This document shows positions 1 to 62,719 of a DNA stretch of 62,719 bases, piece after piece (positions within the stretch are counted from its first letter, which is position 1; each line of letters starts with the position of its first letter). Location: the NCBI GenBank assembly GCA_964574035.1, contig CAZNLD010000005.1, positions 1 to 62,719 on the forward strand, given 5' to 3'. Both the position numbers and the translations under genes were made by a program. Below the pieces are notes generated by a model that did no database searches, had not been told where the DNA came from, and saw nothing but the letters and a program-made list of their open reading frames with translations. This DNA is from Candidatus Undinarchaeota archaeon. GTDB taxonomy: Archaea; Undinarchaeota; Undinarchaeia; Undinarchaeales; JALTGF01.

Positions 1-1
1 T

Positions 2-595
2 CTTCCGGGAGTGATGGAGCTTGAATTAGAAGGTATTTTCAAAAGAGGGATTTTTGTTTCAAAGAAAAGATATGCTTTAATTGATGACACAAATACAATG
101 AAAATCAAGGGGCTTGAATTTGTAAGAAGAGACTGGTCTCCCCTTGCAAAAGAAACTCAGAAAAGCGTCCTTCAGGCATTACTAAAAGACGGCTCTGCTG
201 AAAGAGCTTTTGAAATTGTAAGGAAGGTTATTGAAAAAATAAAAGAAGGAGACGTTGAAAAAGGCGACCTTGCAGTTTATACTGAACTAACAAGACCTTT
301 GGACAAATACAAAGTTACTGCACCCCATATAGCTGTAGGAGAAAGGATGAAAAGAAAGGGCAAAAAAGTCACTACTGGAACTACGGTCGGTTATATAATT
401 ATGAGGACCGGCGGAAAGAATATCAGCGACAGGGCAAGGTCAGTTGAAGAAGCTAAGCTGAAAAAGTATGATAAAAACTACTATATTAAGAAGCAGATAA
501 TTCCTGCAGTCTCAAGAGTAATGGAAGCCCTCGGCTACGGAGAAGACGAACTGCTTGGAAAAAAGCAGGAAACTCTGGAGGAGTATTTCAAATGA
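2..595 (+). CDS. polB: Family B DNA polymerase, C-terminal fragment (5' end outside window)
   Basis: Frame is open to the window edge. Translation contains KKRYALID and GLEFVRRDWS and a thumb-like tail. Stop overlaps the next start (ATGA at 592-595). Confidence 0.9.
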   Translation, partial: LPGVMELELEGIFKRGIFVSKKRYALIDDTNTMKIKGLEFVRRDWSPLAKETQKSVLQALLKDGSAERAFEIVRKVIEKIKEGDVEKGDLAVYTELTRPLDKYKVTAPHIAVGERMKRKGKKVTTGTTVGYIIMRTGGKNISDRARSVEEAKLKKYDKNYYIKKQIIPAVSRVMEALGYGEDELLGKKQETLEEYFK

Positions 596-1224
596 TTAAA
601 TGGATTTTCTTTGATATTGACAATACATTATATGAATCGAACCGGCTTGCTGAGGAAGCCAGAAAAAATGCAGTTAATGCAATGATATCTGCAGGACTTC
701 CTGTACAGTCGGTTTCAGAGACCTACGGAAAATTAAAAAAAATAATAAAAGAACATGGCCCCAACTACTCAAAACATTTTGATAAATTAGTGGAGCAGTT
801 TGGTGTTGCAGAAGGCAAATATGATATAATTGCAGCCGGCGTTATTGCATATCATAATACTAAATTCGCTATGCTTAAACCCTCCTTTGAAATTATAAAT
901 ACTCTAAAAGAATTGAAAAAAGAATACAGGCTGGGTATAATTTCAAACGGAAGACCTGTTAAACAGAGAGAAAAATTAATCAGACTGGACTTGCAGGACT
1001 TTTTTAATGTCGTTATAATTTCAGGAGAAACTGATTTTGAAAAACCAAATCCTGAAATATTCAAAATTGCCATTGAAAAAGCCGGCTGCAAACCGGAAGA
1101 AACAGTTATGATAGGAGACAAAAAATCGGACATGGAAGCTGAAAAAATTGGAATGCATACAATAAATATTAAAGACTTGGAAAACTTTGAACAGATCAAA
1201 CCAGAGGTTGATGAGATTGGATGA
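592..1224 (+). CDS. HAD-superfamily hydrolase/phosphatase
   Basis: FFDIDNTL (DxDxT motif I), ISNG (motif II-like), GDKKSDMEAEK (motif IV-like). Confidence 0.8.
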   Translation: MIKWIFFDIDNTLYESNRLAEEARKNAVNAMISAGLPVQSVSETYGKLKKIIKEHGPNYSKHFDKLVEQFGVAEGKYDIIAAGVIAYHNTKFAMLKPSFEIINTLKELKKEYRLGIISNGRPVKQREKLIRLDLQDFFNVVIISGETDFEKPNPEIFKIAIEKAGCKPEETVMIGDKKSDMEAEKIGMHTINIKDLENFEQIKPEVDEIG

Positions 1225-1771
1225 AGAAATAAAAGAAGCAGTTGAAGTTTTGAAAAAAGGAGGCGTTGTTATTTATCCTACAGAAACAGTTTATGGTTTA
1301 GGGGCGGATATTTTTAATGAAGATGGAGTTAAAAAAATTGCTGAAATGAAGGGCTGGAAGAAAACAAGGCCGATTTCAGTTGCATTGAAAGAAGAACAAA
1401 TTGAAGATTTTGCGGTTGTTGACGACAAATCATTAGAATTAATTGATAGGCTTCCAGGTCCTTTAACTTTGGTCCTAAGAAAAAAAGGAAATATACCTAA
1501 ATGGATTACTGAAACAGATTATGTTGGTCTTAGGGTTCCTGAAAGTGAAACAGCCATGAAGCTGGCCGACCATTTCGGCCCTATTACTTCCACTTCGGCG
1601 AATATTAGCGGGCAGAAGGCCCCTTACAAAGTTGAAGACATTGATGAAAGGATAAAGGAAAAGGCAGACTATATCCTGGATGAAGGAGAAACCAGATATA
1701 AAGCGCCGAGTACAGTAGTTAAGATAAATGATGAAATTGAGATACTCAGAGATGGAGTATTAGAAATATGA
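1211..1771 (+). CDS. tsaC: L-threonylcarbamoyladenylate synthase, short YrdC/TsaC-type
   Basis: VIYPTETVYGLGAD, LRVP, ITSTSANISG and PSTVV are YrdC-domain hallmarks. ATG at 1211 preferred over the longer ORF-track start at 1187. Confidence 0.8.
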   Translation: MRLDEEIKEAVEVLKKGGVVIYPTETVYGLGADIFNEDGVKKIAEMKGWKKTRPISVALKEEQIEDFAVVDDKSLELIDRLPGPLTLVLRKKGNIPKWITETDYVGLRVPESETAMKLADHFGPITSTSANISGQKAPYKVEDIDERIKEKADYILDEGETRYKAPSTVVKINDEIEILRDGVLEI

Positions 1772-2664
1772 ATGAAGAAGTTTTGGAAAAATACAAGGAA
1801 GCAGGGAAAATCTGGAAGAAAGCTGAGAAACTTGGCAGGAAAATTGTCAAACCGGGAGCTGGAATTTTAGATATAACTGAGAAAATTGAATCAAAAATTA
1901 AGAAAGAGGGCGGAGAAATGGCATTTCCTTTGAATGTTGGAATTGATGATACTGCTGCCCACTACACGCCTGACTCAAATTGTAAAGACAAAATTTCAGA
2001 AAAAGATTTAGTAACTTTAGATATTGGAGTTCATGTAGACGGTTATATTGCAGATGCTGCTTTTACTTTAAGTATGAATGAATCGGATGAACATATAAAT
2101 TTAATTGAAGCTGCTGAGAAATCATTAGAAAATGCAATTGAAATTGTTAAGCCGGGCGTCAATATTGAAAAAATAGGAGAAGCTGTTGAACAAACTATGG
2201 AAGAATATAATGTTAAACCGATTTCAAACCTTACTGGTCATAATGTTGACCAATATTCACTGCATTCAGGACTTACAATCCCAAATGTTAAGAAAAAGGG
2301 AGGAACTTTGAAAGAGGGCATGGCAGTTGCAATTGAACCTTTTTCTACAAACGGAGCCGGACAGGTTCATGACGCGCAGGAAGTTCATATATATGAGTTT
2401 TTGAAAAAGAAAAATATCAGAATGCAGGAAAGCAGGAAAATCCTGCAGACGGCTGAGCTTGATTTCAATAAACTGCCTTTTGCAAAAAGGTGGCTTGAAA
2501 AAAACGTGAGCAGTTTAAAATTAAAAATGGCTCTGAAAGAACTGCTGGATGCGGAAGCTCTCTATCAGTATCCTGTTTTGAAAGAAAAGGAAAAAGGGCT
2601 TGTTGCCCAGGCAGAGCATACGATGATTGTTCAGGAAGATGGAGCATTTTTAACCACAGGGTAA
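1768..2664 (+). CDS. map: Methionine aminopeptidase, type 2 (archaeal)
   Basis: AFPLNVGIDDTAAHYTP, DIGVHVDGYIADAAFT, HNVDQYSLH, AIEPF and AQAEHTMIV metal-ligand pattern. ATGA overlap with the upstream gene. Confidence 0.9.
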   Translation: MNEEVLEKYKEAGKIWKKAEKLGRKIVKPGAGILDITEKIESKIKKEGGEMAFPLNVGIDDTAAHYTPDSNCKDKISEKDLVTLDIGVHVDGYIADAAFTLSMNESDEHINLIEAAEKSLENAIEIVKPGVNIEKIGEAVEQTMEEYNVKPISNLTGHNVDQYSLHSGLTIPNVKKKGGTLKEGMAVAIEPFSTNGAGQVHDAQEVHIYEFLKKKNIRMQESRKILQTAELDFNKLPFAKRWLEKNVSSLKLKMALKELLDAEALYQYPVLKEKEKGLVAQAEHTMIVQEDGAFLTTG

Positions 2665-2858
2665 TTTTCGCCTTCTTATGAATTGATAAAGTTTGTATAA
2701 AGGTGAAATGTTGAAAGCGAAAAAATGAAAAACGCGCTTCCATTTCTCAGATAATTCAAATTGAAAACCATTTCACTAAAATAGAAGATTTGCGCGCTTC
2801 CCATAAGCTTTTTAACCTTTAAAACCTTATAATAAGATACAATTTTTGAGGTGATATA

Positions 2859-3368
2859 ATGAGTCCAGAAGAGGAAGCACAGAAAGATAAAGAAGAAAAT
2901 CCAGAAGAAAACAAACAAGCAGAGAACGAAGACAAAGAAATCGAAGAAGAACTCGAAAAAGAAGACAGACTTCCTTTTGCTAATGCGAGAGTTGTCTCAC
3001 TACTGAAAAAGGGCCTTGATGATGATAAAATGGTCAGGTCCAGAGTAAAGAAAGAAGCAAACGAATGGCTCGGAAAAATGGCTATGAGGGTTGCAAAGGA
3101 TATGAACAAAAGCCCTTACACCATGGTCGAAGCTGGAGACCTGCATAGAGCTATTAAGAAATATGAACAGCTTGAAAGAATTGCAGAGCAGAAAGAAAGA
3201 ATGGTTCTTGCTTTGCAGAGAATTATTGAAGACTGTAAGCTTCTTATCTCAGATGTAGAAAGAACTTTCGACATAGACGATGAACTGAGAAGAAAGAGTA
3301 AACCGGGAAAAACATTGTCTAAGTCAGCAAAAGAAGAACAAGAAAAAGAAGAGTCTTCTGAAGAGTAA
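2859..3368 (+). CDS. Histone-fold-like DNA-binding protein with acidic N- and C-terminal extensions (putative)
   Basis: The core RLPFANARVVSLLKK...VRSRVKKEANEWLGKMAMRVAKDMNKSPYTMVEAGDLHRAIKKY aligns by eye to archaeal HMf-type histones (LPIAPIGRII...). GAGGTGA Shine-Dalgarno sequence upstream of the ATG. Confidence 0.5.
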   Translation: MSPEEEAQKDKEENPEENKQAENEDKEIEEELEKEDRLPFANARVVSLLKKGLDDDKMVRSRVKKEANEWLGKMAMRVAKDMNKSPYTMVEAGDLHRAIKKYEQLERIAEQKERMVLALQRIIEDCKLLISDVERTFDIDDELRRKSKPGKTLSKSAKEEQEKEESSEE

Positions 3369-3394
3369 AAGCGGTTGTGACTAACACGCTAAGT

Positions 3395-3425
3395 GAAGAG
3401 CAGCCGCGACTCTCTTCTCTTTTTA
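3395..3425. terminator. Hairpin plus T-tract between convergent genes
   Basis: GAAGAG (3395-3400) pairs with CTCTTC (3412-3417), followed by TCTTTTT. Sits between the stops of 2859-3368(+) and 3439-5700(-). Confidence 0.3.
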
Positions 3426-3438
3426 ATTATTGATAAAA

Positions 3439-5700
3439 TTAACCGACATATCTTGGTTTATCTGCAGAGCTTGCTGCTGCTCTCTGCTTGAAATTTTTCA
3501 GAACCTCTTCATATGACTGCTTTGTTTCTTCGCTCATGGTAGGGGAAATGTATTCCATTGCATCCTTGAAATTTTTCATAGTTATTTTCTTTGCCTTAAT
3601 ATCCTTTCTTAGGGCCAGCATTGCGGCTTCTCTGCATAACGCTTCAATATCTGCCCCTACAAAGTTTTCAGTCATTTCAGCAAGTTTATCTATTTTGATA
3701 CCATCTGCCAGAGGCATGTCTTTGGTGTGGACTTCAAATATTTTCTTTCTTGCTTCTTTATCAGGTACTGGAGTTAAAATATGTCTGTCAAACCTTCCGG
3801 GCCTTAATAATCCAGGGTCAATTATGTCCGGTCTGTTTGTTGATGCAATTACAACTACATTTTCAAGTTCTTCTAAACCGTCTAATTCAGTTAAAAGTTG
3901 GTTTACAACCGTTTCAGTTACATGTGAACCAGTATGTCCTCCTCTTTTTGGAGCCAGTGCATCCAGCTCGTCAAAGAATATTACGCTTGGAGCTACCTGC
4001 CTTGCCTTTTTGAATATTTTTCTTACTCCTCTCTCAGATTCGCCGACCCACTTGCTCAGAAGTTCGGGACCTCTTACAGAAATAAAGTTGGAATCCGACT
4101 CGTTTGCAACTGCTTTTGCAAGCATTGTTTTTCCCGTTCCAGGAGGTCCAAATAAAAGAACGCCTTTTGGAGGATGTATTCCCATATTTTTGAAAGCCTT
4201 CGGCTTTTTGAGGGGCCATTCCACAGCCTCTTTGAGCTCCTGTTTGACATCTTCCAAACCACCGACGTCTTTCCATTCAAGTTTTGGAACTTCAACCATA
4301 ACTTCACGCATTGCACTTGGTGAAACGTTTCTTAAACCTGTCTTGAAATCTTTCTTTTTAACCCTTAGATTCTCCATAACTTCAGTAGGTACTTCTTTCT
4401 CTTCCTCAAGGTTTAATTTTGGAAGAGTTCTTCTTAAAGCAGCCATTGCCGCTTCTTTGACAAGAGCCTCTAAATCTGCTCCTACATAACCATAAGTTAT
4501 ATCCGCCCACTTATCCAGACTGATATCTTTGTCCAGTGGCATAGCTCGAGTATGAATCTGTAGAACTTCTTTTCGTCCTTTCCTGTCAGGAACCCCGATT
4601 TCAATTTCTCTGTCAAACCTGCCTCCTCTTCTTAGGGCAGGGTCTAATGCGTCAACTCTATTAGTTGCTGCAATGACGACAACTTTGCCCCTTGATTTCA
4701 GACCGTCCATTTGTGAAAGCAAGGTTGCGACGACTCTTCTTTCAACTTCTCCTTTAACTTCTTCTCTTTTTGGAGCTATTGCATCAATTTCATCAATGAA
4801 TATAATTGTCGGAGCGTTTTTCTCTGCTTCTTCAAACACTTGCCTTAATCTCTTTTCTGACTCTCCGTACCACTTTGACATAATTTCAGGACCGTTTATG
4901 GACATGAAATTTGAATGGGTTTCATTTGCGACTGCTTTTGCAAGTAAAGTTTTTCCTGTTCCAGGGGGCCCGTGTAATAAAACTCCTTTCGGAGGTTCAA
5001 TGCCGAGCTTGTCAAATAATTCAGGATGTTTCAAAGGAAGTTCAATCATTTCTCTTACTTTAGAAATTTCTTCTCCAAGTCCTCCGATGTCTTCGTAAGT
5101 AACCTGCGGAATTTTTTCCATTTCCTTCATTTCAACTGCTTTTGGATTTACCTGAACTTCAGTCATATCTGTAATAACAACAGGTCCTTTCGGCTTGGTT
5201 GAAACTACCATTAATCTTAAATTTGCAAAGCCGAACATTGGTTCAAACGCATTTGAAAATAAATCTGAGAATGGGTCTTTCTGTTTCGGCTGAGCCCTAA
5301 TCGGGCTTACAACATCGCCTTTCATTACTGGTCTTCCCATTAAACTTTTTTCAATTCCCGAGCCGACCATTTGAATTTGAATTCCTTTCTGGGCGGGAGC
5401 AAGAACTACTTTATCTGCTTCTTTGACTTCTGCTTTTCTTACCTTGATATGCTCACCGATACTTCCGCCGGAATTTCTTCTTAAAATCCCATCCATTCTT
5501 ACAACTTCTCTTCCAACATCACTTGGATAAGCTTTCGCTGCAACAGCCACTGATTTTCTTTCGCCTTCAAGTTCAATAACATCTCCGGGCGCAATGTTAA
5601 TTTTCTTCATGGATTTAGAATCAAGTCTAACTATGCCCTTTTCCGCGTCGTTGGGCCTCGCCTTTATTACTTTTAATTCTATTTCTTCTTTTTCAGCCAT
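3439..5700 (-). CDS. cdc48: CDC48/VCP-type AAA+ ATPase (two AAA domains)
   Basis: Two Walker A GPPGTGKT motifs and two Walker B motifs ([16 protein letters not shown]). N-domain begins [21 protein letters not shown]. Confidence 0.95.
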
Positions 5701-5991
5701 TTATATCTCGTTAACTTCTCTTAAATCCTTAAGTTTCTGAAGCAGGAACTGTTCATATTGCTCAATGATGGTATCTATATTTTCTGCTTGTTCTCCTTTA
5801 AAAAAGTTTGCAATTTCAGCCCATATTTCCTCGTTGAATTCTTCGCAGCCCATTAAACCGCTCACCATAACTACATTTACAGTAGTTGTAAAGGATAAAT
5901 CAAGCCCACTAGCTATCATATTGCCTCTCAGCTTCTGGATTGTGTCGTAAAGCTTCTTATTTATGGATATGGTTTTTCTTACAACCGTCAT
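5701..5991 (-). CDS. Hypothetical small protein directly upstream of cdc48 (N-terminal RHH-like strand)
   Basis: 96-aa ORF abutting the cdc48 start with no gap. KTISINKKLYDTIQKL resembles a ribbon-helix-helix N-terminus. No further motif recognised. Confidence 0.45.
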   Translation of the reverse strand: MTVVRKTISINKKLYDTIQKLRGNMIASGLDLSFTTTVNVVMVSGLMGCEEFNEEIWAEIANFFKGEQAENIDTIIEQYEQFLLQKLKDLREVNEI

Positions 5992-6108
5992 TATATTCTC
6001 CTCAAGTATGAAATGATGAAAGTGTTACTATTTAAGCTTTTGGGTGGTATTTGTCCGGAAAAATAGAAAATAGGCTGAGTGCTGTCGGTTTGGCAAAATT
6101 CATCCTAA

Positions 6109-6126
6109 TTAACTGAATTCAGTTAA
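6109..6126. promoter_or_regulatory. Perfect 18-bp palindrome just upstream of the radB TATA-like box
   Basis: TTAACTGAATTCAGTTAA at 6109-6126, followed by CTTTATAAAA about 25 nt before the ATG at 6163. Confidence 0.4.
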
Positions 6127-6162
6127 AAAAACTTTATAAAATCAAATGCATGCAGTATAACT

Positions 6163-6870
6163 ATGAATTTATTTAAAAAAGAGAAAAAAGAAGAATTTGA
6201 TCTTAGACCAAATGCTATACCGACAGGCTGCACTGAATTAGATGAGCTGATAGGAGATGGATTTCAGACTAAACTCTTAAGCCACGTATACGGAAAACCG
6301 GGCTCAGGGAAAACTAATTTGTGTATAAGCACTGCAATCGAATGTGCAAAGCTTGGAAGAAAGATTGCATACATAGATACTGAAGGCGGTTTTAACTATG
6401 TCAGACTCAAACAGATGTGTGAAGATGAAGAATTAATAAACAGAATCGTTATTGCCCAGCCAAAAAGTTTTGAAGAGCAGTTAAAACTTGTAAAAAGACT
6501 TCCTAAACTGCTTGATTCCGATTTTAGTCTAGTTATTTTGGATTCAGCTGTAAGTCTTTATAGATTAAATGTAAACGGTTCAAGAGAAGACATTATAAAA
6601 TTCAGCCGGAAGCTTGCAAAGCAAGCGGCATGGCTCGCCCAGCTTGCTTCTGAGAATGAACTTGCAGTCATTGCTACAAACCATGTTTATGATTCTTTCA
6701 ATAAGAAAGGAGTTTCACCTGTCGGCGGAGATACTTTGATGTACTGGTCAAAGATGATTTTAAATATAGAAAAGAAAAGGAAGAGCAGGAAAGCTTCTTT
6801 GATAAAGCACCCGTTTATGCCGGATGGGAAAAGTATTAAATTCAAGATTACTAACTCTGGCTTGGAATGA
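6163..6870 (+). CDS. radB: RadB recombinase paralogue (RadA/Rad51 family, no N-terminal HhH domain)
   Basis: Walker A GKPGSGKTNLC, Walker B LVILDS, 235 aa. Confidence 0.85.
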   Translation: MNLFKKEKKEEFDLRPNAIPTGCTELDELIGDGFQTKLLSHVYGKPGSGKTNLCISTAIECAKLGRKIAYIDTEGGFNYVRLKQMCEDEELINRIVIAQPKSFEEQLKLVKRLPKLLDSDFSLVILDSAVSLYRLNVNGSREDIIKFSRKLAKQAAWLAQLASENELAVIATNHVYDSFNKKGVSPVGGDTLMYWSKMILNIEKKRKSRKASLIKHPFMPDGKSIKFKITNSGLE

Positions 6871-7775
6871 CAAGCCTTAAAACTGAACTTGCAGGAGTAA
6901 AACTAAAGAACCCTACTGTTTTAACTGCAGGAATTTTAGGAAATACAAAAGCACTTTTAGAAAGGGTCTCTAAATCAGGAGCGGGCGCTGTAACAACTAA
7001 ATCAATTTCTTTAAAGCCGAAAAAAGGAAATAAAACACCGAATATTATTGAGATTGAACAGGGCCTTTTAAATTCAATGGGTCTGCCGAACCCAGGAATT
7101 GATAATTTTCTACTTGAAATAGAAGGAATAAAAATTAACTCTGCTTTAATTGCATCGATAGCCGGCGAAAAAACTGAAGAATATGTAGAAACCGCTGAAA
7201 AATTTGGAGATGTTCCAGACATTCTTGAACTTAATCTGAGCTGTCCAAATGTTAAAAGAGGAACGCTTTTCTGCCAGAATAAAAAGCTTGCAGGCAAACT
7301 TGTTGAAAAGGTTAAGAAAAAAACAGACCTGCCTGTTTTTGCCAAGCTCGGCCCCAATGTTAATGATATTGCAGGAGTTGCAGAAGAAATTGAGAAAGCA
7401 GGAGCAGACGGTATAACTGCAATAAACGCAATGCCTGCAATGGCCATCGATTTGGAGACAGGAAAAGCAATTTTTAAGAGAAAAATAGGAGGTTTGTCAG
7501 GACCTGCATTGAAACCTATTGCTTTGAGATGCGTTTATGAGATTGCAAATACTGTTGAAATACCTGTAATTGGAACCGGCGGAATTAGCTCGGGAGAAGA
7601 CGCCGCTGAAATGTTAATGGCCGGTGCATCAGCTGTAGGAATTGGAACTGCAGTCAGGAAGTATGATTTGGATGTTTTTAACAAGGTAAATAAAGAATTG
7701 AAAGAATATCTGGATAGAAAAAAGTTTAAAAGGGTAGATAATATAGTAGGATTGACTATTAAAGGAGGTAAATAA
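6867..7775 (+). CDS. pyrD: Dihydroorotate dehydrogenase 1B, catalytic subunit
   Basis: KNPTVLTAGILG, NSMGLPNPG, LNLSCPN, GGLSGPALKPIALR, IGTGGI. Confidence 0.9.
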   Translation: MTSLKTELAGVKLKNPTVLTAGILGNTKALLERVSKSGAGAVTTKSISLKPKKGNKTPNIIEIEQGLLNSMGLPNPGIDNFLLEIEGIKINSALIASIAGEKTEEYVETAEKFGDVPDILELNLSCPNVKRGTLFCQNKKLAGKLVEKVKKKTDLPVFAKLGPNVNDIAGVAEEIEKAGADGITAINAMPAMAIDLETGKAIFKRKIGGLSGPALKPIALRCVYEIANTVEIPVIGTGGISSGEDAAEMLMAGASAVGIGTAVRKYDLDVFNKVNKELKEYLDRKKFKRVDNIVGLTIKGGK

Positions 7776-7994
7776 ATGGCAGCAAGAGATAAAATCTTCG
7801 GCGGGTTGTTGAGTCTTTTAGCAGTACTCGTTGCAGTAATTTATTTCTATGGAATGTGGTACGGCTATGCTCTGCTTGCAGTTCAGGTTGTTGTCTCAGT
7901 TATTTTTATAGGACTGATGGCCATGATATTCTGGATGGGATTCACCATTGCTACAACACCCACCATAGAAGAAATTAAAAAGCGAAAGAAGTAG
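7776..7994 (+). CDS. Small two-TM membrane protein inserted between pyrD and pyrK
   Basis: 72-aa ORF starting one nt after the pyrD stop. Two hydrophobic helices and a basic KKRKK tail. Confidence 0.55.
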   Translation: MAARDKIFGGLLSLLAVLVAVIYFYGMWYGYALLAVQVVVSVIFIGLMAMIFWMGFTIATTPTIEEIKKRKK

Positions 7995-7998
7995 GCTG

Positions 7999-8787
7999 AT
8001 GGCCTCTAAACAAAGAACGTATAAAATAACAGAGATTATAGAAGAGACTCCAAATGTAAAGTCCTTCATTTTTGATTTTGAAAAATCTGCTCAGCCGGGG
8101 CAGTTTTTAATGGCATGGGTTCCTGATTTTGAAGAAATTCCTATGAGTGTTTCTTATTGTTCTGACAACAAGATAGGGATTAGTGTATATGCAGTTGGAG
8201 AAACTACTAAAAAACTGCATGAAATGAAGGAAGGAGATTATGTCGGATTAAGAGGACCTTATGGAACTAGTTTTGAACCGAAAGGAGATAAAATTGCAGT
8301 CATTGGAGGCGGATGCGGTTCGGCGCCTCTTGGATATTTAGTTGAAAGTTTTTTTGATGAAAATGTTGAAGTTCACGCTCTACTTGGAGCCGGAACAAGA
8401 GAAAATCTGCTTTTTAAAGACAGATTAGAAAAACTCCCGTATACGGATATTCACTGCGCGACAGACGACGGAAGCTACGGGCATGAAGGATTTATTACAG
8501 AGGTTTTTGAAACTCTGACTGAAAAACATAAATTTGACAGAGTCTACACCTGCGGCCCCGAAATAATGATGAAAAAAATCTATGATACCTGCAGAGAAAA
8601 AAAGATAGACCTGCAGGCAAGCCTTGAAAGATATATGAAATGCGGGCTTGGAATATGCGGAAGCTGTGCAATTGATGGTTATTTAGTATGTAAAGACGGA
8701 CCTGTATTTGGTATGAAAGACCTTAATAGAATGAGTGAATTTGGAAAGAAAAGAAGAGACCGGTCGGGATGCCATGTTGAATTATGA
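7999..8787 (+). CDS. pyrK: Dihydroorotate dehydrogenase electron-transfer subunit (FAD/2Fe-2S)
   Basis: FNR-like fold and C-terminal cluster CGLGICGSC...C. Position next to pyrD. Confidence 0.85.
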   Translation: MASKQRTYKITEIIEETPNVKSFIFDFEKSAQPGQFLMAWVPDFEEIPMSVSYCSDNKIGISVYAVGETTKKLHEMKEGDYVGLRGPYGTSFEPKGDKIAVIGGGCGSAPLGYLVESFFDENVEVHALLGAGTRENLLFKDRLEKLPYTDIHCATDDGSYGHEGFITEVFETLTEKHKFDRVYTCGPEIMMKKIYDTCREKKIDLQASLERYMKCGLGICGSCAIDGYLVCKDGPVFGMKDLNRMSEFGKKRRDRSGCHVEL

Positions 8788-9998
8788 ATGCAGACTTAAT
8801 TTTAAAAAACGGAAAAATAGTGAAGCCGGAGGGAATTATTGAAGCAGATGTTTTAATTGAAAACGGAAAAATCCTTGACCTGAAAAAGACAGGAGGGAAA
8901 GCAGAGAAAAAAATTGACTGCAAAGGAAAGTTAATTCTTCCGGGAATAATTGACCCTCATGTTCATTTCAGAGAGCCGGGGCAGATTCACAAAGAGGATT
9001 TTTCAACCGGTTCAATGTCCGCTGCTTTCGGCGGAGTTACAACTGTTTTAGATATGCCGAATAATTCTCCATTTATTGATACTAAAAGAAGATTTACAGG
9101 AAAGTTAGAACTTGTTGAAAAGAAAAGCTGTATTGATTTCGGGCTTTTCTTTGGGATTTCCACTTATGGAAGAGATGAAATAAGCAAAGTTGACCCGGTT
9201 GGATACAAATTTTATGCAGCTGAGGAAGAACTGGCGCCCATTCCTGAACTGCAGAATGCAATGAATCAGGTAGAAAACAAAGTTTTTGCAATTCATCCGG
9301 AAGACCCTGAAATTCTTGAAAAGGAAAGCAGGGGAACTCCTCTTGCAGAATATTCAGCAATTAAAAAAGTTCTTGAACTTGATTCAGGAACAAATAAAAT
9401 TCATTTCTGTCATGTAACCAGTTCAAAGAGCATTGAACTTTCAGGAGATGCGACCTGTGAAGTTACTCCTCATCATTTATTCCTAGATAAAAAATTTGCA
9501 GACGAAAATGCCGGATTTGGGAAAGTTCATCCTCCTTTAAGAAAAAAATTAGAAGTAACCAGTTTGTGGAATAATCTGGATAAAATTGATACATTTGCTA
9601 CAGATCATGCACCCCATACTATTGAAGAAAAACAGAGCAAGAATCCACCGCCCGGCTTCCCTGGAGTTGAAACTTTGCTTCCTTTAATGTCAGATGCAGT
9701 TTCAAAAGGCAGGCTGAGCTGGTCTGAGCTTGCAAGACTTACAAGTGGAGGAGCTGAAATATACGGTCTTAAAAATAAAGGGAAAATTGAACCTGGATCT
9801 GATGCTGATTTTGCAATTTTGGACAGGAAAAAAGAGTGGAAGATTGAAGGTGATAAGCTGCATTCAAAATGCGGATGGACCCCTTACGAAGGAAGAGAAG
9901 TAAAAGGCAGGGTGGAAAAAACTATTTTAAGAGGAAAGTTAATTGTAGATCAGAGAGAATTCTTGGGCAGAAAAGGATTTGGAGAATACCTTAAATGA
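8784..9998 (+). CDS. pyrC: Dihydroorotase
   Basis: PGIIDPHVHFREPG, TDHAPH, amidohydrolase pattern. ATGA overlap with pyrK. Confidence 0.85.
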   Translation: MNADLILKNGKIVKPEGIIEADVLIENGKILDLKKTGGKAEKKIDCKGKLILPGIIDPHVHFREPGQIHKEDFSTGSMSAAFGGVTTVLDMPNNSPFIDTKRRFTGKLELVEKKSCIDFGLFFGISTYGRDEISKVDPVGYKFYAAEEELAPIPELQNAMNQVENKVFAIHPEDPEILEKESRGTPLAEYSAIKKVLELDSGTNKIHFCHVTSSKSIELSGDATCEVTPHHLFLDKKFADENAGFGKVHPPLRKKLEVTSLWNNLDKIDTFATDHAPHTIEEKQSKNPPPGFPGVETLLPLMSDAVSKGRLSWSELARLTSGGAEIYGLKNKGKIEPGSDADFAILDRKKEWKIEGDKLHSKCGWTPYEGREVKGRVEKTILRGKLIVDQREFLGRKGFGEYLK

Positions 9999-10870
9999 AA
10001 AAAATTGTAATACCCTGCGAAAAAACTGAAAATTTGGCAATTGATATTGCTGAAAAAATAGACGGGAGGCTGGCAAGCTATGAAGACAGAAGATTCCCGG
10101 ACAATGAATTTTATTTCAGAGTTGAAACCGATTTGAAGGGAAAAGAAGCAGTCATTGTTCAGACAGGATATCCAGATCCAAACTCATCTGTTGTTGAGCT
10201 TTTAATTATTGCAGATGCATGCAGACATTATGAAGCTGAAAAGGTTATAGCTGTCATTCCCTATGTTCCTTATGCAAGACAGGACAAGAGATTTGAAAAA
10301 GGGGAAGCATTCAGTTTAGAAACAATCGGCAAATTAATGAAAAATGTCGGGATTGATAAGATAATCACTGTTGATACTCATTTCAAAAGAGAATACGGTG
10401 AATACGACTTCTTTGGAATTAAAGCAGTAAACATAAGTGCAGGAGTGCCTTTAGTTAAATTTATCAAAAAAGAATTTGATTTGAAAGAACTGCAAATAAT
10501 TTCTCCTGATCTAGGGGCTTCTGAAATGATTGACAACGCAGCAAAGAAAACCAAATCAAAAAAGGCGAAGCTGAAGAAAGTTAGGAAGGGAGACTACGAT
10601 GTCGAGATGACCGGAAAGCTTGAAGTTGAGGGAAAAAATGTTCTTGTTTTGGATGATATCATTAGTACAGGCTGGACAATGGAAAAAGCCTTGAACAGAG
10701 CAAAAGATGCAGGGGCAAAAAAAGTTTTCGCAGCTGCAACACACGGTTTATTTGTTTCGGATGCAATGTCCAGATTAAAAAAAGCATCCAGTTATGTTGT
10801 TACAACTGATTCAATTGAAAATGATACTGCAGAAGTCAGTCTTGCAGATGAAATCGTGAAGGTTCTTTAA
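9995..10870 (+). CDS. prs: Ribose-phosphate pyrophosphokinase (PRPP synthetase)
   Basis: YARQDKRF and the PRPP-binding loop VLVLDDIISTGWT. Confidence 0.85.
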   Translation: MKKIVIPCEKTENLAIDIAEKIDGRLASYEDRRFPDNEFYFRVETDLKGKEAVIVQTGYPDPNSSVVELLIIADACRHYEAEKVIAVIPYVPYARQDKRFEKGEAFSLETIGKLMKNVGIDKIITVDTHFKREYGEYDFFGIKAVNISAGVPLVKFIKKEFDLKELQIISPDLGASEMIDNAAKKTKSKKAKLKKVRKGDYDVEMTGKLEVEGKNVLVLDDIISTGWTMEKALNRAKDAGAKKVFAAATHGLFVSDAMSRLKKASSYVVTTDSIENDTAEVSLADEIVKVL

Positions 10871-11533
10871 ATGGTAAATGACAAACTGAAGGAAAAAGTT
10901 GGTAAGAAAGCTGCTGAAGTTATTAAGGAAGGAATGTCTGTTGGTTTAGGGACGGGCTCTACTGTTTTTTATACTTTGAAAGCCTTGGAAGGAAAGAAAA
11001 TCAAAGGAGTATGCACTTCAAAAGATACTGAAAAGAAAGCGGAAAAGTTTGGAATTGAAACAGTTGATTTAAATGATGCTGAAAAAATTGATATCGCAGT
11101 AGACGGAGCAGATGAGTTTGACAAAGATTTAAATTTAATAAAAGGAGGAGGCGGTGCACTTACCAGAGAAAAGAATATTGACTACAGGGCTGAAAAATTT
11201 ATTGTTGTTGTTGATGAAAGCAAGAAGAAAAAGTTCCTAGGAGATTTCGGACTGCCTGTTGAAGTTATGCAGTTTTCCTGGAAGCATGTAAAAAATGATT
11301 TGGAAAAACTTGGAGCCAAAGTAGAGAGAAGAGGCGGAAAAAAACCGTTTGTTACAGACAACGAAAATTATATTTTAGATGCAAAATTTGAAACTATATT
11401 GAAGCCGGAGAGACTTGAAAAACTGATTAACAATATTCCGGGCGTTGTTGAAAACGGTATTTTCAGAAAAGAAAAAGTTAGTATAGTTTTAATGGGAACT
11501 GAAAAAGGCGTTAAAGAGTTTAAGAAAGATTAA
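10871..11533 (+). CDS. rpiA: Ribose-5-phosphate isomerase A
   Basis: GLGTGST, AVDGADEFD, KGGGGALTREK. Confidence 0.9.
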   Translation: MVNDKLKEKVGKKAAEVIKEGMSVGLGTGSTVFYTLKALEGKKIKGVCTSKDTEKKAEKFGIETVDLNDAEKIDIAVDGADEFDKDLNLIKGGGGALTREKNIDYRAEKFIVVVDESKKKKFLGDFGLPVEVMQFSWKHVKNDLEKLGAKVERRGGKKPFVTDNENYILDAKFETILKPERLEKLINNIPGVVENGIFRKEKVSIVLMGTEKGVKEFKKD

Positions 11534-12144
11534 ACATACATGTAGTCGCAGAGTGGTTTTGATTCATCAATTGCTTCCTGGCCAGTTAGTTTTTTAACTC
11601 TCTGCCTGCATTTTTCCGCTTCTTTAGTTCTGCCCAACTCATCTAAAACAAGTGCTTTTTGAGTTAATGCCGCAGCATCATTTTTAACCATTGCAAGCGC
11701 AGTATCTAAATATTTGAGAGAAGTTTTCAGTAACTCTTTTTGTTTAGAATCTTCTTTGCCTTTTTGTTTTCTCTCATTGTACATATTAAGATAAAGTGTC
11801 CCAAAATTATACCAGAGCGGGGGCACATTCTCGTTTATTTCTAGTGCTCTTTCAAAGCATTTCTTTGCCTTATTGAATTTTTTAAGAGCGTCATAAATTG
11901 TGCCTTTATTAGTCCATGCATATACTCTGTCTGGATTCAGTTCAATTGCTCTATCGTAATACTCAAGTGCAGTTTCATAATCCCCTAAGTGAAAATACGA
12001 AAGTCCTAGATTTGCCAATACATCATAAGTATTAAAATGTTCATCCGGAAGATTTTCATAAAAATCAATTGCTTCCTCATAATTTTCCTGATTAAGGGCG
12101 TTAGAGGCTTTTTGTTTTATTTCCTTAATCTCTGATTTATTCAT
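11530..12144 (-). CDS. TPR-repeat protein
   Basis: Repeated A..YY..AL/ELNP pattern (ALEYYDRAIELNPD, AKKCFERALEINEN). Confidence 0.75.
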   Translation of the reverse strand: MNKSEIKEIKQKASNALNQENYEEAIDFYENLPDEHFNTYDVLANLGLSYFHLGDYETALEYYDRAIELNPDRVYAWTNKGTIYDALKKFNKAKKCFERALEINENVPPLWYNFGTLYLNMYNERKQKGKEDSKQKELLKTSLKYLDTALAMVKNDAAALTQKALVLDELGRTKEAEKCRQRVKKLTGQEAIDESKPLCDYMYV

Positions 12145-14239
12145 TTTTCTTCTTCTTTTTCTTGTTTTTCTTTTTCTTCTTTTTCTTTCCCCAACTTGCT
12201 TTTGAGGGACAATCAGGGTCTATGCACATCTTATAATTCTTCCTTTTGCCCCTTCTAACTACTTCGATTACCGGCAGTCCGTCGTGTTTACATTTCTTTT
12301 CGGTCTTCATAATTTTTGATTTTTGAGGGAGAGGATATGAAACAGTACAATTGGGATAACTTGAGCATCCAACAAATTGCTTTCCGGTTCTCTTTGAAAC
12401 TCTTATTATTAAATTGCCTTTGCATTTAGGACATTTTCCAAGGGTTTTTCTTTCTTTGACTGCATTTCTTTTAGCTTCAACCAGCCTGTTTCCAATTTCT
12501 TCTTCGTGTGCTTTGAATTTTTTAATTAATTTTTTGAGCGTTTCTTTTGCTTCAAGTATAACTTTATCCTTATCCAGTTTTCCGGCTTTTATTTTTTCAA
12601 TTTGTTTTTCAAATTCCCTTGTAAGTTCTTCAGAAACAATTTCAGGGACATAATCAGTAAGGGTTTCAACCACTCTGCTTCCGAAATTAGTGACTTTGAT
12701 GCTTGAGCCCCTGATATAATCTCGGTCATATAAAGTCTGGATAATTTGAGCCCTTGTTGCTTTCGTCCCTATTCCTAATTTCTCCATCTGCTTGATAATT
12801 GTTGCAGGAGAGTATCTTTTTGGAGGCTTTGTTTCGTCCTCTTTCCTGTCCAGTTTTTCAACTTTGAGTTCCTGGCCTTTCTTCATTTCAGGAAGCTCTT
12901 CCTCTTTTAGTTTTACATAAGGCCTGTAGAATCTGTACCAGTTTTCTTCAACTGTTAATGCGCCTTTTGCAAAGAAAGATTCACCAGAAATATCAAAGAT
13001 TATCTTTTGGAACTGTCTGACTGCTGGCTTTCCGAATGTTGAGAAGAATGCTTTTACGATTAAGTCATAAAGTTTAAACTCGGCACCCTCTAATCCTTTT
13101 GGAAATTCACCTGTAGGGTAAATACACGGATGCGCCGGGTCTTTTTTCTTGCCTTCGTTCGCCTTTAATTTTGGCAGGTCTATTAATTCTGATGCATGCT
13201 CTTTGTATTTTTTCTGTTTAGCAATTTTTTTAAGAAGTCCCTTGATGTTTGTTTTCGGAAGTTTCTGAGAGCTTGTTCTTGGGTAAGAAATTAGCCCTTG
13301 CTCATACAAATTTTGAGCAATTTTCTGAGTTCTTTTAGGACTGAACTTAAAAACCCTGTAGGCTTCGCTCTGCAAATCTCCAAGATTTAAAGGATTCGGC
13401 GGTTTTCTGGACCTCTTTCTTTTTGAAATTTTTGAAACTACTGCTATTTTTCCTTTGCATTTCTCAAAAACTTTTTTGGATTCTTTCTCATCAAAAAACT
13501 TTTTTTTCTTATGCTTTGCTTCAACTTTGTTTTCAAAAACTGCAGTTAAAACCCAAAAAGGTTTCGGATTGAATTTTTTAATTTCCTTTTCTCTTTCATC
13601 CAGAACTTTCAGAGTAGGAGTCTGAACTCTTCCTGCACTTAAAGTGCTGTATCCTCCTGAAACAGAAGTATAAGCGTAAGAAAGCGCTCTTGAAACATTT
13701 ATTCCGTAGAACCAGTCTAATGTATGTCTTGTAATTCCTGCATCTGCCAGATTGAAATCAAGATGCTCCATTGCACTATCGTATGCCTTTCTGATTTCGC
13801 TTTTTGTTAAGGTTGAAAATTTCATCCTTTTTGCCTTTTTCAGGCAGTCAGGACCACAGGTAAATTTGATTGCATTATAGCCGATTAGTTCCCCTTCAAT
13901 ATCGTAGTCGCATGCAGAAACATAGGAGTCAGCGTCTTTTGCAAGCATTTTTAGAGTTTCTACATACTGTTTTGTAAATGCAGAAGATTTGCTTGCTTTA
14001 TAGGAAGGAACCCACTGAATGTCAAAAATAGGGTATCCGGAAGAGCCGGGTTTTTCTTTTAATGTAAAAACATGTCCGACCGCAGGAGCCACAATTATTT
14101 TCTGGTCGCCTTTGTTCAAAATATAATAAGAAACCTTCCCTCTTTTCTTTCTCTGAGGACTTCCATCTGCCAGAGCTGAAGCTATCTTTTGGCTTACTTT
14201 CGGTTTCTCTGCTACAATTAACTGATATTTCTCTGCCAT
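12137..14239 (-). CDS. topA: DNA topoisomerase I (type IA) with C-terminal zinc ribbons and a poly-lysine tail
   Basis: Toprim start LIVAEKP, DYDIEGE, active-site region ISYPRTSSQ, zinc ribbons CPKC...C..C. Tail is WGKKKKKKKNKKKKKKNE. Confidence 0.9.
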   Translation of the reverse strand: MAEKYQLIVAEKPKVSQKIASALADGSPQRKKRGKVSYYILNKGDQKIIVAPAVGHVFTLKEKPGSSGYPIFDIQWVPSYKASKSSAFTKQYVETLKMLAKDADSYVSACDYDIEGELIGYNAIKFTCGPDCLKKAKRMKFSTLTKSEIRKAYDSAMEHLDFNLADAGITRHTLDWFYGINVSRALSYAYTSVSGGYSTLSAGRVQTPTLKVLDEREKEIKKFNPKPFWVLTAVFENKVEAKHKKKKFFDEKESKKVFEKCKGKIAVVSKISKRKRSRKPPNPLNLGDLQSEAYRVFKFSPKRTQKIAQNLYEQGLISYPRTSSQKLPKTNIKGLLKKIAKQKKYKEHASELIDLPKLKANEGKKKDPAHPCIYPTGEFPKGLEGAEFKLYDLIVKAFFSTFGKPAVRQFQKIIFDISGESFFAKGALTVEENWYRFYRPYVKLKEEELPEMKKGQELKVEKLDRKEDETKPPKRYSPATIIKQMEKLGIGTKATRAQIIQTLYDRDYIRGSSIKVTNFGSRVVETLTDYVPEIVSEELTREFEKQIEKIKAGKLDKDKVILEAKETLKKLIKKFKAHEEEIGNRLVEAKRNAVKERKTLGKCPKCKGNLIIRVSKRTGKQFVGCSSYPNCTVSYPLPQKSKIMKTEKKCKHDGLPVIEVVRRGKRKNYKMCIDPDCPSKASWGKKKKKKKNKKKKKKNE

Positions 14240-15435
14240 TATTTTGGTGCAACTCCTGATTTAACGGCTGCTTCTGCAACCGCCTTAGCTTCAGATTTCA
14301 TTGCGTTGAAGTCCAAGGGCGAAGGTAATATGTTTGTTTCATTTAATTTATCTTCCGGAATGGATGAAGCAAGAGATTTGGCAGCTGCTAATTTCATTTC
14401 CTCATTAATTTCAGTTGCTTTTGAATCTAAAGCCCCTCTGAAAATGCCCGGAAAACCTAAAATGTTGTTAATCTGATTTGGATAATCAGACCTTCCAGAA
14501 GCAGCTATTTTTGCCCCGGCTGAAACTGCATTTTCAGGCATTATTTCAGGTTTTGGGTTGGCGCAGGCAAAAACTATTGGATTGGATGCCATTGATTTTA
14601 TCATTTTTTCATTAACCAAATTTGGAGCGCTTAAGCCGAGAAAAACATCCGCCCCTTTCATTGCATCTTCTAAATTTCCGGAAATGTTTTCTCTGTTTGT
14701 TCTTTCTGCAATTTCTTTTTTGTAATCATTCATGTTTTCTTTTCTTCCTTCATAAATTATTCCTGAACTGTCTGATAGGATTATCTCTTTAACTCCTGCA
14801 CTCATATAGAAATTTGAGCAGGCGATTGCAGCTGCTCCTGCTCCTGAAACTGCTACTTTAATTTCAGTTATCTTTTTGCCGGCAATTTTCAAAGAATTTA
14901 GTAAAGCTGCAAGAGTTACAACTGCAGTCCCGTGCTGGTCGTCATGAAAAACTGGAATATCTAATCTCTTTTTTAGTTCAGATTCAATTTTAAAGCAGTT
15001 TGGGGCCGCAATATCCTCCAAATTAATTCCTGCAAAAGATTTTGAAAGAAGAGAAACTGCATTGATTATTTTTTCAGGACCTTTAGAGCTTAAACAAATC
15101 GGAACTGCATCTATCCCAACCATTTCTTTGAAAAGAACGCACTTCCCGGACATAACTGGAAAAGCTGCATCCGGGCCAATGTCCCCTAAGCCAAGAACGG
15201 CAGTTCCATCCGATACAACTGCAACCATGTTGTCTCTGTTAGTATATTTAGAAATGTTTTCTGAATTTTTCTGAATTTCATCCGATATTTCAGCAACTCC
15301 AGGAGTGTAAGCCATTGACAAATCTTTAAAATTTTCAAGTTTGACTTTGCTTTTAACTTCTATCTTTCCTTTCTTTTTAGAATGATAATCTAAAACTTCT
15401 TTCCTGCTATACTTTGCCCTTTTTTTCATGTTCAA
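14239..15435 (-). CDS. NAD(P)-dependent malic enzyme (short prokaryotic type)
   Basis: YTPGVAE, LGLGDIGP, FHDDQHGTA, GAGAAAIA. Confidence 0.85.
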   Translation of the reverse strand: MNMKKRAKYSRKEVLDYHSKKKGKIEVKSKVKLENFKDLSMAYTPGVAEISDEIQKNSENISKYTNRDNMVAVVSDGTAVLGLGDIGPDAAFPVMSGKCVLFKEMVGIDAVPICLSSKGPEKIINAVSLLSKSFAGINLEDIAAPNCFKIESELKKRLDIPVFHDDQHGTAVVTLAALLNSLKIAGKKITEIKVAVSGAGAAAIACSNFYMSAGVKEIILSDSSGIIYEGRKENMNDYKKEIAERTNRENISGNLEDAMKGADVFLGLSAPNLVNEKMIKSMASNPIVFACANPKPEIMPENAVSAGAKIAASGRSDYPNQINNILGFPGIFRGALDSKATEINEEMKLAAAKSLASSIPEDKLNETNILPSPLDFNAMKSEAKAVAEAAVKSGVAPK

Positions 15436-16336
15436 TTAGCTTCATAATTTTCTCAACCAGGAGCTTTCCCACTTTCTCCTGGGCTTCACGTGTTGTTGAA
15501 CCAAGATGTGGTGTAAAAATTATTTTATCCCTGACTTCCATTATTTTTGATTCGAAGGGTTTTTTATCCCAGAAAACATCAAGCGCTGCGCCCGCTATTT
15601 CTCCGTTCTTTAGTGCTTCATAAAGGGCATTTTCGTTTATAATTCCGCCCCTTGCAGTATTTATTATGTAAGCCGACGACTTTATTGATTTCAGTTCTTT
15701 TTCAGAAATCATATCTTTTGTCTGACTTGTCAAAGGCAGATGAATTGTTAAAAAGTCTGCTTCTTTAAGAAGGTCAATTAGAGAAGTATTCTTCCCATTT
15801 ATTTTTTCAAGGAAATATGCATGAGGATTCCTGTCGTGGGCAATTATTTTCATTCCAAATGAGGAAGCAAGTTCTGCAACTCTTTTTCCAATTCTTCCTA
15901 AACCAATAACTCCCAGAGTTTTTCCCTTTAATTCAACCCCTTTCAAAGATTTCTTTTTCCATTCTCCTTCTTTTACTGAATGGTCTGCCTTGGGAATGTT
16001 TCTTGCTAACGAAAGCATCAAACCAACTGCGAGCTCTGCAACTGATTCAGTAGGAGCTTCCGGCGTGTTTATGACTTTGACTCCCTTTTCCTTTGCATAT
16101 TCTATATCAATGTTGTCTAAACCAACACCTGCCCGTATAACTGCTCTTAATTTTGGAGCTACTTCAAGAATATCTTTTGTAATTTTTGTCCTGCTTCTTA
16201 CAATTACAATATCGTATTTTTTAATTTCTTCAGAAAGTTTCTCGTGGCTGATATCAAAATCAGTTACAACATCAGCTGCCTTTTTTAGTTCTTCAACTGC
16301 TTCTCTGCTTATTTTGTCCGCTGCCAGAATTTTCAT
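15407..16336 (-). CDS. serA: D-3-phosphoglycerate dehydrogenase / D-2-hydroxyacid dehydrogenase
   Basis: GVIGLGRIG Rossmann motif, INTARGG, LDVF, TPHLG. No ACT domain (309 aa). Confidence 0.8.
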   Translation of the reverse strand: MKILAADKISREAVEELKKAADVVTDFDISHEKLSEEIKKYDIVIVRSRTKITKDILEVAPKLRAVIRAGVGLDNIDIEYAKEKGVKVINTPEAPTESVAELAVGLMLSLARNIPKADHSVKEGEWKKKSLKGVELKGKTLGVIGLGRIGKRVAELASSFGMKIIAHDRNPHAYFLEKINGKNTSLIDLLKEADFLTIHLPLTSQTKDMISEKELKSIKSSAYIINTARGGIINENALYEALKNGEIAGAALDVFWDKKPFESKIMEVRDKIIFTPHLGSTTREAQEKVGKLLVEKIMKLIEHEKKGKV

Positions 16337-17397
16337 CGTAGTATTTCAGATAAAGCAAATAAAGTTCTTTCAAGTTCTTCTCTGCCTACTTCTCCCATAT
16401 GTCCTATTCTGAACATTTTGCCCTTCATATGTTTTTGAGCTCCCGCAACAAGTATGTCATAATCTTCATTCAATCTTTTCCTGATAAATTCGGCTTCTTC
16501 ATTTTCAATTGATGTCAAAGTGTTGGAGCAGATATCACAGTTTTCAGGGAATAAATCAAGACCTAACTCCTGAACTTTATCTCTGCAGTAATCTGCATTT
16601 TTCTTGTGCCTTTTAATTCTATTGTCAATTCCTTCTTCTTCAATTATGTCAAGTGCAACCTCTAAACCATAGAGAGTTGAAATTGCAGGAGTCCACGGAG
16701 GTTTTGGATACTTCTTTTTGAATTTCATCAAATTATTGTAGTAAGTGTGTCTTTCTGAATTTTCAACTGCCTTCCATGCCTTTTCCGAAACTGAAACAAA
16801 AGCAAGTCCAGGAGGCATTGAAAAACATTTCTGAGATCCTGAAACACAGATGTCTACATTCCAGTCATCAACTTTCACTTCGTCTCCTGCAAGGCAGGAA
16901 ATCGTATCAACACAAAGAAGGGTTTCGGTGTCTTTTGTCATTTCTCCAATTTCCCAGATAGGATTTAAAACACCGGTACTTGTTTCATTCTGGACAACAG
17001 TTACTGCTTTTGTGTCTTCTTTTAGAGCGTCTTTAATTCGTTTAGTGTCGATTTTTTTGCCCCATTCATATTCAATTTCAGTAACTTCTGCTCCGAATGC
17101 TTTTGCAATATCCCTGTATCTTTCTGAAAATTTTCCTGAAACTACAGAAACTACATGATCTCCCGGAGAAATAGAGCTTGCAATTGACGCCTCCATTCCG
17201 GCGGTTCCCGAGCCGGACATTATATATGTATCATTTTTTGTTTTGAAAATTGATTTTAGCCTTTCCGAGCTTTCTCTTACAAATTCAGTAAATTCAGGAG
17301 TTCTGTGATGTATGATGGGCTGAGACATTGCCTTCAATACTTTTTCAGGCACTACCGTCGGCCCAGGAGTCATTAAAAGTTTTGGTTTCATGTCCAT
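16333..17397 (-). CDS. Class V aminotransferase (serine-pyruvate / phosphoserine aminotransferase-like)
   Basis: LMTPGPT, SGSGTAGMEA and PLP-lysine context SGSQKC. Adjacent to serA and serS. Confidence 0.8.
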   Translation of the reverse strand: MDMKPKLLMTPGPTVVPEKVLKAMSQPIIHHRTPEFTEFVRESSERLKSIFKTKNDTYIMSGSGTAGMEASIASSISPGDHVVSVVSGKFSERYRDIAKAFGAEVTEIEYEWGKKIDTKRIKDALKEDTKAVTVVQNETSTGVLNPIWEIGEMTKDTETLLCVDTISCLAGDEVKVDDWNVDICVSGSQKCFSMPPGLAFVSVSEKAWKAVENSERHTYYNNLMKFKKKYPKPPWTPAISTLYGLEVALDIIEEEGIDNRIKRHKKNADYCRDKVQELGLDLFPENCDICSNTLTSIENEEAEFIRKRLNEDYDILVAGAQKHMKGKMFRIGHMGEVGREELERTLFALSEILR

Positions 17398-17436
17398 GTC
17401 CGATTAATTGAAGTAAGGGGTTTATTTAGTTTATTG

Positions 17437-18711
17437 CTATTCTGGTTTAATTTTTTTAAAGCCAGTATATTTCTGAAGCTTTTTTGGAATTTTTACTGAA
17501 CCGTCTTTTTGCTGGAAATTTTCCAGAATTGAAACTATGGTTCTGCCGGTTGCAAATGCAGTGCTGTTAAGTGTATGAACTGGTTTAGGTTTGTCGTTCG
17601 GCTTAATTCTGTACCTGCATTTTAATCTTCTTGCCTGATAATCAGTACAATTTGAGCACGAAATTATTTCCCTGTATTTTTTTTGGGCGGGCATCCAGAC
17701 CTCAATGTCATACTTTTTGGCTGCAGTGTTGCCAATGTCCCCAGTACAAACATTTACAATACGGTAGGGCAAGCTGAGCCCTTTTACAAGCTCTTCTGCG
17801 CAGTTTAAGAGAAATTCATGCTCGCTCCAGCTTTCTGCAGGCTTGCTGAAGGTGAACATTTCAACCTTGTTAAATTGATGCACTCTGAATATTCCTTTGG
17901 TGTCTTTTCCATGAGTTCCTGCTTCAGTCCTGTAGCAGGGAGAGAATCCCGCATATCTTTCAGGAAGCTGGTCTGCAGACAAAATTTCATCAAAATGCAT
18001 TCCTGCAATTGCATGCTCGCTTGTTAAGGTTAAGTATAAATCTTCATCTTCTATCTTGTAAATTTCATCTCTTGACATCGGAAGCATTCCTGCCCCATAC
18101 ATTATGTTTTCTCTGACCAAATTCGGAGGAATTACTCTTCTGAATCCCTTTTTTGAAAGGAAATCTAAGGCATAATTGATTAAAGCCATTTCAAGGGCTA
18201 CACCTTTTCCAAGCATATAATAAAATCTGGCGCCTGATGTTTTTGCAGCGCTTTCAACATCAAATAAATTTAGTTTTTCTCCAATTTCAATATGATTTTT
18301 TGGCTTGAAATCAAAATCCAGTTTTTTGCCGACTTTTTTAACTTCCTTGTTGTCGGTTTCATCTTCCCCTTTCGGAACAGATTCGTGCAAAATATTTGGG
18401 ATTTTTGAAAGAAGTTCGTCTCTTTCTTCCTTTCTTTTGTCTGCTTTTTCAACTACGGACTCAATTTCTTTTGTCAGTTTCTGCATTTCATTTATTTTCT
18501 TTTTTGCAGACTTTCCTTTCTTTTTTTGCTCTGAAATTTCAAGACTTACTTTGTTCTTTTTATGTTTTAGTTTGTCCCTTTTCTTGACTAAAGTTCTCCA
18601 TTTTTTGTCATGTTCAAGGACTTCGTCAATAATTTCAATGCTTTCGCCCCTCCTCCTTTGAGAATCTTTTACGAGTTCAGGGTTTTCTCTCAGAATGTTT
18701 ATGTCAATCAT
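17437..18711 (-). CDS. serS: Seryl-tRNA synthetase
   Basis: N-terminal coiled coil, class II motifs (FRVHQFNKVE, GDIGNTAAKKYDIEVW, NSTAFATGRT). Confidence 0.95.
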   Translation of the reverse strand: MIDINILRENPELVKDSQRRRGESIEIIDEVLEHDKKWRTLVKKRDKLKHKKNKVSLEISEQKKKGKSAKKKINEMQKLTKEIESVVEKADKRKEERDELLSKIPNILHESVPKGEDETDNKEVKKVGKKLDFDFKPKNHIEIGEKLNLFDVESAAKTSGARFYYMLGKGVALEMALINYALDFLSKKGFRRVIPPNLVRENIMYGAGMLPMSRDEIYKIEDEDLYLTLTSEHAIAGMHFDEILSADQLPERYAGFSPCYRTEAGTHGKDTKGIFRVHQFNKVEMFTFSKPAESWSEHEFLLNCAEELVKGLSLPYRIVNVCTGDIGNTAAKKYDIEVWMPAQKKYREIISCSNCTDYQARRLKCRYRIKPNDKPKPVHTLNSTAFATGRTIVSILENFQQKDGSVKIPKKLQKYTGFKKIKPE

Positions 18712-18764
18712 CTTAAAAATAGATAGGTTGGTAGAATTTAATAAGGTTTCTGAGAGAGAAGTAA

Positions 18765-19274
18765 CTAAATGCCTGGACCAACTATAACATGATTTTCTCT
18801 GATTTCTTCTTTGGTGCGTTCATGTTTAAGAAATGCATCAAGTGCTTTTGCTACTGGTACTAGATAATAATTAACCTGTACCTCATGTGAAATCTTTGTT
18901 GGTTCCCTTGGAGGTGCAAGTGTAAGAAAAAGTGTAAATGTATAATCTTCTTTACTTGTTTGTTTTACCTTAAGATAAATTGAAATCCCATATGTAAGAT
19001 TAAGTCTTAGTGAATCACCGGGCTGAATTTGTTTTAATTTTTTGCGGAAGCTTAAATATTCCTCTTTTGCCTCCTTCTTTCCCATGTTTTTTCTCATATC
19101 TTCACTTAAAATTTTATTGTAGTAACCATTAAAAAATTTAACTAGGTTTTCTCTAAAATAATCGTAGAGTGCGCTCGCACCTTTTATCTTGATTTCTACT
19201 TTATCTGGTCCTTTCCCCTTTTCTTTTATTTGTTTTGTGTGCCTTAGGGCCCGTTCATAGTAACTTTTTTCCAT
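18765..19274 (-). CDS. Hypothetical protein
   Basis: 169-aa ORF with genome-typical K/E-rich composition. No motif recognised. Confidence 0.5.
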   Translation of the reverse strand: MEKSYYERALRHTKQIKEKGKGPDKVEIKIKGASALYDYFRENLVKFFNGYYNKILSEDMRKNMGKKEAKEEYLSFRKKLKQIQPGDSLRLNLTYGISIYLKVKQTSKEDYTFTLFLTLAPPREPTKISHEVQVNYYLVPVAKALDAFLKHERTKEEIRENHVIVGPGI

Positions 19275-19328
19275 ACAAATAACTAATGAACAACATAAGT
19301 TAAATAATTATTTATATTGCTAAATCGA

Positions 19329-20813
19329 TTACCAGTTTTCAAGAACTTCAGTAATTAATCTTACACCATAACCAGTTGCCCCTTTGCTTGCATATGGTTT
19401 TGGGTTCTTTGTCTTTTCAATGTAAGCTGTTCCGGCTATATCTAAGTGAGCCCAGTCCGTGTTTTCAGGGACAAAATGTTCAAGAAATGCAGCTGCAGTA
19501 ATTGCTCCCGCCCCTTCTTCGCCTATATTTTTTACATCAGCTACATCTGATTCAAGCTGTTTTTTATATTCTTCCCAGAGAGGAAGCTGCCAAACTTTTT
19601 CAGAGGTCTGCTCTGCTGCATTTTCTATTTTCTGAATGAGCTTCTTATTGTTTCCTAGGAGTCCGGCTGAGACATAACCGAGGGCTACAACACAGGAACC
19701 AGTTAGAGTTGCCATGTCAATAATTGCTTTTGGTTTGTATTTTTTAGAATATGCTAAAGTATCCGCCATAATCAGTCTCCCTTCTGCATCCGTGTTTATG
19801 ATTTCAATGGTTTTGCCTGAGTGTGATTTTATAATATCCCTTGGTTTTTGTGCATCTCCTCCTGTCAGATTTTCAGTTAAAGGAGTTAAACCGATCAAAT
19901 GGATTGAGAGTTTAAGTTCGGCTGCTGCTTTAATTATTCCGTAGACTGCAAGAGCCCCGCATTTATCATAGTGCATATTGTTCATGGCCTTTGTCGGCTT
20001 AATATCTAGACCGCCTGAATCGAAAGTTACTCCTTTTCCTACTAAAACAACAGGTCCTTTTTTACCCCCTTTATACTCAAAAACAACAAGTCTCGGTTCT
20101 TTTGCAGATCCAGCTGAAACTCCGAGGATTGCATTCATATTTTTCTTTTTCATGTCCGATTTTGTTAGGGTTTTGACAGATAATTTTTTATATTTTTTAG
20201 CAATTTTTTTGGCTTCTTTTGCTAAGTATTTAGGTGTTGCAATATTTGCAGGAAGGTCCTGCAAGCTTCTTGTGTAATTAGCAGACTCTGCAAGAATTTT
20301 TCCCCGTTCTGCTGCTTTTTTAACTTTCTTCTTCTTGCCAGGGCAGCCGATTTCAAAGATTTTAATTTCTTTGTCCTCATTATCTTTTTTTGTTTTGTAT
20401 TTATCAAAAGAATATGAAGCAAGATACGCTCCTTCTGCTAAAAGAGATGCAAAAGTATCTACTCCGAGAAGATTTGGCAGGTAAGCAGTAATTTTTTCAG
20501 CACCTTTATTTTTAGCGTAATTAAAAAATGTTGCTGAAGCCTGTCTTATGTTATCGGTTTTGTAGTCTTCTTTCTTTCCAATTCCGATAAGAAGGATTTT
20601 TTCAGCCGGAAGATTTCCTAAAGAAGGAATAACAAATGTTTCATTGAGCTCTCCTTTGAATTCCTTATCTTTCATTGAATTTGTTATTTGGTTGTTGACA
20701 TTGTTATCCAGTGTTTTAAACCGGTACGGCATGTCTTCATCTTGATGTAGAAATACTGCAAGGACATCTGTTTCGATGTCGTGTGGTTTTGACTTATTAA
20801 TTTCTAAATTCAT
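19329..20813 (-). CDS. pepA: Leucyl aminopeptidase (M17)
   Basis: VGKGVTFDSGG and NTDAEGRL. Start moved to the ATG at 20813 (MNLEINK...). The 52-codon extension in the ORF track reads through the repeat-bearing intergenic DNA. Confidence 0.9.
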   Translation of the reverse strand: MNLEINKSKPHDIETDVLAVFLHQDEDMPYRFKTLDNNVNNQITNSMKDKEFKGELNETFVIPSLGNLPAEKILLIGIGKKEDYKTDNIRQASATFFNYAKNKGAEKITAYLPNLLGVDTFASLLAEGAYLASYSFDKYKTKKDNEDKEIKIFEIGCPGKKKKVKKAAERGKILAESANYTRSLQDLPANIATPKYLAKEAKKIAKKYKKLSVKTLTKSDMKKKNMNAILGVSAGSAKEPRLVVFEYKGGKKGPVVLVGKGVTFDSGGLDIKPTKAMNNMHYDKCGALAVYGIIKAAAELKLSIHLIGLTPLTENLTGGDAQKPRDIIKSHSGKTIEIINTDAEGRLIMADTLAYSKKYKPKAIIDMATLTGSCVVALGYVSAGLLGNNKKLIQKIENAAEQTSEKVWQLPLWEEYKKQLESDVADVKNIGEEGAGAITAAAFLEHFVPENTDWAHLDIAGTAYIEKTKNPKPYASKGATGYGVRLITEVLENW

Positions 20814-20938
20814 ATATAGAGATATGCGTAGAAAGTTTTTAAAGTTATTGGAAATTCGGAAAAGAAAACATTTTGCCTCCTTTTGATTTTTAAGTGAAAG
20901 ATGGGCCGACAACCATCGATTTTGGAGCAGAACAGCTT

Positions 20939-21189
20939 TGTGAGGAAAAAAGTTTCGGTTAATCCTCACATTTCGGCTTCAAACCGACGAAAAATGCCTG
21001 AAAACAAAAAAATTAACCCTCACATTTCCGTTTTCAGGCGTAAAAAGCTATCAGGACTCACAAAACTTGTTAAAAATCAATTTTTGGTTCTAAAAGAAGT
21101 CTCACATTTGGGCATTTTGGCCAGGAATTAACCATTTTTACCATTTCAGGACCATTTCTGCTTTTCAGACCAAAAAATTAAATCTCACG
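20939..21189. repeat. Left array of CTCACA-core boxes (5 forward, 1 reversed)
   Basis: CTCACA/CTCACG at 20965, 21019, 21057, 21101 and 21184, plus reversed TGTGAGG at 20939. Extended consensus TTAAyCCTCACATTTCsG at 20958-20977 and 21012-21031. Non-coding. Confidence 0.8.
21131..21157 (+). promoter_or_regulatory. Three phased ACCATTT half-sites upstream of the 21350 gene
   Basis: ACCATTT at 21131, 21140 and 21151 (9-11 bp spacing, about one helical turn). Confidence 0.45.
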
Positions 21190-21349
21190 TGGATTGTTCA
21201 GGAAAATTTTCGAAAAATTTAAGAAAAATATGTAAACTATATAGTGGACGTGTCGTATTACTGATGCATATTGAATTTTTAAATATGTCTACTCGTCGCC
21301 TGACATGTAAACTCACAAGATATATAAAGTTTGAAAATAAAAGAGAGGC

Positions 21350-21895
21350 ATGGATCTGTTAAAAGCCATCGGTTTAAAGAAAAAAAAGAAAAAGAAAAAG
21401 TCCAAAAAGAAGAAAAAAACGTCAACTAAAACCAAAAAAAAGAGAAAAAGCAAGAGCAAGAAAGTTGATAAGCAGAAAAGCAAAATTGAAGACCCGGTTA
21501 TGACCGTTTCCCGTCAGCTTACTAACATACGACGTGATTTACAGGACATGGATGCAGTTGTACGTAACGGTTTTCAAGGACTTAGAGCAGACCACCATAG
21601 GATTCTTGAAGAGCAGTTTGATAAAGAAGACCTGGAAGAATTCAAAAAATGGACCGAAAAAAGAAAACTCACATTACAGCAGATAAAAGGAAGGGTTGAA
21701 AACGAGCTTGAAATGATTGAAATCGATCGGAAGATACTGGATTTGGTTGAAAAAGAAGAGAAAAGATCTGCTGAAATTGCAGAAGAATTGAAAATCAGCA
21801 GACAATACGCTTCTGAAAGGTTGAATGAGTTGATAAGCCAGAAACTTGTAAAAAGGGTTAAAAAAGGGAGAAAAATCTATTACAATGCTAGATAG
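21350..21895 (+). CDS. Winged-helix DNA-binding protein with poly-lysine N-terminus and coiled-coil middle
   Basis: N-terminus GLKKKKKKKKSKKKKKTSTKTKKKRKSKSKK. C-terminus RSAEIAEELKISRQYASERLNELISQKLVKRVKKGRKIYY is a typical wHTH. Confidence 0.7.
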   Translation: MDLLKAIGLKKKKKKKKSKKKKKTSTKTKKKRKSKSKKVDKQKSKIEDPVMTVSRQLTNIRRDLQDMDAVVRNGFQGLRADHHRILEEQFDKEDLEEFKKWTEKRKLTLQQIKGRVENELEMIEIDRKILDLVEKEEKRSAEIAEELKISRQYASERLNELISQKLVKRVKKGRKIYYNAR

Positions 21896-21964
21896 TGATT
21901 TTAGTAATGGGCATCTAAGTATCGTGAGTAAAAGTTTTTAAACCTGCTTAACTTACAGAGAAAC

Positions 21965-22480
21965 ATGACAAACAGCGATAAGTTTTGGAAATTACTGATA
22001 ATCAATACGCTGGACAGTATACAGGAAATTGATACCATTGTTGAAGGACTTGTTGTTGGTATTTTTGGAATTCTGCTCGGAGCAGGCGGTTTTTATTACT
22101 TTGGATACATTGGATTAACGCTGTCTGCGGAGATTTCTTTGCTTGCAGTTTTTGCCTACTTAGCCGTAACTTTTTATCATTTGTATGCTTATGAAAGAGA
22201 TAAAAGGAGAGCAGGTGGTTCGATTGCAAGAGTTATTGAACGGAGCGCAGAAATTTTGATTCTCTTGATAGCGATTATGGTTTTCTATGTTCTGATTTTT
22301 GAACAAATATTGGCAATAAGGACTGTTGCAGAAATTGTCCGGAATTCCAGAAGCGTGATGGCGGTATTTATGAAAAGTTTGCCTGGACTAGCAGTTCTCA
22401 GCATTCCGCTTTTCGGCTGGGAATGGTTTGCTGAGAAAACCCCGACAGATGATATTTTGAAAAAGGTGTTTAAGAAATGA
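21965..22480 (+). CDS. Multi-pass membrane protein, unknown family
   Basis: 171 aa with about 4 hydrophobic helices. ATGA overlap with the next gene. Confidence 0.6.
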   Translation: MTNSDKFWKLLIINTLDSIQEIDTIVEGLVVGIFGILLGAGGFYYFGYIGLTLSAEISLLAVFAYLAVTFYHLYAYERDKRRAGGSIARVIERSAEILILLIAIMVFYVLIFEQILAIRTVAEIVRNSRSVMAVFMKSLPGLAVLSIPLFGWEWFAEKTPTDDILKKVFKK

Positions 22481-22752
22481 ACAACACTACTGAAACAGTT
22501 CAAAATGTTGAGAAAACTGTCAGTTTAATTGACAAAATCGCACACTATCTCGGTAGTTTATCAGATTTGGCAAGCAAAGGGAACGCATATATGCAGGCAC
22601 TTGGATTAAGTCATACTCAATCTTATGTAGTTATTGCAATTGTTGCTTTAGTTGCGCTTCTTGGTGTGTTTAAATTCTTGAAAATCATTACCAAAGTACT
22701 TATTTTTGGCCTAATTGTTTGGATTATTTTGAGTTTAGTGGGAATTTTATAG
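22477..22752 (+). CDS. Small membrane protein (paralogue of 22821-23084)
   Basis: C-terminal half GLSHTQSYVVIAIVALVALLGVFKFLKIITKVLIFGLIVW matches GLSYLHSSILIGIVFLVGFYLTFVMLKIVTKFMIFALTIG in the neighbour. Confidence 0.6.
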   Translation: MNNTTETVQNVEKTVSLIDKIAHYLGSLSDLASKGNAYMQALGLSHTQSYVVIAIVALVALLGVFKFLKIITKVLIFGLIVWIILSLVGIL

Positions 22753-22820
22753 ACCGAAAGATATAGAAACTAAAAGAATCACTAAGATATTGGGAGGAAG
22801 AAAGTAGTGATTAAGAGCAG

Positions 22821-23084
22821 ATGGGCCTGACAACTCTGCTATGGATATTAGAACTTATCGGTGCTATTATGGCTGCCATTGGCGGTTTTATTGGCTGGCT
22901 GTTCTCTGCTTTTACGGGAATAGGCCTCAGCTATCTGCATTCTTCCATTTTAATTGGAATTGTCTTTTTAGTGGGCTTCTATTTGACTTTCGTCATGCTT
23001 AAAATTGTAACAAAATTCATGATATTTGCATTAACTATTGGCTTTATTGGATTGTTTCTGGGAGCTGCAGTGGGGATAATTTAA
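22821..23084 (+). CDS. Small membrane protein (paralogue of 22477-22752)
   Basis: See paralogue. 87 aa, almost entirely hydrophobic. Confidence 0.6.
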   Translation: MGLTTLLWILELIGAIMAAIGGFIGWLFSAFTGIGLSYLHSSILIGIVFLVGFYLTFVMLKIVTKFMIFALTIGFIGLFLGAAVGII

Positions 23085-23593
23085 TCGCTTGATTTCGCTT
23101 TTGCTGTTTCTACTATTGATTTATATTCATTCCCGACTTGTTTTAGGAATATTGAAAATTCTGTACTCGGCCTGACAATTTTTTTGTAATATTTTTGTTT
23201 GCTCCTCTTGCTTGCGAATTTCTCTCTTTTTACGGAAACCATGCCCACTTTTTTAAGTCTTGGAAGAATTATATTGTAAAAAGTTGCTTTTGAATAGTCA
23301 TTTTCCCTAATGAACCTGCCCAAATCATCTCCATGTAACTCGGTTTTCCCTAAAAGAAGGTTCATAAAGTTAGTTGCAACTTCATTGTATACTCTTTGAT
23401 ACTTTTCCGGGAAGATAAGCTGCATTATCTGCTCCAGATCAAGCCTGACGCCTTGGTGATACTTCCATTCCTTCCTAAGCTTCCTTATATCTTTTAACCA
23501 AAGAGTTTCCCTGCTTGGAACGCCTCGGCTGGGCGGCTCTTTTCCGGAATTGGTCTTTTCGCCTTTAACATCATTTTGGTGTGTTTTATCCAT
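23081..23593 (-). CDS. Putative winged-helix protein
   Basis: SKATFYNIILPRLKKVGMVSVKRE resembles a recognition helix plus wing. Convergent with the 21350-23084 unit, with a 4-nt overlap. Confidence 0.5.
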   Translation of the reverse strand: MDKTHQNDVKGEKTNSGKEPPSRGVPSRETLWLKDIRKLRKEWKYHQGVRLDLEQIMQLIFPEKYQRVYNEVATNFMNLLLGKTELHGDDLGRFIRENDYSKATFYNIILPRLKKVGMVSVKREKFASKRSKQKYYKKIVRPSTEFSIFLKQVGNEYKSIVETAKAKSSD

Positions 23594-23625
23594 TATGAGT
23601 TCATACGAGAGAGAGTTATATAAAA

Positions 23626-23855
23626 TTTACCATTATGGTAAACTCTTTGAACATTTTGAAAAAGCAGAAAATTGACATGGTTTAGTATTATGGTGTTGAA
23701 TAAGATATCTCTCCGCCGGGGGCCCGGTGAAACGGCAGGTTCGGGAAAATTTACCTGTTTTTAGGGAAAATAAGAAGTTTTGTTTACCAATATGGTGTTT
23801 TATTGTTATTAGAATATGATAAACAGATGTAAAGTATTACACACCATTTTGGTGT
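23626..23855. promoter_or_regulatory. ACCA-N3-TGGT palindromic operator-like sites
   Basis: TTTACCATTATGGTAAA (23626-23642, perfect 17-bp palindrome), ACCAATATGGTG (23786-23797), ACCATTTTGGTG (23843-23854), and half-site ATTATGGTGT (23687-23696). Confidence 0.6.
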
Positions 23856-24139
23856 TAAATGTCTTTCAGATTTAAAAGATTTTCAATGTGTTTTGCAAGT
23901 TTATGGCCGTCTTCTGTAAGCTGTATATACTTGGTCCTGCCGTCCTTTTCTGTTTCAATTAGGCCCATTTTTTCCATTTTTTTAACTAGTTTGGATGCGT
24001 GAGCATATGTGCAGTCGATATGTTTTGCAAGAGAATTAGTATAAGGATTTTCCTTTCTTTTTATTGAAACAATCAATCTTGCAGGCATTTTCTGGAAGAA
24101 AAGCCCTTCAATGTCAACTGAATTTATGGAATTTGCCAT
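23855..24139 (-). CDS. Small MarR/TrmB-like winged-helix regulator
   Basis: YTNSLAKHIDCTYAHASKLVKKMEKMGLIETEKDGRTKYIQLTEDG is a classical wHTH with wing. Confidence 0.75.
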   Translation of the reverse strand: MANSINSVDIEGLFFQKMPARLIVSIKRKENPYTNSLAKHIDCTYAHASKLVKKMEKMGLIETEKDGRTKYIQLTEDGHKLAKHIENLLNLKDI

Positions 24140-24250
24140 CTCAAAAGCAGATATGTTGTTCTAATTTATATAGTTTAATGTATGGTTAAGTGTAGATAAA
24201 TTGGACTTTATTATAAATCGATAGACTGCGATATGAGTTTAACTTAAATA

Positions 24251-24611
24251 TGTGAGAGATAGATTTTCGGTGTAAACTTGGGTATGAAAATATGAATAGA
24301 TGAAAGTATTAGTAAATGCCGAAATGTGAGAGGTCTTAACCGAAAGAAATGGACTAACAAGAGGAGAGGATGAAAATAGCTGGTTGAAGGCAGGATTTAG
24401 TGTGATTTGTGAGAGCGTAAAGTTCGGATAGGAAATTTGGATGCGTAAAAAAATTGAGAACAGATGGAAAAAAGCAGTTGGGGCTATGAAAATTGAAAAA
24501 ATTGAACTAGTGCAGTATGCTCATTGTGAGACTGAGTATGAAAGTATGAAAATAATACTACCTGCCAAATTTGTGAAACTTGCTTAGACCAAAAAAAATA
24601 AGTCTCACAAA
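24251..24611. repeat. Right array of TGTGAG-core boxes (inverse orientation of the left array)
   Basis: TGTGAG at 24251, 24325, 24408 and 24525, TGTGAA at 24572, forward CTCACA at 24603. GCCGAAATGTGAGAGGTCTTAACCGAAA (24318-24345) is the reverse complement of 20953-20977 apart from a 3-nt indel. The ATGAAAr motif is also repeated about 7 times. Confidence 0.8.
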
Positions 24612-24710
24612 AACAGCAAGCTTAACTTGAGTAGAAAAAAAGGGAAAAAGGTTCTTGGTTATAACTTTTCAATGGTTAAATACTTATATTTCAAAAAGAA
24701 CTTAATAAAC

Positions 24711-25358
24711 ATGGCTTTAAAGAAGCTGACTGTGAAGAAGATAGATGATGAAGAACTTGAAAAACTTAGGAGCATGCTGATTGATGATTTTGCTTCTCCA
24801 ATTGCTAAACTTGCACGTAAAAAAAGTATTAATGACCCTGAAGCAAAGACTGCGTTAAAAAATGTCCTAAAAATGATGCGTTATGTTAACAGAGCATTGC
24901 GATCTGCAGACAAACTAAATAATGAATTAGTTGCAGATGTTTATAAAAAAATTGTAAAAATCTATAAGGGTGGATGGTTCTTTAATAGAGGTGGACTAAA
25001 AGACTTTGTTGAAAAGTATGCACCCGGACTTGCTATTAAAGTTCCTGATTTGGATGCCGAAGACTTATCTAATTCGGCAAAAGTAAAAAATATAATTTCA
25101 ATTATGTATGATAACTTGAATAGGGCAGATTCTAAGCTTGAATCTATTGCTACTAAAGGAGTTTACAAGGCAACAAAAGGAGATATAGAAAAACAGCAGA
25201 TACTTGCTATTGCGTGCATGACTGGTTTTTGTTTTGCAGTTGTTTGTTTGAGTTATGGTTCTATAGGAAGCGCAGCCCAATTATTTATGCACAAACCAGA
25301 AACCTTTGACGAATTTGAAAAAATTGCAAAAAAGAGCATTGGCGTACTTTTGCATTAG
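24711..25358 (+). CDS. Hypothetical protein with C-terminal TM segment
   Basis: ATG at 24711 preceded by TTATATT about 25 nt upstream; the ORF track uses an upstream TTG at 24627. Hydrophobic ILAIACMTGFCFAVVCLSYGSIG. Confidence 0.55.
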   Translation: MALKKLTVKKIDDEELEKLRSMLIDDFASPIAKLARKKSINDPEAKTALKNVLKMMRYVNRALRSADKLNNELVADVYKKIVKIYKGGWFFNRGGLKDFVEKYAPGLAIKVPDLDAEDLSNSAKVKNIISIMYDNLNRADSKLESIATKGVYKATKGDIEKQQILAIACMTGFCFAVVCLSYGSIGSAAQLFMHKPETFDEFEKIAKKSIGVLLH

Positions 25359-25482
25359 AATATTTAGATTAAAAGAATAGATTTAACTGGTTTTATTATA
25401 AATTTTTTATAAGAAACAGAACGCTGCAATTGCTTGAAGAAGAAAAGAAAAGTATAATTAAGATATGTGAAATAAGTATAGC

Positions 25483-25770
25483 ATGAATAAGAAAAAAGCA
25501 GAGTGCCAATTCTGTGGAAGTAAAAAAGTGGTCGTTTTAGAGACCGAACATCCGGAAAACAGGCATCAAGGGAGTAAAAGATGGTCGGAAGTTTCATTAA
25601 TTGATATTCTTAGATGGGTTAATAGAGAAAAACAAAAGACTGATGGGCAAGATATCAGTAAGCAGGTGCCTGATTTTGTAAAAAGCTGGATGAGAGTAGG
25701 CGTAAAATTTGAGCTTTGCCCTGAATGTAAAAAAATCATAATTTCTCCGATGAAACAAAAGAGACTTTAA
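25483..25770 (+). CDS. Zinc-ribbon protein
   Basis: CQFC near the N-terminus and CPEC near the C-terminus, 95 aa. Confidence 0.55.
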   Translation: MNKKKAECQFCGSKKVVVLETEHPENRHQGSKRWSEVSLIDILRWVNREKQKTDGQDISKQVPDFVKSWMRVGVKFELCPECKKIIISPMKQKRL

Positions 25771-25982
25771 GCTTTTGTTATTTTAACGCCTTTATGTTCT
25801 AAGAGAGTTAAATAAGAGTTAAATCCTTTCACTTTAGAATCATCAAATTCAATTACAAAAGAATAACCGTCCTGTTCTTTGTTTTCCTTGAAAGTCACAT
25901 CGGTATAAGTCGTCCAGTTTGCAATTGTTCTTAAAAAGACAGGAATTATTCTGTCGTCGTGAAAGGTTATTTTCAATTTCAT
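25767..25982 (-). CDS. Hypothetical small protein
   Basis: 71-aa ORF, convergent 4-nt overlap with the zinc-ribbon gene. No motif recognised. Confidence 0.4.
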   Translation of the reverse strand: MKLKITFHDDRIIPVFLRTIANWTTYTDVTFKENKEQDGYSFVIEFDDSKVKGFNSYLTLLEHKGVKITKA

Positions 25983-26128
25983 TTTCAGATTAAAATGGAG
26001 CTGGCTTTATTTATAATTTTAGAAGAGCCTGCTTCCGAAACCTTTAAAAAGGGCAGCAACTACTTCATTCCTACCTAGTTCTAGAGTAAGGGAACAAGGA
26101 AAATAAAGAAAATGGAGGAAATAAAGAA

Positions 26129-26413
26129 ATGGCTGATGTAAAATTTGAAACTCTTAAAGCTGAGATAGTCGACTTTGGCAACAACAATTTTATTGAAGTT
26201 GCAAGAAAGAAAGCTATCACTTCTGAAGGATCAAATGAATTTCTTGCAGTAAGCAGAGGCTTCTACGCACCTGACGGAAGCAAGAGATTCAAGAAAAGCT
26301 TCACCATTCCGGATGACGACAAAGTTGTTAATTTTATCGTAGAAAAACTTCCAGGAATGCACAAAGCCGGCGGAAAACCTGCCGAAGAAGATGAAGAAAA
26401 GAAAGAAGAGTAA
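26129..26413 (+). CDS. Small protein, possibly PC4/YdbC-like ssDNA-binding fold, with acidic tail
   Basis: FIEVARKK...FLAVSRGFYAPDGSKRFKKSFTIPDDDKVVNFIVEKL resembles by eye the PC4 pattern (ID(I)REYW..P.GE..PGRKGISL..EQW..L). GGAGG Shine-Dalgarno sequence upstream. Confidence 0.35.
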   Translation: MADVKFETLKAEIVDFGNNNFIEVARKKAITSEGSNEFLAVSRGFYAPDGSKRFKKSFTIPDDDKVVNFIVEKLPGMHKAGGKPAEEDEEKKEE

Positions 26414-26488
26414 ACAAACTTAGGAAAAAAAGAAAAGCGTGGAGCGGAAATGTAACTGCGATGATAGCGTTCACTATATTTCTAAAAA

Positions 26489-26776
26489 TTAAATAGGAAC
26501 TAGTTTTTGCTTTTTCTTAATTTTGAAATTATTTTCTTCTAGTTTTTTAAAAAACTCAGATATTTTATCCCGGTTTCCGTCTACTCTGCAGGTTATATAC
26601 TCTTTATTGACAGGATCCGGATAAAAACGAGTTATTGCAATTCCATCTACTTTATTTTTGAAATTGTCAAGCTCTTTCTTCTTGTCTCTGCAGTATTTCT
26701 TAGGGTCTTTTATTTTTGAGTTTTTTAGAGTTAATAAAAAAGTGTTCATTGATAAACTATACTTTTGTTGCTTCAA
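26489..26776 (-). CDS. Hypothetical small protein
   Basis: 95-aa K-rich ORF. An internal ATG at 26749 would remove the 20-nt overlap with the upstream gene. Confidence 0.4.
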   Translation of the reverse strand: MKQQKYSLSMNTFLLTLKNSKIKDPKKYCRDKKKELDNFKNKVDGIAITRFYPDPVNKEYITCRVDGNRDKISEFFKKLEENNFKIKKKQKLVPI

Positions 26777-27272
26777 GTCCTTTTTCTTTTAATAAACTAC
26801 TGAGATTTTCAATATCCTCTTCAGCTCCTGAAAAAACCACGAGGTCCTTGGAGGTTTGCCGGTACTTTGTTCCTTTAAAATTTAAATCAGACGACCTATA
26901 TAGTAAATCAAGATATATTGCAAGTAATTTGCCTTTCGGGAGTGACTTGTCTAATACTTTAGATATGTCTCCTTCTGAAAGATATTTGGTTAAGAGATTA
27001 AAAATGCCCTTATTTTCACCCTCTCCTGAGATATGTTCAAATAATATTTCGAATGTTTTTTCTTTTGATAGTTTTTCAATTAAAAAGTCAATCACTTCGT
27101 CTTTTGTTTTTTTGGATGAACTTTCAAATAATGGGAAAAATATCTTGTTTGACAGTACTTCGAAAGCAACGGAATCTTCTTTTTTAACCTCCTCCGAACA
27201 TTCCTTTATTATTTTTTGAATAGAATCTTTAGATTTCGGTAGTTTTACCATTAAGCGTTGATCTTTGATCAT
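26757..27272 (-). CDS. Hypothetical protein
   Basis: 171-aa K/E-rich ORF, preferred over the S/F-rich antisense ORF 26716-27219. Confidence 0.5.
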   Translation of the reverse strand: MIKDQRLMVKLPKSKDSIQKIIKECSEEVKKEDSVAFEVLSNKIFFPLFESSSKKTKDEVIDFLIEKLSKEKTFEILFEHISGEGENKGIFNLLTKYLSEGDISKVLDKSLPKGKLLAIYLDLLYRSSDLNFKGTKYRQTSKDLVVFSGAEEDIENLSSLLKEKGLEATKV

Positions 27273-27318
27273 AACAAATAAGTCAACTAATTAGAATATA
27301 AACTTTTTGAAGGGAAAA

Positions 27319-28044
27319 TTAATGAGACCTTATCCAATTAAACCGATTAAGGGCCCTGACTTCTTTCCAATCATCCCATCTCTCTAAGACATGTTTATCC
27401 ATTGCCGTAGTCCATATCGGTTTAAAGAACTCAGAAAGTGCATAAACACCGCGTTTTACTTTTTGTACTAAAGGAGGTCTTTCAGCATGTTTTTTAAGCA
27501 GATAACGACGATACATTATATCAGAAGGATGGTAGGAAACATCGAGCACTTTTTTAAAATCTTTTGCGGCCATAGCACCATTCTCTCCTAAATGATAGAT
27601 AAATTTAAACCATACGGGTGCATTTTCAATATCTCTATTCAGAACAAAGTCCCAATACTCTAGAAGGATCCGTACAGCAAATTTCTCTTCAGATTCTTTT
27701 TTGAGGACAATGAGAGTGGGAGCCTTGCTACTACTTTGAGTTCTGCCTTTTCCCAGACTTATCTTGAAATAGCGCCTGCCTAAAGATGCGATAGACTCTC
27801 TTTTCAGTTGTTTTGCATCCCTAGTTATATGTAATAAATTATTCCCGATAACATTTAGAATAGTTTTGTGCGCCAATTGAGGGCACTCTGATTTACAATC
27901 AATATAAAATTGTTTCAGAAATCCATTTCCTTCTGCTCTTGCTATTTCATGGGCCGTCATGGCCCATGGCATTTTATGAAGATATTTTATTAAACCTGCC
28001 TTAATTGCTTTTCTGTATAGTGGATTGGGATCTATACGAGCCAT
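27319..28044 (-). CDS. Hypothetical protein (possible C-terminal wHTH)
   Basis: 241 aa. KVKRGVYALSEF resembles a wing motif. First gene of a three-gene minus-strand unit. Confidence 0.5.
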   Translation of the reverse strand: MARIDPNPLYRKAIKAGLIKYLHKMPWAMTAHEIARAEGNGFLKQFYIDCKSECPQLAHKTILNVIGNNLLHITRDAKQLKRESIASLGRRYFKISLGKGRTQSSSKAPTLIVLKKESEEKFAVRILLEYWDFVLNRDIENAPVWFKFIYHLGENGAMAAKDFKKVLDVSYHPSDIMYRRYLLKKHAERPPLVQKVKRGVYALSEFFKPIWTTAMDKHVLERWDDWKEVRALNRFNWIRSH

Positions 28045-28126
28045 ATCTATTAGAATGTTGAAGAAAGATAATAAATGTTTGTAACAGTTGAAAAGCTAAA
28101 ATACTACCTAAACTAATAATTTTGCA

Positions 28127-28987
28127 ATGAAAAAATTTGCCTCTCTTCCGGAGCAGTTTTCAAGTTTTGAAAAAAGTAAAGTTGTAATAGCTCAGGCGCC
28201 GTATGCTGAAACTGTCAGTTATGGTAAAGGAGCGGAAAAAGGACCGGAAGCTATTATTAATGCATCAAAACACTTGGAACTTTTTGATTTAGAACTTAAG
28301 AAAAATACAGCAGGAGAACTGGGAATTCATTCTTTAGAGCCGTATGAACTGCCTAAAACCCCAAAAGAGGCCGTTGAAAGTATTTACAACGAAACAAAAA
28401 AACTGCTTAAAAAAAATAAATTTGTCATAACTCTTGGCGGAGAGCATACTGTTTCTATTGGAGCAGTGAAAGCGTATTCTGAAAAATTTGATAATTTATC
28501 GGTACTTTATCTGGACGCTCATGCAGATTTGAGAAATGAATTTGAATCTGAGAAGTATAGTCATGCGTGCGCTTTAAGAAGAATTTCAGAATTTAGGGAG
28601 GACTTCGTTCATGTTGGATGCAGGTCTTTAACCGAGGAGACCTATGAAATTATTGAAAAAAAGGGTTATACCTTTAGATGGGCTCGTGAGATAAAAGAGA
28701 AAGGGCCTCAGATTGAACAGATTCTAAAAGAACTGCAGGAAAACGTGTATGTAAGCATTGATATAGATGTTTTAGACCCGAGTATTATGCCTTCAACAGG
28801 CACTCCTGAACCAGGCGGATTGAATTGGTATGAAATTACTAAAATTTTAAAAGAGGTTGGAAAGCAAAAAAATATTGTCGGCTTTGATTTGGTTGAACTT
28901 GCTCCAAAAAAGGGACTAGATGCACCTGATTTTACAGCAGCAAAACTAGTATACAAACTACTAGGGTACTCTTTAATTCAGAAATAA
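28127..28987 (+). CDS. speB: Agmatinase/arginase-family ureohydrolase
   Basis: LGGEHTVS, YLDAHADL, SIDIDVLDPS, EPGG. Confidence 0.85.
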   Translation: MKKFASLPEQFSSFEKSKVVIAQAPYAETVSYGKGAEKGPEAIINASKHLELFDLELKKNTAGELGIHSLEPYELPKTPKEAVESIYNETKKLLKKNKFVITLGGEHTVSIGAVKAYSEKFDNLSVLYLDAHADLRNEFESEKYSHACALRRISEFREDFVHVGCRSLTEETYEIIEKKGYTFRWAREIKEKGPQIEQILKELQENVYVSIDIDVLDPSIMPSTGTPEPGGLNWYEITKILKEVGKQKNIVGFDLVELAPKKGLDAPDFTAAKLVYKLLGYSLIQK

Positions 28988-29320
28988 TTATTCTTCTGCT
29001 TCTTCAGTTATTCCGGGTATGAACTGCTCTTCTTCCGGTTCTTCCGGCTGCATGGTGCCTTCAAGTTTTTTAGGAACCGTTACTAAGACAATGTCATCGC
29101 ATGCCAGAACTTCTCGGTATGGAATTAAAATTGTTTTATTGATGTCCTTTGATTTTGAAACAGTATCGTAAAGATAGCTGTTTTTGGACATCTTGACCGC
29201 AAAACCATATAAAGAACCTTTTTCAGTGTCTAGCATAGCATCTTCTATTTTGCCTACATACTGAGCGTTCCTTGTGAAAACGTCTCTCCCGGAAAGTGTT
29301 GTTAGATTAACCACTGTCAT
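28988..29320 (-). CDS. PRC-barrel domain protein
   Basis: GRDVFTRNAQYVGKIEDAMLDTEKGSLYGFAV pattern with an acidic tail. Confidence 0.6.
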   Translation of the reverse strand: MTVVNLTTLSGRDVFTRNAQYVGKIEDAMLDTEKGSLYGFAVKMSKNSYLYDTVSKSKDINKTILIPYREVLACDDIVLVTVPKKLEGTMQPEEPEEEQFIPGITEEAEE

Positions 29321-29552
29321 TTTCTCCCTTTGTTGATTAGTTTTTAGGTTTATATAAGTTTTGTTGATAGTTATTAGTTAATGGTAATGTCTATTGTATA
29401 ATCAGTAATCGCTGACTATTCCTGAATTTATAGTTACACTACCCAGCAGTTGGCAATTACACAAGCCATTTACGATTTACTATGTACTATTAATCAGTAA
29501 TTTAGGAAAACCTTTTAAACTGTATTTAATTAATAAGTGTGGGTGACTTCAA

Positions 29553-29762
29553 ATGAGTGAATTAAGAGATAAAGTAGAAGTTGATATAAAGGCCCTCGAA
29601 AAAATGCTTGATGTTGCTGTTGAAAAACTGGAGCATGCCGAGGATAAAATTATTGTACATGTAAAACAAGATGTTGTTGGCAGGGCAATCGGCCCAAGCG
29701 GTTCTGTTGTCAGAAGCGCTGAAATGGTTCTTGGAACGCCAATAAAAGTGAAACCAATTTAA
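29553..29762 (+). CDS. Small KH-domain-like RNA-binding protein
   Basis: VVGRAIGPSGSVVRSAEMVLG resembles the KH GxxG loop context. Confidence 0.5.
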   Translation: MSELRDKVEVDIKALEKMLDVAVEKLEHAEDKIIVHVKQDVVGRAIGPSGSVVRSAEMVLGTPIKVKPI

Positions 29763-29773
29763 AGCGTAACAAA

Positions 29774-30400
29774 GTGAAAAAGAAAAAGTATCATTTTACT
29801 CAGAAAGAAATCTCTCATTTGTCCATATCAGTTCTTGTAATGTCATTTGTTGTTGCTTACAGCATGATTTCTGGTACAATAAGTGGTTTTATTGAAACAA
29901 GTACTGCAATTTTAATGACAATGCCAAGCAGTTTCGTCATTATTGCACCGGCTTTTGTTCTGCATGAGCTTGGACATAAATTAACTTCTCAGAGGTTTGG
30001 CTTTCAGGCGGAATACAGGATGTGGACGCAAGGGTTGATGTTTGCTCTTTTAATTACAATTATTTCAGGAGGTAAATTTATTTTTGTTGCCCCCGGCGCC
30101 GTTTACTTTGGCGGAGGGGTCAGAAAAGCTTCTCTGGAAGATACTGCAAAAATTGGTATTTCAGGGCCCTTGGTTAATTTAATGCTTGCCGGTATATTTG
30201 GAGCCGTTGCTTCCGTTTCATCCGGCGTAATAGGAATGATCGGCTCCTACGGAGCTTATGTTAATGCCTGGCTTGCTATTTTCAATTTAATTCCTTTTGC
30301 TCCTTTAGATGGAGAAAAAATATTCAAGTGGAATAAAAAAATCTGGGGAGCAGTAATATTTTTAGGAATTGCAGCATTTATTGCTTCAATGTTTATTTGA
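29774..30400 (+). CDS. Site-2 protease family (M50) membrane metalloprotease
   Basis: HELGH and NLIPFAPLDG motifs, multiple TM helices. GTG start. Confidence 0.85.
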   Translation: MKKKKYHFTQKEISHLSISVLVMSFVVAYSMISGTISGFIETSTAILMTMPSSFVIIAPAFVLHELGHKLTSQRFGFQAEYRMWTQGLMFALLITIISGGKFIFVAPGAVYFGGGVRKASLEDTAKIGISGPLVNLMLAGIFGAVASVSSGVIGMIGSYGAYVNAWLAIFNLIPFAPLDGEKIFKWNKKIWGAVIFLGIAAFIASMFI

Positions 30401-31373
30401 GTTTTTCTGAAAATTTTTGAAGCATTTTCTTTCCTTTTATTTCTTTTTTGAAAAGTTCAACTTCAATTAAAACTTGGTTTTTGAATTTTTCTTTTAATTC
30501 TTTGAGTCTTTTTTCCTGTATTTTCCTTCTTTCTTTGCAGAAGCTGCAGTCCTTGTTTTTTGGCTGAATTTGATTTATAATTATTTTTTCAACAGGAATT
30601 TTATATTCATTTAACTTCTCCAATGCTCGTTCTGTTTCAGAAACTGCCATTTCCTGAGGGATTGTAACTAATACAAATGTCGTCTGTTTTGGATCGGAGA
30701 GTGCTTCCCTGCCCTTTTCTATCCTTTTCTTCATTTTTTCCAAATTGTCAAGTGCTTCTTTTTTAGGATCTTTTTCTTCTGTTTCAGAAAAAGGAAGTAT
30801 TTTTTTGAACATATTCATTGCATTTGAAAGCTGCATCTTTACTTTGAGCATTTTGCCGACCCAAGAATCCATTATTTCAGGGAGAGAAAGGAACTTTAAG
30901 GTATGACCGGTAGGTGCAGTGTCAAAAACTACATAGTCGTATTCTGAAGTATCAAGGAACTTGAGAAATAAGTCAAAGGCCGCCATTTCATCCATTCCCG
31001 GCATTGAACCAATATCAGACATGCCGCCCATTAATTGTTCCGGGTTTAAGCCGGGCATTCCGCCCATTTCGGGCATTCCTGGAAATTCGGGTGCATCCGG
31101 AGTATCCTCTGTTTCTATTTTAGGAGATTCCAATTTTTCTTTGAATTTTTCCATTTCTTTTTCGGGATTGATTTCAATTGCCCATAAGTTTTCAAAAATT
31201 TTCTTTTCTTCAGGACCTATTTTCTTTTCAAATGAATCTGAAAGTGAATGCGCAGGATCGGTACTTACAATTAGAGTTAAGTTGCCGTCATTTGCAAGTT
31301 TCAATGCAGTAGCTGCAGCTGCGGTTGTTTTTCCTACTCCTCCTTTTCCTCCAAATAAGATAAATTCAGTCAT
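30393..31373 (-). CDS. get3: ArsA/Get3-family ATPase
   Basis: P-loop GGKGGVGKTT, TDPAHSL, DTAPTGHTL, CSFC (CxxC), and a Met-rich insert GMPEMGGMPG...GGMSDIGSMPGMDEM. Start taken at the ATG at 31373. Confidence 0.85.
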   Translation of the reverse strand: MTEFILFGGKGGVGKTTAAAATALKLANDGNLTLIVSTDPAHSLSDSFEKKIGPEEKKIFENLWAIEINPEKEMEKFKEKLESPKIETEDTPDAPEFPGMPEMGGMPGLNPEQLMGGMSDIGSMPGMDEMAAFDLFLKFLDTSEYDYVVFDTAPTGHTLKFLSLPEIMDSWVGKMLKVKMQLSNAMNMFKKILPFSETEEKDPKKEALDNLEKMKKRIEKGREALSDPKQTTFVLVTIPQEMAVSETERALEKLNEYKIPVEKIIINQIQPKNKDCSFCKERRKIQEKRLKELKEKFKNQVLIEVELFKKEIKGKKMLQKFSEKLK

Positions 31374-31782
31374 TTTTATGTAAGAGCTTTCTTGCATCTA
31401 ATAATTGATATGTATTTTTGGTTAGATAAACAGCTACACCTTCTGATATTTTTGAAGAAACGCGTTCATCATGAAGTTTTTTCTTAATTGGTCCTCTTAC
31501 TTTAGACGTCTGCCTTTTTTCAAGCATTTCATCTGTTATAGAATTAGTTTTAAAGAGAAAGGAATGCAGTGTGTTTCTTGCTCTCCGGTTATGGAATAAT
31601 TTAATACTTTTATTAATATTGCCTCTTGCAGGAAGACTGATATTTTCCCAGTGCCTTGCTAAAGTACTGAGCAGGTTAGAATACTCTTCTGCTGCAAAAA
31701 AATAGTAAGATGCCATAAGAAGCGTCCTCCTGCCTTTGTTGGCAAGCTCTTCTCCTTTCTTAATACATTCTTCTTTTGTCAT
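31366..31782 (-). CDS. Hypothetical protein immediately upstream of get3
   Basis: 138-aa ORF. No motif recognised. Confidence 0.45.
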   Translation of the reverse strand: MTKEECIKKGEELANKGRRTLLMASYYFFAAEEYSNLLSTLARHWENISLPARGNINKSIKLFHNRRARNTLHSFLFKTNSITDEMLEKRQTSKVRGPIKKKLHDERVSSKISEGVAVYLTKNTYQLLDARKLLHKND

Positions 31783-31837
31783 GTTAATTTCTTGTACCTG
31801 AATTTATTTATACTTGATTAAATTACTTTTAAATGAT

Positions 31838-33166
31838 ATGGCAATTCATCCAATTGAATACAGATACAATACACCTGAAATGTATAAACTTTTTGAAGAA
31901 GAAAATATTTTAAAAAAGAGAATGCTTGTTGAAGCCGCCCTTGTTAAAGCTCATTCTGAGGTAGGAAATGTTCCTAAAAAAGCAGCAAAGAAAGTTAAAA
32001 AAGTTGCAGAATCGGGAGAAGTTAAACTGGAAAGAGTAAAGGAAATTGAATCTGAGATTAAACATGATTTAATGGCAATTGTTAAAGCAATGTCAGAAAA
32101 AGCAGACGATTCCGGAAAATATATCCACTTAGGAGCTACCTCATATGATATTATTGATACTGCATGGGCTTTGATTTTTAGAGAAGCTTTGAACTTAATG
32201 CTGGATGATTTGAAAAAATTCAAAAAAGTTTTGAAAAAAGGAGCCGAGAAATATAAAGGCACGATTATGATTGGCAGGAGCCACGGACAGCATGGAGTTC
32301 CTATAACACTTGGTTTTAAATTTGCAGGTTGGTTTGAAGAAAATGAAAGAAATATTGAAAGGGTTGAAGAAGCCCTTGATTTAATTTCAGTCGGACAGTT
32401 AACTGGAGCAGTCGGAACACAGGCATCTCTTGGAGAAAAAGGAGTTGAAATTCAAAAAGAGTTCTTGAAGGAGCTGGAGCTGGAAGAGCCGGGCATTACA
32501 ACACAGATAATTCCAAGAGACAGGCATGCGGAAGTTATTGTTCATTTAGTTTTTATTGCAGAAGCATTAGAAAGAATTGCAAAAGAGATTAGAAATTTAC
32601 AGAGGCCGGAAATTCTTGAAATTGAAGAGCCTTTCAAAAAGAAGCAGGTTGGTTCTTCAACTATGCCTCAAAAAAGGAATCCGTATCGTTCTGAAAGAAT
32701 CTGCGGTATTGCAAGATATTTAAGAGGGAATGCATTGTCTGCCTTTGAAAATATTCCGCTGGAGCATGAAAGGGATTTGACTAATTCAAGTAATGAGAGA
32801 TTAATATTTCCTGAAACGTTTATTTTGACTGATTTTATTTTGAGGGAAGCAAGTGATATTGTTGGAAACTTGAATGTTTATCCTGAAAATATGAGAAAGA
32901 ATTTGAATTTGACGAAGGGAAGAGTTATGGCTGAAGCAGTCATGATTAAACTTGTTGAGAAAGGTTTAGGAAGGCAGGACGCTCACGAGTTAGTTAGAAA
33001 GAATTCAATGAAAAGTTTCAAGGAAGATACACATCTGCTTGAGGTTTTGCTTGAAGATGATGTAATTAAAAAGCATTTGAGTGAAAAAGAAATTAAAGAA
33101 GCAATGGAACCGGAGAACTATTTAGGGACGGTTAAAGAGCAGATTGAACTTGCTTTGAAAGATTAA
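31838..33166 (+). CDS. purB: Adenylosuccinate lyase
   Basis: GSSTMPQKRNP signature, fumarate-lyase family. ATG at 31838 (MAIHPIEYRY) preferred to the TTG at 31814. Confidence 0.9.
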   Translation: MAIHPIEYRYNTPEMYKLFEEENILKKRMLVEAALVKAHSEVGNVPKKAAKKVKKVAESGEVKLERVKEIESEIKHDLMAIVKAMSEKADDSGKYIHLGATSYDIIDTAWALIFREALNLMLDDLKKFKKVLKKGAEKYKGTIMIGRSHGQHGVPITLGFKFAGWFEENERNIERVEEALDLISVGQLTGAVGTQASLGEKGVEIQKEFLKELELEEPGITTQIIPRDRHAEVIVHLVFIAEALERIAKEIRNLQRPEILEIEEPFKKKQVGSSTMPQKRNPYRSERICGIARYLRGNALSAFENIPLEHERDLTNSSNERLIFPETFILTDFILREASDIVGNLNVYPENMRKNLNLTKGRVMAEAVMIKLVEKGLGRQDAHELVRKNSMKSFKEDTHLLEVLLEDDVIKKHLSEKEIKEAMEPENYLGTVKEQIELALKD

Positions 33167-33168
33167 TT

Positions 33169-33762
33169 TTATAAAGTTAAAACATATTTGAAAAAAGCAT
33201 AACCAAACGTTGTAAAATAAAAATAATTTACAGTTAACCCTATAAATTCTGACACAAATAATTTAATCCAGGGAATTGGGGCCATTTTCTTTGCTATAAA
33301 CCCCCTTATTGTATCCCAGAATAAAATTGAACCAATTCCAAGAAAGATGAAAGTTGAATGAGAAATACTTGTTCCGTAAATCCCTACTAAATGCCTTGCA
33401 GTTAAAGTTAACCCAGTCAGAACAATCATATGAGTTACTGCTCCGTTAAATTCGTCCGGCCTTAATTTTATTACAATTAGCATGCATAAGATATACAAAG
33501 GTATTGTGAAAACAATTCCAAAGGTATAAGCGTAAACAAATGTCAGGAAATAGAAGCATTCCACGCCCATTTTCCAGGAATCTGTTTTTCTTGTTATCAG
33601 CATTGCAATAAGAGATAGAAACCATATAAAACCGGCTTTGAAATAATACCAGAGAAAGTTAAAAGCAAGAATAGATAAAATTATTAAAATGACTACTCCT
33701 ACGCCGATGACTATTGGACCCGTGTGTATGTCAATACTTATTTTGCTTTTTTTATTCTTCAT
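33169..33762 (-). CDS. Multi-pass membrane protein, paralogue B
   Basis: WKMGVECFYFLTFVYAYTF...IKLRPDEFNGAVTHMIVLTGLTLTAR matches the upstream paralogue. Confidence 0.65.
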   Translation of the reverse strand: MKNKKSKISIDIHTGPIVIGVGVVILIILSILAFNFLWYYFKAGFIWFLSLIAMLITRKTDSWKMGVECFYFLTFVYAYTFGIVFTIPLYILCMLIVIKLRPDEFNGAVTHMIVLTGLTLTARHLVGIYGTSISHSTFIFLGIGSILFWDTIRGFIAKKMAPIPWIKLFVSEFIGLTVNYFYFTTFGYAFFKYVLTL

Positions 33763-34358
33763 AATAAAATCATGAAAAAGTTCAAAATTTTATAACCGAA
33801 CAAAGTTATGATAAAATAATTTATGATGAATTCAAGAGTATGGTTTATTGCAAGTTTTGGGAGAGGAACAGGAGCAGTTTTGAAAGCAACAAGAGTGTCG
33901 CCAATAAGCCATACAACTATTGTAAATAAAGCTGCGAAAACAAATTCTGGCTGAGTTATGTTTAAACCATAAAGGGAAAAGAAAAATCTTGCAGTTAATG
34001 CAGTTCCCGTCAATACAATTGAATGGACGAACGCCCCACTTCCTTCATCCGGTCTTATTTTGACTACGATAAGAAGGGCAACATAAAGCAAGGGTAAAAC
34101 AAAGAACAAATTAAAAACATAAGCATAAATGAACGTAAATAAATAAAAAACTTCAAGACCTATTTTCCATGAATCCGGGAGCCTCATTAAGACAAAAAAC
34201 CCCAGTGATAAAATCCATACTGTCAAAATTTGAAAATATTTACTGATGTAAAAAAACCCAACCAAAGTCACTAGTAATAAAACAACACCAGCTGCAACCA
34301 GTAAAAATAAGTTGTTCTTTGATTTTATGTATTTTGAAAAGATTTGTTTTAAATTCAT
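33759..34358 (-). CDS. Multi-pass membrane protein, paralogue A
   Basis: WKIGLEVFYLFTFIYAYVF...VKIRPDEGSGAFVHSIVLTGTALTAR. 4-nt overlaps on both sides. Confidence 0.65.
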   Translation of the reverse strand: MNLKQIFSKYIKSKNNLFLLVAAGVVLLLVTLVGFFYISKYFQILTVWILSLGFFVLMRLPDSWKIGLEVFYLFTFIYAYVFNLFFVLPLLYVALLIVVKIRPDEGSGAFVHSIVLTGTALTARFFFSLYGLNITQPEFVFAALFTIVVWLIGDTLVAFKTAPVPLPKLAINHTLEFIINYFIITLFGYKILNFFMILL

Positions 34359-34807
34359 CCTTCCTGCACTAATCGCTCAAGCTCAGAATGTTCCTTTTCT
34401 AAATTGTCAACTTTTTGATTGATTAAAGACAAATATTGTACAACCCTATCCGATTCTGTTTTTTGTAAATCTTCTTTTGATTGAATTTGATCAAGTTTAG
34501 TTTCAATAATTTCAAGTCTTTCACCGAGGTTTCTTAATGACTGGGATAAGTCTTCTTTCGGTTCCATATTTTTTCTTTCTTGAACTGGTTTCTCAAATGA
34601 ATCTTCTTTTTCTTTCTTGAGCGCTTCAGGTTCTTTTAATTGTTTTTCTTCTACTGGCCGCTTCGTTTTTTCTGAAGATTCCTCTTTCGGGATCGGGCTT
34701 GGCCCGGATAACTCTTCTTCAAATTCCTCATCCAAACCAGAAAAAGGGTCTTCTTCCGATTCTGAACCTCTTTTTAAAACTTTCCTTGCTATGTCTTTTA
34801 TTCCCAT
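34355..34807 (-). CDS. Acidic coiled-coil protein
   Basis: 150 aa, E/K/S-rich disordered N-terminal half and heptad-like C-terminal half (LEIIETKLDQIQSKEDL...VDNLEKEHSELERL). Confidence 0.55.
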   Translation of the reverse strand: MGIKDIARKVLKRGSESEEDPFSGLDEEFEEELSGPSPIPKEESSEKTKRPVEEKQLKEPEALKKEKEDSFEKPVQERKNMEPKEDLSQSLRNLGERLEIIETKLDQIQSKEDLQKTESDRVVQYLSLINQKVDNLEKEHSELERLVQEG

Positions 34808-34855
34808 ATATAGAAAGAGTGTTTAGAAGTATTTATGATTAATGGTAAAAAATAA

Positions 34856-35095
34856 TTACATTAAAAGAGTTGCAATGTAAATTGAAAACCCGCTGGACAT
34901 GATGGCTATAGCACCGAGGTTCAATTTTAATGGAATTGGATCTGCTCTTGAGATGAAATACAGAGAGAAGAGGGCGATGAACATGAAAAATAGAGGAGGC
35001 ATTATTTTGTTTGAAAAAAAGATAAGCCAGGATGGAAGTTTGTTACTATCTACCCTTTTCTTATTTTTTGCCTTTTTCTTTGTTTTTTTAGCCAT
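34856..35095 (-). CDS. Small membrane protein with basic N-terminus
   Basis: MAKKTKKKAKNKKR followed by two hydrophobic helices. Confidence 0.45.
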   Translation of the reverse strand: MAKKTKKKAKNKKRVDSNKLPSWLIFFSNKIMPPLFFMFIALFSLYFISRADPIPLKLNLGAIAIMSSGFSIYIATLLM

Positions 35096-35177
35096 TTAGT
35101 TCAGAAATAAGTGCTTTCTGGACTTAAAAATGTTTGGGATAAGAATATAATTGTCTTTTAACATAAAATTTACAATA

Positions 35178-37406
35178 ATGAAAGCCATAAACCACAAATA
35201 CCTTAAAGACGGGGCAATTGAATCCAGGATATACCAGGAGACTATTTTAGGAACTGCCTTGAAAAAGAATACTTTAGTAGTTCTACCTACTGGTCTTGGC
35301 AAAACATTTGTCGCTGCTATGCTTGCAGCCAAAAGAGTTGAGGAGAATCCAAGATACAAAGTTCTTTTTCTGGCCCCCACTAAACCGTTAGTTGTTCAGC
35401 ACTGTGAAACCTGGAAGGATGTTTTTGAAATTGAGGATGATGAATTTCAAGTATTTACAGGAGAGACGCCCCCGGAAAAAAGAGAAAAAACGTATAAAGA
35501 CCCGCAGTTTATTTTTGCAACGCCCCAAGTTATTCAAAACGACATTCTTGCAGACAGATATCCGTTAGATGAAACCTCTTTGCTGATAGTTGATGAAGCT
35601 CACCGGGCAACTGGCAATTATCCTTATGGGTTTATTGCCAAAAAATTTGTTGAAAATGCAACAGAACCAAGAATTCTTGGTTTGACTGCTTCTCCCGGTT
35701 CAAGTAAATCTGACATTGAAAGTGTTTGTAATGAATTGTATATTGAAGACATTGAAAGCAGGAGCAGAGAAAATGAAGAAGTTAAAAAGTATATTAAAAA
35801 AAGAGATTTTGACTGGGTTAAAGTTGACCTGCCGAGAGATTTTATCAGGATTAAATCTCTGCTTGAAGCAGTTATGAAGGACCATTTGAGGTTTTTAAAG
35901 CAAGGCGGCATTATTCAGAGTTCTGCAATTAATAAAATTAGAAAGAAAAAAATGCTTGAACTTCAAGCCAGTTTGGCTAGAAAAGCATCCAATAATTCTG
36001 ATTTTTATAAATATATAAGTGCTGTTGCCGCTGTTTTAAAACTTTATCATGCATTAGGGCTTCTTGAAACTCAGGGGATTAAGCCACTTTGTACATATTT
36101 TAAGAAGCTGGACAGAGACAAGAGTAAAGCTGCAGAAAACATTTTAAATAATTTTGATTTTGGAAAGGCAAGAAGGATTTCTGAAAGTTTGTTTGAAAAG
36201 AAAATTGAGCATCCAAAGGTTGAGAAAATGCTGGAGCTTGTTGAAAAAGTGGACAAATCAATTGTTTTTGCTAATTACAGGTCCTCGGTCGATACTATAA
36301 TTAAAAGACTGAAAAAGGCAGGAATTAAAGCAGTTAAGTTGGTTGGACAGGCAAGAGGAGAAGAAGACGGTTTAACGCAGAAAGAGCAGGTTAAGAGACT
36401 ACAGGATTTTAGAGAAGGAAAATATGAGGTTCTTGTTGCAACGAGTATTGGAGAAGAAGGCCTGGATATTCCAGAAGTTGACTTGGTTGTATTTTACGAA
36501 CCGGTTCCTTCAGCTATTAGAAGTATTCAGCGGGCAGGAAGAACGGCAAGGCACAGTCCGGGGGCAGTTAAAGTTTTAATGACAAAAGGTACTAGAGACG
36601 AAGCTTATTACTGGGCCTCATTCCACCGAGAGCGGAATATGGAAAAGGCTTTGAAAAAAATTGATTTGGGAAAGGTTCAGAGAACGCTAGACAAGTTTTC
36701 AGGAAATGAAAAAAATAAAAAAGAAGGTAAAAAGGAAAATGGAAACAAGAATAATAAGGATAATAAATTAGTTGTTTTTGCAGATACAAGAGAGTCCGGC
36801 TCCGGTATTTTAAGAGAGTTAAATGAAAAAGGAATTGAAATCAGAATTAAACAGCTCGATGTTGCTGACTTTCAAATTTCTGATAGAGTAGCAGTTGAAA
36901 GAAAAACTACAAAGGATTTTGTTAAATCTTTAATTGACGGCAGATTATTTAAGCAGGCACCTGGCTTTTCAGAAATGTTTGAGAAACCCGTTATTATTGT
37001 TGAAGGAGATGAACTTTACAATCATGGTAAAATACACCCCAACTCAATAAGAGGGGCTCTTTCATCCCTTGTTCTGGACTTTAAGGTCCCGATAATTTAT
37101 ACGAAAGATATGAAAGAAACTGCTTCATTTATTGAACTCCTGGCAAAAAGAGAGCAGTTAGATGAGAAAAGAGATATTGTTTTAAGGAGTGGTAAAAGAC
37201 CAAAAACAAAAGAAGAGATGAAGCAGTACATTGTTGAATCGCTTCCATATGTAGGCCCTAGAATGGCTAAAAAATTACTGAACAACTTTGGCTCAGTAAA
37301 GAGTATATTTAATGCTTCTGAAACGGAATTAAAGAAAATAGATAATGTTGGAAATAAAAAAGCAGGACATATAAAAAAAGTGATTGAGGAAGAATATGGG
37401 GAATAG
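35178..37406 (+). CDS. hef: Hef helicase/nuclease (SF2 helicase + ERCC4/XPF nuclease + HhH2)
   Basis: PTGLGKT, VDEAHRA, QRAGRTAR. Nuclease part DTRE...VERKT..D. C-terminal HhH pair LPYVGPRMAKKLL...IDNVGNKKA. ATG at 35178. Confidence 0.9.
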   Translation: MKAINHKYLKDGAIESRIYQETILGTALKKNTLVVLPTGLGKTFVAAMLAAKRVEENPRYKVLFLAPTKPLVVQHCETWKDVFEIEDDEFQVFTGETPPEKREKTYKDPQFIFATPQVIQNDILADRYPLDETSLLIVDEAHRATGNYPYGFIAKKFVENATEPRILGLTASPGSSKSDIESVCNELYIEDIESRSRENEEVKKYIKKRDFDWVKVDLPRDFIRIKSLLEAVMKDHLRFLKQGGIIQSSAINKIRKKKMLELQASLARKASNNSDFYKYISAVAAVLKLYHALGLLETQGIKPLCTYFKKLDRDKSKAAENILNNFDFGKARRISESLFEKKIEHPKVEKMLELVEKVDKSIVFANYRSSVDTIIKRLKKAGIKAVKLVGQARGEEDGLTQKEQVKRLQDFREGKYEVLVATSIGEEGLDIPEVDLVVFYEPVPSAIRSIQRAGRTARHSPGAVKVLMTKGTRDEAYYWASFHRERNMEKALKKIDLGKVQRTLDKFSGNEKNKKEGKKENGNKNNKDNKLVVFADTRESGSGILRELNEKGIEIRIKQLDVADFQISDRVAVERKTTKDFVKSLIDGRLFKQAPGFSEMFEKPVIIVEGDELYNHGKIHPNSIRGALSSLVLDFKVPIIYTKDMKETASFIELLAKREQLDEKRDIVLRSGKRPKTKEEMKQYIVESLPYVGPRMAKKLLNNFGSVKSIFNASETELKKIDNVGNKKAGHIKKVIEEEYGE

Positions 37407-37453
37407 AAAATTTTCTGAATTAATTGGATAAAAATAGAAGTTTTGAAAAATAT

Positions 37454-37870
37454 TTAGCTAACTAAAACATCTTTTCTGAAATTTGTAAAATCACTATAAA
37501 TGTTATCCAGTTGAGTAATAACTTGCTCTTTGAGCGCCCCAGAGACTACTCCTGAAGGCAGTGCCTCCCATTTCACTAAAGTTGGCGGGGGCTCATCTGC
37601 TTTCATTGATAGCTCAATTAGGACTTCATAAGTAAACCATGCCTCTTCAATAAACTCTTTAGCTACTTCGGTTATTTTTTTAGCTTTATTTGGATGTTCC
37701 CTTGCTTCTTTGATATACATAACTTCAAATTTTGCTATCCATTGCTTTAATTCTGCAGCCTGTTGGTGTATTACTGTTGAATCGACCGCTCCCGTTGCAG
37801 GGTCAATTGCCGATTTGCATACTCTCCTTATTGACCTAAGCTTTGATTCAAGCTCTCTTATTAGAACCAT
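37454..37870 (-). CDS. Hypothetical protein
   Basis: Trimmed to the internal ATG at 37870 (MVLIRELESKL...). The longer ORF has an implausible hydrophobic extension that would overlap the divergent gene. Confidence 0.45.
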   Translation of the reverse strand: MVLIRELESKLRSIRRVCKSAIDPATGAVDSTVIHQQAAELKQWIAKFEVMYIKEAREHPNKAKKITEVAKEFIEEAWFTYEVLIELSMKADEPPPTLVKWEALPSGVVSGALKEQVITQLDNIYSDFTNFRKDVLVS

Positions 37871-37971
37871 ATTAATTGAGTTGTTTCTGAAATACTTAAA
37901 AGTGTTGGTAAGATATTTAAAGTAATGTTTAATTATTATCCATATAGATAAAAAATAACTTAATTGATAAA

Positions 37972-38499
37972 ATGGGAAGAGGAAGACCGCCAAATAGTCC
38001 AGTAAGAGATAGAATGCAGATGATTGTAGATGCACTAGGAGTCACTTATGGATATGAAATTCATAAAGCGTATGAGGAGATTTTTGAACCAATTGAATTG
38101 AGATCAATGTATTATCATTTAAAAAAAGGAGTGCAGTTGAATGAATTTGAAGAAGTAGGAGTTGAAAAGGTTAAGGGGCCGTTTACCTGGGGCGATGTCA
38201 GTATAAGAAAATACTATATATTAGGACCGGAAGCTGAGAAAAGAGCTACGGAAGAAGTACAAAAAATTATAGAAAATAGTGACTTTGAGAGAAAGGAGCC
38301 AAAAGAATTTGTTTCCTGGGATAAAATCATAAATGAATATAAACAGAAAATAGAAAAAGAGATTAAAGGAGCAACAAAAAAAGAAAAAGCCGAAAAATTA
38401 CTTGAAAATATTGATAAAATTCTTTCCTGGCTGGAAGCAAACTCTTCTGAAAATATAGAGAGTATTAAAAAAGTTAGAGAAAAAATAAAAAAATTATAA
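37972..38499 (+). CDS. PadR-like winged-helix transcription regulator
   Basis: YGYEIHKAYEEIF...SMYYHLKKGVQLNEFEEV resembles the PadR Y.YEI/LY..L.KL pattern. Confidence 0.5.
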   Translation: MGRGRPPNSPVRDRMQMIVDALGVTYGYEIHKAYEEIFEPIELRSMYYHLKKGVQLNEFEEVGVEKVKGPFTWGDVSIRKYYILGPEAEKRATEEVQKIIENSDFERKEPKEFVSWDKIINEYKQKIEKEIKGATKKEKAEKLLENIDKILSWLEANSSENIESIKKVREKIKKL

Positions 38500-38520
38500 C
38501 GGAATCAAAAGTTATTGGCC

Positions 38521-39036
38521 CACAGAGCCCTTTGTTTCCCCTGGAGGTTGGAAAATTTGTCCCTGTTTCCGAAAAATTTTATAATGGTTCAGATTTCGGG
38601 AAAGAGTTAGCATGTTTTAATAAACATTTTTTGAATTTTTCCACTTGAAATGATGGTGTGTTTTTAAGTTTTGTGTGGCGCATCTTTTTGGTTTAATTAG
38701 TTTTAGTAAAGAAAATTATTATTATTTATTATTATCTTTATGGAAAATATTTATTTATTATTTATTATCCATATAGAAAATATTTCATTAACAAATAAAA
38801 CAACACACCCCTTTGTTTCGGGTGGAGAACCCCTTTATTTCCTGTAGAGCCAAAAAGAAAGCCAAAATGAGCTTCAAATTAAAAATAAAATAGATTTTTA
38901 AAGTTTTTTACAAAAAGAAACTGATTTTTCCTGCTTTTAAAACCTTGTAAAATCTATAAAAGTTAACAAAAAACGCCCTTTTTAGAAACAAAGCCATTAA
39001 ATCCCTTTGTTCCACTTGAAATGAAGGGGGTGTGGG
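38521..39036. other. Chromosomal replication origin (oriC) with ORB-like boxes
   Basis: TTCCACTTGAAATGAAGGGGGTGTG (39010-39034, +) and TTCCACTTGAAATGATGGTGTG (38639-38660, +). Inverted copies at 38521-38547, 38804-38829 and 38830-38851 (reverse complement TTCTCCACCCGAAACAAAGGGGTGTG etc.). Lies directly upstream of orc1/cdc6. Confidence 0.8.
38695..38800. repeat. AT-rich putative DNA unwinding element with about 30-bp imperfect direct repeat
   Basis: TTTATTATTATCTTTATGGAAAATATTT and TTTATTATTTATTATCCATATAGAAAATATTT, almost devoid of G/C, between oppositely oriented ORBs. Confidence 0.7.
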
Positions 39037-39137
39037 TTCCAAAAAGTACTTAATACAACAAATAAATATATAAACCAGCGTTTCCTATGCAAAAAAGCAG
39101 TTGAAATTTTAATTAATTTGCTGCTGTGGGGTAATTA

Positions 39138-40331
39138 ATGGCACAAAAGAAATTAGATGATCTATTTGACAACTTCCTAAACAAACAATCCCTTTTTAAG
39201 AACAAAAGGACACTACAGGACGCTTACACTCCTGAAACCGTCCCTCATAGAGAGGAACAAATTCAACAGCTCGCTTCTATTCTCGTTTCAGCTTTAAGGG
39301 GTGAAAAACCCTCAAATGTTTTTATTTATGGTAAAACCGGAACCGGTAAAACCCTAGTTTCAAAATATGTAGCTCAGGAGCTTGAAAACCGGTCAAAACG
39401 AGAGAACAGAAAGCTGAAAGCAAGCTACTTAAATTGCAAAATGGAGAAGGTAAATACTTCCTATCGGCTTCTGGCTCATTTCATAAATGAACTTGGAGAA
39501 ACCGTGCCCGCAACCGGGCTGCCTACGGACCAAGTTTATAAAAAATTCTTAAAAACATTCGATTCAGAAAGCGGAGTTCATATTTTAATTCTTGACGAAA
39601 TAGAGTCTTTAACAGATTCAAATATTCTCTATGATTTGACCAGAATTAATACCGAACTTAAAAATGCAACAATATCCATTGTAGGAATTACTAACGATTT
39701 GTCCTTTACAGATGATTTAGATTCAAGAATTAAATCAAGTTTATCTGAGGAAGAACTAGTTTTTCCACCTTATAACGCATTACAACTCCAAGATATCCTC
39801 GCGCAAAGAGCAAACACTGCTCTTGAAAACGGCTGTCTTGAACCCGGAACAATTGAAAAATGCGCTGCTTTGGCAGCGTTAGAGCACGGAGACGCCAGGA
39901 GGGCTCTTGATTTATTAAGAGTTGCTTGCGAGCTTACCGAAAGAGCAAGCGAAGATTCAGTTTCTATAAAACACGTTGAAATGGCCCAGAAAAAACTTGA
40001 TATTGACAGAATAGTTGAAGTTGTAAAAACACTACCAAAACAATCTCAAATTGTCCTAAACAGCATCATTTACCTAAAAGATTTAAATAAAGAAGAAGTT
40101 GCAACCGGTGACGTCTTTGAAGTCTACAAGAACTTCTGCAAACAATTAAACAGTTCACCCCTAACCCAGAGAAGAGTATCGGATTTAATTTCTGAATTAG
40201 ACATGCTAGGTTTAATTAATGCAACTATAATTTCAAAGGGAAGGTACGGCAGGACAAGAAAAATAAAACTTGATATGTCTGAAAAAGCACTGGAAGACAG
40301 CAAAGAAATTCTCAAACAAGAGTTATTATGA
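39138..40331 (+). CDS. cdc6: Orc1/Cdc6 replication initiator
   Basis: PHREEQI, Walker A GKTGTGKT, Walker B ILILDEIE, GDARRALDLLR sensor, C-terminal wHTH. Confidence 0.95.
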   Translation: MAQKKLDDLFDNFLNKQSLFKNKRTLQDAYTPETVPHREEQIQQLASILVSALRGEKPSNVFIYGKTGTGKTLVSKYVAQELENRSKRENRKLKASYLNCKMEKVNTSYRLLAHFINELGETVPATGLPTDQVYKKFLKTFDSESGVHILILDEIESLTDSNILYDLTRINTELKNATISIVGITNDLSFTDDLDSRIKSSLSEEELVFPPYNALQLQDILAQRANTALENGCLEPGTIEKCAALAALEHGDARRALDLLRVACELTERASEDSVSIKHVEMAQKKLDIDRIVEVVKTLPKQSQIVLNSIIYLKDLNKEEVATGDVFEVYKNFCKQLNSSPLTQRRVSDLISELDMLGLINATIISKGRYGRTRKIKLDMSEKALEDSKEILKQELL

Positions 40332-41752
40332 CTGATAAATTAGCTCCAAAAATAATGAATTTGTTTCTGGAGAATAACATTCAGATTTCTAGAGACGCCT
40401 TAGATATAATAATCAAAAACAACAGCCCCCTATCGTATTCAGAAAAATTAATCAAAACTTCAAAAAAGGAGGGAAAACTTTTCATAAATACGTCTCAGTT
40501 AAGAAAGGGACTGATAAAACCAAAAATTGAAGTTCTTAGAAGTTTTAATCAGACCTATAAAATTTCAGATGTTCAGGACATGTCTGCTTATTTTCAGGCA
40601 AGGCTGAATTACTACAAAAAAGGCCTGCAAAAAAGACTGCAGAGCGTTGCTTCTATTAACAACATTAAAAGAGCCGGAAGAGAAGAAATGAGTATAATTG
40701 CAATAGTTTCTGATAAAAGAAGAACTAAAAGTGAAAATGTAATGTTCCGTCTGGAAGATTTTTCCGGAGAAATAAGAGCAATTGCAACAAAAGAAAAGCT
40801 AATAAAAGAGGCTGAAAAAATAGTGAATGATGATGTTCTCGGTTTTACAGGAAACATGAGCAACGGCATCTTTTTTATTAATGAATTTACATGGCCGGAC
40901 ATGCCTATACACCACAACACAAAAAACAGGGGAGAAGATGTAATAGCAGCGTTTCTTTCAGATATCCATCTTGGAAGCAGAGAGTTCGAAACAGAAAAAT
41001 TTCAGAAAATGATTGACTGGATAAATGGAGATTTAGACACTCATGCAGAAATCCATCCTCACCTTTCAGAAAAACTCAAATATATTTTTATAGCAGGCGA
41101 CCTAGTAGATGGTGTTGGTGTATATCCCAATCAAGAACAAGATTTAGTAATCAAAGATATTTACAAACAATACAAAGAAGCAGCAAATCTGCTTTCAGAA
41201 ATTCCTGAGGAGATTAAAATAGTAATTTCTCCTGGGAACCACGATTATGTAAGACTTGCACAGCCTCAGCCGCCAATTTCAAAAGAAGTCGCTCCTGATT
41301 TATATGAAATGCCTAACGTTGAAATGATAAGCAATCCTGGATTAGTCAGGGCAGGCAACGGATCAAACGCCACCAATGTTTTAATTTATCACGGAACAAG
41401 CATTGATAAATTGGTCATGTCCGACCCAAATTTAAAAGACGGCTATAAAAAACCGGGAAAAGTTATGACTGCCCTAATAAAAAGAAGACACTTATGTCCG
41501 CTTTTTGAGGGAGATATACTGCCCCAGCCGAACAACGGCGACCCTTTGGTAATACCTGAAAACATTGATGTACTTCATATGGGCCACGTACACTCAAATG
41601 ATGCTCTTGAATACAGGGGAATAACATTGGTTAACAGCGGAACCTGGCAGTCAAAAACAAGCTTCCAGGAATTTCTTGGTCACGAGCCAACACCGGCAAG
41701 ACTTCCTCTCTTAAATTTAAAAACCAAACAACTTACTTTAACACAATTCTAA
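40328..41752 (+). CDS. DNA polymerase D small subunit (DP1, exonuclease)
   Basis: OB region then calcineurin-like phosphoesterase motifs (LSDIHLGS, AGDLVDG, PGNHD, GHVH). ATGA overlap with cdc6. Confidence 0.9.
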   Translation: MTDKLAPKIMNLFLENNIQISRDALDIIIKNNSPLSYSEKLIKTSKKEGKLFINTSQLRKGLIKPKIEVLRSFNQTYKISDVQDMSAYFQARLNYYKKGLQKRLQSVASINNIKRAGREEMSIIAIVSDKRRTKSENVMFRLEDFSGEIRAIATKEKLIKEAEKIVNDDVLGFTGNMSNGIFFINEFTWPDMPIHHNTKNRGEDVIAAFLSDIHLGSREFETEKFQKMIDWINGDLDTHAEIHPHLSEKLKYIFIAGDLVDGVGVYPNQEQDLVIKDIYKQYKEAANLLSEIPEEIKIVISPGNHDYVRLAQPQPPISKEVAPDLYEMPNVEMISNPGLVRAGNGSNATNVLIYHGTSIDKLVMSDPNLKDGYKKPGKVMTALIKRRHLCPLFEGDILPQPNNGDPLVIPENIDVLHMGHVHSNDALEYRGITLVNSGTWQSKTSFQEFLGHEPTPARLPLLNLKTKQLTLTQF

Positions 41753-44700
41753 TGAATCAGGAAGAATATCTAAATCACTTAGAAGATGGAGTAAAGAGGG
41801 AATATAGTATTGCTTCGAAAGCGAGGAAAAAAGGAGTTGACCCCAAAGACGAGCCTGAAATATATGTTGCAAAAGACCTTGCAGATAAGGTAGAAGGTCT
41901 TATTGAATTTGAGGGCATCGGAGACATTGTAAGAAAATTACAGGAGAAAGTCAACACCGAGGAAGAAGTAGCATTTAAACTCGTTGATGAAGTAATAAAA
42001 AGAGTTGATGACCGAGAAAAAGCAGCAGATTTGGCAGTCAGAGCAGCTCTTGCTTTTCTAACTCAGGGTTCAGTGGCGGCTCCTTTAGAAGGCATTGCAA
42101 AAATTAAAATTCTTAAAAATCCAGACAATTCCGAATATTTAGCGATCTATTACGCAGGACCCATACGAGCCGCAGGAGGGACCGCAGAAGCAGTTTCAGT
42201 AGTAGTTGCAGATTACGTACATAAGGCGCTCGGCTTAGACAGATACAAACCAACTCAAAAAGAAATAGGCCGATATGTTGAAGAAGTTAGGTGGTACCAC
42301 AGAAGAAAAAGGCTTCAGTATAAACCTAAAGAAGAAGAAGTAAGGACAATTATTAAAAATGTACCGGTGTGTGTCGACGGCGATCCCACAGAACCATATG
42401 AGGTTTCAACTTACCGGAATTTAGGCAGAGTAAAAACCAATAGAGTAAGAGGAGGTATGTGTCTGGTTCTTGCAGAAGGTCTTGCTCAGAAGGCGCCCAA
42501 ATTACTGAAGCGATTAAAACCAATACAGGAAAAATACGGCTTAGATTGGTCCTGGCTGGAGGGACTTTTGGTTAAAAGAAAAACAGACGAAAGCGAAAAA
42601 GAAAAAGAAAAAATATCTCATATTGCTGAAAAAGAACTTCCTGATGAATTCAAAAAAGAGTATGAGGGTCACTTATTTACAATAGACGAAATCACTGAAA
42701 TTGTTCAGGAAACGAGTGCAATTGATGTTCTTGAAGACTATACCGATGAAGAACCAGAAAAGAAAGGAAGCGACAAATTCCTGAATGAAATACCTGCAGG
42801 AAGGCCGGTTTTTTCCTACCCCGGCAGAAAAGGCGGTTTCAATCTAAGGTATGGAAGAACAAGAGCAAGCGGATATGCAGCCATTTGTTTAAACCCTGCA
42901 ACAATGTGCATTTTAGACCGATTTATTGCAACAGGAACTCAGATAAGACTAGAACTGCCCGGAAAAGCAGGAATTGTGACTCCCTGCGATACAATAAATG
43001 GCCCAACTATTCTTCTAAAAGATGGAGAGGTTAAACAAGTAGACTCTTTTGAAGAAGCCAAAAAATACAAAGGAATGATTGAACGAATTATCAATTTAGG
43101 AGATCTTTTAATCTCCGCAGGCGACTTCTTTGAAAATAATCACAAATTACTGCCATCTTCTTATTGTGAAGAATGGTGGGCGAAGGAAGTCAAAAAAGCC
43201 CAGAAAGAAGAAAAGGCATCAGCAAAAGAAATTTTAAACTCCTCAAAATATCTAAACCCGCCTTTTGAAAAGCCTAGTTTTAAAAAAGCAAAAGAATTTT
43301 CAGAAAAACTTTCAATTCCGATGCATCCTGCTTACACATTTCAATGGAATTATGTTCAAAATTCTGACCTTTTGGAGCTGGCAAAAGCCCTTAAGGATTC
43401 TAAAATCGAAAATGAAAAAATCATACTTGAAAATATTTCCTCTGTTAAAAAAATCATAGAGAAATTATGCATTTTCCATAAGTTAGAAGATTCAAAAATC
43501 ATAATTTCTGAACATAAAGAACCTCTTTTATCATCTATAGGAAGGCCAAAAGAGTGGGATAAAATAATCAAAATCATTGAAGGCAACAAGAGACATAAAA
43601 CATTAGATACGGTCAACAAGCTTTCTGAAATAACAATAAAAGGCAAAACACCAACTAGGATTGGCGCCAGAATGGGCAGGCCTGAAAAGGCAAAGCCGAG
43701 AAAAATGACTCCTGCACCCCATGTCCTTTTCCCGACAGGCGTTAGGCAAGGCAGAGTCAGAAATTTAATGAAACTTTACAAAGAAGAAAAGAAAATCAAA
43801 CCATATCTGGCAAAATTTAAATGTAATAATTGTTCAAGCTTTCAGTTCTATCCTCAATGTCCTGACTGCGGTAGTAAAACAAATCTCTTGAACTTTTGTC
43901 CAAGGTGCAGAATTTTTTCAAAAGAAGAAAAATGCAAAAAATGCAATTCAAGTACTGTAACTTATGAGCAGCAGGAAATTGATATAAAAGAATTATTGGA
44001 CTCTGCATCAAAAAAATTGGGAACAAAGCTGCCTGAAAACATAAAAGGGATTCTGGGTATGTCTACCAAAAACAAAATACCTGAGGCAATTGAAAAGGGA
44101 ATTTTAAGAGCTGAACAGGACTTGTATGTTTTCAAAGACGGGACAATAAGGCATGATAGCACAGATGCGCCTTTAACACACTTCAGGCCGAATGAAATAA
44201 ACACCTCAATTGAAAAACTGAAAGAATTGGGCTATGATAAAGATATTTATGGAAAAAATCTAGAAAAAGAAAATCAAATCGTGGAGCTAAAACCACAGGA
44301 CATTGTAATAAGCGATTACGGCGAAAGTTCTGCTACTTCCTATTTATTGAAAGCCAGCAAATTTGTAGACAAACTTTTAGAAAAGTATTATGGATTAGAA
44401 AAGTATTATAACTGCAAAACAAAGGAAGACCTCGCCGGAACATTTGTGGTAGCTCTTGCACCTCATACTTCAACAGGAATTGTCGGCAGAATTATAGGAA
44501 GTACTGCTGCCAAAGTTACCTTCGCTCACCCCTGCTTCCACGATGCAAAGAGGAGGGACTGCGACGGAGACGAAGATGCAGTAATGCTGCTTTTAGATGC
44601 ACTTTTAAATTTTTCAAAGAGTTTTCTGCCTCAAAAAAGAGGAGGGAAAATGGATGCTCCATTAGTTATAACTTCGAAATTAGGTGCATTAGAAATTGAC

Positions 44701-45297
44701 GACGAAGTTTACGATATTGATATTGTTGGAGAATATCCTCTTTCATTTTATGAAACAGTTGAAAAAACAGCAGACCCTAATGATGTAGATTTGCTTACTT
44801 TCGGAGACACCATTTACGGCGAAGATCCCTTTGCAGGGTGGAATTACACGCACGAAACTACTGACATTAATAATGCTCCCTTGTCAAACATTTACACTGA
44901 AGGGAAAATGTCTAAAAAACTTAAAAAACAAATGCGTCTTGCTGAAATAATTGATGCAGTCGATGAAAAAAATGTTGCTGAAAAAATCATTAATAGTCAT
45001 TTCCTTCCAGATATAAAAGGAAATCTGAGGACTTTTTCAAAACAAAAAGTAAGGTGTACTAATTGCAATTCAAAATACAGGAGGCCTCCACTTTCGGGAA
45101 TATGTACGAATTGCGGAGGAAACCTAACCTTTACTGTTCACAGAGGTTCAATTGAAAAGTATCTGCAGATATCAAAAGATTTAATCAAGAAGTATAACGT
45201 ATCCCCTTACATTAGCCAGCAGATAGATTTATACGAAGCAAACATCAAATCAATATTTGGAGAAAAAGCTCAGAAAGAGCTCCAGTCTTTTACATAA
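41752..45297 (+). CDS. DNA polymerase D large subunit (DP2)
   Basis: 1181 aa. Zinc modules CNNCSS..CPDCGS and CTNCNSKYRR...CTNCGG, catalytic region HPCFHDAKRRDCDGDEDA. TAATG overlap with DP1. Confidence 0.95.
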   Translation: MNQEEYLNHLEDGVKREYSIASKARKKGVDPKDEPEIYVAKDLADKVEGLIEFEGIGDIVRKLQEKVNTEEEVAFKLVDEVIKRVDDREKAADLAVRAALAFLTQGSVAAPLEGIAKIKILKNPDNSEYLAIYYAGPIRAAGGTAEAVSVVVADYVHKALGLDRYKPTQKEIGRYVEEVRWYHRRKRLQYKPKEEEVRTIIKNVPVCVDGDPTEPYEVSTYRNLGRVKTNRVRGGMCLVLAEGLAQKAPKLLKRLKPIQEKYGLDWSWLEGLLVKRKTDESEKEKEKISHIAEKELPDEFKKEYEGHLFTIDEITEIVQETSAIDVLEDYTDEEPEKKGSDKFLNEIPAGRPVFSYPGRKGGFNLRYGRTRASGYAAICLNPATMCILDRFIATGTQIRLELPGKAGIVTPCDTINGPTILLKDGEVKQVDSFEEAKKYKGMIERIINLGDLLISAGDFFENNHKLLPSSYCEEWWAKEVKKAQKEEKASAKEILNSSKYLNPPFEKPSFKKAKEFSEKLSIPMHPAYTFQWNYVQNSDLLELAKALKDSKIENEKIILENISSVKKIIEKLCIFHKLEDSKIIISEHKEPLLSSIGRPKEWDKIIKIIEGNKRHKTLDTVNKLSEITIKGKTPTRIGARMGRPEKAKPRKMTPAPHVLFPTGVRQGRVRNLMKLYKEEKKIKPYLAKFKCNNCSSFQFYPQCPDCGSKTNLLNFCPRCRIFSKEEKCKKCNSSTVTYEQQEIDIKELLDSASKKLGTKLPENIKGILGMSTKNKIPEAIEKGILRAEQDLYVFKDGTIRHDSTDAPLTHFRPNEINTSIEKLKELGYDKDIYGKNLEKENQIVELKPQDIVISDYGESSATSYLLKASKFVDKLLEKYYGLEKYYNCKTKEDLAGTFVVALAPHTSTGIVGRIIGSTAAKVTFAHPCFHDAKRRDCDGDEDAVMLLLDALLNFSKSFLPQKRGGKMDAPLVITSKLGALEIDDEVYDIDIVGEYPLSFYETVEKTADPNDVDLLTFGDTIYGEDPFAGWNYTHETTDINNAPLSNIYTEGKMSKKLKKQMRLAEIIDAVDEKNVAEKIINSHFLPDIKGNLRTFSKQKVRCTNCNSKYRRPPLSGICTNCGGNLTFTVHRGSIEKYLQISKDLIKKYNVSPYISQQIDLYEANIKSIFGEKAQKELQSFT

Positions 45298-45524
45298 TGG
45301 CCAAAAAAGAAAAAGAAGAACTATTAGAAGAACAGGAAGATTTACCGGAAAAAGAAGAAAAGCCCGAGTTAAAAGAACCGAAGGAAATGGAAGAACTTGA
45401 AGAGCCTTCTTTTACATCTCCACAGGAATCTTTAAGAGAAAATAAAAAATTTTTAATCGCTCTCGCCTCTTTCATCTTCTTAACCTTTTTGTATTTATTT
45501 CTACTATCAAAAGGACTTCTTTAA
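45297..45524 (+). CDS. Small acidic protein with C-terminal TM helix
   Basis: 75 aa. EELLEEQEDLPEKEEKPELKEPKEMEELEE then FLIALASFIFLTFLYLFLL. Start overlaps the DP2 stop. Confidence 0.45.
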   Translation: MAKKEKEELLEEQEDLPEKEEKPELKEPKEMEELEEPSFTSPQESLRENKKFLIALASFIFLTFLYLFLLSKGLL

Positions 45525-46765
45525 CCAAACAAAAGAATTAACAAGAAAGTGGAAAAACCGGTATAATACAACACGACTGGAAAAATAAAAAATCCCATAC
45601 ATTCTGCTCTTCTCACACCAATTAAAGGAGGGATTAGGCCAATTAGAGTTCCTAAAACAACTATACCTAGTCCCTGAAAACCAGTTAATAGAAAAATAAT
45701 TAAGATAATGAAACAAATTATGAGAATTGTATATTTTCTATAATTTTCCATATCAATATCACTCAGCATCCTGGCCATTTTTATTCCAATTTTAAAGTGA
45801 AGAAACGTAGCAATCCCTCCTGCAGTTAAAATTACACCAAGCAGAATAATCAATTCTTGAAATCCAAAAAATCCCAAAATATCGTTGACAGCAATTACGA
45901 TCCCAGAGCGCATTTTCTGAATCGTATACATTACAACAAGCGGAATGATTATGTTGGAGGTATTAACGCCCGAAACCGCCACTAAAAATTCTTTGCTGCT
46001 GGACCTCTTTGAAACCTGCTGAACCATATATGCAGCCTGCGCGGAGCCAATGCCTGGAAATAAGCCGACAAGCATGCCTGCAAAACCTCCTAACATAGAA
46101 TTTTTAAACATTTTCTTAAAACTCAGGCTAATGCCAGTATCTTCTTGAACCGGAATAAAAACCTCATTTTTCAGGCTTAATAATAATGTACTAATTCCAA
46201 ACATTCCTGAAAGAGCAGGAAATATTCCGTTAATACCTAAAAATGAGTTGAATAAAAGAAAGCCAAACATGCCTGCTAAAAGAAAAATTAAAAAGGCACT
46301 AAACGGCTTCTTCTCAAAAAACAGGCCGACCAAAACAAAGAAAATCAAAATGAATGGAAGTAGATTTTCAATTCCAGAATAAATTAAAGGGATTATTTTA
46401 ACCATAATAAGAAAAATCCCTGAAGTAAGAAGAAGTGAAAATAAGGAACCTATTCCAGTCAATTTAATGGCTTCAATTGCTTCTCCGTCCAGAAGCATTC
46501 TATGACCGGGAAGAACAGACATAACAGTATCTTCATTTGGGGCTCCCAAAAGAATAGAAGGAATAAAATCAAGAAACGAGTGGACCACTGCCATTGAAAT
46601 AATGCCGGAAGCTACTGAAAGCAAATTAAAATTGGAAATAAACGGAATCCCTGCAATCAAAAGAACTGAAACAGTATTTATATGGAGCCCCGGAATTAAT
46701 CCAGTTAATACGCCGAGAAGACAACCAAATAAAATAAACAGTAAAATTTCAAAAAGAAGGCTCAT
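45521..46765 (-). CDS. DUF112/TctA-like integral membrane protein
   Basis: Repeated GLIPGLH and GLFPGIGSAQAAY motifs, more than 10 TM helices. Confidence 0.6.
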   Translation of the reverse strand: MSLLFEILLFILFGCLLGVLTGLIPGLHINTVSVLLIAGIPFISNFNLLSVASGIISMAVVHSFLDFIPSILLGAPNEDTVMSVLPGHRMLLDGEAIEAIKLTGIGSLFSLLLTSGIFLIMVKIIPLIYSGIENLLPFILIFFVLVGLFFEKKPFSAFLIFLLAGMFGFLLFNSFLGINGIFPALSGMFGISTLLLSLKNEVFIPVQEDTGISLSFKKMFKNSMLGGFAGMLVGLFPGIGSAQAAYMVQQVSKRSSSKEFLVAVSGVNTSNIIIPLVVMYTIQKMRSGIVIAVNDILGFFGFQELIILLGVILTAGGIATFLHFKIGIKMARMLSDIDMENYRKYTILIICFIILIIFLLTGFQGLGIVVLGTLIGLIPPLIGVRRAECMGFFIFPVVLYYTGFSTFLLILLFG

Positions 46766-47112
46766 TTAATCTGCACCTCATCCGGTCGATTGGGAACGAT
46801 TTCAAGTTTTCCTTTATAGTCTTTTACAGCTCCTTTTACTGAGATTAAAGCTCCCTTGTAAACATCAGAAGCAAATTCTTCCGGAGTAAAAATAACAATT
46901 TCAGTATTTTCAAGCTGAATCAGGACGGACTCTTCAATTTTTCTTATATTCGCTACTTTTCCTTCAATTTTTACATATTCATCTATGTATTCAGAATTAA
47001 TTTCATTTAAATCAACAAGCTCCGGTTCAACTAAAGAAATGCCGAAATACAGAACAAAAATACCAATTAAAGAACCGAATATACTAATTGTTAGTATAGC
47101 ATTTTCTTCCAT
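46762..47112 (-). CDS. Membrane-anchored OB-fold protein
   Basis: N-terminal TM then VKIEGKVANIRK...ISVKGAVKDYKGKLEI (tRNA_anti-like OB pattern). 4-nt overlap with the DUF112 gene. Confidence 0.55.
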   Translation of the reverse strand: MEENAILTISIFGSLIGIFVLYFGISLVEPELVDLNEINSEYIDEYVKIEGKVANIRKIEESVLIQLENTEIVIFTPEEFASDVYKGALISVKGAVKDYKGKLEIVPNRPDEVQIK

Positions 47113-47173
47113 AAAAAGATAGCAGAGCTGGAAGTTTATAAAAGTGATTTAACTGGGCTGAGTTAATTGGTAT

Positions 47174-47671
47174 TTACTTTTTTGTAGTACTTTTTAGATA
47201 CTGTCTTGCTTTTTTAACTTTACAAATAGCATTCATAATTCGTGCAATATCCATGGATGATTCATAATCATTTGTATGTTTTTCAACCTGCTCCATAATT
47301 TTGCCAATTGAGTCGCAGTCACTGAAAGTAACTCCAAATCCAAAATCACGTCCGTTTTCTCTGCCTTTTAACATTTTTAAATATTTACGAAGCCATTTTA
47401 TCGAATTCTTGGTTTTTTCATCTTTCCACCCATACTCCTCTAGTATTTCTTCCTTTTTCTTGAGCATTTTAAGAAGTTTTTCTGCTTTTGTCCAGTCTTT
47501 ATCTCCTGTTTTTACGGCTTCATCTCTCATGGAATCTATAGCGTCATCTTTCAAATCTTCAATTTCTTTAAAAGTATCCTCAATGGTTTTAACTCCTTTC
47601 TTGTCTTTCTTAAGCCTCTTCATGATTTTTTCTTTTTCTCTTTCAGACATACTGCTAATGTTTTTTACCAT
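47174..47671 (-). CDS. Hypothetical K/E-rich protein
   Basis: 165-aa ORF, preferred over the S/F-rich antisense ORF 47301-47684. Confidence 0.45.
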   Translation of the reverse strand: MVKNISSMSEREKEKIMKRLKKDKKGVKTIEDTFKEIEDLKDDAIDSMRDEAVKTGDKDWTKAEKLLKMLKKKEEILEEYGWKDEKTKNSIKWLRKYLKMLKGRENGRDFGFGVTFSDCDSIGKIMEQVEKHTNDYESSMDIARIMNAICKVKKARQYLKSTTKK

Positions 47672-47698
47672 ATTAAAAAAATAAGTGTCTTTTAATTC

Positions 47699-48280
47699 TT
47701 ATATATCTTTCTTAAGTTTAAATTTGAACAAAATTTCATATTTTGGCCCTTTCGGTCCCTTTAAAATACTCTCCTTTACATTAATCTCATCAACTTTAAT
47801 TTTTCCAAAACTAGTTTCTTTATATTTATCTAAAATTTCCAAAACTTTTTCTTTTCCTTTTTTATTTTTCATTCTGCCAATGGTTACATGCGGAATAAAT
47901 TTCCTATTGTCCCTTTTTCCAACTCGTATATATTTATCAACTCTTTTTTTCAATTCCATAAGTTCAGGACATTTTTCTGCCCCTACCCAGATAACTTTAA
48001 TATATTCTCTGGTTGGAAAAACACCAGTTCCTTTTAATTTCAGTTCAAAAGATTTCGTTTCTTTCGCCGCCTTTTCAAGTCCTTTTTCAACTTCTTTCAG
48101 TTCCTTTTCAGAAACATTTCCTAAAAATCTGGGCGTCAAATGCAGATTTTCCAGCTCAACAAATTTAATATCAGCATTAATTTCTTTCAGTTCTTCAATT
48201 AATCCATTTATCTTTTCTTTCTGCTCTTCTCCCAACTCAATATTTACAAAACATCTAACCATAAATTTTATTACACGCAA
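47699..48280 (-). CDS. thpR: RNA 2',3'-cyclic phosphodiesterase / 2'-5' RNA ligase (2H family)
   Basis: Two HxT motifs, HLTPRFLG and HVTIGR. Confidence 0.85.
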   Translation of the reverse strand: MRVIKFMVRCFVNIELGEEQKEKINGLIEELKEINADIKFVELENLHLTPRFLGNVSEKELKEVEKGLEKAAKETKSFELKLKGTGVFPTREYIKVIWVGAEKCPELMELKKRVDKYIRVGKRDNRKFIPHVTIGRMKNKKGKEKVLEILDKYKETSFGKIKVDEINVKESILKGPKGPKYEILFKFKLKKDI

Positions 48281-48314
48281 ACTTTAAAAAGCATATTGGT
48301 CAAGCAAATACAAC

Positions 48315-48626
48315 ATGACAACTAAATTAACAGACAAAAATTTCAAAGAAAAAACAAAAGAGGGAAATTGGGTGATTGACTGCTGGGCTTCATGGTGCGG
48401 ACCATGCCAGATGTTCGGCCCTATCTTCGAGGAAGCAGACAAAGAAGTAGATTCAGTTAATTTCGGAAAGCTCAATGTTGACGAAAATAAAGAGACTGCA
48501 GGAAAGTTTGGCGTAATGTCAATCCCTACTGTCCTATATATGAAAGACGGAGAAGTGGTTGACAAGTCAATGGGCGCCCTTCCAAAAGAACAGCTGATCT
48601 CAAAAATAAATTCTGTATTTGAATAA
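48315..48626 (+). CDS. trxA: Thioredoxin
   Basis: WASWCGPC active site, 103 aa. Confidence 0.9.
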   Translation: MTTKLTDKNFKEKTKEGNWVIDCWASWCGPCQMFGPIFEEADKEVDSVNFGKLNVDENKETAGKFGVMSIPTVLYMKDGEVVDKSMGALPKEQLISKINSVFE

Positions 48627-48627
48627 G

Positions 48628-49005
48628 TCAGCTTTTAATTTCTTTTACAATAACTTTTCTAGTCCTCGGACCGTCCAGCTCGGCAAAGAAAACAGACTGC
48701 CATGTTCCCAAATCTATTTTCCCATTATTTACAGGAACAACAACTGAATTCCCAAGTAAAATTCCTCTCAAATGTGAATCTGCATTCCCTTCCTGTCTGT
48801 CATGTTTCCATCTGCCTTTTTCAACAACAGATTCGAGCATTTTCTTAATATCTTCTAAAAGTTTAGGTTCATTTTCATTAATAAACAGTCCAGTGGTAGT
48901 ATGCGGTGAATAAACAACTAAAATACCTTCTTCAATACTTGGATTTAACCGGTCTGTTAGGTCTATTAAATCTACTCTGGAGTCAGAATTAACCTTTAAG
49001 TCCAT
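48628..49005 (-). CDS. YjbQ/UPF0047 family protein
   Basis: SPHTTTGLFINENE, GNADSHL, GTWQ. Confidence 0.8.
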   Translation of the reverse strand: MDLKVNSDSRVDLIDLTDRLNPSIEEGILVVYSPHTTTGLFINENEPKLLEDIKKMLESVVEKGRWKHDRQEGNADSHLRGILLGNSVVVPVNNGKIDLGTWQSVFFAELDGPRTRKVIVKEIKS

Positions 49006-49009
49006 ACAG

Positions 49010-49267
49010 TTAAATTACGTCTTGTTCGTTTACCAGAACAAAGTCGCCGACTGCGGTAACTGCGCTGAAAGGAAGCAAAAGCCTTCCCTGCCGGTCTCTA
49101 ACCAAGTCCTCAAAATGAGCAACAATGTACTTGGTTGGCTCAACTAGTATGTTAATGAGTTCTCCGGTAGTTACGTCAACTGTTATGTCCAGAACTTTGC
49201 CGAACATTCGGCCGCCTTCTGAAACTACTGTCTTTGATTGTACTTCTTTAAACGGAATTTGTGCCAT
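49010..49267 (-). CDS. PRC-barrel domain protein
   Basis: GGRMFGKVLDITVDVTTGELINILVE ... LLLPFSAVTAVGDFVLV. Confidence 0.65.
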   Translation of the reverse strand: MAQIPFKEVQSKTVVSEGGRMFGKVLDITVDVTTGELINILVEPTKYIVAHFEDLVRDRQGRLLLPFSAVTAVGDFVLVNEQDVI

Positions 49268-49275
49268 TTTTTACC

Positions 49276-49839
49276 TCAAGGACTCTTTTGTGCCGTCGCT
49301 TTTATAAACTTTTCTAATACTTTGTTTATATCTTTTTCAAACTCTGCCTTTGAACCTTCATTAATTATGTATTCTTCCCCCATAACAATCGTGCCAGCAT
49401 GATTCAGCCCCTGGATTTCAGCATCATCTCTTGATTTACATTCTTTTAAAGTCAAGGGTCTTATTTCCCTATTCATCAATCTCTTGTATCTGGTTTCAGG
49501 AGAAACTAAAATAGAAATAGCTTTGAAATTTTTCCCGTATTTTTCATTCAAAAATAAATATTCTTCATAACTTCTTACGCCGTCAAAGATAACTTTATCC
49601 AATCCCTTCTTTTCAGCCCGTTCAGCCGCTCTTTCTGCATAAACAGCCATGCCTCCTTCTTTTCTTAAACTTTCTCTAACTTCTTTCTCATTTTTTTCAT
49701 TAGTTTCAAGTCCTCTTTTTTTCAGTTCAATATCTGTAAGATCGCCCAGCCTAACGATTTCAATTCCTTTTTCTTTTGCATATTCAGACGCCAAACTTTT
49801 TCCGGAGCCCGGCATACCTGCAAACGCCAGTATTTTCAT
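49276..49839 (-). CDS. P-loop nucleotide kinase (UPF0200 / dephospho-CoA-kinase-like)
   Basis: MKILAFAGMPGSGKS Walker A, about 187 aa kinase-like layout. Confidence 0.6.
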   Translation of the reverse strand: MKILAFAGMPGSGKSLASEYAKEKGIEIVRLGDLTDIELKKRGLETNEKNEKEVRESLRKEGGMAVYAERAAERAEKKGLDKVIFDGVRSYEEYLFLNEKYGKNFKAISILVSPETRYKRLMNREIRPLTLKECKSRDDAEIQGLNHAGTIVMGEEYIINEGSKAEFEKDINKVLEKFIKATAQKSP

Positions 49840-49950
49840 TTCAAAAAGCTTTTATATCTTGTACTATATATTTAATTTGGAGATTGGCATAAAACCCGTT
49901 ATTTTTTTGGGAGAAGGGGCTTTCACTTATTTTTTAGCCTCCTTTCCACT

Positions 49951-51198
49951 TTAAATCAAGAAAGTTGTAGCTAATACTAAAAATACAAAAAATCCAACTA
50001 CATCTGTCAGGGTTGTTATAAATATACTGGAAGCAGATGCAGGATCAAGATTCAATTTTTTCAAAGTTAATGGTATTATAGTCCCTGCACTGCATGCAAT
50101 TAGTAAATTAATAATTAAAGACGCCCAGACAATAACACCGAGAAGCCACATACCATTTATAGCATAAGCAACAAGAGCAACAATTAACCCCGTTATAGCT
50201 CCGTCGATTATTCCGGCTCCCATTTCTCTTAATAAAATTCTGACTTCATTTTTCTTTTTAATTTCTTTCAAAACAAGACCTCTGACAACAATAGCCAAAG
50301 TCTGAATGCCTGCGTTTCCTCCCATCCCTGCAACAATCGGCAGATAAACTGCCAAAATAACATATTTTGAAATGGTTTCCTGAAATAATCCAATAACTGA
50401 AGCAGCAATAAATGCAGTGACTAAATTGATTATTAGCCATTTATATCTGTATTTTACCTTAGTGAACATGTTGTCTAATATATCTTCTTCCCGATTAACT
50501 CCTGCGAACCCATACAAATCTTCAGTAGTTTCTTTCTGAATTACGTCAAGTAGGTCTTTTGCATAAATAACACCAATAACAGAACCGTCGTCATCATAAA
50601 CCACTACCCTTCCATGAGGATGTTTTTTAATAACTTTCAAACATTCTCTGTGTTTTGCATCATATTCTATGCAGGGAATATCTGAAATAAGGTCTTTTAT
50701 TTTAGTTTTCTTTGTCACCATTACTTCGTGCAGGGGTATCTCTCCTTTTAAATTTCCATTATCGAAAACCAAAATAACCGGCTCCTTCCCAGTTCTTTCA
50801 ACATGTTTTTCAACATGTTCATAAACTTCATCAACAGTTGCATCTTCATGGACTTCTATATAATCAATATTCATCATTCCCGCAGCTCTTTTTGGATAAA
50901 AATTAAAGAAGAATTCTGATTTTTCTTTTAATTCAACTTTCAATTCCTCAAGAATTTTTTTCCTCTGTCTTTTACTTAAGCTATCTAAAATATCTTCAAT
51001 TTCATCAGGGTCAAGAAAATGGCATAATTTTTTAATTTCTTCCTTTTTCATGCTCTTCAAAATTTTCTTTCTCAGTTTTTTGTCAACATTCAAAAGAATA
51101 AAGCCCTGTTCGCTTGGAGGAACATCTTTAAAAATTTCAAGTTTATTCTTTTTAGTTTTCAAATCCTTAATTATTTTGGAAAGTTCACTTTTGACCAT
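49951..51198 (-). CDS. mgtE: Magnesium transporter MgtE
   Basis: N-domain, CBS pair, TM domain with PIVAGMGGNAGIQT signature. Confidence 0.9.
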   Translation of the reverse strand: MVKSELSKIIKDLKTKKNKLEIFKDVPPSEQGFILLNVDKKLRKKILKSMKKEEIKKLCHFLDPDEIEDILDSLSKRQRKKILEELKVELKEKSEFFFNFYPKRAAGMMNIDYIEVHEDATVDEVYEHVEKHVERTGKEPVILVFDNGNLKGEIPLHEVMVTKKTKIKDLISDIPCIEYDAKHRECLKVIKKHPHGRVVVYDDDGSVIGVIYAKDLLDVIQKETTEDLYGFAGVNREEDILDNMFTKVKYRYKWLIINLVTAFIAASVIGLFQETISKYVILAVYLPIVAGMGGNAGIQTLAIVVRGLVLKEIKKKNEVRILLREMGAGIIDGAITGLIVALVAYAINGMWLLGVIVWASLIINLLIACSAGTIIPLTLKKLNLDPASASSIFITTLTDVVGFFVFLVLATTFLI

Positions 51199-51284
51199 GC
51201 ATCAACTTACATTTAATTGTTTTATATCTTTTTTCAAAACCCTAAACTATTTATTACTTGAAAAGCACTTTACATGCCCCAATT

Positions 51285-53879
51285 ATGACTATAAAATTTA
51301 AAGAGAAGCCCGCTACAGATGAAACGATCTTATCTGAATTAGATCCTTTAGTCCGAAAATGGTTTAAAAAAAAGTTTGGAACGTTTTCAAAACCTCAGAA
51401 GTACGGCATTCTGCCAATTCACCGGGGTGAAAATATACTTGTTTCAGCTCCAACTGGCTCCGGAAAGACCCTTCTTGCATTCCTCTCAATTTTAAATGAA
51501 TTAATCGTTCTTGCTAAAAAAGACAAGCTTGAGGATAAGATTTACTGCCTGTATGCTTCCCCGCTTAAAGCTTTGTCAAGAGACATAGAAGTAAATCTAA
51601 AAGAGCCATTGGAGGAAATGGAAGAAATACACGGCGAACCTCTTGGAATTAGAGTTGCAGCAAGAACAGGAGATACCAGCCAGTACGAAAGGCAGAAAAT
51701 GTTGAAAAAACCTCCGCACATTTTAATTACGACTCCTGAAACATTAGGAATTGTTCTGGTTGCCCCTAAATTTAAAAAGAAAATGATGGACATTGATTGG
51801 GTAATTATAGATGAAATCCATGCTCTTGCCCCAAATAAAAGAGGAGTGCATCTTTCATTATCTTTAGAAAGACTTCAAAATCTGGCAGGTCCTTATGTAA
51901 GAATTGGTTTAAGTGCAACAGTTGCTCCTCTTGAAGAAATTGCAAAATATCTGGTTGGATATGAAAAAGGAAAACTAAGGGACTGTTTAATAGTTGATGT
52001 TCAGTTTACAAAGGAGCTTGATTTAAAGGTATTGAGTCCGGTAAAAAACATAATCAGCGCCTCTCAGGATGAAATGCATGAAGGTTTGTATGAATTAATG
52101 GATGACCTAATTCAGGAGCATAGAACTACGCTTGTTTTCACAAATACACGGTCTGCAACTGAAAGAGTAGTGCACCACTTAAAGACAAAATTCCCGGAAA
52201 AGTATGTTGAAAACATAGGTGCGCACCATTCCAGCTTATCAAAAGAACATAGGCTGGACATTGAGCAGAAATTGAGAGAGGGAGAATTAAAATCCGTTGT
52301 CTGCTCAACCTCTCTTGAACTTGGAATAGATATAGGTTATATTGATTTAGTTATTCTTTTAGGAAGTCCAAAATCAGTGGCAAGGGCTTTGCAAAGAGTA
52401 GGAAGGTCCGGCCACCAATTACACGACAAAATAAAGGGAAGATTCATTGTAATGGATAGGGATGATTTGGTTGAATGCGCAGTCATGCTTAAAGACGCAG
52501 TTGAAAAGAAAATTGACAGGATAAATATACCAAGAAATGCACTTGATGTCCTTTCCCAGCAGATTTACGGCATTGCAATTGAAAGCCAGCAGCATATTGA
52601 AACTGTTTATGATTTAGTAAAGAGAAGCTACTGCTACCATGATTTAGAAAGAGATGAATTCATGTCAGTTGTTGACTACTTAACAGGAGAATTTGCGTCT
52701 CTTGAAGACAGAAATGTCTATGCAAAAATATGGCATAACAAAGAAAAAGGATTAATTGGAAGAAGAGGAAGGCTTGCCAGAGCAATTTATTCAACAAATA
52801 TTGGAACAATTCCGGACGAATCTTATTTGACAGTTAAGCAAAAAGACGAGCCGATTGGAAAAGTTGAAGAAGCTTTTTTAGAAAGAATTAAAAAAGGAGA
52901 CATCTTCGTTCTCGGAGGAAAAACATACAGGTTTAATTATGCCAGAGGAATGACAATTCAGGTAACTCCTCAGCCCAATAAAGTTCCTACTGTTCCCAGC
53001 TGGTTCTCTGAAATGCTTCCTTTGAGCTATGACCTTGCTGTTGAAATTCAAAAATTCAGGAGAAAAATGGAGGAGCAGTTCAAAGCCGAAAAGTCAGAAA
53101 AAGAAATTAAGAAATTCATTAATAACTATTTGTATCTGAATGAATATGCAGTTAATTCAATTTATCAGTATTTCAAGGAGCAGTATCTATATGCAGAAAT
53201 TCCTCATGATAAAAAAATGGTAATTGAATTCTATCACGGTTTCTCAGATAAGAAATATGTAATTTTTCATTCTCTATATGGAAGAAGAACAAACGACGCC
53301 CTGTCAAGAGCAGTTGCTTATCTAATTTCAAATGTTAAGAGAAAGAATATTGCGATCAACTTAACAGATAACGGTTTTTATCTAACGACAAATTCAGGAA
53401 AACTGCAGGTTTTGCAGGCCCTCAAAAAACTAAAGTCTAAAAATCTAAGAGAAATACTGGAAAAAGCAGTTGAAAAAACAGAAATTTTAAGAAGGAGATT
53501 CAGGCACTGCGCCGGGCGGTCTTTAATGATTTTAAGAAATTATAAAGGGAGAAAGAAGAGCGCAGGAAGACAGCAGGTCAGCTCTAAAATTTTGTTGAGC
53601 GCGGTAAGGAGAGTTTCGAATGATTTTCCTATTTTAAAAGAAGCAAGAAGAGAAGTCCTTGAAGACTTAATGGACGTAAAAAATGCAGAAAAAGTACTGA
53701 AAAAACTGGAAAAAGAAAAAATCGAAGTAAAAATAATCGCAACAGATGTTCCAAGCCCCTTTGCATTAAATTTAATTGCAAGAGGATACATGGATATATT
53801 AAAAACGGAGGACCGCCTGGAATTTGTCAGAAGGCTACATGAAACGGTTCTGGAACGGATTGGGCCATATGAAGTTTAA
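51285..53879 (+). CDS. lhr: Lhr-like ATP-dependent DEAD/DEAH-box helicase
   Basis: [25 protein letters not shown], long Lhr-type C-terminal domain. ATG at 51285. Confidence 0.85.
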
Positions 53880-53944
53880 TAACCCTTAATTAACTCACTT
53901 CAGTTAAATTAATTTTATAAAGCAAGCACGCAACACTTTTTTTT

Positions 53945-54367
53945 ATGGCAGAGTTAATCTATCTAGATACTAATATATACCTTGATTACTGGGAAAACCG
54001 CTCTGATAAAATGCGGCCGCTTGGAGATTATGCATTCAATGTTCTAAAGAGAGCGCTTAAATGCGAATTCATTATTATAACTTCAAATTTGGTTTTCAAA
54101 GAATTGGATGGAAAAATAAGTAATCTAGCCATAGAAAACATTTTCAATAAACTGGATGCCACCAATAAGCTGGAAAGAATCTCACAACACGAGACAGATA
54201 TTGTAAAAGCCCGTGAAATTGCAAAAACCAGAAATACTCATCCTGCAGATGTTTTACATGCAATCCTTGCCAAGCGAGCTGGTGCAAAATACCTGATAAC
54301 CAGAAACCAAGCAGATTTTGAAGAATTAGATTTTATCATCGAAGCCGTATTTCCTGAAGATATCTGA
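53945..54367 (+). CDS. PIN-domain protein (VapC-like)
   Basis: IYLDTNIY (first acidic residue), KELD, ADVLHA, LITRNQADF. Confidence 0.7.
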   Translation: MAELIYLDTNIYLDYWENRSDKMRPLGDYAFNVLKRALKCEFIIITSNLVFKELDGKISNLAIENIFNKLDATNKLERISQHETDIVKAREIAKTRNTHPADVLHAILAKRAGAKYLITRNQADFEELDFIIEAVFPEDI

Positions 54368-54619
54368 CGGTTTTTCGTTTGCCAGTTCTTCAAAAATCCT
54401 GTCTCTTTCTTTTTTTGTCGGCCTCTTTATATTTTTAACACTTCCAAACTGTTTTTTGAGTTCAATCAGAGCTTCGTGTTTCCTTTTTTCCTGAATTGCA
54501 TTTCTAATGGCTTCCAGACTGAATTCCTGCGGACTTCTGTATCCATCTTCTTTAACATAGTGTTTAATTTCCTTATACAGCTTGTCCGGAACCCTCATAT
54601 GAATTAATTTATTTGTCAT
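54326..54619 (-). CDS. Ribbon-helix-helix (CopG-like) protein
   Basis: LIHMRVPDKLYKEIKHYVKEDGYRSPQEFSLEAIRNAI is an RHH pattern. Its 3' end overlaps the PIN gene 3' end by 42 nt. Confidence 0.6.
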   Translation of the reverse strand: MTNKLIHMRVPDKLYKEIKHYVKEDGYRSPQEFSLEAIRNAIQEKRKHEALIELKKQFGSVKNIKRPTKKERDRIFEELANEKPSDIFRKYGFDDKI

Positions 54620-54706
54620 TGTTCTGTTCTGATACTTTTTGTTCTCTTTTGATATTTATAGTTTTCTGTAGAAAAACTAATTTATTAGGACGTTAATTGT
54701 TTATTC

Positions 54707-55438
54707 ATGATTTTAGCTAAAGGCATAGAGGCAGTTGGTCCGTCTATTTTTCTCAAAAAAGAGAAAACATTAGTCATATCTGATTTACACTTAGGAATAG
54801 AAAGCAGTATGCATAAATCTGGGTTTTTAGTGCCAAGATTCCAGTTTAAAGAAATAAAATCAAAACTGGAAAAAACTTTTGAAGAAGTCTCCCCTGAAAA
54901 AATTATAATCAACGGCGACTTCAAACATGAGTTCGGTAGAATTCCAAAACAGGAGTGGAGAGAAGGCCTTAGAATGATTGATTTCCTGCTTGAAAATAGT
55001 TCAGAATTGATTTTAACAAAAGGAAACCACGATCCTGTTTTATTCCCAATTGCAGAAAAAAGAAATGTTCCAATTAAAGAAGACGGTATTTTAATTGGAA
55101 AAACCTACATAACCCACGGCGATAAAATTCCTGAAAATAAATATTTTGAAAAGGCAGAAACTGTAATTATAGGCGACGTTCATCCGGCAGTCAGCTTGTC
55201 AGATGAAGGAGCAAGTGAAATCTATAAATGCTACCTTCTTGGAAAGTTCAAAAACAAAAAACTAATTGTCCAGCCGAGCATGTCTCAATCATCAATTGGT
55301 TCAGATATACTAAAAGAAAAAGCAAGGAGTCCGTTCTTAAATCAGGATTTAAGCAATTTCAATGTATTTGTAGTTGCCGATGAAATTTTACATTTTGGAA
55401 AAGTAAAAACTCTTAAGAAGCAACAGCGACACGAGTAA
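54707..55438 (+). CDS. Archaeal calcineurin-like metallophosphoesterase
   Basis: ISDLHLG, INGDFKHEF, GNHD, THGD, GDVHP. Confidence 0.8.
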   Translation: MILAKGIEAVGPSIFLKKEKTLVISDLHLGIESSMHKSGFLVPRFQFKEIKSKLEKTFEEVSPEKIIINGDFKHEFGRIPKQEWREGLRMIDFLLENSSELILTKGNHDPVLFPIAEKRNVPIKEDGILIGKTYITHGDKIPENKYFEKAETVIIGDVHPAVSLSDEGASEIYKCYLLGKFKNKKLIVQPSMSQSSIGSDILKEKARSPFLNQDLSNFNVFVVADEILHFGKVKTLKKQQRHE

Positions 55439-55511
55439 GCTTACTTATTGTTGAGTTCAAAAATCATTTATCCTTATTGATACATTTAAATATATTTTTA
55501 CATATCGATTC

Positions 55512-55652
55512 TTATTTACCAGTAGCCAAGTTCATCCTGCTAAAGTAGGGGCAGTTTTCTTCGTTCTCGCAGGCTTTTTTGAGTAGAAAACATTCCTTTT
55601 TATTTTCTTTAGTTCCTTTAAACCTACATTTTGATTTTTGACCTTTTTTCAT
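55512..55652 (-). CDS. Possible 46-aa basic Cys-rich micro-protein (not in ORF track)
   Basis: Own translation: MKKGQKSKCRFKGTKENKKECFLLKKACENEENCPYFSRMNLATGK, four Cys. Lies in the 329-bp gap upstream of the surface locus. Confidence 0.25.
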   Translation of the reverse strand: MKKGQKSKCRFKGTKENKKECFLLKKACENEENCPYFSRMNLATGK

Positions 55653-55767
55653 TTTTCTTTATGTATTATTTTTTTGTTAGTTTAGTTTTTATTCTTATCT
55701 CTTTTACAGTCTTTTTAATAACCTAAACCCTTAAATATATATCTGACTATTACTTTTTAGAGTAGTA

Positions 55768-56007
55768 ATGAAAAAAGAAATAACAAATGAATTGCTTGCA
55801 GTGTTATTTGTAATCGCAATTGTTGTTTCACTTGCCGGAACTTATCTTGTTTTAAGTAACGTAGTTTCAGCACCTATTGAAATAACAATCCCGCAAAGCT
55901 CGGACAGCGGTGTTATAAATCTATACGTCATGCCGGAGCCTGCGGATGAAGATGCTCAAGTTACACTAAATGTAGTTAACAATTCGTCTGAGGAGGGGAC
56001 CCCATGA
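55768..56007 (+). CDS. Small secreted/anchored protein, first gene of the surface locus
   Basis: N-terminal hydrophobic helix LLAVLFVIAIVVSLAGTYLVL then a short beta-rich, acidic segment. ATGA overlap with the next gene. Confidence 0.6.
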   Translation: MKKEITNELLAVLFVIAIVVSLAGTYLVLSNVVSAPIEITIPQSSDSGVINLYVMPEPADEDAQVTLNVVNNSSEEGTP

Positions 56008-56576
56008 ATATAGACAACAATGTATTAGCTGGCTTGGTTATCGTCGCTATAGTTGTCGGAATTGCGGGAATTTACTCTGCATCATCCATACAAAGCTCGC
56101 CCTCGAGAGGCACAGGCCTTGTAACAGGAACTGCAAATGTAACCATTCCTTCAAGAGTACAAATTTCTCTGCCTGTAGATGGAATTGATTTCGGCAATGT
56201 GAACATATCTGATTCAGATGACACCGAAGATCTAAGCCCTGCACCGTTTGAAGTTCAGAACGACGGCAGTGTGGATGTAAACATAACAGTCTACGCTACA
56301 GACTTGTTCAGTGGATCAGGCGCATCAAATCCGTCAAGTTACTATCAGTTTAAGTCTGCAGAAAATGAAGCAGGATCTGTTGAGGACAGTGGCAGCGACT
56401 TAGTAACAACATGGACGAATATGCCAAACAGCACTTCACCTGCAACGTTCGCAACGAACATGAACTTCCCAAACAATAACGACAATCTGTACGGACATAT
56501 AAGTATAACTGTCCCAGATGACGAACCGGCAGGATCAAAGAGCTCAACGGTAACGTTTACTGCAAGCCAAGCATAA
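56004..56576 (+). CDS. Putative surface-fibre subunit, paralogue A1
   Basis: TM/signal helix, then GLVTGTANV, IDFGNV, PAPFEVQNDGSVDVNITV, TTWTNMP, VPDDEPAGSKSSTVTFTASQA. Paralogue of 58832-59380. GAGGAGGGG Shine-Dalgarno sequence. Confidence 0.7.
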   Translation: MNIDNNVLAGLVIVAIVVGIAGIYSASSIQSSPSRGTGLVTGTANVTIPSRVQISLPVDGIDFGNVNISDSDDTEDLSPAPFEVQNDGSVDVNITVYATDLFSGSGASNPSSYYQFKSAENEAGSVEDSGSDLVTTWTNMPNSTSPATFATNMNFPNNNDNLYGHISITVPDDEPAGSKSSTVTFTASQA

Positions 56577-56599
56577 ATAGTAAAATTCCAACTAAAGTA

Positions 56600-56630
56600 A
56601 AGGGGGAAAGCACCCCCTTCTTTTAATTTA
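56600..56630 (+). terminator. GC hairpin plus T-tract after paralogue A1
   Basis: AAGGGGG-AAAGCA-CCCCCTT (56600-56619) followed by CTTTTAATTT. Confidence 0.45.
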
Positions 56631-56698
56631 TATTATCTTGGTTTATCTGCCACGCATAGCAAAAACATATAAATCCAAGTAGTGTTTAATTTCTTAAT

Positions 56699-57916
56699 AT
56701 GACCCACAAATTATTGATTATGTCTGTAATATTTTTAATTATTTTAGCCGCCCCTGTTTTTTCTATAGGGATAACTCCAAGCAGAATAAAAACAGATTTC
56801 GAGGCAAATGAAAAAGCTTCTTTTGAATTTACGGTTTCAAATACAAAAAATACTCAAATTAACATTCAAATATATAAAAAAGGCGATCTGAAAGAATATA
56901 TCTCTTTATCGGAAACGGAGATTACATTAGGACCGGGAAAATCAAAAAAGCTGTCTTTTACAATAGATTATCCCTCCGAAATAACTCCCGGAAAACACGA
57001 TATAAGAATTGGAGCACTTGAGATAGCGGGAGGAGGAGCTGAAGATGGAACAGCTGTCGGAGCAGTTGGGGCGGTTGAACTTCAGTTTTGGGTTTATGCA
57101 AAGTATGAAGGCAAGTATTTAGATGTTTCATTAGGCGTTCCAGATGTTGCTGCTGGTGAAAAAATAGGTTTTACAGTATCTTTAGCAAGCAAAGGCACAG
57201 AAGATATTGAAGAGGCAAACGCAGAAATTAAAGTATATGACACTGCAGGCGAACATATAAAGACATTAAACACGGGTTCAACCTCTGTATCAGCAGACTC
57301 TACTGAAGAACTTTATGCTGAATGGGATCCGGGAAAACTGCCTGCTGGAGCTTATCAGGCGGAGGCACTTGTTTCTTATGACGGGGAAACTGCTCAAGCG
57401 GAAACTACTTTTAATATAGGAGAACTTTTCATAAAGATTGAGAATATATTTGTAGATAATATTCCTGCAGGAAGCATAGGAAAAGCAAAAATTGAAATTA
57501 ATAGTTTCTGGAACGAAAAAATTGAATCGGCATACGCAACTATTGACTTGATGTCAAATGGAAAAAGTATAAAATCATTCAAAAGCACTGTCTTTGATAT
57601 CCCTGCACAGGGATCTAAAACTGCGGAAGTTTTTATTGATTCTGAAGGTTTGGCTGAAAGGCAATATACTCTCTCTGTAAAAGTATACTATTCAAATAAA
57701 GTTGCTGAAAAAACCGGAACTCTTACAGTAGTTTCTCCGTCAGCACTTCCGAATATAACTCTTCTTGCAAGTGTCGTTATTTTAATTTTAATAATAATTA
57801 TAATAATCATTATTTATCTCTGGAATAAAAGAAAATCATCTGAAGTTAGAAGACCGAAAAAAATTCAACCAAAACAGGAGTATGCTTTCTATGAAGAACA
57901 GGAAGATGAGCTCTGA
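56699..57916 (+). CDS. Surface protein with three Ig/CARDB-like beta-sandwich modules and C-terminal TM anchor
   Basis: Signal helix. Module pattern F.F.V.N......I.I / L.PG..K...F.I..P....PG.H repeated 3 times. Anchor LLASVVILILIIIIIIIIYLWNKRK. Confidence 0.7.
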   Translation: MTHKLLIMSVIFLIILAAPVFSIGITPSRIKTDFEANEKASFEFTVSNTKNTQINIQIYKKGDLKEYISLSETEITLGPGKSKKLSFTIDYPSEITPGKHDIRIGALEIAGGGAEDGTAVGAVGAVELQFWVYAKYEGKYLDVSLGVPDVAAGEKIGFTVSLASKGTEDIEEANAEIKVYDTAGEHIKTLNTGSTSVSADSTEELYAEWDPGKLPAGAYQAEALVSYDGETAQAETTFNIGELFIKIENIFVDNIPAGSIGKAKIEINSFWNEKIESAYATIDLMSNGKSIKSFKSTVFDIPAQGSKTAEVFIDSEGLAERQYTLSVKVYYSNKVAEKTGTLTVVSPSALPNITLLASVVILILIIIIIIIIYLWNKRKSSEVRRPKKIQPKQEYAFYEEQEDEL

Positions 57917-58343
57917 AAAATTTAAATTTAATGGACGAATTGCTGCCCTTTTGGTTATTGCGGTTGTTTGCCTTATTCTTTTTTTAACAGTATTTGGTTT
58001 TTCTTTATTGAAATCTTTTCAAGTAAAACAGGCACAGGAAATCGATATGCAGTTAACCGTTGGAAATTACACCGGCTTTAATGTGAATACAAGTGCATTA
58101 TTTTTCGGTACTGTAGTTCCCGGGGGAACTTCAAAGAGAAGCATTAACATCCACAATCCATTAGAAACGCCTTTAAAAGTAATGTTAAGCATTGAAGGAG
58201 AATTAAGTCAATGGGCATTAGTTTCCAACAACTCTTTTGAGCTCAAACCTAACGAAAGCAGGGAAATTTTAATTGAGATAAATGTCCCGAGCTCAGCAGA
58301 GTTCGGAGAGTACAATAGTACATTTATAATAACTTTTAAATAG
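57882..58343 (+). CDS. N-terminally anchored single beta-sandwich protein, paralogue B1
   Basis: TM helix then FFGTVVPGGTSKRSINIHNP...LSQW...FELKPNESREILIEINVP...GEYNSTFIITFK. Confidence 0.65.
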   Translation: MLSMKNRKMSSEKFKFNGRIAALLVIAVVCLILFLTVFGFSLLKSFQVKQAQEIDMQLTVGNYTGFNVNTSALFFGTVVPGGTSKRSINIHNPLETPLKVMLSIEGELSQWALVSNNSFELKPNESREILIEINVPSSAEFGEYNSTFIITFK

Positions 58344-58344
58344 A

Positions 58345-58797
58345 GTGCAAATGACTAGTTTAAAGATAAATATGCAAAAAAGAAAGAGAAGCACAACATT
58401 ATATCACTTATTGTTTGTATCTTTATTACTTGTTTTGTGCATCGGTTTTGGCATTGGAATGCTGCACCAGCCAGCTCAAAGCCATCAGGAGCGTTTTGAT
58501 ATGGTTATAGTGGTTGGAGATAATCCGGAGCCAAATCTCGTTACTGGAGCCATGTCTTTGGGAAATATTCACTCTGGGGAAAGTTCAATTCAGTGGGTTG
58601 AAGTGGTTAATCCTTATAAAAAACAAAAAGAAGTGAACATACACATTAATGGTATTCTCAAGCAGTGGACGGATATCTCAGACAATGACTTTATTTTGAA
58701 ACCAAATGAAAGGAAAGAAGTGTTTTTCAATATAACCGCTCCAAAAGGAACTGAAACAGGCAGCTACATTAGCTTGGTTATAATAACTTTTAAATAA
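58345..58797 (+). CDS. N-terminally anchored single beta-sandwich protein, paralogue B2
   Basis: TM helix then SLGNIHSGESSIQWVEVVNP...LKQW...FILKPNERKEVFFNITAP...GSYISLVIITFK. GTG start at 58345 (ATG at 58351). Confidence 0.65.
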   Translation: MQMTSLKINMQKRKRSTTLYHLLFVSLLLVLCIGFGIGMLHQPAQSHQERFDMVIVVGDNPEPNLVTGAMSLGNIHSGESSIQWVEVVNPYKKQKEVNIHINGILKQWTDISDNDFILKPNERKEVFFNITAPKGTETGSYISLVIITFK

Positions 58798-58831
58798 TAA
58801 TCAAATCACTAAAGAGTAGGAAGTAATAAAA

Positions 58832-59380
58832 ATGGTAAGAGTAGATATAGTCAGTATAGTATTAGTAGTTTCAGTAATTTTATTATCGGGGATTTTTGTG
58901 CATAATATAACTGGTTTTGTTACGGGGACTGCTCAAGTTGAAGTACAAGGTGAGGCAGTCGTTTCCCTGCCAACCTCTTCTATTAATTTCGGACAAGTGG
59001 AAACAGGGGCAACAAACGATACTACCAACGATAGTCCACCTCCTTTTGTAATTCAAAATGACGGCAATGTTATATGTAATGTTACTATTGAAAGGGACCC
59101 ATCTACAACTCCTTTATTTAATGGAACAGGGGGAGGGGACAATACCGAATCCTTCCAGTATAAAGCAGATAACACTTCAGAAGCCGATTCTTTTAACTGG
59201 GGCGCATCATCAACAACCTGGACAAATGTTCCAGGCACTACCTCTCAGGAGTTTTTAAAGGAGCTTAATCATCAACGCCCACGTGACTCAGCAGAGGTGG
59301 ACTTGCGGATAAATGTCCCAGGAGACGAGCCCCCTGGCATTAAAACGGAATCTCTTATTTTTACCGCATATGAAGCTTAA
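58832..59380 (+). CDS. Putative surface-fibre subunit, paralogue A2
   Basis: GFVTGTAQV, INFGQV, PPPFVIQNDGNVICNVTI, TTWTNVP, VPGDEPPGIKTESLIFTAYEA. Confidence 0.7.
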   Translation: MVRVDIVSIVLVVSVILLSGIFVHNITGFVTGTAQVEVQGEAVVSLPTSSINFGQVETGATNDTTNDSPPPFVIQNDGNVICNVTIERDPSTTPLFNGTGGGDNTESFQYKADNTSEADSFNWGASSTTWTNVPGTTSQEFLKELNHQRPRDSAEVDLRINVPGDEPPGIKTESLIFTAYEA

Positions 59381-59385
59381 AAAAA

Positions 59386-60237
59386 ATGAATATTAATAAA
59401 AAGATAATAATCTCACTAATTACTTTTCTAATCCTTCTTAGTTTCCTTCAGTTTTCAATTACTGCCTACATTACTGCTACGGGCGAAATTGATATTAAAA
59501 TATTCAGTGCAATCAAAGGAAAGGAGGAAATAGAAATACCATTTCAGGAAGAGAATACCTGCGAATTCTATAATTTTACTAACCCAAATCTAACAGTTAA
59601 TTCTGTTAAGATATGTTCTTTAAAAAACATTTCAAATGCAGTACTAGAGCAGAAAAAATTAAACTGCTCTGCGCTCCCAGATCCTCCGAACATACAATAT
59701 GACTGCGTCCAATTTACAATTACTAATCTTCCGACCATTTCAATTGAATACATTACACTCTTTTTTAATGTTGAAAACAGCTGGATAGATTCAAATAATA
59801 TAGATACCAGCAAGATTTTAATGTACAAATTCTATTCAGGGTCCTGGAATCCTTTAACTACAGAAAAAACAGAAAGTGGCAATGAGTTTATGTCTTATGA
59901 ATCAGAAACGGATTCTTTTTCCTACTTTGCAATAACGGGAGAAAAGAAAGCTGAAAAGGAGGAAGAAGCACCTTCTGTAGGGGGCGGAGGAGGAACAGTT
60001 TCAGCACCAGCGCCGTCTCCGGCGCCGTCCCAGCCGAAAGAAGAGGAGCCGGAAAATGTTACAGTATCCGAGCCGGAAATCCCTAAACCATTGCTTGACA
60101 TTGGAGCTAAAATAGTTTCTGAAGCAAGAAGGTTCCACCCAGCGATTTATCTCTCTATCTTATCCTCTTTATTACTTATTTTAGCTGCCCTTCTAATCTT
60201 TTTCTATAAATTAAAGAAATTTTATATTAGTACTTAA
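59386..60237 (+). CDS. Surface protein with PGF-pre-PGF-like domain, Pro/Gly/Ala linker and C-terminal TM
   Basis: FFNVENSWIDSNNIDTSKILMYKFYSGSWNPLTTEKT...ETDSFSYFAITG resembles the PGF-pre-PGF domain. Linker GGGGGTVSAPAPSPAPSQP. Anchor AIYLSILSSLLLILAALLIFFYKLKK. Confidence 0.65.
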   Translation: MNINKKIIISLITFLILLSFLQFSITAYITATGEIDIKIFSAIKGKEEIEIPFQEENTCEFYNFTNPNLTVNSVKICSLKNISNAVLEQKKLNCSALPDPPNIQYDCVQFTITNLPTISIEYITLFFNVENSWIDSNNIDTSKILMYKFYSGSWNPLTTEKTESGNEFMSYESETDSFSYFAITGEKKAEKEEEAPSVGGGGGTVSAPAPSPAPSQPKEEEPENVTVSEPEIPKPLLDIGAKIVSEARRFHPAIYLSILSSLLLILAALLIFFYKLKKFYIST

Positions 60238-60276
60238 ATTATAAATTTATTTAAACCATCATAATTAACGTTAATT

Positions 60277-61158
60277 ATGAATCTGAAAGAAGTTTCAATT
60301 ATTTTCATTATTTTTTTCCTGCTATTGACGTTGCCAGCAAGTTCACAGTCAGATTTCTCTCTTAAGGCAGGCGTTCCAGAAGGATTAAATCAAGTAGCTC
60401 CAGGCGATTCACTTTATTTTTCAATTCAATTAATTAAATTTGAAGATAATCAAACACAGGATATTACTTTGCTGTATGATGTAAGGGACTGCGAAAACAA
60501 CACCTTACTGGAAAATAAAGAAACAATTGCAATTGAAACGACTGCTTCACTTGTAAGGTCTGTGAAAATTCCTCCCGATTTCAAACCGGGGACTTATTAT
60601 TTAGTTGTTGAAGCAGTTTATTCAGGACAGGAATTTCCCGCCCTTGCCATAGTAAGGTTTGAAGTTCTTCCGACTTTTTTCGGCATGTTTTTATATGAAC
60701 TTATCCCGCTTTTTTTAATTGCAGTTAGTACATTAATTATTTTACTGGTACTATTTCTCATTTACATACGCTCTGTAAAGAAAACATTCGTAAAATTCGA
60801 TTATTCACATATCCCAAAAGAAAAAAGACCCTATTTTGAAATTTTAAGTAAAGTAATATCAGCCCTGCGCTCACATGTAGGAAATAAAGCCATAAAATGT
60901 GTAAATGAAATAGAGGGTGTAAAAGTTTCAGATGAAGGCAAGGTATTAAAGATTGAAAAGGACCCTGCAGAGGTCCTTGCCATCTTAATTTCAAAATATC
61001 AGGAAATTGCAAAAGTTTCAAATGCAGTGGATAAACTCCTGCAGTCTGAGAAGAATAGAAGAATAAATAAACCAGTAGAAGACACGTTATCTCATGCAAG
61101 GGACTATATTAAATTAGTTAAAAAACTTAAAAGAGGCGATAAAAATGAAGAGCAGTAA
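60277..61158 (+). CDS. Bitopic protein: extracellular beta-sandwich, one TM, about 130-aa cytoplasmic domain
   Basis: Signal helix, CARDB-like VAPGDSLYFSIQL...PPDFKPGTYYLVVEAVY, TM LIPLFLIAVSTLIILLVLFLIYI, then a soluble tail. Its stop overlaps the receiver gene by 14 nt. Confidence 0.65.
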   Translation: MNLKEVSIIFIIFFLLLTLPASSQSDFSLKAGVPEGLNQVAPGDSLYFSIQLIKFEDNQTQDITLLYDVRDCENNTLLENKETIAIETTASLVRSVKIPPDFKPGTYYLVVEAVYSGQEFPALAIVRFEVLPTFFGMFLYELIPLFLIAVSTLIILLVLFLIYIRSVKKTFVKFDYSHIPKEKRPYFEILSKVISALRSHVGNKAIKCVNEIEGVKVSDEGKVLKIEKDPAEVLAILISKYQEIAKVSNAVDKLLQSEKNRRINKPVEDTLSHARDYIKLVKKLKRGDKNEEQ

Positions 61159-61546
61159 AATCAAAAAAAGGATCTTAGTTGTAGATAACGACAAAACAAC
61201 AGTGGGAACAATGTGCAGGCAGATATCCACTGGAAAATATACTCCAGTTGGGGTGCATGGCGCCCAGGAAGCGTGGGAAATAATTAATCAGAATAACATT
61301 GATGCAATCCTAATAGATATAATGATGCCGGATATTGATGGAATAACCTTTGCAGAGCAACTTTTGAAAAAAAACACGACAAAAAACACTCCGGTTATTC
61401 TCTTCAGTGCGCTCAGTATAAATTCAAAGGGTTTTGAGCATTCAGAAAGAATAAACCAACTTTCAAATGTGAAAGCAACACTTGAAAAGCCGTTTACAGC
61501 AGATAAATTAATCAAAACAATAGACAAATCAATAAACCAAAAATAA
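61145..61546 (+). CDS. Stand-alone response-regulator receiver domain (CheY-like)
   Basis: ILVVDND, LIDIMMPDIDG (phospho-Asp context), ILFSALS, EKPF. Confidence 0.85.
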   Translation: MKSSKIKKRILVVDNDKTTVGTMCRQISTGKYTPVGVHGAQEAWEIINQNNIDAILIDIMMPDIDGITFAEQLLKKNTTKNTPVILFSALSINSKGFEHSERINQLSNVKATLEKPFTADKLIKTIDKSINQK

Positions 61547-61554
61547 GTTTGTAA

Positions 61555-62706
61555 ATGAAGAAGAAAGAAAAACCGGTTATCTCGTACGATAAAAAACAAA
61601 TCGAAAGCTTCTTTGATAGCATCCCTGCTTTAATTTTCATTAAAGATAGGGAAGGCAGATTTATTCTAGTAAATAAAAAGATAGCTGATGCTCATAATTT
61701 ATCAAAAGAGGAGCTTATTGGGGCGAACACTTTTGATTTATATCCAAAAGAACACGCTCAAAAATATTTAGAAGATGATTTAGAAGTTATTAAATCAGGT
61801 AAACCAAAGGTAAATATATTCGAGCCATGGGTAACTAAAGAAGGTAAAAAATGGGTTATTACAAAGAAAACACCATATAAAGATAAGCACGGAAAAATAA
61901 TAGGTGTTACCGGAGTTTCTATAGATGTTACCGAAGAGAAAAAATTACAAGAAAGAATTATAAAACAACAAAACATTTTCACTAAAATAATAGTTCATGA
62001 ACTCAAATCGCCATTAATGAATATTGTAGGACTTTCAGATCTGATATTAAATGAAACATTCGGCAAAATACCTCAAAAGGCAAAGCAAGAATTAAAAACA
62101 ATTCTCAGTGAATCATTCAAAATCAAAGAGCGCATAGATAAGCTGTCATTCTCAGAACATCTGGAAGAAGCGCCAGATTCCTTAAATATTGTGCGGCTGA
62201 ATACTTCAGTTTACCTAAAAAAATTAAGAAAAGAAGTTCATGGTTTGCTTGCAACGAAATCAATTTCGCTGCGGATAAATAATAAAGCCGGTAATACGCC
62301 TTTTTATGCTGACCCTGAAAAACTTAGCCAGGTTTTCATCAATTTAATTGATAATTCAATAAAACACAGCAAACCCAAAACAACTATAACTATTTCAGCC
62401 AGAAAGTCTGGAAAGTATATGGTTTTTGAAGTACGCGACCAGGGCACCGGAATACCTGACGAGGAAATATCTAGCATATTTAAGAAATTTACCCAAGAAT
62501 CCAGTTACTTGCAAAGAAAACAGGAAGGATTAGGTCTTGGTCTTTACATTTGCAAGGAAATAATCAAACATATGCACGGCACAATAAAATGCAAAAGCAA
62601 AGTAGGGAAAGGGACAAAAATTACATTTACTCTCCCATTAAAAAAATGGGGGGGGGCGAAAGGCACAACAATGATTTTTACTTTGCCGTTAAAAAAGAAT
62701 AAGTAA
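61555..62706 (+). CDS. PAS-domain sensor histidine kinase (no TM segment)
   Basis: PAS (FIKDREGRFILVN...ITKKTPYKDKHGKIIGV), H-box VHELKSPL, N-box NLIDNSIKHS, G1 DQGTGIP, G2 GLGLGL. Duplicated C-terminal FTLPLKK segment. Confidence 0.9.
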   Translation: MKKKEKPVISYDKKQIESFFDSIPALIFIKDREGRFILVNKKIADAHNLSKEELIGANTFDLYPKEHAQKYLEDDLEVIKSGKPKVNIFEPWVTKEGKKWVITKKTPYKDKHGKIIGVTGVSIDVTEEKKLQERIIKQQNIFTKIIVHELKSPLMNIVGLSDLILNETFGKIPQKAKQELKTILSESFKIKERIDKLSFSEHLEEAPDSLNIVRLNTSVYLKKLRKEVHGLLATKSISLRINNKAGNTPFYADPEKLSQVFINLIDNSIKHSKPKTTITISARKSGKYMVFEVRDQGTGIPDEEISSIFKKFTQESSYLQRKQEGLGLGLYICKEIIKHMHGTIKCKSKVGKGTKITFTLPLKKWGGAKGTTMIFTLPLKKNK

Positions 62707-62719
62707 AAAGATTATATGT

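Follow-up and report, generated by a model that had tools for sequence, protein, structure and literature searches.

The window, that is, the whole stretch of DNA analyzed (62.7 kb), belongs to the chromosome of an uncultured Candidatus Undinarchaeales archaeon (DPANN) and comprises about 9% of the genome; the box counts and the position weight matrix (PWM) ranking given below refer to this window. Six genes, enclosed by two long non-coding stretches with copies of the hexamer CTCACA, form a module that would be expressed as two convergent operons: a left one coding for a 181-aa winged-helix-turn-helix (wHTH) protein, a 4-TM protein and proteins of 91 aa and 87 aa, and a right one coding for a 94-aa wHTH protein and then a 170-aa winged-helix protein. 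The features of the locus are:

20814..21349, + strand: left CTCACA array, within the control region from which pepA (-) and the 181-aa wHTH gene (+) diverge
21228..21330, + strand: promoter-proximal conserved block of the 181-aa gene, from the alignment with relatives
21236-21245, + strand: TATA-like element within this block
21244-21255, + strand: GTGGACGTGTCG, within this block
21300-21308, + strand: CTGACATGT, within this block
21312-21317, + strand: box L6, within this block
21319-21328, + strand: TATA GATATATAAA, ~22 nt 5' of the ATG of the 181-aa gene, leaderless-type
21350..21895, + strand: 181-aa wHTH protein, first gene of the left operon (Pfam TrmB/MarR_2/HTH_24)
21965..22480, + strand: 171-aa membrane protein with ~4 TM segments (hydropathy), second gene of the left operon
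22477..22752, + strand: small membrane protein of 91 aa, its TM segments located C-terminally; start overlaps the stop of the 171-aa gene
22821..23084, + strand: 87-aa small membrane protein; its stop codon and that of the convergent 170-aa gene overlap
23081..23593, - strand: 170-aa winged-helix protein, second gene of the right operon
23594..23854, - strand: internal control region of the 170-aa gene, with ACCA-N3-TGGT palindromes
23855..24139, - strand: 94-aa wHTH protein, MarR/Lrs14-like (Pfam HTH_27, MarR), leading the right operon
24140..24710, - strand: right CTCACA array, upstream of the 94-aa gene, with the ACCGAAAA/TTTTCGGT co-motif

The 181-aa protein begins with a Lys-rich disordered tail (residues 1-48), followed by two long helices (residues 49-135) and, at the C-terminus, an ArsR/SmtB-like wHTH (residues 136-181). 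Its AF2 model reached a pLDDT of 74.5 overall and >90 in the wHTH, and the Foldseek matches were SmtB, CzrA and AspA, the last (rank 42-50) reflecting generic wHTH similarity. The family is restricted, with 25 representatives among 1.84e9 proteins, and both it and the box sequence were absent from every library searched. Homologues of the 171-aa protein occur in the relatives L004 (86% identity), L023 (58%) and L031 (38%). Relatives of the 94-aa protein are found DPANN-wide (~45% identity). Homologues of the 170-aa protein are carried by 201 species of Undinarchaeota and Micrarchaeota, with an identity of 52-87% across Undinarchaeota and 33-41% in Micrarchaeota; its AF2 model (pLDDT 78) gave weak Foldseek matches to AbfR2/Lrs14, MarR and the extended winged helix of TFIIE-alpha. 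The term 'ORFans', used for the enclosed genes in the earlier note, is thus wrong for the 94-aa and 170-aa proteins. Its gene descriptions agree with the present data: both inward-facing first genes (21350-21895 and 23855-24139) have wHTH matches in Pfam, hydropathy bears out the 4-TM protein, and the two small membrane proteins (91 aa and 87 aa) are paralogues, sharing 45% identity across a 40-residue stretch (E 3e-7). Pfam, AF2 and Foldseek together yield three wHTH candidates for a binder encoded in the module.

The two array-bearing stretches are the second and third longest non-coding gaps of the window, behind oriC (median gap ~63 bp). Eleven of the 15 CTCACA copies in the window fall within these stretches (1107 bp, 1.8% of the window; binomial p 6.6e-17), so that the clustering reported earlier is real, and CTCACA was the top-ranked hexamer in an unbiased 600-bp clustering scan of the window. 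Outside the arrays, four copies were observed and 4.1 expected under a maximal-order Markov model of the window; the scarcity of the hexamer elsewhere therefore reflects no special avoidance. Exact copies are located in the left stretch at 20939 (-) and at 20965, 21019, 21057, 21101 and 21312 (+), together with the variant CTCACG at 21184, and in the right stretch at 24251, 24325, 24408 and 24525 (-) and at 24604 (+), together with the variant TGTGAA, a weak box, at 24572. The figure of six copies each, given previously, holds provided that a variant is included in the right-hand count. One further copy, an extended box, lies inside the 181-aa gene (21668-21673).

The box core is YCTCACA(A/T), with a longer, non-palindromic consensus TAA(G/C)YCTCACA, and the ACCGAAAA/TTTTCGGT co-motif is often found within ~20 bp of a box. 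Mapped strands confirmed that the boxes of both arrays point towards the inward-facing genes, except for one inverted box at each outer edge. Also reproduced were the opposed edge pairs (TGTGAGG at 20939 with CCTCACA at 20964 on the left; TTTGTGAAAC with GTCTCACAAA at 24570 and 24602 on the right) and the best inverted pair between the arrays, in which 20965-20977 and 24318-24330 are complementary at 13 of 13 positions and the extended pair matches at 23 positions, with one 3-nt indel. From start to start, the boxes of the left array are 26, 54, 38, 44, 83 and 128 bp apart and those of the right array 74, 83, 117 and 79 bp; overall the spacing is irregular (25-128 bp), and a tandem-repeat structure is absent from the arrays. 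Each of the two stretches holds 4-7 dispersed boxes, and the arrays lie 3.2 kb apart. Using a PWM trained solely on the boxes of L023, L031 and L038, the 12 best matches in the window included the box inside the 181-aa gene (21668) and 10 boxes of the arrays; the three CTCACA copies outside the module scored negative in their flanks.

The module with both arrays is syntenic in all Undinarchaeales genomes examined, and Naiadarchaeum-like genomes have reduced versions of it. The neighborhood, ArsA-M50-PRC on one side and RtcA/PepA-SerRS on the other, is common to all Undinarchaeota genomes sampled. Just outside the arrays gene content varies, whereas inside it is constant; relatives carry a tRNA-Gly(CCC) gene within one of the arrays. 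Both arrays were found with the same convergent polarity in L004, L023, L031 and L038 and at eight of 11 GTDB Undinarchaeota loci (eight species). At these 11 loci, the inward-pointing boxes number 82 and the outward-pointing ones 13, counts which, coming from related genomes, do not represent independent events. Invariant columns make up 75% of the boxes and 43% of the remaining intergenic alignment in the left array, and 90% and 37%, respectively, in the right array. Distances between boxes agree within 1 bp among the window, L004 and L023 (83/84/84, 128/128/128, 74/74/75 and 83/83/82), with diverged spacers; L031 and L038, which are more distant, do not show this periodicity. Arrays were found only where 181-like and 94-like genes flank a 170-like gene, and none were found at 68 Micrarchaeota loci or in L050, all of which have the 170-like gene alone. 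Since the 181-like and 94-like genes always occur together, the comparative data are compatible with either protein as the binder.

Each array occupies a divergent promoter region in which a TATA box can be recognized 22-24 nt 5' of a leaderless start; for the 94-aa gene, this TATA box lies at ~24166-24176. The right array contains GTATGAAAGTATGAA twice (24279-24296 and 24533-24550). In the control region of the 170-aa gene, the palindrome TTTACCATTATGGTAAA (23627-23643) of the ACCA-N3-TGGT type adjoins the TATA box, further copies are located at 23564-23584, 23680-23697, 23782-23799 and 23839-23859, and a conserved GC-rich hairpin is found at ~23706-23735. Upstream of the 181-like gene, related TGTCA/TTGACA palindromes occur at the equivalent position in L031, L037, L038 and L039. 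A palindromic operator of the GACGTGTC/TGTCA type at P181 and one of the ACCA-N3-TGGT type at P170 may each provide proximal control of their own.

Direct observations are the boxes themselves, how they are enriched, oriented and conserved, and their co-occurrence with the genes; from these we infer binding by a protein, the identity of that protein, a cooperative or looping mode of action and the direction in which transcription is regulated. Most likely, the arrays are operator or architectural sites for a predicted DNA-binding protein rather than relics of a plasmid or virus. It appears reasonably probable that they are conserved, lineage-specific cis-regulatory arrays, bound by a wHTH protein of the module and co-regulating the two convergent operons. 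A winged-helix protein of the module would occupy the boxes cooperatively; the binder is probably the 181-aa protein, with its ArsR-like wHTH, long helical hairpin and Lys-rich tail, acting alone or with the 94-aa MarR/Lrs14-like protein, but may also be a factor encoded outside the module. An extended nucleoprotein complex would thus form upstream of both promoters and co-regulate both operons, possibly bridging the arrays across the 3.2 kb between them. As in operator arrays, the sites lie in control regions and evolve more slowly than the surrounding non-coding DNA. Against an operator function, the distance from most boxes to the TATA box downstream is 80-400 bp; because classical archaeal repressor operators overlap BRE/TATA or the transcription start, this is far for repressor operators. 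Non-palindromic, irregularly spaced sites are also unusual for dimeric wHTH regulators. Regarding the earlier interpretation, an operator or looping regulatory unit fits best and is strengthened by the synteny in relatives, whereas the notion of a plasmid- or virus-derived element or of iterons is not supported; conserved synteny, one of three refuting observations named in the earlier note, refutes the mobile-element side of that interpretation.

It is highly improbable that the arrays represent the iterons or origin of a plasmid or virus captured by the chromosome, or that they serve as a secondary origin of chromosomal replication. Oriented boxes in inverted arrays near wHTH proteins, variable border genes, a tRNA gene adjoining in some relatives and weak PHROG matches of the 181-aa protein to 'replication initiation' families (E 0.009-0.025) would be in line with such an element, but searches of Pfam, NCBIfam and PHROGs revealed no integrase, transposase, Rep, Orc, helicase or capsid gene in the module, in agreement with the earlier caution that a mobile-element call was unsupported. 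Neither a defense gene nor a PADLOC or PHROG signal above noise was detected for the module, and relatives of the 170-aa protein were not found among the IMG/VR viral contigs. An integrated provirus or plasmid was rejected on these grounds and by the vertical conservation and synteny of the module throughout the sampled phylum, and a plasmid iteron origin by the irregular spacing (iterons being phased at 20-22 bp) and by the lack of tandem repeats and of a rep gene. Identity with oriC was likewise rejected: the arrays show no ORB sequence, dyad or G-string and no orc1/cdc6 neighbor, and a canonical oriC with ORB boxes and an AT-rich DUE is found 14 kb away at 38500-39137, adjoining orc1/cdc6-polD (ORBs, DUE and orc1/cdc6 together span 38500-40331). 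Small non-coding RNAs encoded in the long intergenic regions, with the boxes as their promoter, terminator or processing signals, are unlikely. Conservation beyond the hexamer (e.g., TGTGAGAGATAGATTTTYGGT and GTATGAAAGTATGAA), a BRE/TATA-like ACCGAAAAAATAAGT preceding some boxes and the tRNA-Gly(CCC) gene of the relatives are consistent with them; however, no Rfam family was matched in the arrays, RNAalifold gave no compensatory support and an unfavorable covariation term (the only long 'helix' being the invariant R1/R5 inverted box pair), inter-box spacers diverge freely and the arrays contain no conserved small ORFs. Moreover, the A-rich stretch matches the real TATA boxes of the genome (TATATAAA) poorly, and CTCACA would fall at about -20 instead of at the start site.

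Rather unlikely, too, is an architectural, centromere-like or loop-anchor element, in which the arrays would nucleate a spreading or bridging protein (AspA-/TrmBL2-like) for domain organization, insulation or segregation, with transcription being secondary. Numerous oriented sites dispersed over 400-900 bp and capped at their outer edges by inverted boxes, conserved spacings of ~74 and ~83 bp, near whole helical turns, and the change from constant to variable gene content at the arrays point in this direction, as do the helical hairpin and Lys-rich tail of the 181-aa protein, whose wHTH resembles ArsR-type proteins, among them AspA, which binds the centromere of pNOB8. The similarity to AspA is of a generic kind, however, the periodicity is lost in L031 and L038, and no partner NTPase of the ParA, SegA, ParM or TubZ type occurs in or beside the module, for which reason a par centromere array with a partition NTPase was rejected; the nearest P-loop ATPase (30393-31397) is of the ArsA/Get3 type and unrelated in context.

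The cis-regulatory arrays proposed here resemble those of autoregulated archaeal wHTH regulators (Lrs14/AbfR, MarR/ArsR-type and Ss-LrpB-type) in that small wHTH genes lie directly 3' of multi-box control regions, palindromic operators abut BRE/TATA at P170 and P181, and the folds of the 94-, 170- and 181-aa proteins match Lrs14/AbfR2, MarR and ArsR/SmtB. They differ in that each array has 5-7 (up to 10) boxes over 400-900 bp, which are non-palindromic and unidirectional, with spacers of 25-130 bp, and are for the most part located at a considerable distance upstream of the promoters, and in that two arrays surround the operons in convergent orientation. Known plasmid partition arrays are R1 parC bound by ParR, the heptad arrays of the pSM19035 omega protein and the AspA centromere of pNOB8. 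There, too, repeat orientation matters and short oriented repeats by promoters nucleate a small DNA-binding protein into a higher-order complex, a likeness seen here at the sequence level; those repeats are contiguous or regularly phased and accompanied by a partition NTPase, whereas the present boxes are dispersed, chromosomal and vertically inherited, with no NTPase partner. With the ORB/mini-ORB arrays of archaeal oriC the locus shares a long intergenic region with many short repeats in inverted orientation, but it lacks the ORB dyad/G-string and orc1/cdc6 and has 3.2 kb of genes between the arrays instead of a DUE.

Finally, the arrays might delimit a loop-anchored, insulated micro-domain, in which the 181-aa coiled-coil wHTH protein would bridge them and switch the small membrane proteins as a unit, perhaps on host contact; we regard this as improbable. 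If true, it would represent archaeal orientation-dependent loop anchoring, or a centromere-like organization without a known NTPase partner, located 14 kb away from oriC and conserved in an entire DPANN phylum.

The window comes from the chromosome of a DPANN archaeon, a member of Candidatus Undinarchaeales. In the Undinarchaeota, which unite the Undinarchaeales of marine waters with the Naiadarchaeales of aquifers, genome size is about 0.7 Mb (PMC7414124). Three Logan contigs (L001-L003) are 99.99-100% identical to the window, and its PepA (19329-20813) shows 93% identity to PepA of the MAG JAWOEA010000004.1 (locus L004). Six genes in two convergent operons, here termed the module, lie between two non-coding stretches (20814-21349 and 24140-24710) that carry arrays of a CTCACA-core box. 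Ordinary housekeeping genes lie on both sides: to the left topoisomerase IA, malic enzyme, SerRS and PepA; to the right agmatinase, a PRC-barrel protein, an M50 peptidase, ArsA/Get3, adenylosuccinate lyase, Hef, Orc1/Cdc6 and PolD.

Genes and control region of the module
21350-21895, + strand: 181-aa protein, gene 1 of the left operon
21965-22480, + strand: 171-aa protein with about four TM segments, left operon
22477-22752, + strand: 91-aa membrane protein, left operon; start overlaps the preceding stop
22821-23084, + strand: 87-aa membrane protein, paralogue of the 91-aa protein, left operon
24139-23855, - strand: 94-aa MarR/Lrs14-like wHTH protein, right operon
between the 94-aa and 170-aa genes, - strand: internal control region of 260 bp, right operon
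23593-23081, - strand: 170-aa winged-helix protein, right operon; stop overlaps the 87-aa stop

Promoters of the module appear to be of the leaderless kind: TATA boxes of the TATATAAA type stand 22-24 nt ahead of each ATG. The 87-aa (+) gene and the 170-aa (-) gene share 4 nt at their stop codons (23081-23084). As this leaves no room for a terminator between the operons, convergent transcription could collide. In the AF2 model of the 181-aa protein, a Lys-rich tail is disordered and two helices, each some 40 residues long, are combined with an ArsR/SmtB-type wHTH. Structure searches with the 170-aa and 181-aa models gave generic wHTH matches and nothing more specific, and a sequence search of the PDB found nothing.

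Counting both strands, the 62,719 bp hold 15 copies of CTCACA: 11 fall within the two stretches, which make up 1.8% of the window (binomial p 6.6e-17), and another is located in the 181-aa gene. In a scan of all hexamers in the window CTCACA ranked first for the densest 600-bp cluster. Outside the arrays, 4 copies were observed versus 4.1 expected under a maximal-order Markov model, which indicates compositional scarcity; genome-wide avoidance, hinted at by a dinucleotide shuffle, was rejected because the higher-order expectation accounts for the low count. All boxes of the left array are forward save the outermost (20939), and all of the right array are reverse save the outermost (24604). Most lie 80-400 bp from TATA boxes. 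The 23-match inverted pair described in the earlier note was confirmed in the sequence and contains a 13-nt perfect inverted pair (20965-20977 and 24318-24330); also confirmed was the unusual length of the non-coding stretches, the longest in the window after oriC (median gap about 63 bp). Since DPANN genomes of about 0.7 Mb hold very little non-coding DNA, two conserved 550-bp stretches of it stand out.

Two syntenic Undinarchaeales loci, L004 (about 82% nucleotide identity) and L023 (94-aa homologue 71% identical), keep the gene order, the boxes and their polarity. In three-genome alignments, 75% (left) and 90% (right) of box columns are invariant, versus 43% and 37% of the other columns (Fisher p 4e-4 and 6e-9). 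Distances between boxes are steady within 1 bp (83/84/84, 128/128/128, 74/74/75, 82-83) while the spacers have diverged. The module is also retained in L031 (GC 46%; 170-aa homologue 55% identical) and L038 (GC 47%), whose matching non-coding stretches hold 11-14 boxes pointing to the inward genes. In the Naiadarchaeum-type loci L037 and L039, 1-2 exact CTCACA copies precede the 181-like gene together with variants of the CTCAC core; L039 also retains the extended form of a right-array box (R1), TGTGAGAGATAGA. The consensus is aCC.AAAAA.TAAGT-CTCACA-w for 45 boxes from four genomes and taaCT-CTCACA-Aa for 66 boxes from six further species. When a PWM was trained on the boxes of L023, L031 and L038 only, with the window left out, its top 12 window matches included 10 array boxes and a box inside the 181-aa gene. 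This intragenic box (21668-21673) has a good extended-motif flank (GACCGAAAAAAGAAAACTCACA); it is kept in L004 and L023, a retention inseparable from coding constraint (WTEKRKLTL motif).

The CTCACA boxes are one of four motif classes found. Many are accompanied within about 20 bp by ACCGAAAA/TTTTCGGT. Palindromes of the GACGTGTC/TGACATGT type occur at the 181-aa promoter and in relatives take the form of TGTCAA/TTGACA palindromes around the TATA box. Five ACCA-N3-TGGT palindromes lie within 23564-23859 and are kept in L004 and L023; one copy, TTTACCATTATGGTAAA (23627-23643), lies directly against the TATA box that serves the 170-aa gene. The five palindromes are probably a separate set of dimeric wHTH operators. 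The right array holds two copies of GTATGAAAGTATGAA (24279-24296 and 24533-24550), each near a TGTGAG box; the element is kept in L004 and partly in L023, and Naiadarchaeum-type loci have GTATAC/AGTATA repeats near the TGTGAGAGATAGA boxes in its place. Downstream of the 94-aa gene lies a GC-rich element (ctccgccgggggcccggtgaaacggcagg, 23700-23740), possibly a terminator or hairpin, that is kept in L004 and L023 and in part also in L031; RNAalifold found no covariation in support of it.

The gene content directly outside the arrays is the variable part of the locus, and insertion/deletion activity appears, from these comparisons, to be concentrated at the module borders. On the left flank, rtcA replaces pepA in L023, L031 and L038; in L037 and L039 it separates the module from pepA.

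Further genes at the module borders
L004 9500-9949: GNAT-like ORF of 149 aa between pepA and the left array, extra in L004
24711-25358: 215-aa gene with one TM, confined to the window lineage, absent from L004
27319-28044: 241-aa gene in the window, absent from L004

In many relatives one CTCACA array contains a tRNA-Gly(CCC) gene.

tRNA-Gly(CCC) genes within arrays of related loci
L031 6842-7000: apparently two introns; missed by ARAGORN and Rfam
L038 3384-3479: with intron
L037 3235-3306
L039 3688-3781: with intron
L045, L048 and L053: also present

The arrays of the window, L004 and L023 lack this gene. No tRNA gene was detectable in the whole 62.7-kb window, nor by ARAGORN on its arrays, and blastn of the relatives' tRNA-Gly against the window found no remnant. 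In L039, two TGTGAG boxes border a non-coding stretch of 505 bp that holds a tiny, extremely basic ORF (7019-7135, - strand; MKTRKKKWKKKGKMRWKWEKKRMRRRMRAQKKLRMKAI), which we take to resemble ribosomal protein L41e.

Searched with a profile, the 170-aa family proved to have relatives in 201 GTDB species; the top 80 loci comprise 12 of Undinarchaeota type and 68 from Micrarchaeota. This shows the 170-aa "hypothetical" to be a core winged-helix protein of Undinarchaeota and Micrarchaeota. An invariant SKATFYN motif marks the family; Pfam and NCBIfam offer no model for it, and no relative has a solved structure. Its neighbours in Micrarchaeota are a DEAD-box helicase and eIF5A/S24e/S27 genes. The order 94-like, 170-like, then convergent 181-like gene was present in 11 of the 12 Undinarchaeota-type loci. 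Both arrays occur in eight of these 11, with 3-7 boxes <=1 kb upstream of each wHTH gene; the remaining three have just 2-3, all ahead of the 181-like gene. In total, 82 boxes face inward versus 13 outward, counts that are phylogenetically non-independent. The 68 Micrarchaeota loci and L050 (labelled Woesearchaeota) have a 170-like gene without a 181- or 94-like neighbour and without a box cluster (in 67 of these Micrarchaeota loci, no 700-bp span holds more than 2 boxes). As the arrays are absent where the 170-like gene stands alone, they go with the 181-aa and 94-aa genes rather than with the 170-aa gene. Members of the 94-aa family occur throughout DPANN, with no boxes near the Woesearchaeota homologues, whereas the 181-aa family is tiny and limited to this lineage (25 representatives in a set of 1.84 billion reached E<=1e-3); this distribution makes the 181-aa protein the more likely candidate for the cognate box binder. 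A metagenome scan with the 181-aa profile returned two Naiadarchaeum-like contigs, both already known, and nothing further.

Most parsimoniously, one of the module's own wHTH proteins would bind the oriented boxes in a cooperative manner. An extended complex would then form upstream of both wHTH-led operons and co-regulate them, and the promoter-proximal palindromes would give separate fine control. The distance of the boxes from TATA (80-400 bp), the unidirectional sites, the inverted cap box and the ~74/~83-bp spacings point to an architectural complex, wrapping or bridging DNA, more than to simple steric repression. The two arrays may communicate by looping. That the arrays are primarily architectural or centromere-like is unlikely. 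Small RNAs encoded within the arrays are a somewhat poorer explanation: Rfam scans (gathering and E-value) were empty, RNAalifold found no covariation in two alignments (A2 and A6), results on which a known or detectably structured RNA was rejected, and no small ORF in the arrays is common to the window, L004 and L023.

An origin captured from another replicon is very improbable. The earlier note had withheld a mobile-element call, rightly so: Pfam, NCBIfam, PHROGs and PADLOC revealed no integrase, transposase, Rep, capsid or defence signature, and a mobile element was rejected, with no relatives in viral contigs and chromosomal synteny held through the phylum. A replication origin in the arrays was likewise rejected, as canonical ORBs, a DUE and orc1/cdc6-polD were found at 38.5-40.3 kb instead. 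The chromosome's replication origin is thereby located: the region 38500-40331 is an oriC of canonical archaeal type, and its oriC - orc1/cdc6 - PolD layout is like that of Pyrococcus.

Features of the oriC region
directly upstream of orc1/cdc6: oriC intergenic region, 638 bp
39007-39033: textbook ORB, with GTTCCACTTGAAATGAAGGGGGTGTG at 39008-39033
38638-38656: ORB
38525-38546, 38803-38827 and 38827-38849: ORB, inverted copies
about 38700-38800: AT-rich DUE surrounded by ORBs, within the window's lowest-GC kilobase
39138-40331: Orc1/Cdc6
40328-41752: PolD DP1
41752-45297: PolD DP2

No paper found in the literature search links CTCACA to an archaeal regulator, and the Undinarchaeota description paper (PMC7414124) does not mention the locus. 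Neither the libraries nor the literature searched describe the box, its dispersed convergent layout, its conservation throughout a DPANN phylum with reduced genomes, or the 181-aa family. Operator arrays of wHTH regulators are a known kind of feature; to our knowledge, gene regulation in DPANN archaea is almost wholly undescribed. The locus combines a defined DNA motif with three wHTH proteins as candidate binders and with a conserved set of targets, namely a 4-TM protein and two tiny membrane proteins; motif, wHTH genes and membrane genes are retained across Undinarchaeales and, in reduced form, in Naiadarchaeales. It thus provides an EMSA- and DAP-seq-ready way into transcriptional control of an uncultured phylum, and possibly also into control of its cell surface or host interaction.

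Follow-up and report, generated by a model that had tools for sequence, protein, structure and literature searches.

A DPANN gene cassette for beta-sandwich surface proteins as a candidate strand-complemented fiber or adhesin system

Here, we describe a locus of eight genes that is one copy of a gene cassette, apparently not described before, which is distributed across the DPANN archaea, tiny symbiotic organisms. The locus lies in the window, that is, the whole 62,719-nucleotide stretch of DNA that was analyzed, which belongs to the chromosome of a DPANN archaeon whose closest relative is an Undinarchaeales MAG. The explanation that we tentatively favor, with somewhat less than even confidence, is that the cassette encodes an ATP-independent, strand-complemented cell-surface fiber or adhesin stalk; that the proteins denoted A form a fiber is an inference. 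The sequence-only reading of this DNA had suggested a system of secreted or anchored beta-sandwich surface proteins without type IV pilus machinery, and for the locus itself this description stands, with a fiber or adhesion device being possible.

The eight open reading frames (ORFs), G1, A1, G3, B1, B2, A2, G7, and G8 in this order, were all found on the plus strand at the positions given by the sequence-only reading, with successive spacings of -4, +122, -35, +1, +34, +5, and +39 nt, so that the previously reported 35-nt overlap is correct and the largest gap is 122 rather than 121 nt. The same sequence is present in another assembly (Logan SRR7048220), in which an independent gene caller predicted G1, A1, G3, B1, and B2, the last two with somewhat later starts. 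A hydrophobic N-terminal segment is present in all eight products, and both suspected pairs of paralogues were recovered, namely, A1/A2 (40% identity, E 8e-30) and B1/B2 (35% identity, E 4e-23). The block as originally delimited holds for the eight genes, but the conserved region extends downstream into a single-domain response regulator (61145-61546, plus strand, overlapping G8 by 14 nt; 46% identity to a PF00072 gene of the distant locus L001), which is kept downstream of the cassette in the loci L009 and L015, and a cytoplasmic PAS histidine kinase (61555-62706, plus strand; 44% identity to a PAS/HisKA/HATPase_c gene of L001).

By inspection of the sequence, a TATA-box-like element, TTAAATATATAT (55731..55742, plus strand), was recognized ~26-37 nt before the start codon of G1; it is the putative promoter of a G1-A1 unit. 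A terminator-like GC hairpin, AAGGGGG-AAAGCA-CCCCCTT followed by CTTTTAATTT (56600..56629, plus strand; -12.5 kcal/mol, z = -1.8), is located 24 nt past the A1 stop and probably splits the locus, between A1 and G3, into two transcription units. A hairpin with a T-tract (10574-10586) occupies the same position in L001, 3' of the A1 orthologue, and a terminator-like hairpin that follows an A1-type gene in two distant genomes is what one would expect if this gene encoded a major subunit made in abundance.

Every window gene has a 1:1 orthologue in a distant Nanoarchaeota MAG, and a core order, in which a small g1 gene is followed by one to four copies of A, a G3-like gene, and B, is shared by about 40 of the 64 related loci (nearly all DPANN lineages), a recurrence in about 40 independent DPANN loci that is far beyond chance. 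The G3 family is represented in 45 of the 64 loci and the B family in 39, always directly 3' of G3, and a single G3 is accompanied by as many as 3-4 small A genes in tandem (L017, L047). In Woese-, Pace-, and Nanoarchaeota loci, the order giant-f3-G3' places a separate G3 paralogue and a small protein with an N-terminal transmembrane segment (TM) beside a giant protein. Conservation of the complete eight-gene order in relatives, raised by the sequence-only reading, did not hold up: only g1-A-G3-B is widespread, and G7, G8, the response regulator, and the histidine kinase are lineage-specific, being common to the closest relatives only.

The A domain is a new beta-sandwich family of ~150 aa, comprising 2883 representative clusters and without a sequence match in Pfam, NCBIfam, or the PDB. 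A1 (56004-56576, plus strand, 190 aa) consists of an N-terminal hydrophobic helix, a conserved [IVAL]-T-G-x-x-T-G-T-A-x-V-x-V segment, and the ~150-aa domain, the C-terminal end of which is ...KSSTVTFTASQA. The conserved segment, in which G38 and G42 are invariant in 77 of 78 small A proteins, is a putative signal-peptidase site combined with an N-terminal donor strand. In the AlphaFold (AF2) model of A1 (pLDDT 88), residues 28-53 have low pLDDT and no secondary structure, and the residues between helix and domain form a Gly/Ser/Thr-rich linker of ~25 residues that includes the invariant TGxxTG. When this model was compared to the PDB with Foldseek, the top 50 matches were mostly donor-strand fiber subunits, including TLP-1a (9ikj), FimA/I/G/F, PapE/A, Csu, AbpA (7ueg), and cannulae (9h8b), all at marginal significance (E 1e-3 to 5e-2, TM-scores 0.3-0.5) and accompanied by generic PapD-like/Ig domains. 

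A2 (58832-59380, plus strand, 182 aa) is nearer to the gene at the equivalent position in L001 (56% identity) than to A1 (39%), carries the motif DPSxTPLFxGTGGGDNT, and is an ancient second A subtype with its own 1:1 orthologues. Some A2-type members possess extra C-terminal domains, so a free C-terminus is not universal. The A domain is also found at the extreme C-terminus of large proteins (up to 3470 aa), which account for about one third of the top 150 library matches, with ~30 such proteins within the 64 loci. The N-terminal parts of these giants include Laminin_G_3, Big_7, and FN3-like repeats, several already possess an N-terminal TM anchor, and in many, an 'NFTIxSxV' strand, similar to the A motif, immediately precedes the A core.

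These adhesin-like giants ending in an A domain and a strand motif shared by G1, A1, A2, and G7 are features beyond those recorded by the sequence-only reading. The motif, "[ST]G-x-V-x-V/L-x-V" after an N-terminal helix, occurs once in each of the four proteins (TGTAQVEV at residue 31 in A2) and nowhere else in the window. G1 (55768-56007, plus strand, 79 aa), an orthologue of which (42% identity) is encoded upstream of A in L001, has a TM helix at its N-terminus, followed by a linker and by short beta-strand motifs, one of which is SGVINLYV at residue 47 and another AQVTLNVV. Similar ORFs precede small A genes in 29 cases, and as these g1 proteins consist of a TM helix and a motif strand with little else, they can hardly act except by strand donation. 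A regular expression for the motif, designed after the sequences had been viewed, matched 18 of the 29 g1 proteins and 3 of 227 other ORFs with an N-terminal TM. With a PSSM built from small A proteins only, in tests not designed after viewing the sequences, higher scores were obtained for g1 proteins than for other such ORFs (p = 2.7e-7) and for anchor-like proteins encoded after B than for background ORFs of this kind (p = 9e-8). The post-B proteins share a common layout in more than 15 loci (N-terminal TM, TG, GTVxVTV, linker, C-terminal TM). G7 (59386-60237, plus strand, 283 aa), with a PSSM score of -0.4, about the median of this group, has a TM at either end, between which lie, in this order, the strand motif (ATGEIDIKI), a domain of the PGF-pre-PGF type (TIGR04213, 85 bits, E 5.5e-24), and a Pro/Gly/Ser linker, in agreement with its initial description. 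We propose that G1 serves as a membrane anchor or plugs the groove of the A domain and that G7 is a membrane anchor or terminator donating its N-terminal strand.

The remaining core components are Ig-like membrane proteins. G3 (56699-57916, plus strand, 405 aa) consists of a signal peptide, three Ig-like beta-sandwich domains, a C-terminal TM, and an acidic/basic tail; the three Ig/CARDB-like modules and C-terminal anchor previously attributed to it were borne out by a CARDB match above the Pfam cut-off (27.5 versus 22.7 bits) and by an AlphaFold model with three beta-sandwich domains and a TM helix (pLDDT 83). G3 is proposed to be a membrane-tethered chaperone or an assembly/anchoring platform, and contains a conserved loop (residues 112-122) that is disordered when the protein is modeled alone. 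B1 (57882-58343, plus strand, 153 aa) has a basic N-terminus, an uncleaved-looking TM anchor, and a single Ig-like domain of the PapD-like/ASH type, with Pfam (Cep192_D4, E 4e-6; ASH) and NCBIfam (choice_anchor_D) matches that are all under the cut-off. The duplication that gave B2 (58345-58797, plus strand, 150 aa, GTG start) was not seen in the nearest relative, and L015 has a single B. By profile alignment (hhalign), the Ig-like domain of B is homologous to domain 1 of G3 (probability 97.7%, E 1.4e-12); B also aligns to A (probability 90%, E 1.5e-6) across the putative donor-strand segment, and thus, the donor strand could be the first strand of the A domain in cis.

Within the G3 family, 26 of 60 members match DUF3324/WxLIP_HBD (best E 3.6e-9) and DUF916 is barely detectable (2 of 60), and the window G3 itself yields weak WxLIP_PGBD and WxLIP_HBD matches in the correct order; G3 is a distant relative of the Firmicutes DUF916/DUF3324 WxL-interacting protein (WxLIP). 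In the WxL/Csc clusters of Lactobacillales and Bacillales, small and large WxL proteins are encoded together with WxLIP (DUF916, DUF3324, and a TM), a loop of which, disordered alone, is predicted to complete the WxL sandwich (PMC10599100). By analogy, the cassette could encode a non-polymeric display platform, in which A would be an incomplete sandwich serving as a docking module completed by one strand from membrane-anchored G3 (and B, g1, or G7), so that small A proteins and large A-ending adhesins would be held on the surface as a complex and not as a fiber. This is the main rival of the strand-complemented fiber, and we consider it somewhat less probable than the latter. The composition of the cassette does mirror that of the Firmicutes clusters (PMC10599100), with a module-only small protein, large adhesin-domain proteins with a C-terminal module, and a partner with a signal peptide, tandem Ig domains, and a C-terminal TM; the loop of G3 is comparable to that of WxLIP, and the giant-f3-G3' order suggests pairwise partners. 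However, the Foldseek match of the G3 model to WxLIP (9i1y/9i25, E 1e-10) does not stand out from those to many tandem-Ig proteins, the hits including ASH/HYDIN repeats and RbmA, and the A domain shows neither a WxL match nor conserved W-x-L motifs. Furthermore, one G3 per 3-4 tandem small A proteins suits a polymer better than 1:1 docking, the small A proteins carry only A as a functional domain, a second anchor would be redundant for the giants with an N-terminal TM, and termination behind A1 implies that far more A1 than G3 is produced. Unlike the WxL clusters, the cassette encodes a partner with three Ig domains, adds B, g1, and TM-anchored strand-bearing proteins, often includes 2-4 tandem small A genes, and belongs to archaea, which lack peptidoglycan for the module to bind. 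The WxL/DUF916 analogy of the sequence-only reading finds some support in the distant relationship of G3; WxL membership of the A proteins is not supported at the sequence level.

The strand-complemented fiber has its own parallels. Chaperone-usher pili (Fim, Pap, Csu), which rank high among the structures that the A1 model resembles, have N-terminal-strand subunits, two-part large adhesins with a C-terminal subunit domain, ATP-independent assembly, a terminator after the strongly expressed major-subunit gene, and PapD-like-superfamily Ig accessory proteins (compare the weak Cep192_D4/ASH matches of B). In contrast to these pili, the cassette comes without an usher, outer membrane, PapD_N/PapD_C match, or pilin sequence homology, and its putative chaperones are membrane-anchored, with one or three domains. 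The donor-strand fibers of the TasA superfamily and of archaea (TasA/TapA/SipW, AbpA + AbpX bundling pili, CanA cannulae, Saci_0406 threads) are built of Sec-exported sandwich subunits with an N-terminal donor strand freed by signal peptidase (PMC9245690, PMC9715654, bioRxiv 10.1101/2024.12.30.630787). AbpA, cannulae, and TLP-1a are among the Foldseek matches of A1, whereas profile comparisons linked the A proteins neither to TasA/camelysin nor to any member with a solved structure, and no signal peptidase gene is adjacent in the cassette; giant adhesins ending in the subunit domain or partners such as G3, B, and g1 are not reported for these fibers. The initial donor-strand/TasA analogy finds some support in the marginal structural resemblance of A1 to donor-strand subunits; TasA membership of the A proteins is not supported at the sequence level. 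The Tat-fimbriae of haloarchaea (tafi), which consist of a TafC tip (LamG-like), TafE adaptor, TafA major subunit, TafF anchor with a C-terminal TM, and TafD peptidase (PMC11821415), match the proposed design by description, with a tip adhesin, adaptor, Ig-like major subunits, membrane terminator, and donor strands, and the LamG-like domain of TafC recalls the Laminin-G domains in some A-domain giants. Unlike the cassette, tafi have Tat signals and a dedicated signal peptidase and are found in Halobacteria, not DPANN.

N-glycosylation sequons in G1 (2.5 per 100 aa), A1, A2, B1, and G7 are 3-6 times denser than in cytoplasmic proteins. Because the N-termini lack a basic n-region, export and cleavage are not assured. 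In agreement with the sequence-only reading, which had noted the lack of clean class III cleavage motifs and of type IV pilus machinery, signal peptidase, and sortase, the [KR][GAS] motif was not found in A members, most of which begin with 'MVSNN...' without a leader, and no PilB/FlaI, PilC/FlaJ, prepilin peptidase, signal peptidase, or sortase domain was detected in the 40 other largest window ORFs. Examination by eye of the remaining unknown window ORFs revealed nothing suggestive of pilus or peptidase machinery, and none of the families conserved across the 64 loci is an ATPase, platform, or peptidase. These observations argue against A1, A2, and G1 being atypical type IV pilins, with an N-terminal helix core and an Ig-like head, assembled by a machine of the FlaI/FlaJ/PibD type with genes in another part of the genome and assisted by the accessory proteins G3, B, G7, and G8, an explanation that we regard as quite improbable. 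Like archaeal type IV pilins and archaellins, the A proteins combine an N-terminal hydrophobic helix with an Ig-like domain and form tandem paralogues; the hydrophobic segment is conserved in small A and g1 proteins, some with basic leaders of variable length, and a tiny 'minor pilin-like' g1 beside tandem paralogues is typical of archaeal pilin loci. However, Arch_flagellin matches the beta-sandwich in only 2 of 78 members, distant and sub-threshold (26 bits versus a cut-off of 29.5), the matches to UpsA and to pilin 6w8u (E 7) are at noise level, the ~25-residue linker makes no structured helix-domain contact in the model, and the A domain works C-terminally in giants with unrelated N-termini that lack the helix. 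Membership of the cassette in the TasA or type IV pilus systems is not supported.

Co-regulated but physically independent envelope proteins (cell-wall- or S-layer-associated, Ig-like or glycan-binding), with no strand exchange and with the shared motif as an ordinary first beta-strand after the signal sequence, would agree with the generic Ig-like sandwiches (weak CARDB, FixG_C, NEW3, and PACE-CTERM S-layer model matches), with the resemblance of the G3 model to S-layer protein 7ptp in Foldseek, and with interactions among cassette members that are only predicted, but this reading, to which we give little credence, is at odds with a gene order strictly kept over phylum-level distances, a strand motif enriched specifically in only three protein classes, g1 proteins reduced to a TM helix and a strand, and the C-terminal location of the A domain in hundreds of unrelated large proteins.

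Under the favored strand-complemented fiber, A1 and A2 would be exported and cut after the invariant [IVAL]-T-G, exposing an N-terminal donor strand that would fill the A-domain groove of the neighboring, more distal subunit and so yield an A polymer, with A1 as the major subunit and A2 as a minor or adaptor subunit. Large proteins ending in an A domain, where present, would be located at the tip, like FimH or PapG, and a TM-anchored strand-bearing protein without an A domain (G1 and/or G7) would plug the last groove and tie the fiber to the membrane. G3, via its disordered loop, and B would be chaperones tethered to the membrane, or a platform for assembly, and would replace a soluble periplasmic chaperone and usher, which are unusable for an archaeon without an outer membrane.

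G8 (60277-61158, plus strand, 293 aa) proved to be a bitopic protein, as read from the sequence, with a signal peptide, a beta-strand-rich ectodomain of ~105 aa, a single TM at about residues 135-165, and, after a basic stretch, a cytoplasmic helical tail of ~120 aa. It produces no Pfam match, is 35% identical over 270 aa to a 365-aa protein of L001 that has a G7-like N-terminus, and clusters with two members from L009 and L015. G8 is a possible sensor or coupling protein and, together with the response regulator and kinase, may take part in the regulation of the locus in the lineage of this archaeon. The cassette as a whole is a candidate host-attachment device, the likely role of which would be attachment to host cells or surfaces.

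The eight co-directional + strand ORFs at 55768–61158, designated in order G1, A1, G3, B1, B2, A2, G7, and G8, are all present as the sequence-only reading listed them, with spacings of -4, +122, -35, +1, +34, +5, and +39 nt, and the first five received the same gene calls in a separate assembly of the same sequence (Logan SRR7048220). Both paralogue pairs proved real (A1/A2, 40% identity, E = 8e-30; B1/B2, 35% identity, E = 4e-23), and a hydrophobic segment opens every product, as had been described. In B1 and B2, a basic leader of 13–20 residues comes before this segment, suggestive of a signal anchor that stays uncleaved. G3 and G7 carry a C-terminal transmembrane (TM) segment, and G8 has one internal TM segment followed by a cytoplasmic tail of ~120 aa. 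The Ig/CARDB-like character ascribed to G3 holds above the Pfam CARDB cut-off, and G7, described as PGF-pre-PGF-like, contains a TIGR04213 domain at residues 58–185 (85 bits vs a cut-off of 28, E = 5.5e-24); no PGF-CTERM model matched G7 at E <= 1, and its C-terminus (...FHPAIYLSIL...KLKK) is devoid of PGF. N-glycosylation sequons reach 1.8–3.3 per 100 aa in G1, A1, A2, B1, and G7, and are 3–6 times sparser in 19 cytoplasmic proteins of the window (0.56 per 100 aa), a distribution that fits an extracellular location of these five products.

One TATA-like box is located ~30 nt before G1 and another TATA-like element ahead of G3, and the strongest terminator-like site on the + strand of the region, a GC hairpin with a T-tract at 56600–56629, follows the A1 stop codon by 24 nt. 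A hairpin and T-tract also follow the A1 orthologue in a distantly related Nanoarchaeota locus (L001, 10574–10596), with the position kept but not the sequence. This arrangement suggests that G1 and A1 are expressed strongly and as a unit of their own, as genes for major structural subunits usually are. At the other end, the block does not stop at 61158, where the sequence-only reading had placed its boundary, and in this lineage extends to 62706. The added stretch (61145–62706) encodes a single-domain response regulator, which overlaps G8 by 14 nt, and then a cytoplasmic PAS histidine kinase; the pair is also found 3' of the cassette in the Nanoarchaeota MAG, and at least the response regulator in an Undinarchaeales MAG, where the contig ends. 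The conserved cytoplasmic tail of G8 might couple surface events to the PAS kinase.

The window is archaeal chromosomal DNA that encodes PolD DP1/DP2, Cdc6, Hef, CDC48, topoisomerase I, a RadA-like protein, and SerRS, along with pyrimidine and purine enzymes. When the 40 largest other ORFs were scanned against Pfam, no type IV pilus ATPase, platform protein, or prepilin peptidase and no signal peptidase, sortase, or archaeosortase was found among them, in agreement with the sequence-only reading, and inspection by eye of the remaining unassigned ORFs revealed nothing suggestive. A prophage or defence island was ruled out, there being no such content beside the locus, and so was an S-layer gene, no S-layer family having matched above noise. 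Several features of the surroundings deserve mention in their own right. The first gene of the window (11–595) is a truncated one for a family B DNA polymerase, of which the C-terminal 194 aa (PF00136) are encoded, so the genome has PolB besides PolD (40328–45297). A stretch of ~10 ORFs on both strands at 21900–28100, with slightly lower GC (0.33–0.34), may be an integrated element or a lineage-specific island: five of these ORFs were scanned against Pfam and yielded no match, several appear by eye to be small winged-helix- or zinc-ribbon-like proteins, and two encode small membrane proteins. On the - strand, 33169–34358 encodes two adjoining paralogous polytopic membrane proteins of 197 and 199 aa without a Pfam match, and an ORF for an acidic, coiled-coil-like protein of 150 aa (34355–34807) overlaps the 199-aa gene by 4 nt. 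Two ORFs immediately before the cassette (53945–54619), one of 140 aa on the + strand and a convergent one of 97 aa on the - strand that overlaps it, resemble by sequence genes for a PIN-type nuclease and a ribbon-helix-helix protein. In L001 (1–2020), a LAGLIDADG endonuclease ORF has an RFC-like AAA+ ORF on either side, which points to an intein or homing endonuclease inserted into replication factor C.

The cassette proteins are closest to those of an Undinarchaeales MAG (A1, 76% identity; G3, 56–62%), and a homologue search with A1 returned 40 proteins, all of which, where a source name was attached, are "hypothetical proteins" of DPANN MAGs. A scan for related loci with a 13-sequence A alignment, limited to one genome per species, identified 64 loci in Undin-, Woese-, Pace-, Nano-, Aenigmat-, and Micrarchaeota, Norongarragalinales, and a few apparently mislabelled bins. 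Protein families of these loci were counted by BLAST clustering of ORFs under a 50% coverage rule; iterated-HMM counts for G1, B, and G8 were discarded because of drift (150–190 matches driven by hydrophobic segments), and assignments of g1 or G8 in the loci that depended solely on these profiles were left out of the evidence. The A family is present in 61 sources (60 loci and the window), the G3-like family in 45, and the B family in 39, and no further family among the clustered ORFs occurs in more than seven. The order (small g1)–A (1–4 copies)–G3–B, where g1 denotes G1-like proteins, recurs in ~40 loci, often with another protein containing N- and C-terminal TM segments after B. In the distant Nanoarchaeota MAG (L001/L009), counterparts of G1 (42%), A1 (53%), G3 (39%), B (36%), and A2 (56%), a fusion of the G7 N-terminus with G8 (35%), the response regulator (46%), and the PAS histidine kinase (44%) follow the same order as in the window; given these 1:1 counterparts, A1 and A2 are ancient subtypes. 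Only the closest relatives (L009, L015) share G8, the two-component pair, and G7 as such. Thus, gene order is widely kept for the four-part core g1-A-G3-B and not for the eight-gene set as a unit, so that the core is the widely conserved entity.

The A domain defines a large family (~2,900 clusters at 50% identity) that is absent from Pfam and NCBIfam: an exhaustive profile search retrieved 2,883 representative clusters at E <= 1e-3, including 1,889 at E <= 1e-10, whereas A1, A2, and 78 diverse members matched no Pfam or NCBIfam family beyond noise and two sub-threshold Arch_flagellin hits. About one-third of the best 150 of the 2,883 are proteins of 270–3,466 aa with the A domain within a few residues of the C-terminus, and ~30 large proteins of the fetched loci likewise end in this domain; the window itself encodes no such giant. 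The N-terminal parts of the giants contain FN3-like "YxWxVxAxD" repeats, Laminin_G_3, Big_7, and glycine-rich domains, and on this account they look like adhesins. A few A2-type members have extra C-terminal domains instead. No tandem A-A fusions were found, the matches in two stretches being adhesin repeats plus a single A domain, and the idea that giants are devoid of a strand before the A core was dropped because a similar "NFTIxSxV" strand is present there. The largest Woesearchaeota giants (L027, 473–10453; L056, 1849–9228; L065, 3109–8505; L067, 1435–9252) open with a conserved basic motif, "KKYxYKNGKxxGPYYY...", and that of L027 has a TM segment within its first 80 residues; these four appear to be tethered N-terminally, with the A domain at the opposite extremity, the C-terminus. 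In many Woese-, Pace-, and Nanoarchaeota loci (L027, L031, L032, L038, L046–L048, and others), a sub-cassette consisting of an A-domain giant, an f3 protein (~165 aa, N-terminal TM segment, conserved "PGxYYWK"), and a G3 paralogue (G3') lies directly upstream of g1-A-G3-B. In three Micrarchaeota/Norongarragalinales loci (L036, L040, L043), the A-domain-only protein (small A) is not beside G3 or B and is preceded by a trio of proteins with N-terminal TM segments, f29-f30-f29, without a Pfam match, which suggests that this lineage uses an alternative partner set for small A.

The AlphaFold model of A1 (pLDDT 88) comprises a helix (residues 5–27), a segment devoid of regular secondary structure (28–53), and an eight-stranded sandwich (54–189), with the lowest confidence at residues 21–40. 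Its best Foldseek matches in the PDB are almost all donor-strand-complemented fibre subunits, at marginal scores (E 1e-3 to 5e-2, TM-scores 0.3–0.5): among TasA-like subunits, TLP-1a (9ikj, E 1.1e-3, TMq 0.42), the AbpA bundling pilus (7ueg, E 4.5e-3, 0.33), and the Pyrodictium cannula (9h8b, E 5e-3, 0.38), and, among chaperone-usher subunits, FimA/I/G/F, PapE/A, and Csu (E 2e-3 to 5e-2, TM 0.3–0.5). PapD-like and GH123 Ig domains are also among the matches, and we treat the predicted likeness to donor-strand subunits as a lead, not as proof.

The G3 model (pLDDT 83), built on an 8-sequence alignment, consists of a signal peptide, three beta-sandwich domains, and a TM helix, and contains a conserved loop (residues 112–122) that is disordered in the isolated model. 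Foldseek matched it to generic tandem-Ig/ASH proteins, RbmA, and the Enterococcus WxL-interacting protein, WxLIP (9i1y/9i25, E 1e-10). Among 60 G3 relatives, Pfam identified WxLIP_HBD (DUF3324) in 26 (best E 3.6e-9), CARDB in 13, and WxLIP_PGBD (DUF916) in 2; in the window G3, DUF916 and DUF3324 both fall below the cut-off, in the right order. Against PDB sequences, the G3 profile retrieved CARDB-like singletons only, and no WxLIP sequence at E <= 1. B is homologous to the first domain of G3 (hhalign probability 97.7%, E 1.4e-12) and, at a lower level, to A over its first half (90%, E 1.5e-6).

Across 78 small A proteins, a conserved N-terminal strand motif, [IVAL]-T-G-x-x-T-G-T-A-x-V-x-V, comes after the helix, with both glycines invariant in 77. 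The [IVAL]-x-G pattern conforms to the -3/-1 rule for signal peptidase I, and cleavage at this point would leave an N-terminal strand of alternating hydrophobic residues. Strands of the same kind recur outside the A family. In more than 15 loci, the proteins after B, unrelated overall, combine an N-terminal TM segment, "TG", a "GTVxVTV"-type strand, a variable or glycine-rich region, and a C-terminal TM segment; a PSSM derived from small A only gave them a median score of -0.1 vs -8.8 for other ORFs with an N-terminal TM segment (p = 9e-8). The g1 proteins (63–100 aa) contain little besides a TM helix and "[ST]G-x-V-x-L-x-V" in one or two copies, and the independent small-A PSSM likewise separates them from other small ORFs of this topology (p = 2.7e-7); a regular expression, written after the sequences were seen, matched 18/29 g1 proteins vs 3/227. 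In the window, one copy each occurs in G1 (SGVINLYV), A1 (TGTANVTI), A2 (TGTAQVEV), and G7 (TGEIDIKI), and by regular expression none in G3, B1, B2, G8, or the two-component proteins. A protein that consists of nothing but a TM helix and this strand has, judging from its composition, hardly any way to act except by contributing the strand to the sheet of a partner, and this make-up of g1 is the main argument for strand complementation in trans. Small A and g1 also share an N-terminal hydrophobic segment, "[VI]S[ND]N.[LI][LIA]..L[LV]V..[IV][IV]S..G", which usually begins at residue 2–4 without a basic n-region (a few members have basic leaders of 10–53 aa); it is not a canonical Sec signal, and it is not of class III either.

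At the sequence level, the A proteins belong to none of the TasA superfamily, the WxL family, chaperone-usher pilins, and type IV pilins. Membership in TasA/camelysin (PF12389), which the sequence-only reading had raised along with WxL (PF13731), was not borne out: Pfam produced no PF12389 match at E <= 1 for A1/A2 and none in the 78 members, NCBIfam gave a single noise-level hit in the TasA superfamily (TIGR04090, E 0.05, 1/78), and the A family profile, or A1 alone, retrieved only noise from PDB sequences, with no TasA, AbpA, or CanA. WxL likewise failed to match A1/A2 or the 78 members, and the consensus shows no conserved W-x-L. In the TasA superfamily, a gene for a SipW/TafD-like signal peptidase I is often adjacent, although not next to CanX; here, in contrast, none was found in the scanned window ORFs, and no such family is conserved in the 64 loci. 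Unlike in chaperone-usher systems, no cassette protein matched PapD_N, PapD_C, or Usher in Pfam or NCBIfam, the only hits of B and G3 being sub-threshold ones to the PapD-like superfamily (Cep192_D4, ASH, choice_anchor_D); a search of the cassette proteins for DUF1628/Pilin_N was similarly negative.

The best explanation, advanced tentatively as falling just short of an even chance, is an ATP-independent fibre or adhesin stalk. A1 and A2 would be exported and then cleaved after the invariant T-G, and the exposed N-terminal strand of each subunit would complete the sandwich of its neighbour. Strand-bearing TM proteins (G1 and/or G7) would fill the final groove and so fasten the fibre to the membrane, the giants ending in A would occupy the tip in relatives, and G3 and B would serve as membrane-tethered chaperones or as an assembly platform. 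The analysis establishes the conservation, the domain family, the distribution of the motif, the relation of G3 to WxLIP, and the operon structure, whereas cleavage, strand exchange, polarity, and the part played by each protein are proposals. Against this reading stand the marginal structural matches and the N-termini without a basic n-region; moreover, the strand is possibly the first strand of its own sandwich in cis, given that B aligns to A across it and that giants have a similar one before the A core.

A WxL-like, non-polymeric docking platform is the next reading to be weighed. WxL clusters encode three kinds of protein: a small one made up of WxL alone, a large one that ends in a WxL domain, and WxLIP, which has two Ig domains and a TM segment, and a loop of which, disordered alone, is predicted to become a strand that closes a gap in the sandwich of the WxL domain (PMC10599100). 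In many loci, small A lies together with G3 and giants that end in A, a parallel that is architecturally striking and for G3 partly homologous; G3 has a C-terminal TM segment and an extra, third Ig domain. The G3-WxLIP link and the giant-f3-G3' sub-cassettes speak for docking, but the presence of 3–4 small A genes in tandem for one G3 and the excess of A1 that is implied speak against it, and we consider this reading unlikely. That the A proteins are atypical type IV pilins is highly improbable: the conserved N-terminal hydrophobic segment common to A and g1 and the sub-threshold archaellin match point that way, but the A consensus N-terminus, MVSNNxLAGL, has no charged leader and no G/A at -1 (basic leaders occur only in occasional members), consistent with the earlier statement that a class III signal is missing, the linker is long, the giants are devoid of the helix, and no assembly genes are conserved in any of the 64 loci. 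Equally improbable is that these are independent envelope proteins.

By analogy, a fibre or stalk of this kind would work most like a blend of WxL clusters, with which it shares the cluster logic and a related TM-anchored Ig partner, and donor-strand fibres, that is, chaperone-usher pili and haloarchaeal tafi, with their tip adhesin, major subunit, and TM anchor (PMC11821415). Literature searches found no paper describing this cassette or tying DPANN to donor-strand fibres. A broader proposal, which we hold to be doubtful, is that DPANN as a whole use a hitherto unrecognised ATP-independent pilus, a chaperone-usher counterpart rebuilt for a single-membrane cell: G3, with an ancestry in common with Firmicutes WxLIP, and B would be Ig-like chaperones tethered to the membrane that assemble a new pilin-like domain into a polymer through donor-strand exchange, with the g1 proteins, TM proteins bearing a strand only, as anchors of the fibre and the giant modular adhesins, which end in the same domain, at its tip. 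If so, these obligate symbionts would rely on this pilus as their main organelle for attaching to hosts, and Gram-positive WxL clusters would be suggested to work in the same way.

DPANN archaea are ultra-small and mostly host-dependent, must attach to other cells, and include few cultured members; to our knowledge, their attachment molecules are largely unknown. The cassette described here, with 64 loci across major lineages, is among the most widely conserved DPANN surface-protein gene sets, and the A domain that hundreds of giant "hypothetical" DPANN surface proteins have in common at the C-terminus explains how these could be mounted on the cell. Should strand complementation prove true, donor-strand fibres would extend to another archaeal superphylum, chaperone-like assembly would have been adapted to a cell without a periplasm, and the poorly understood Firmicutes WxL/WxLIP clusters would be tied to the same principle. 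As a candidate for the apparatus by which DPANN symbionts attach, the cassette is concrete and testable, and its defined proteins make DPANN-host attachment amenable to experiment.
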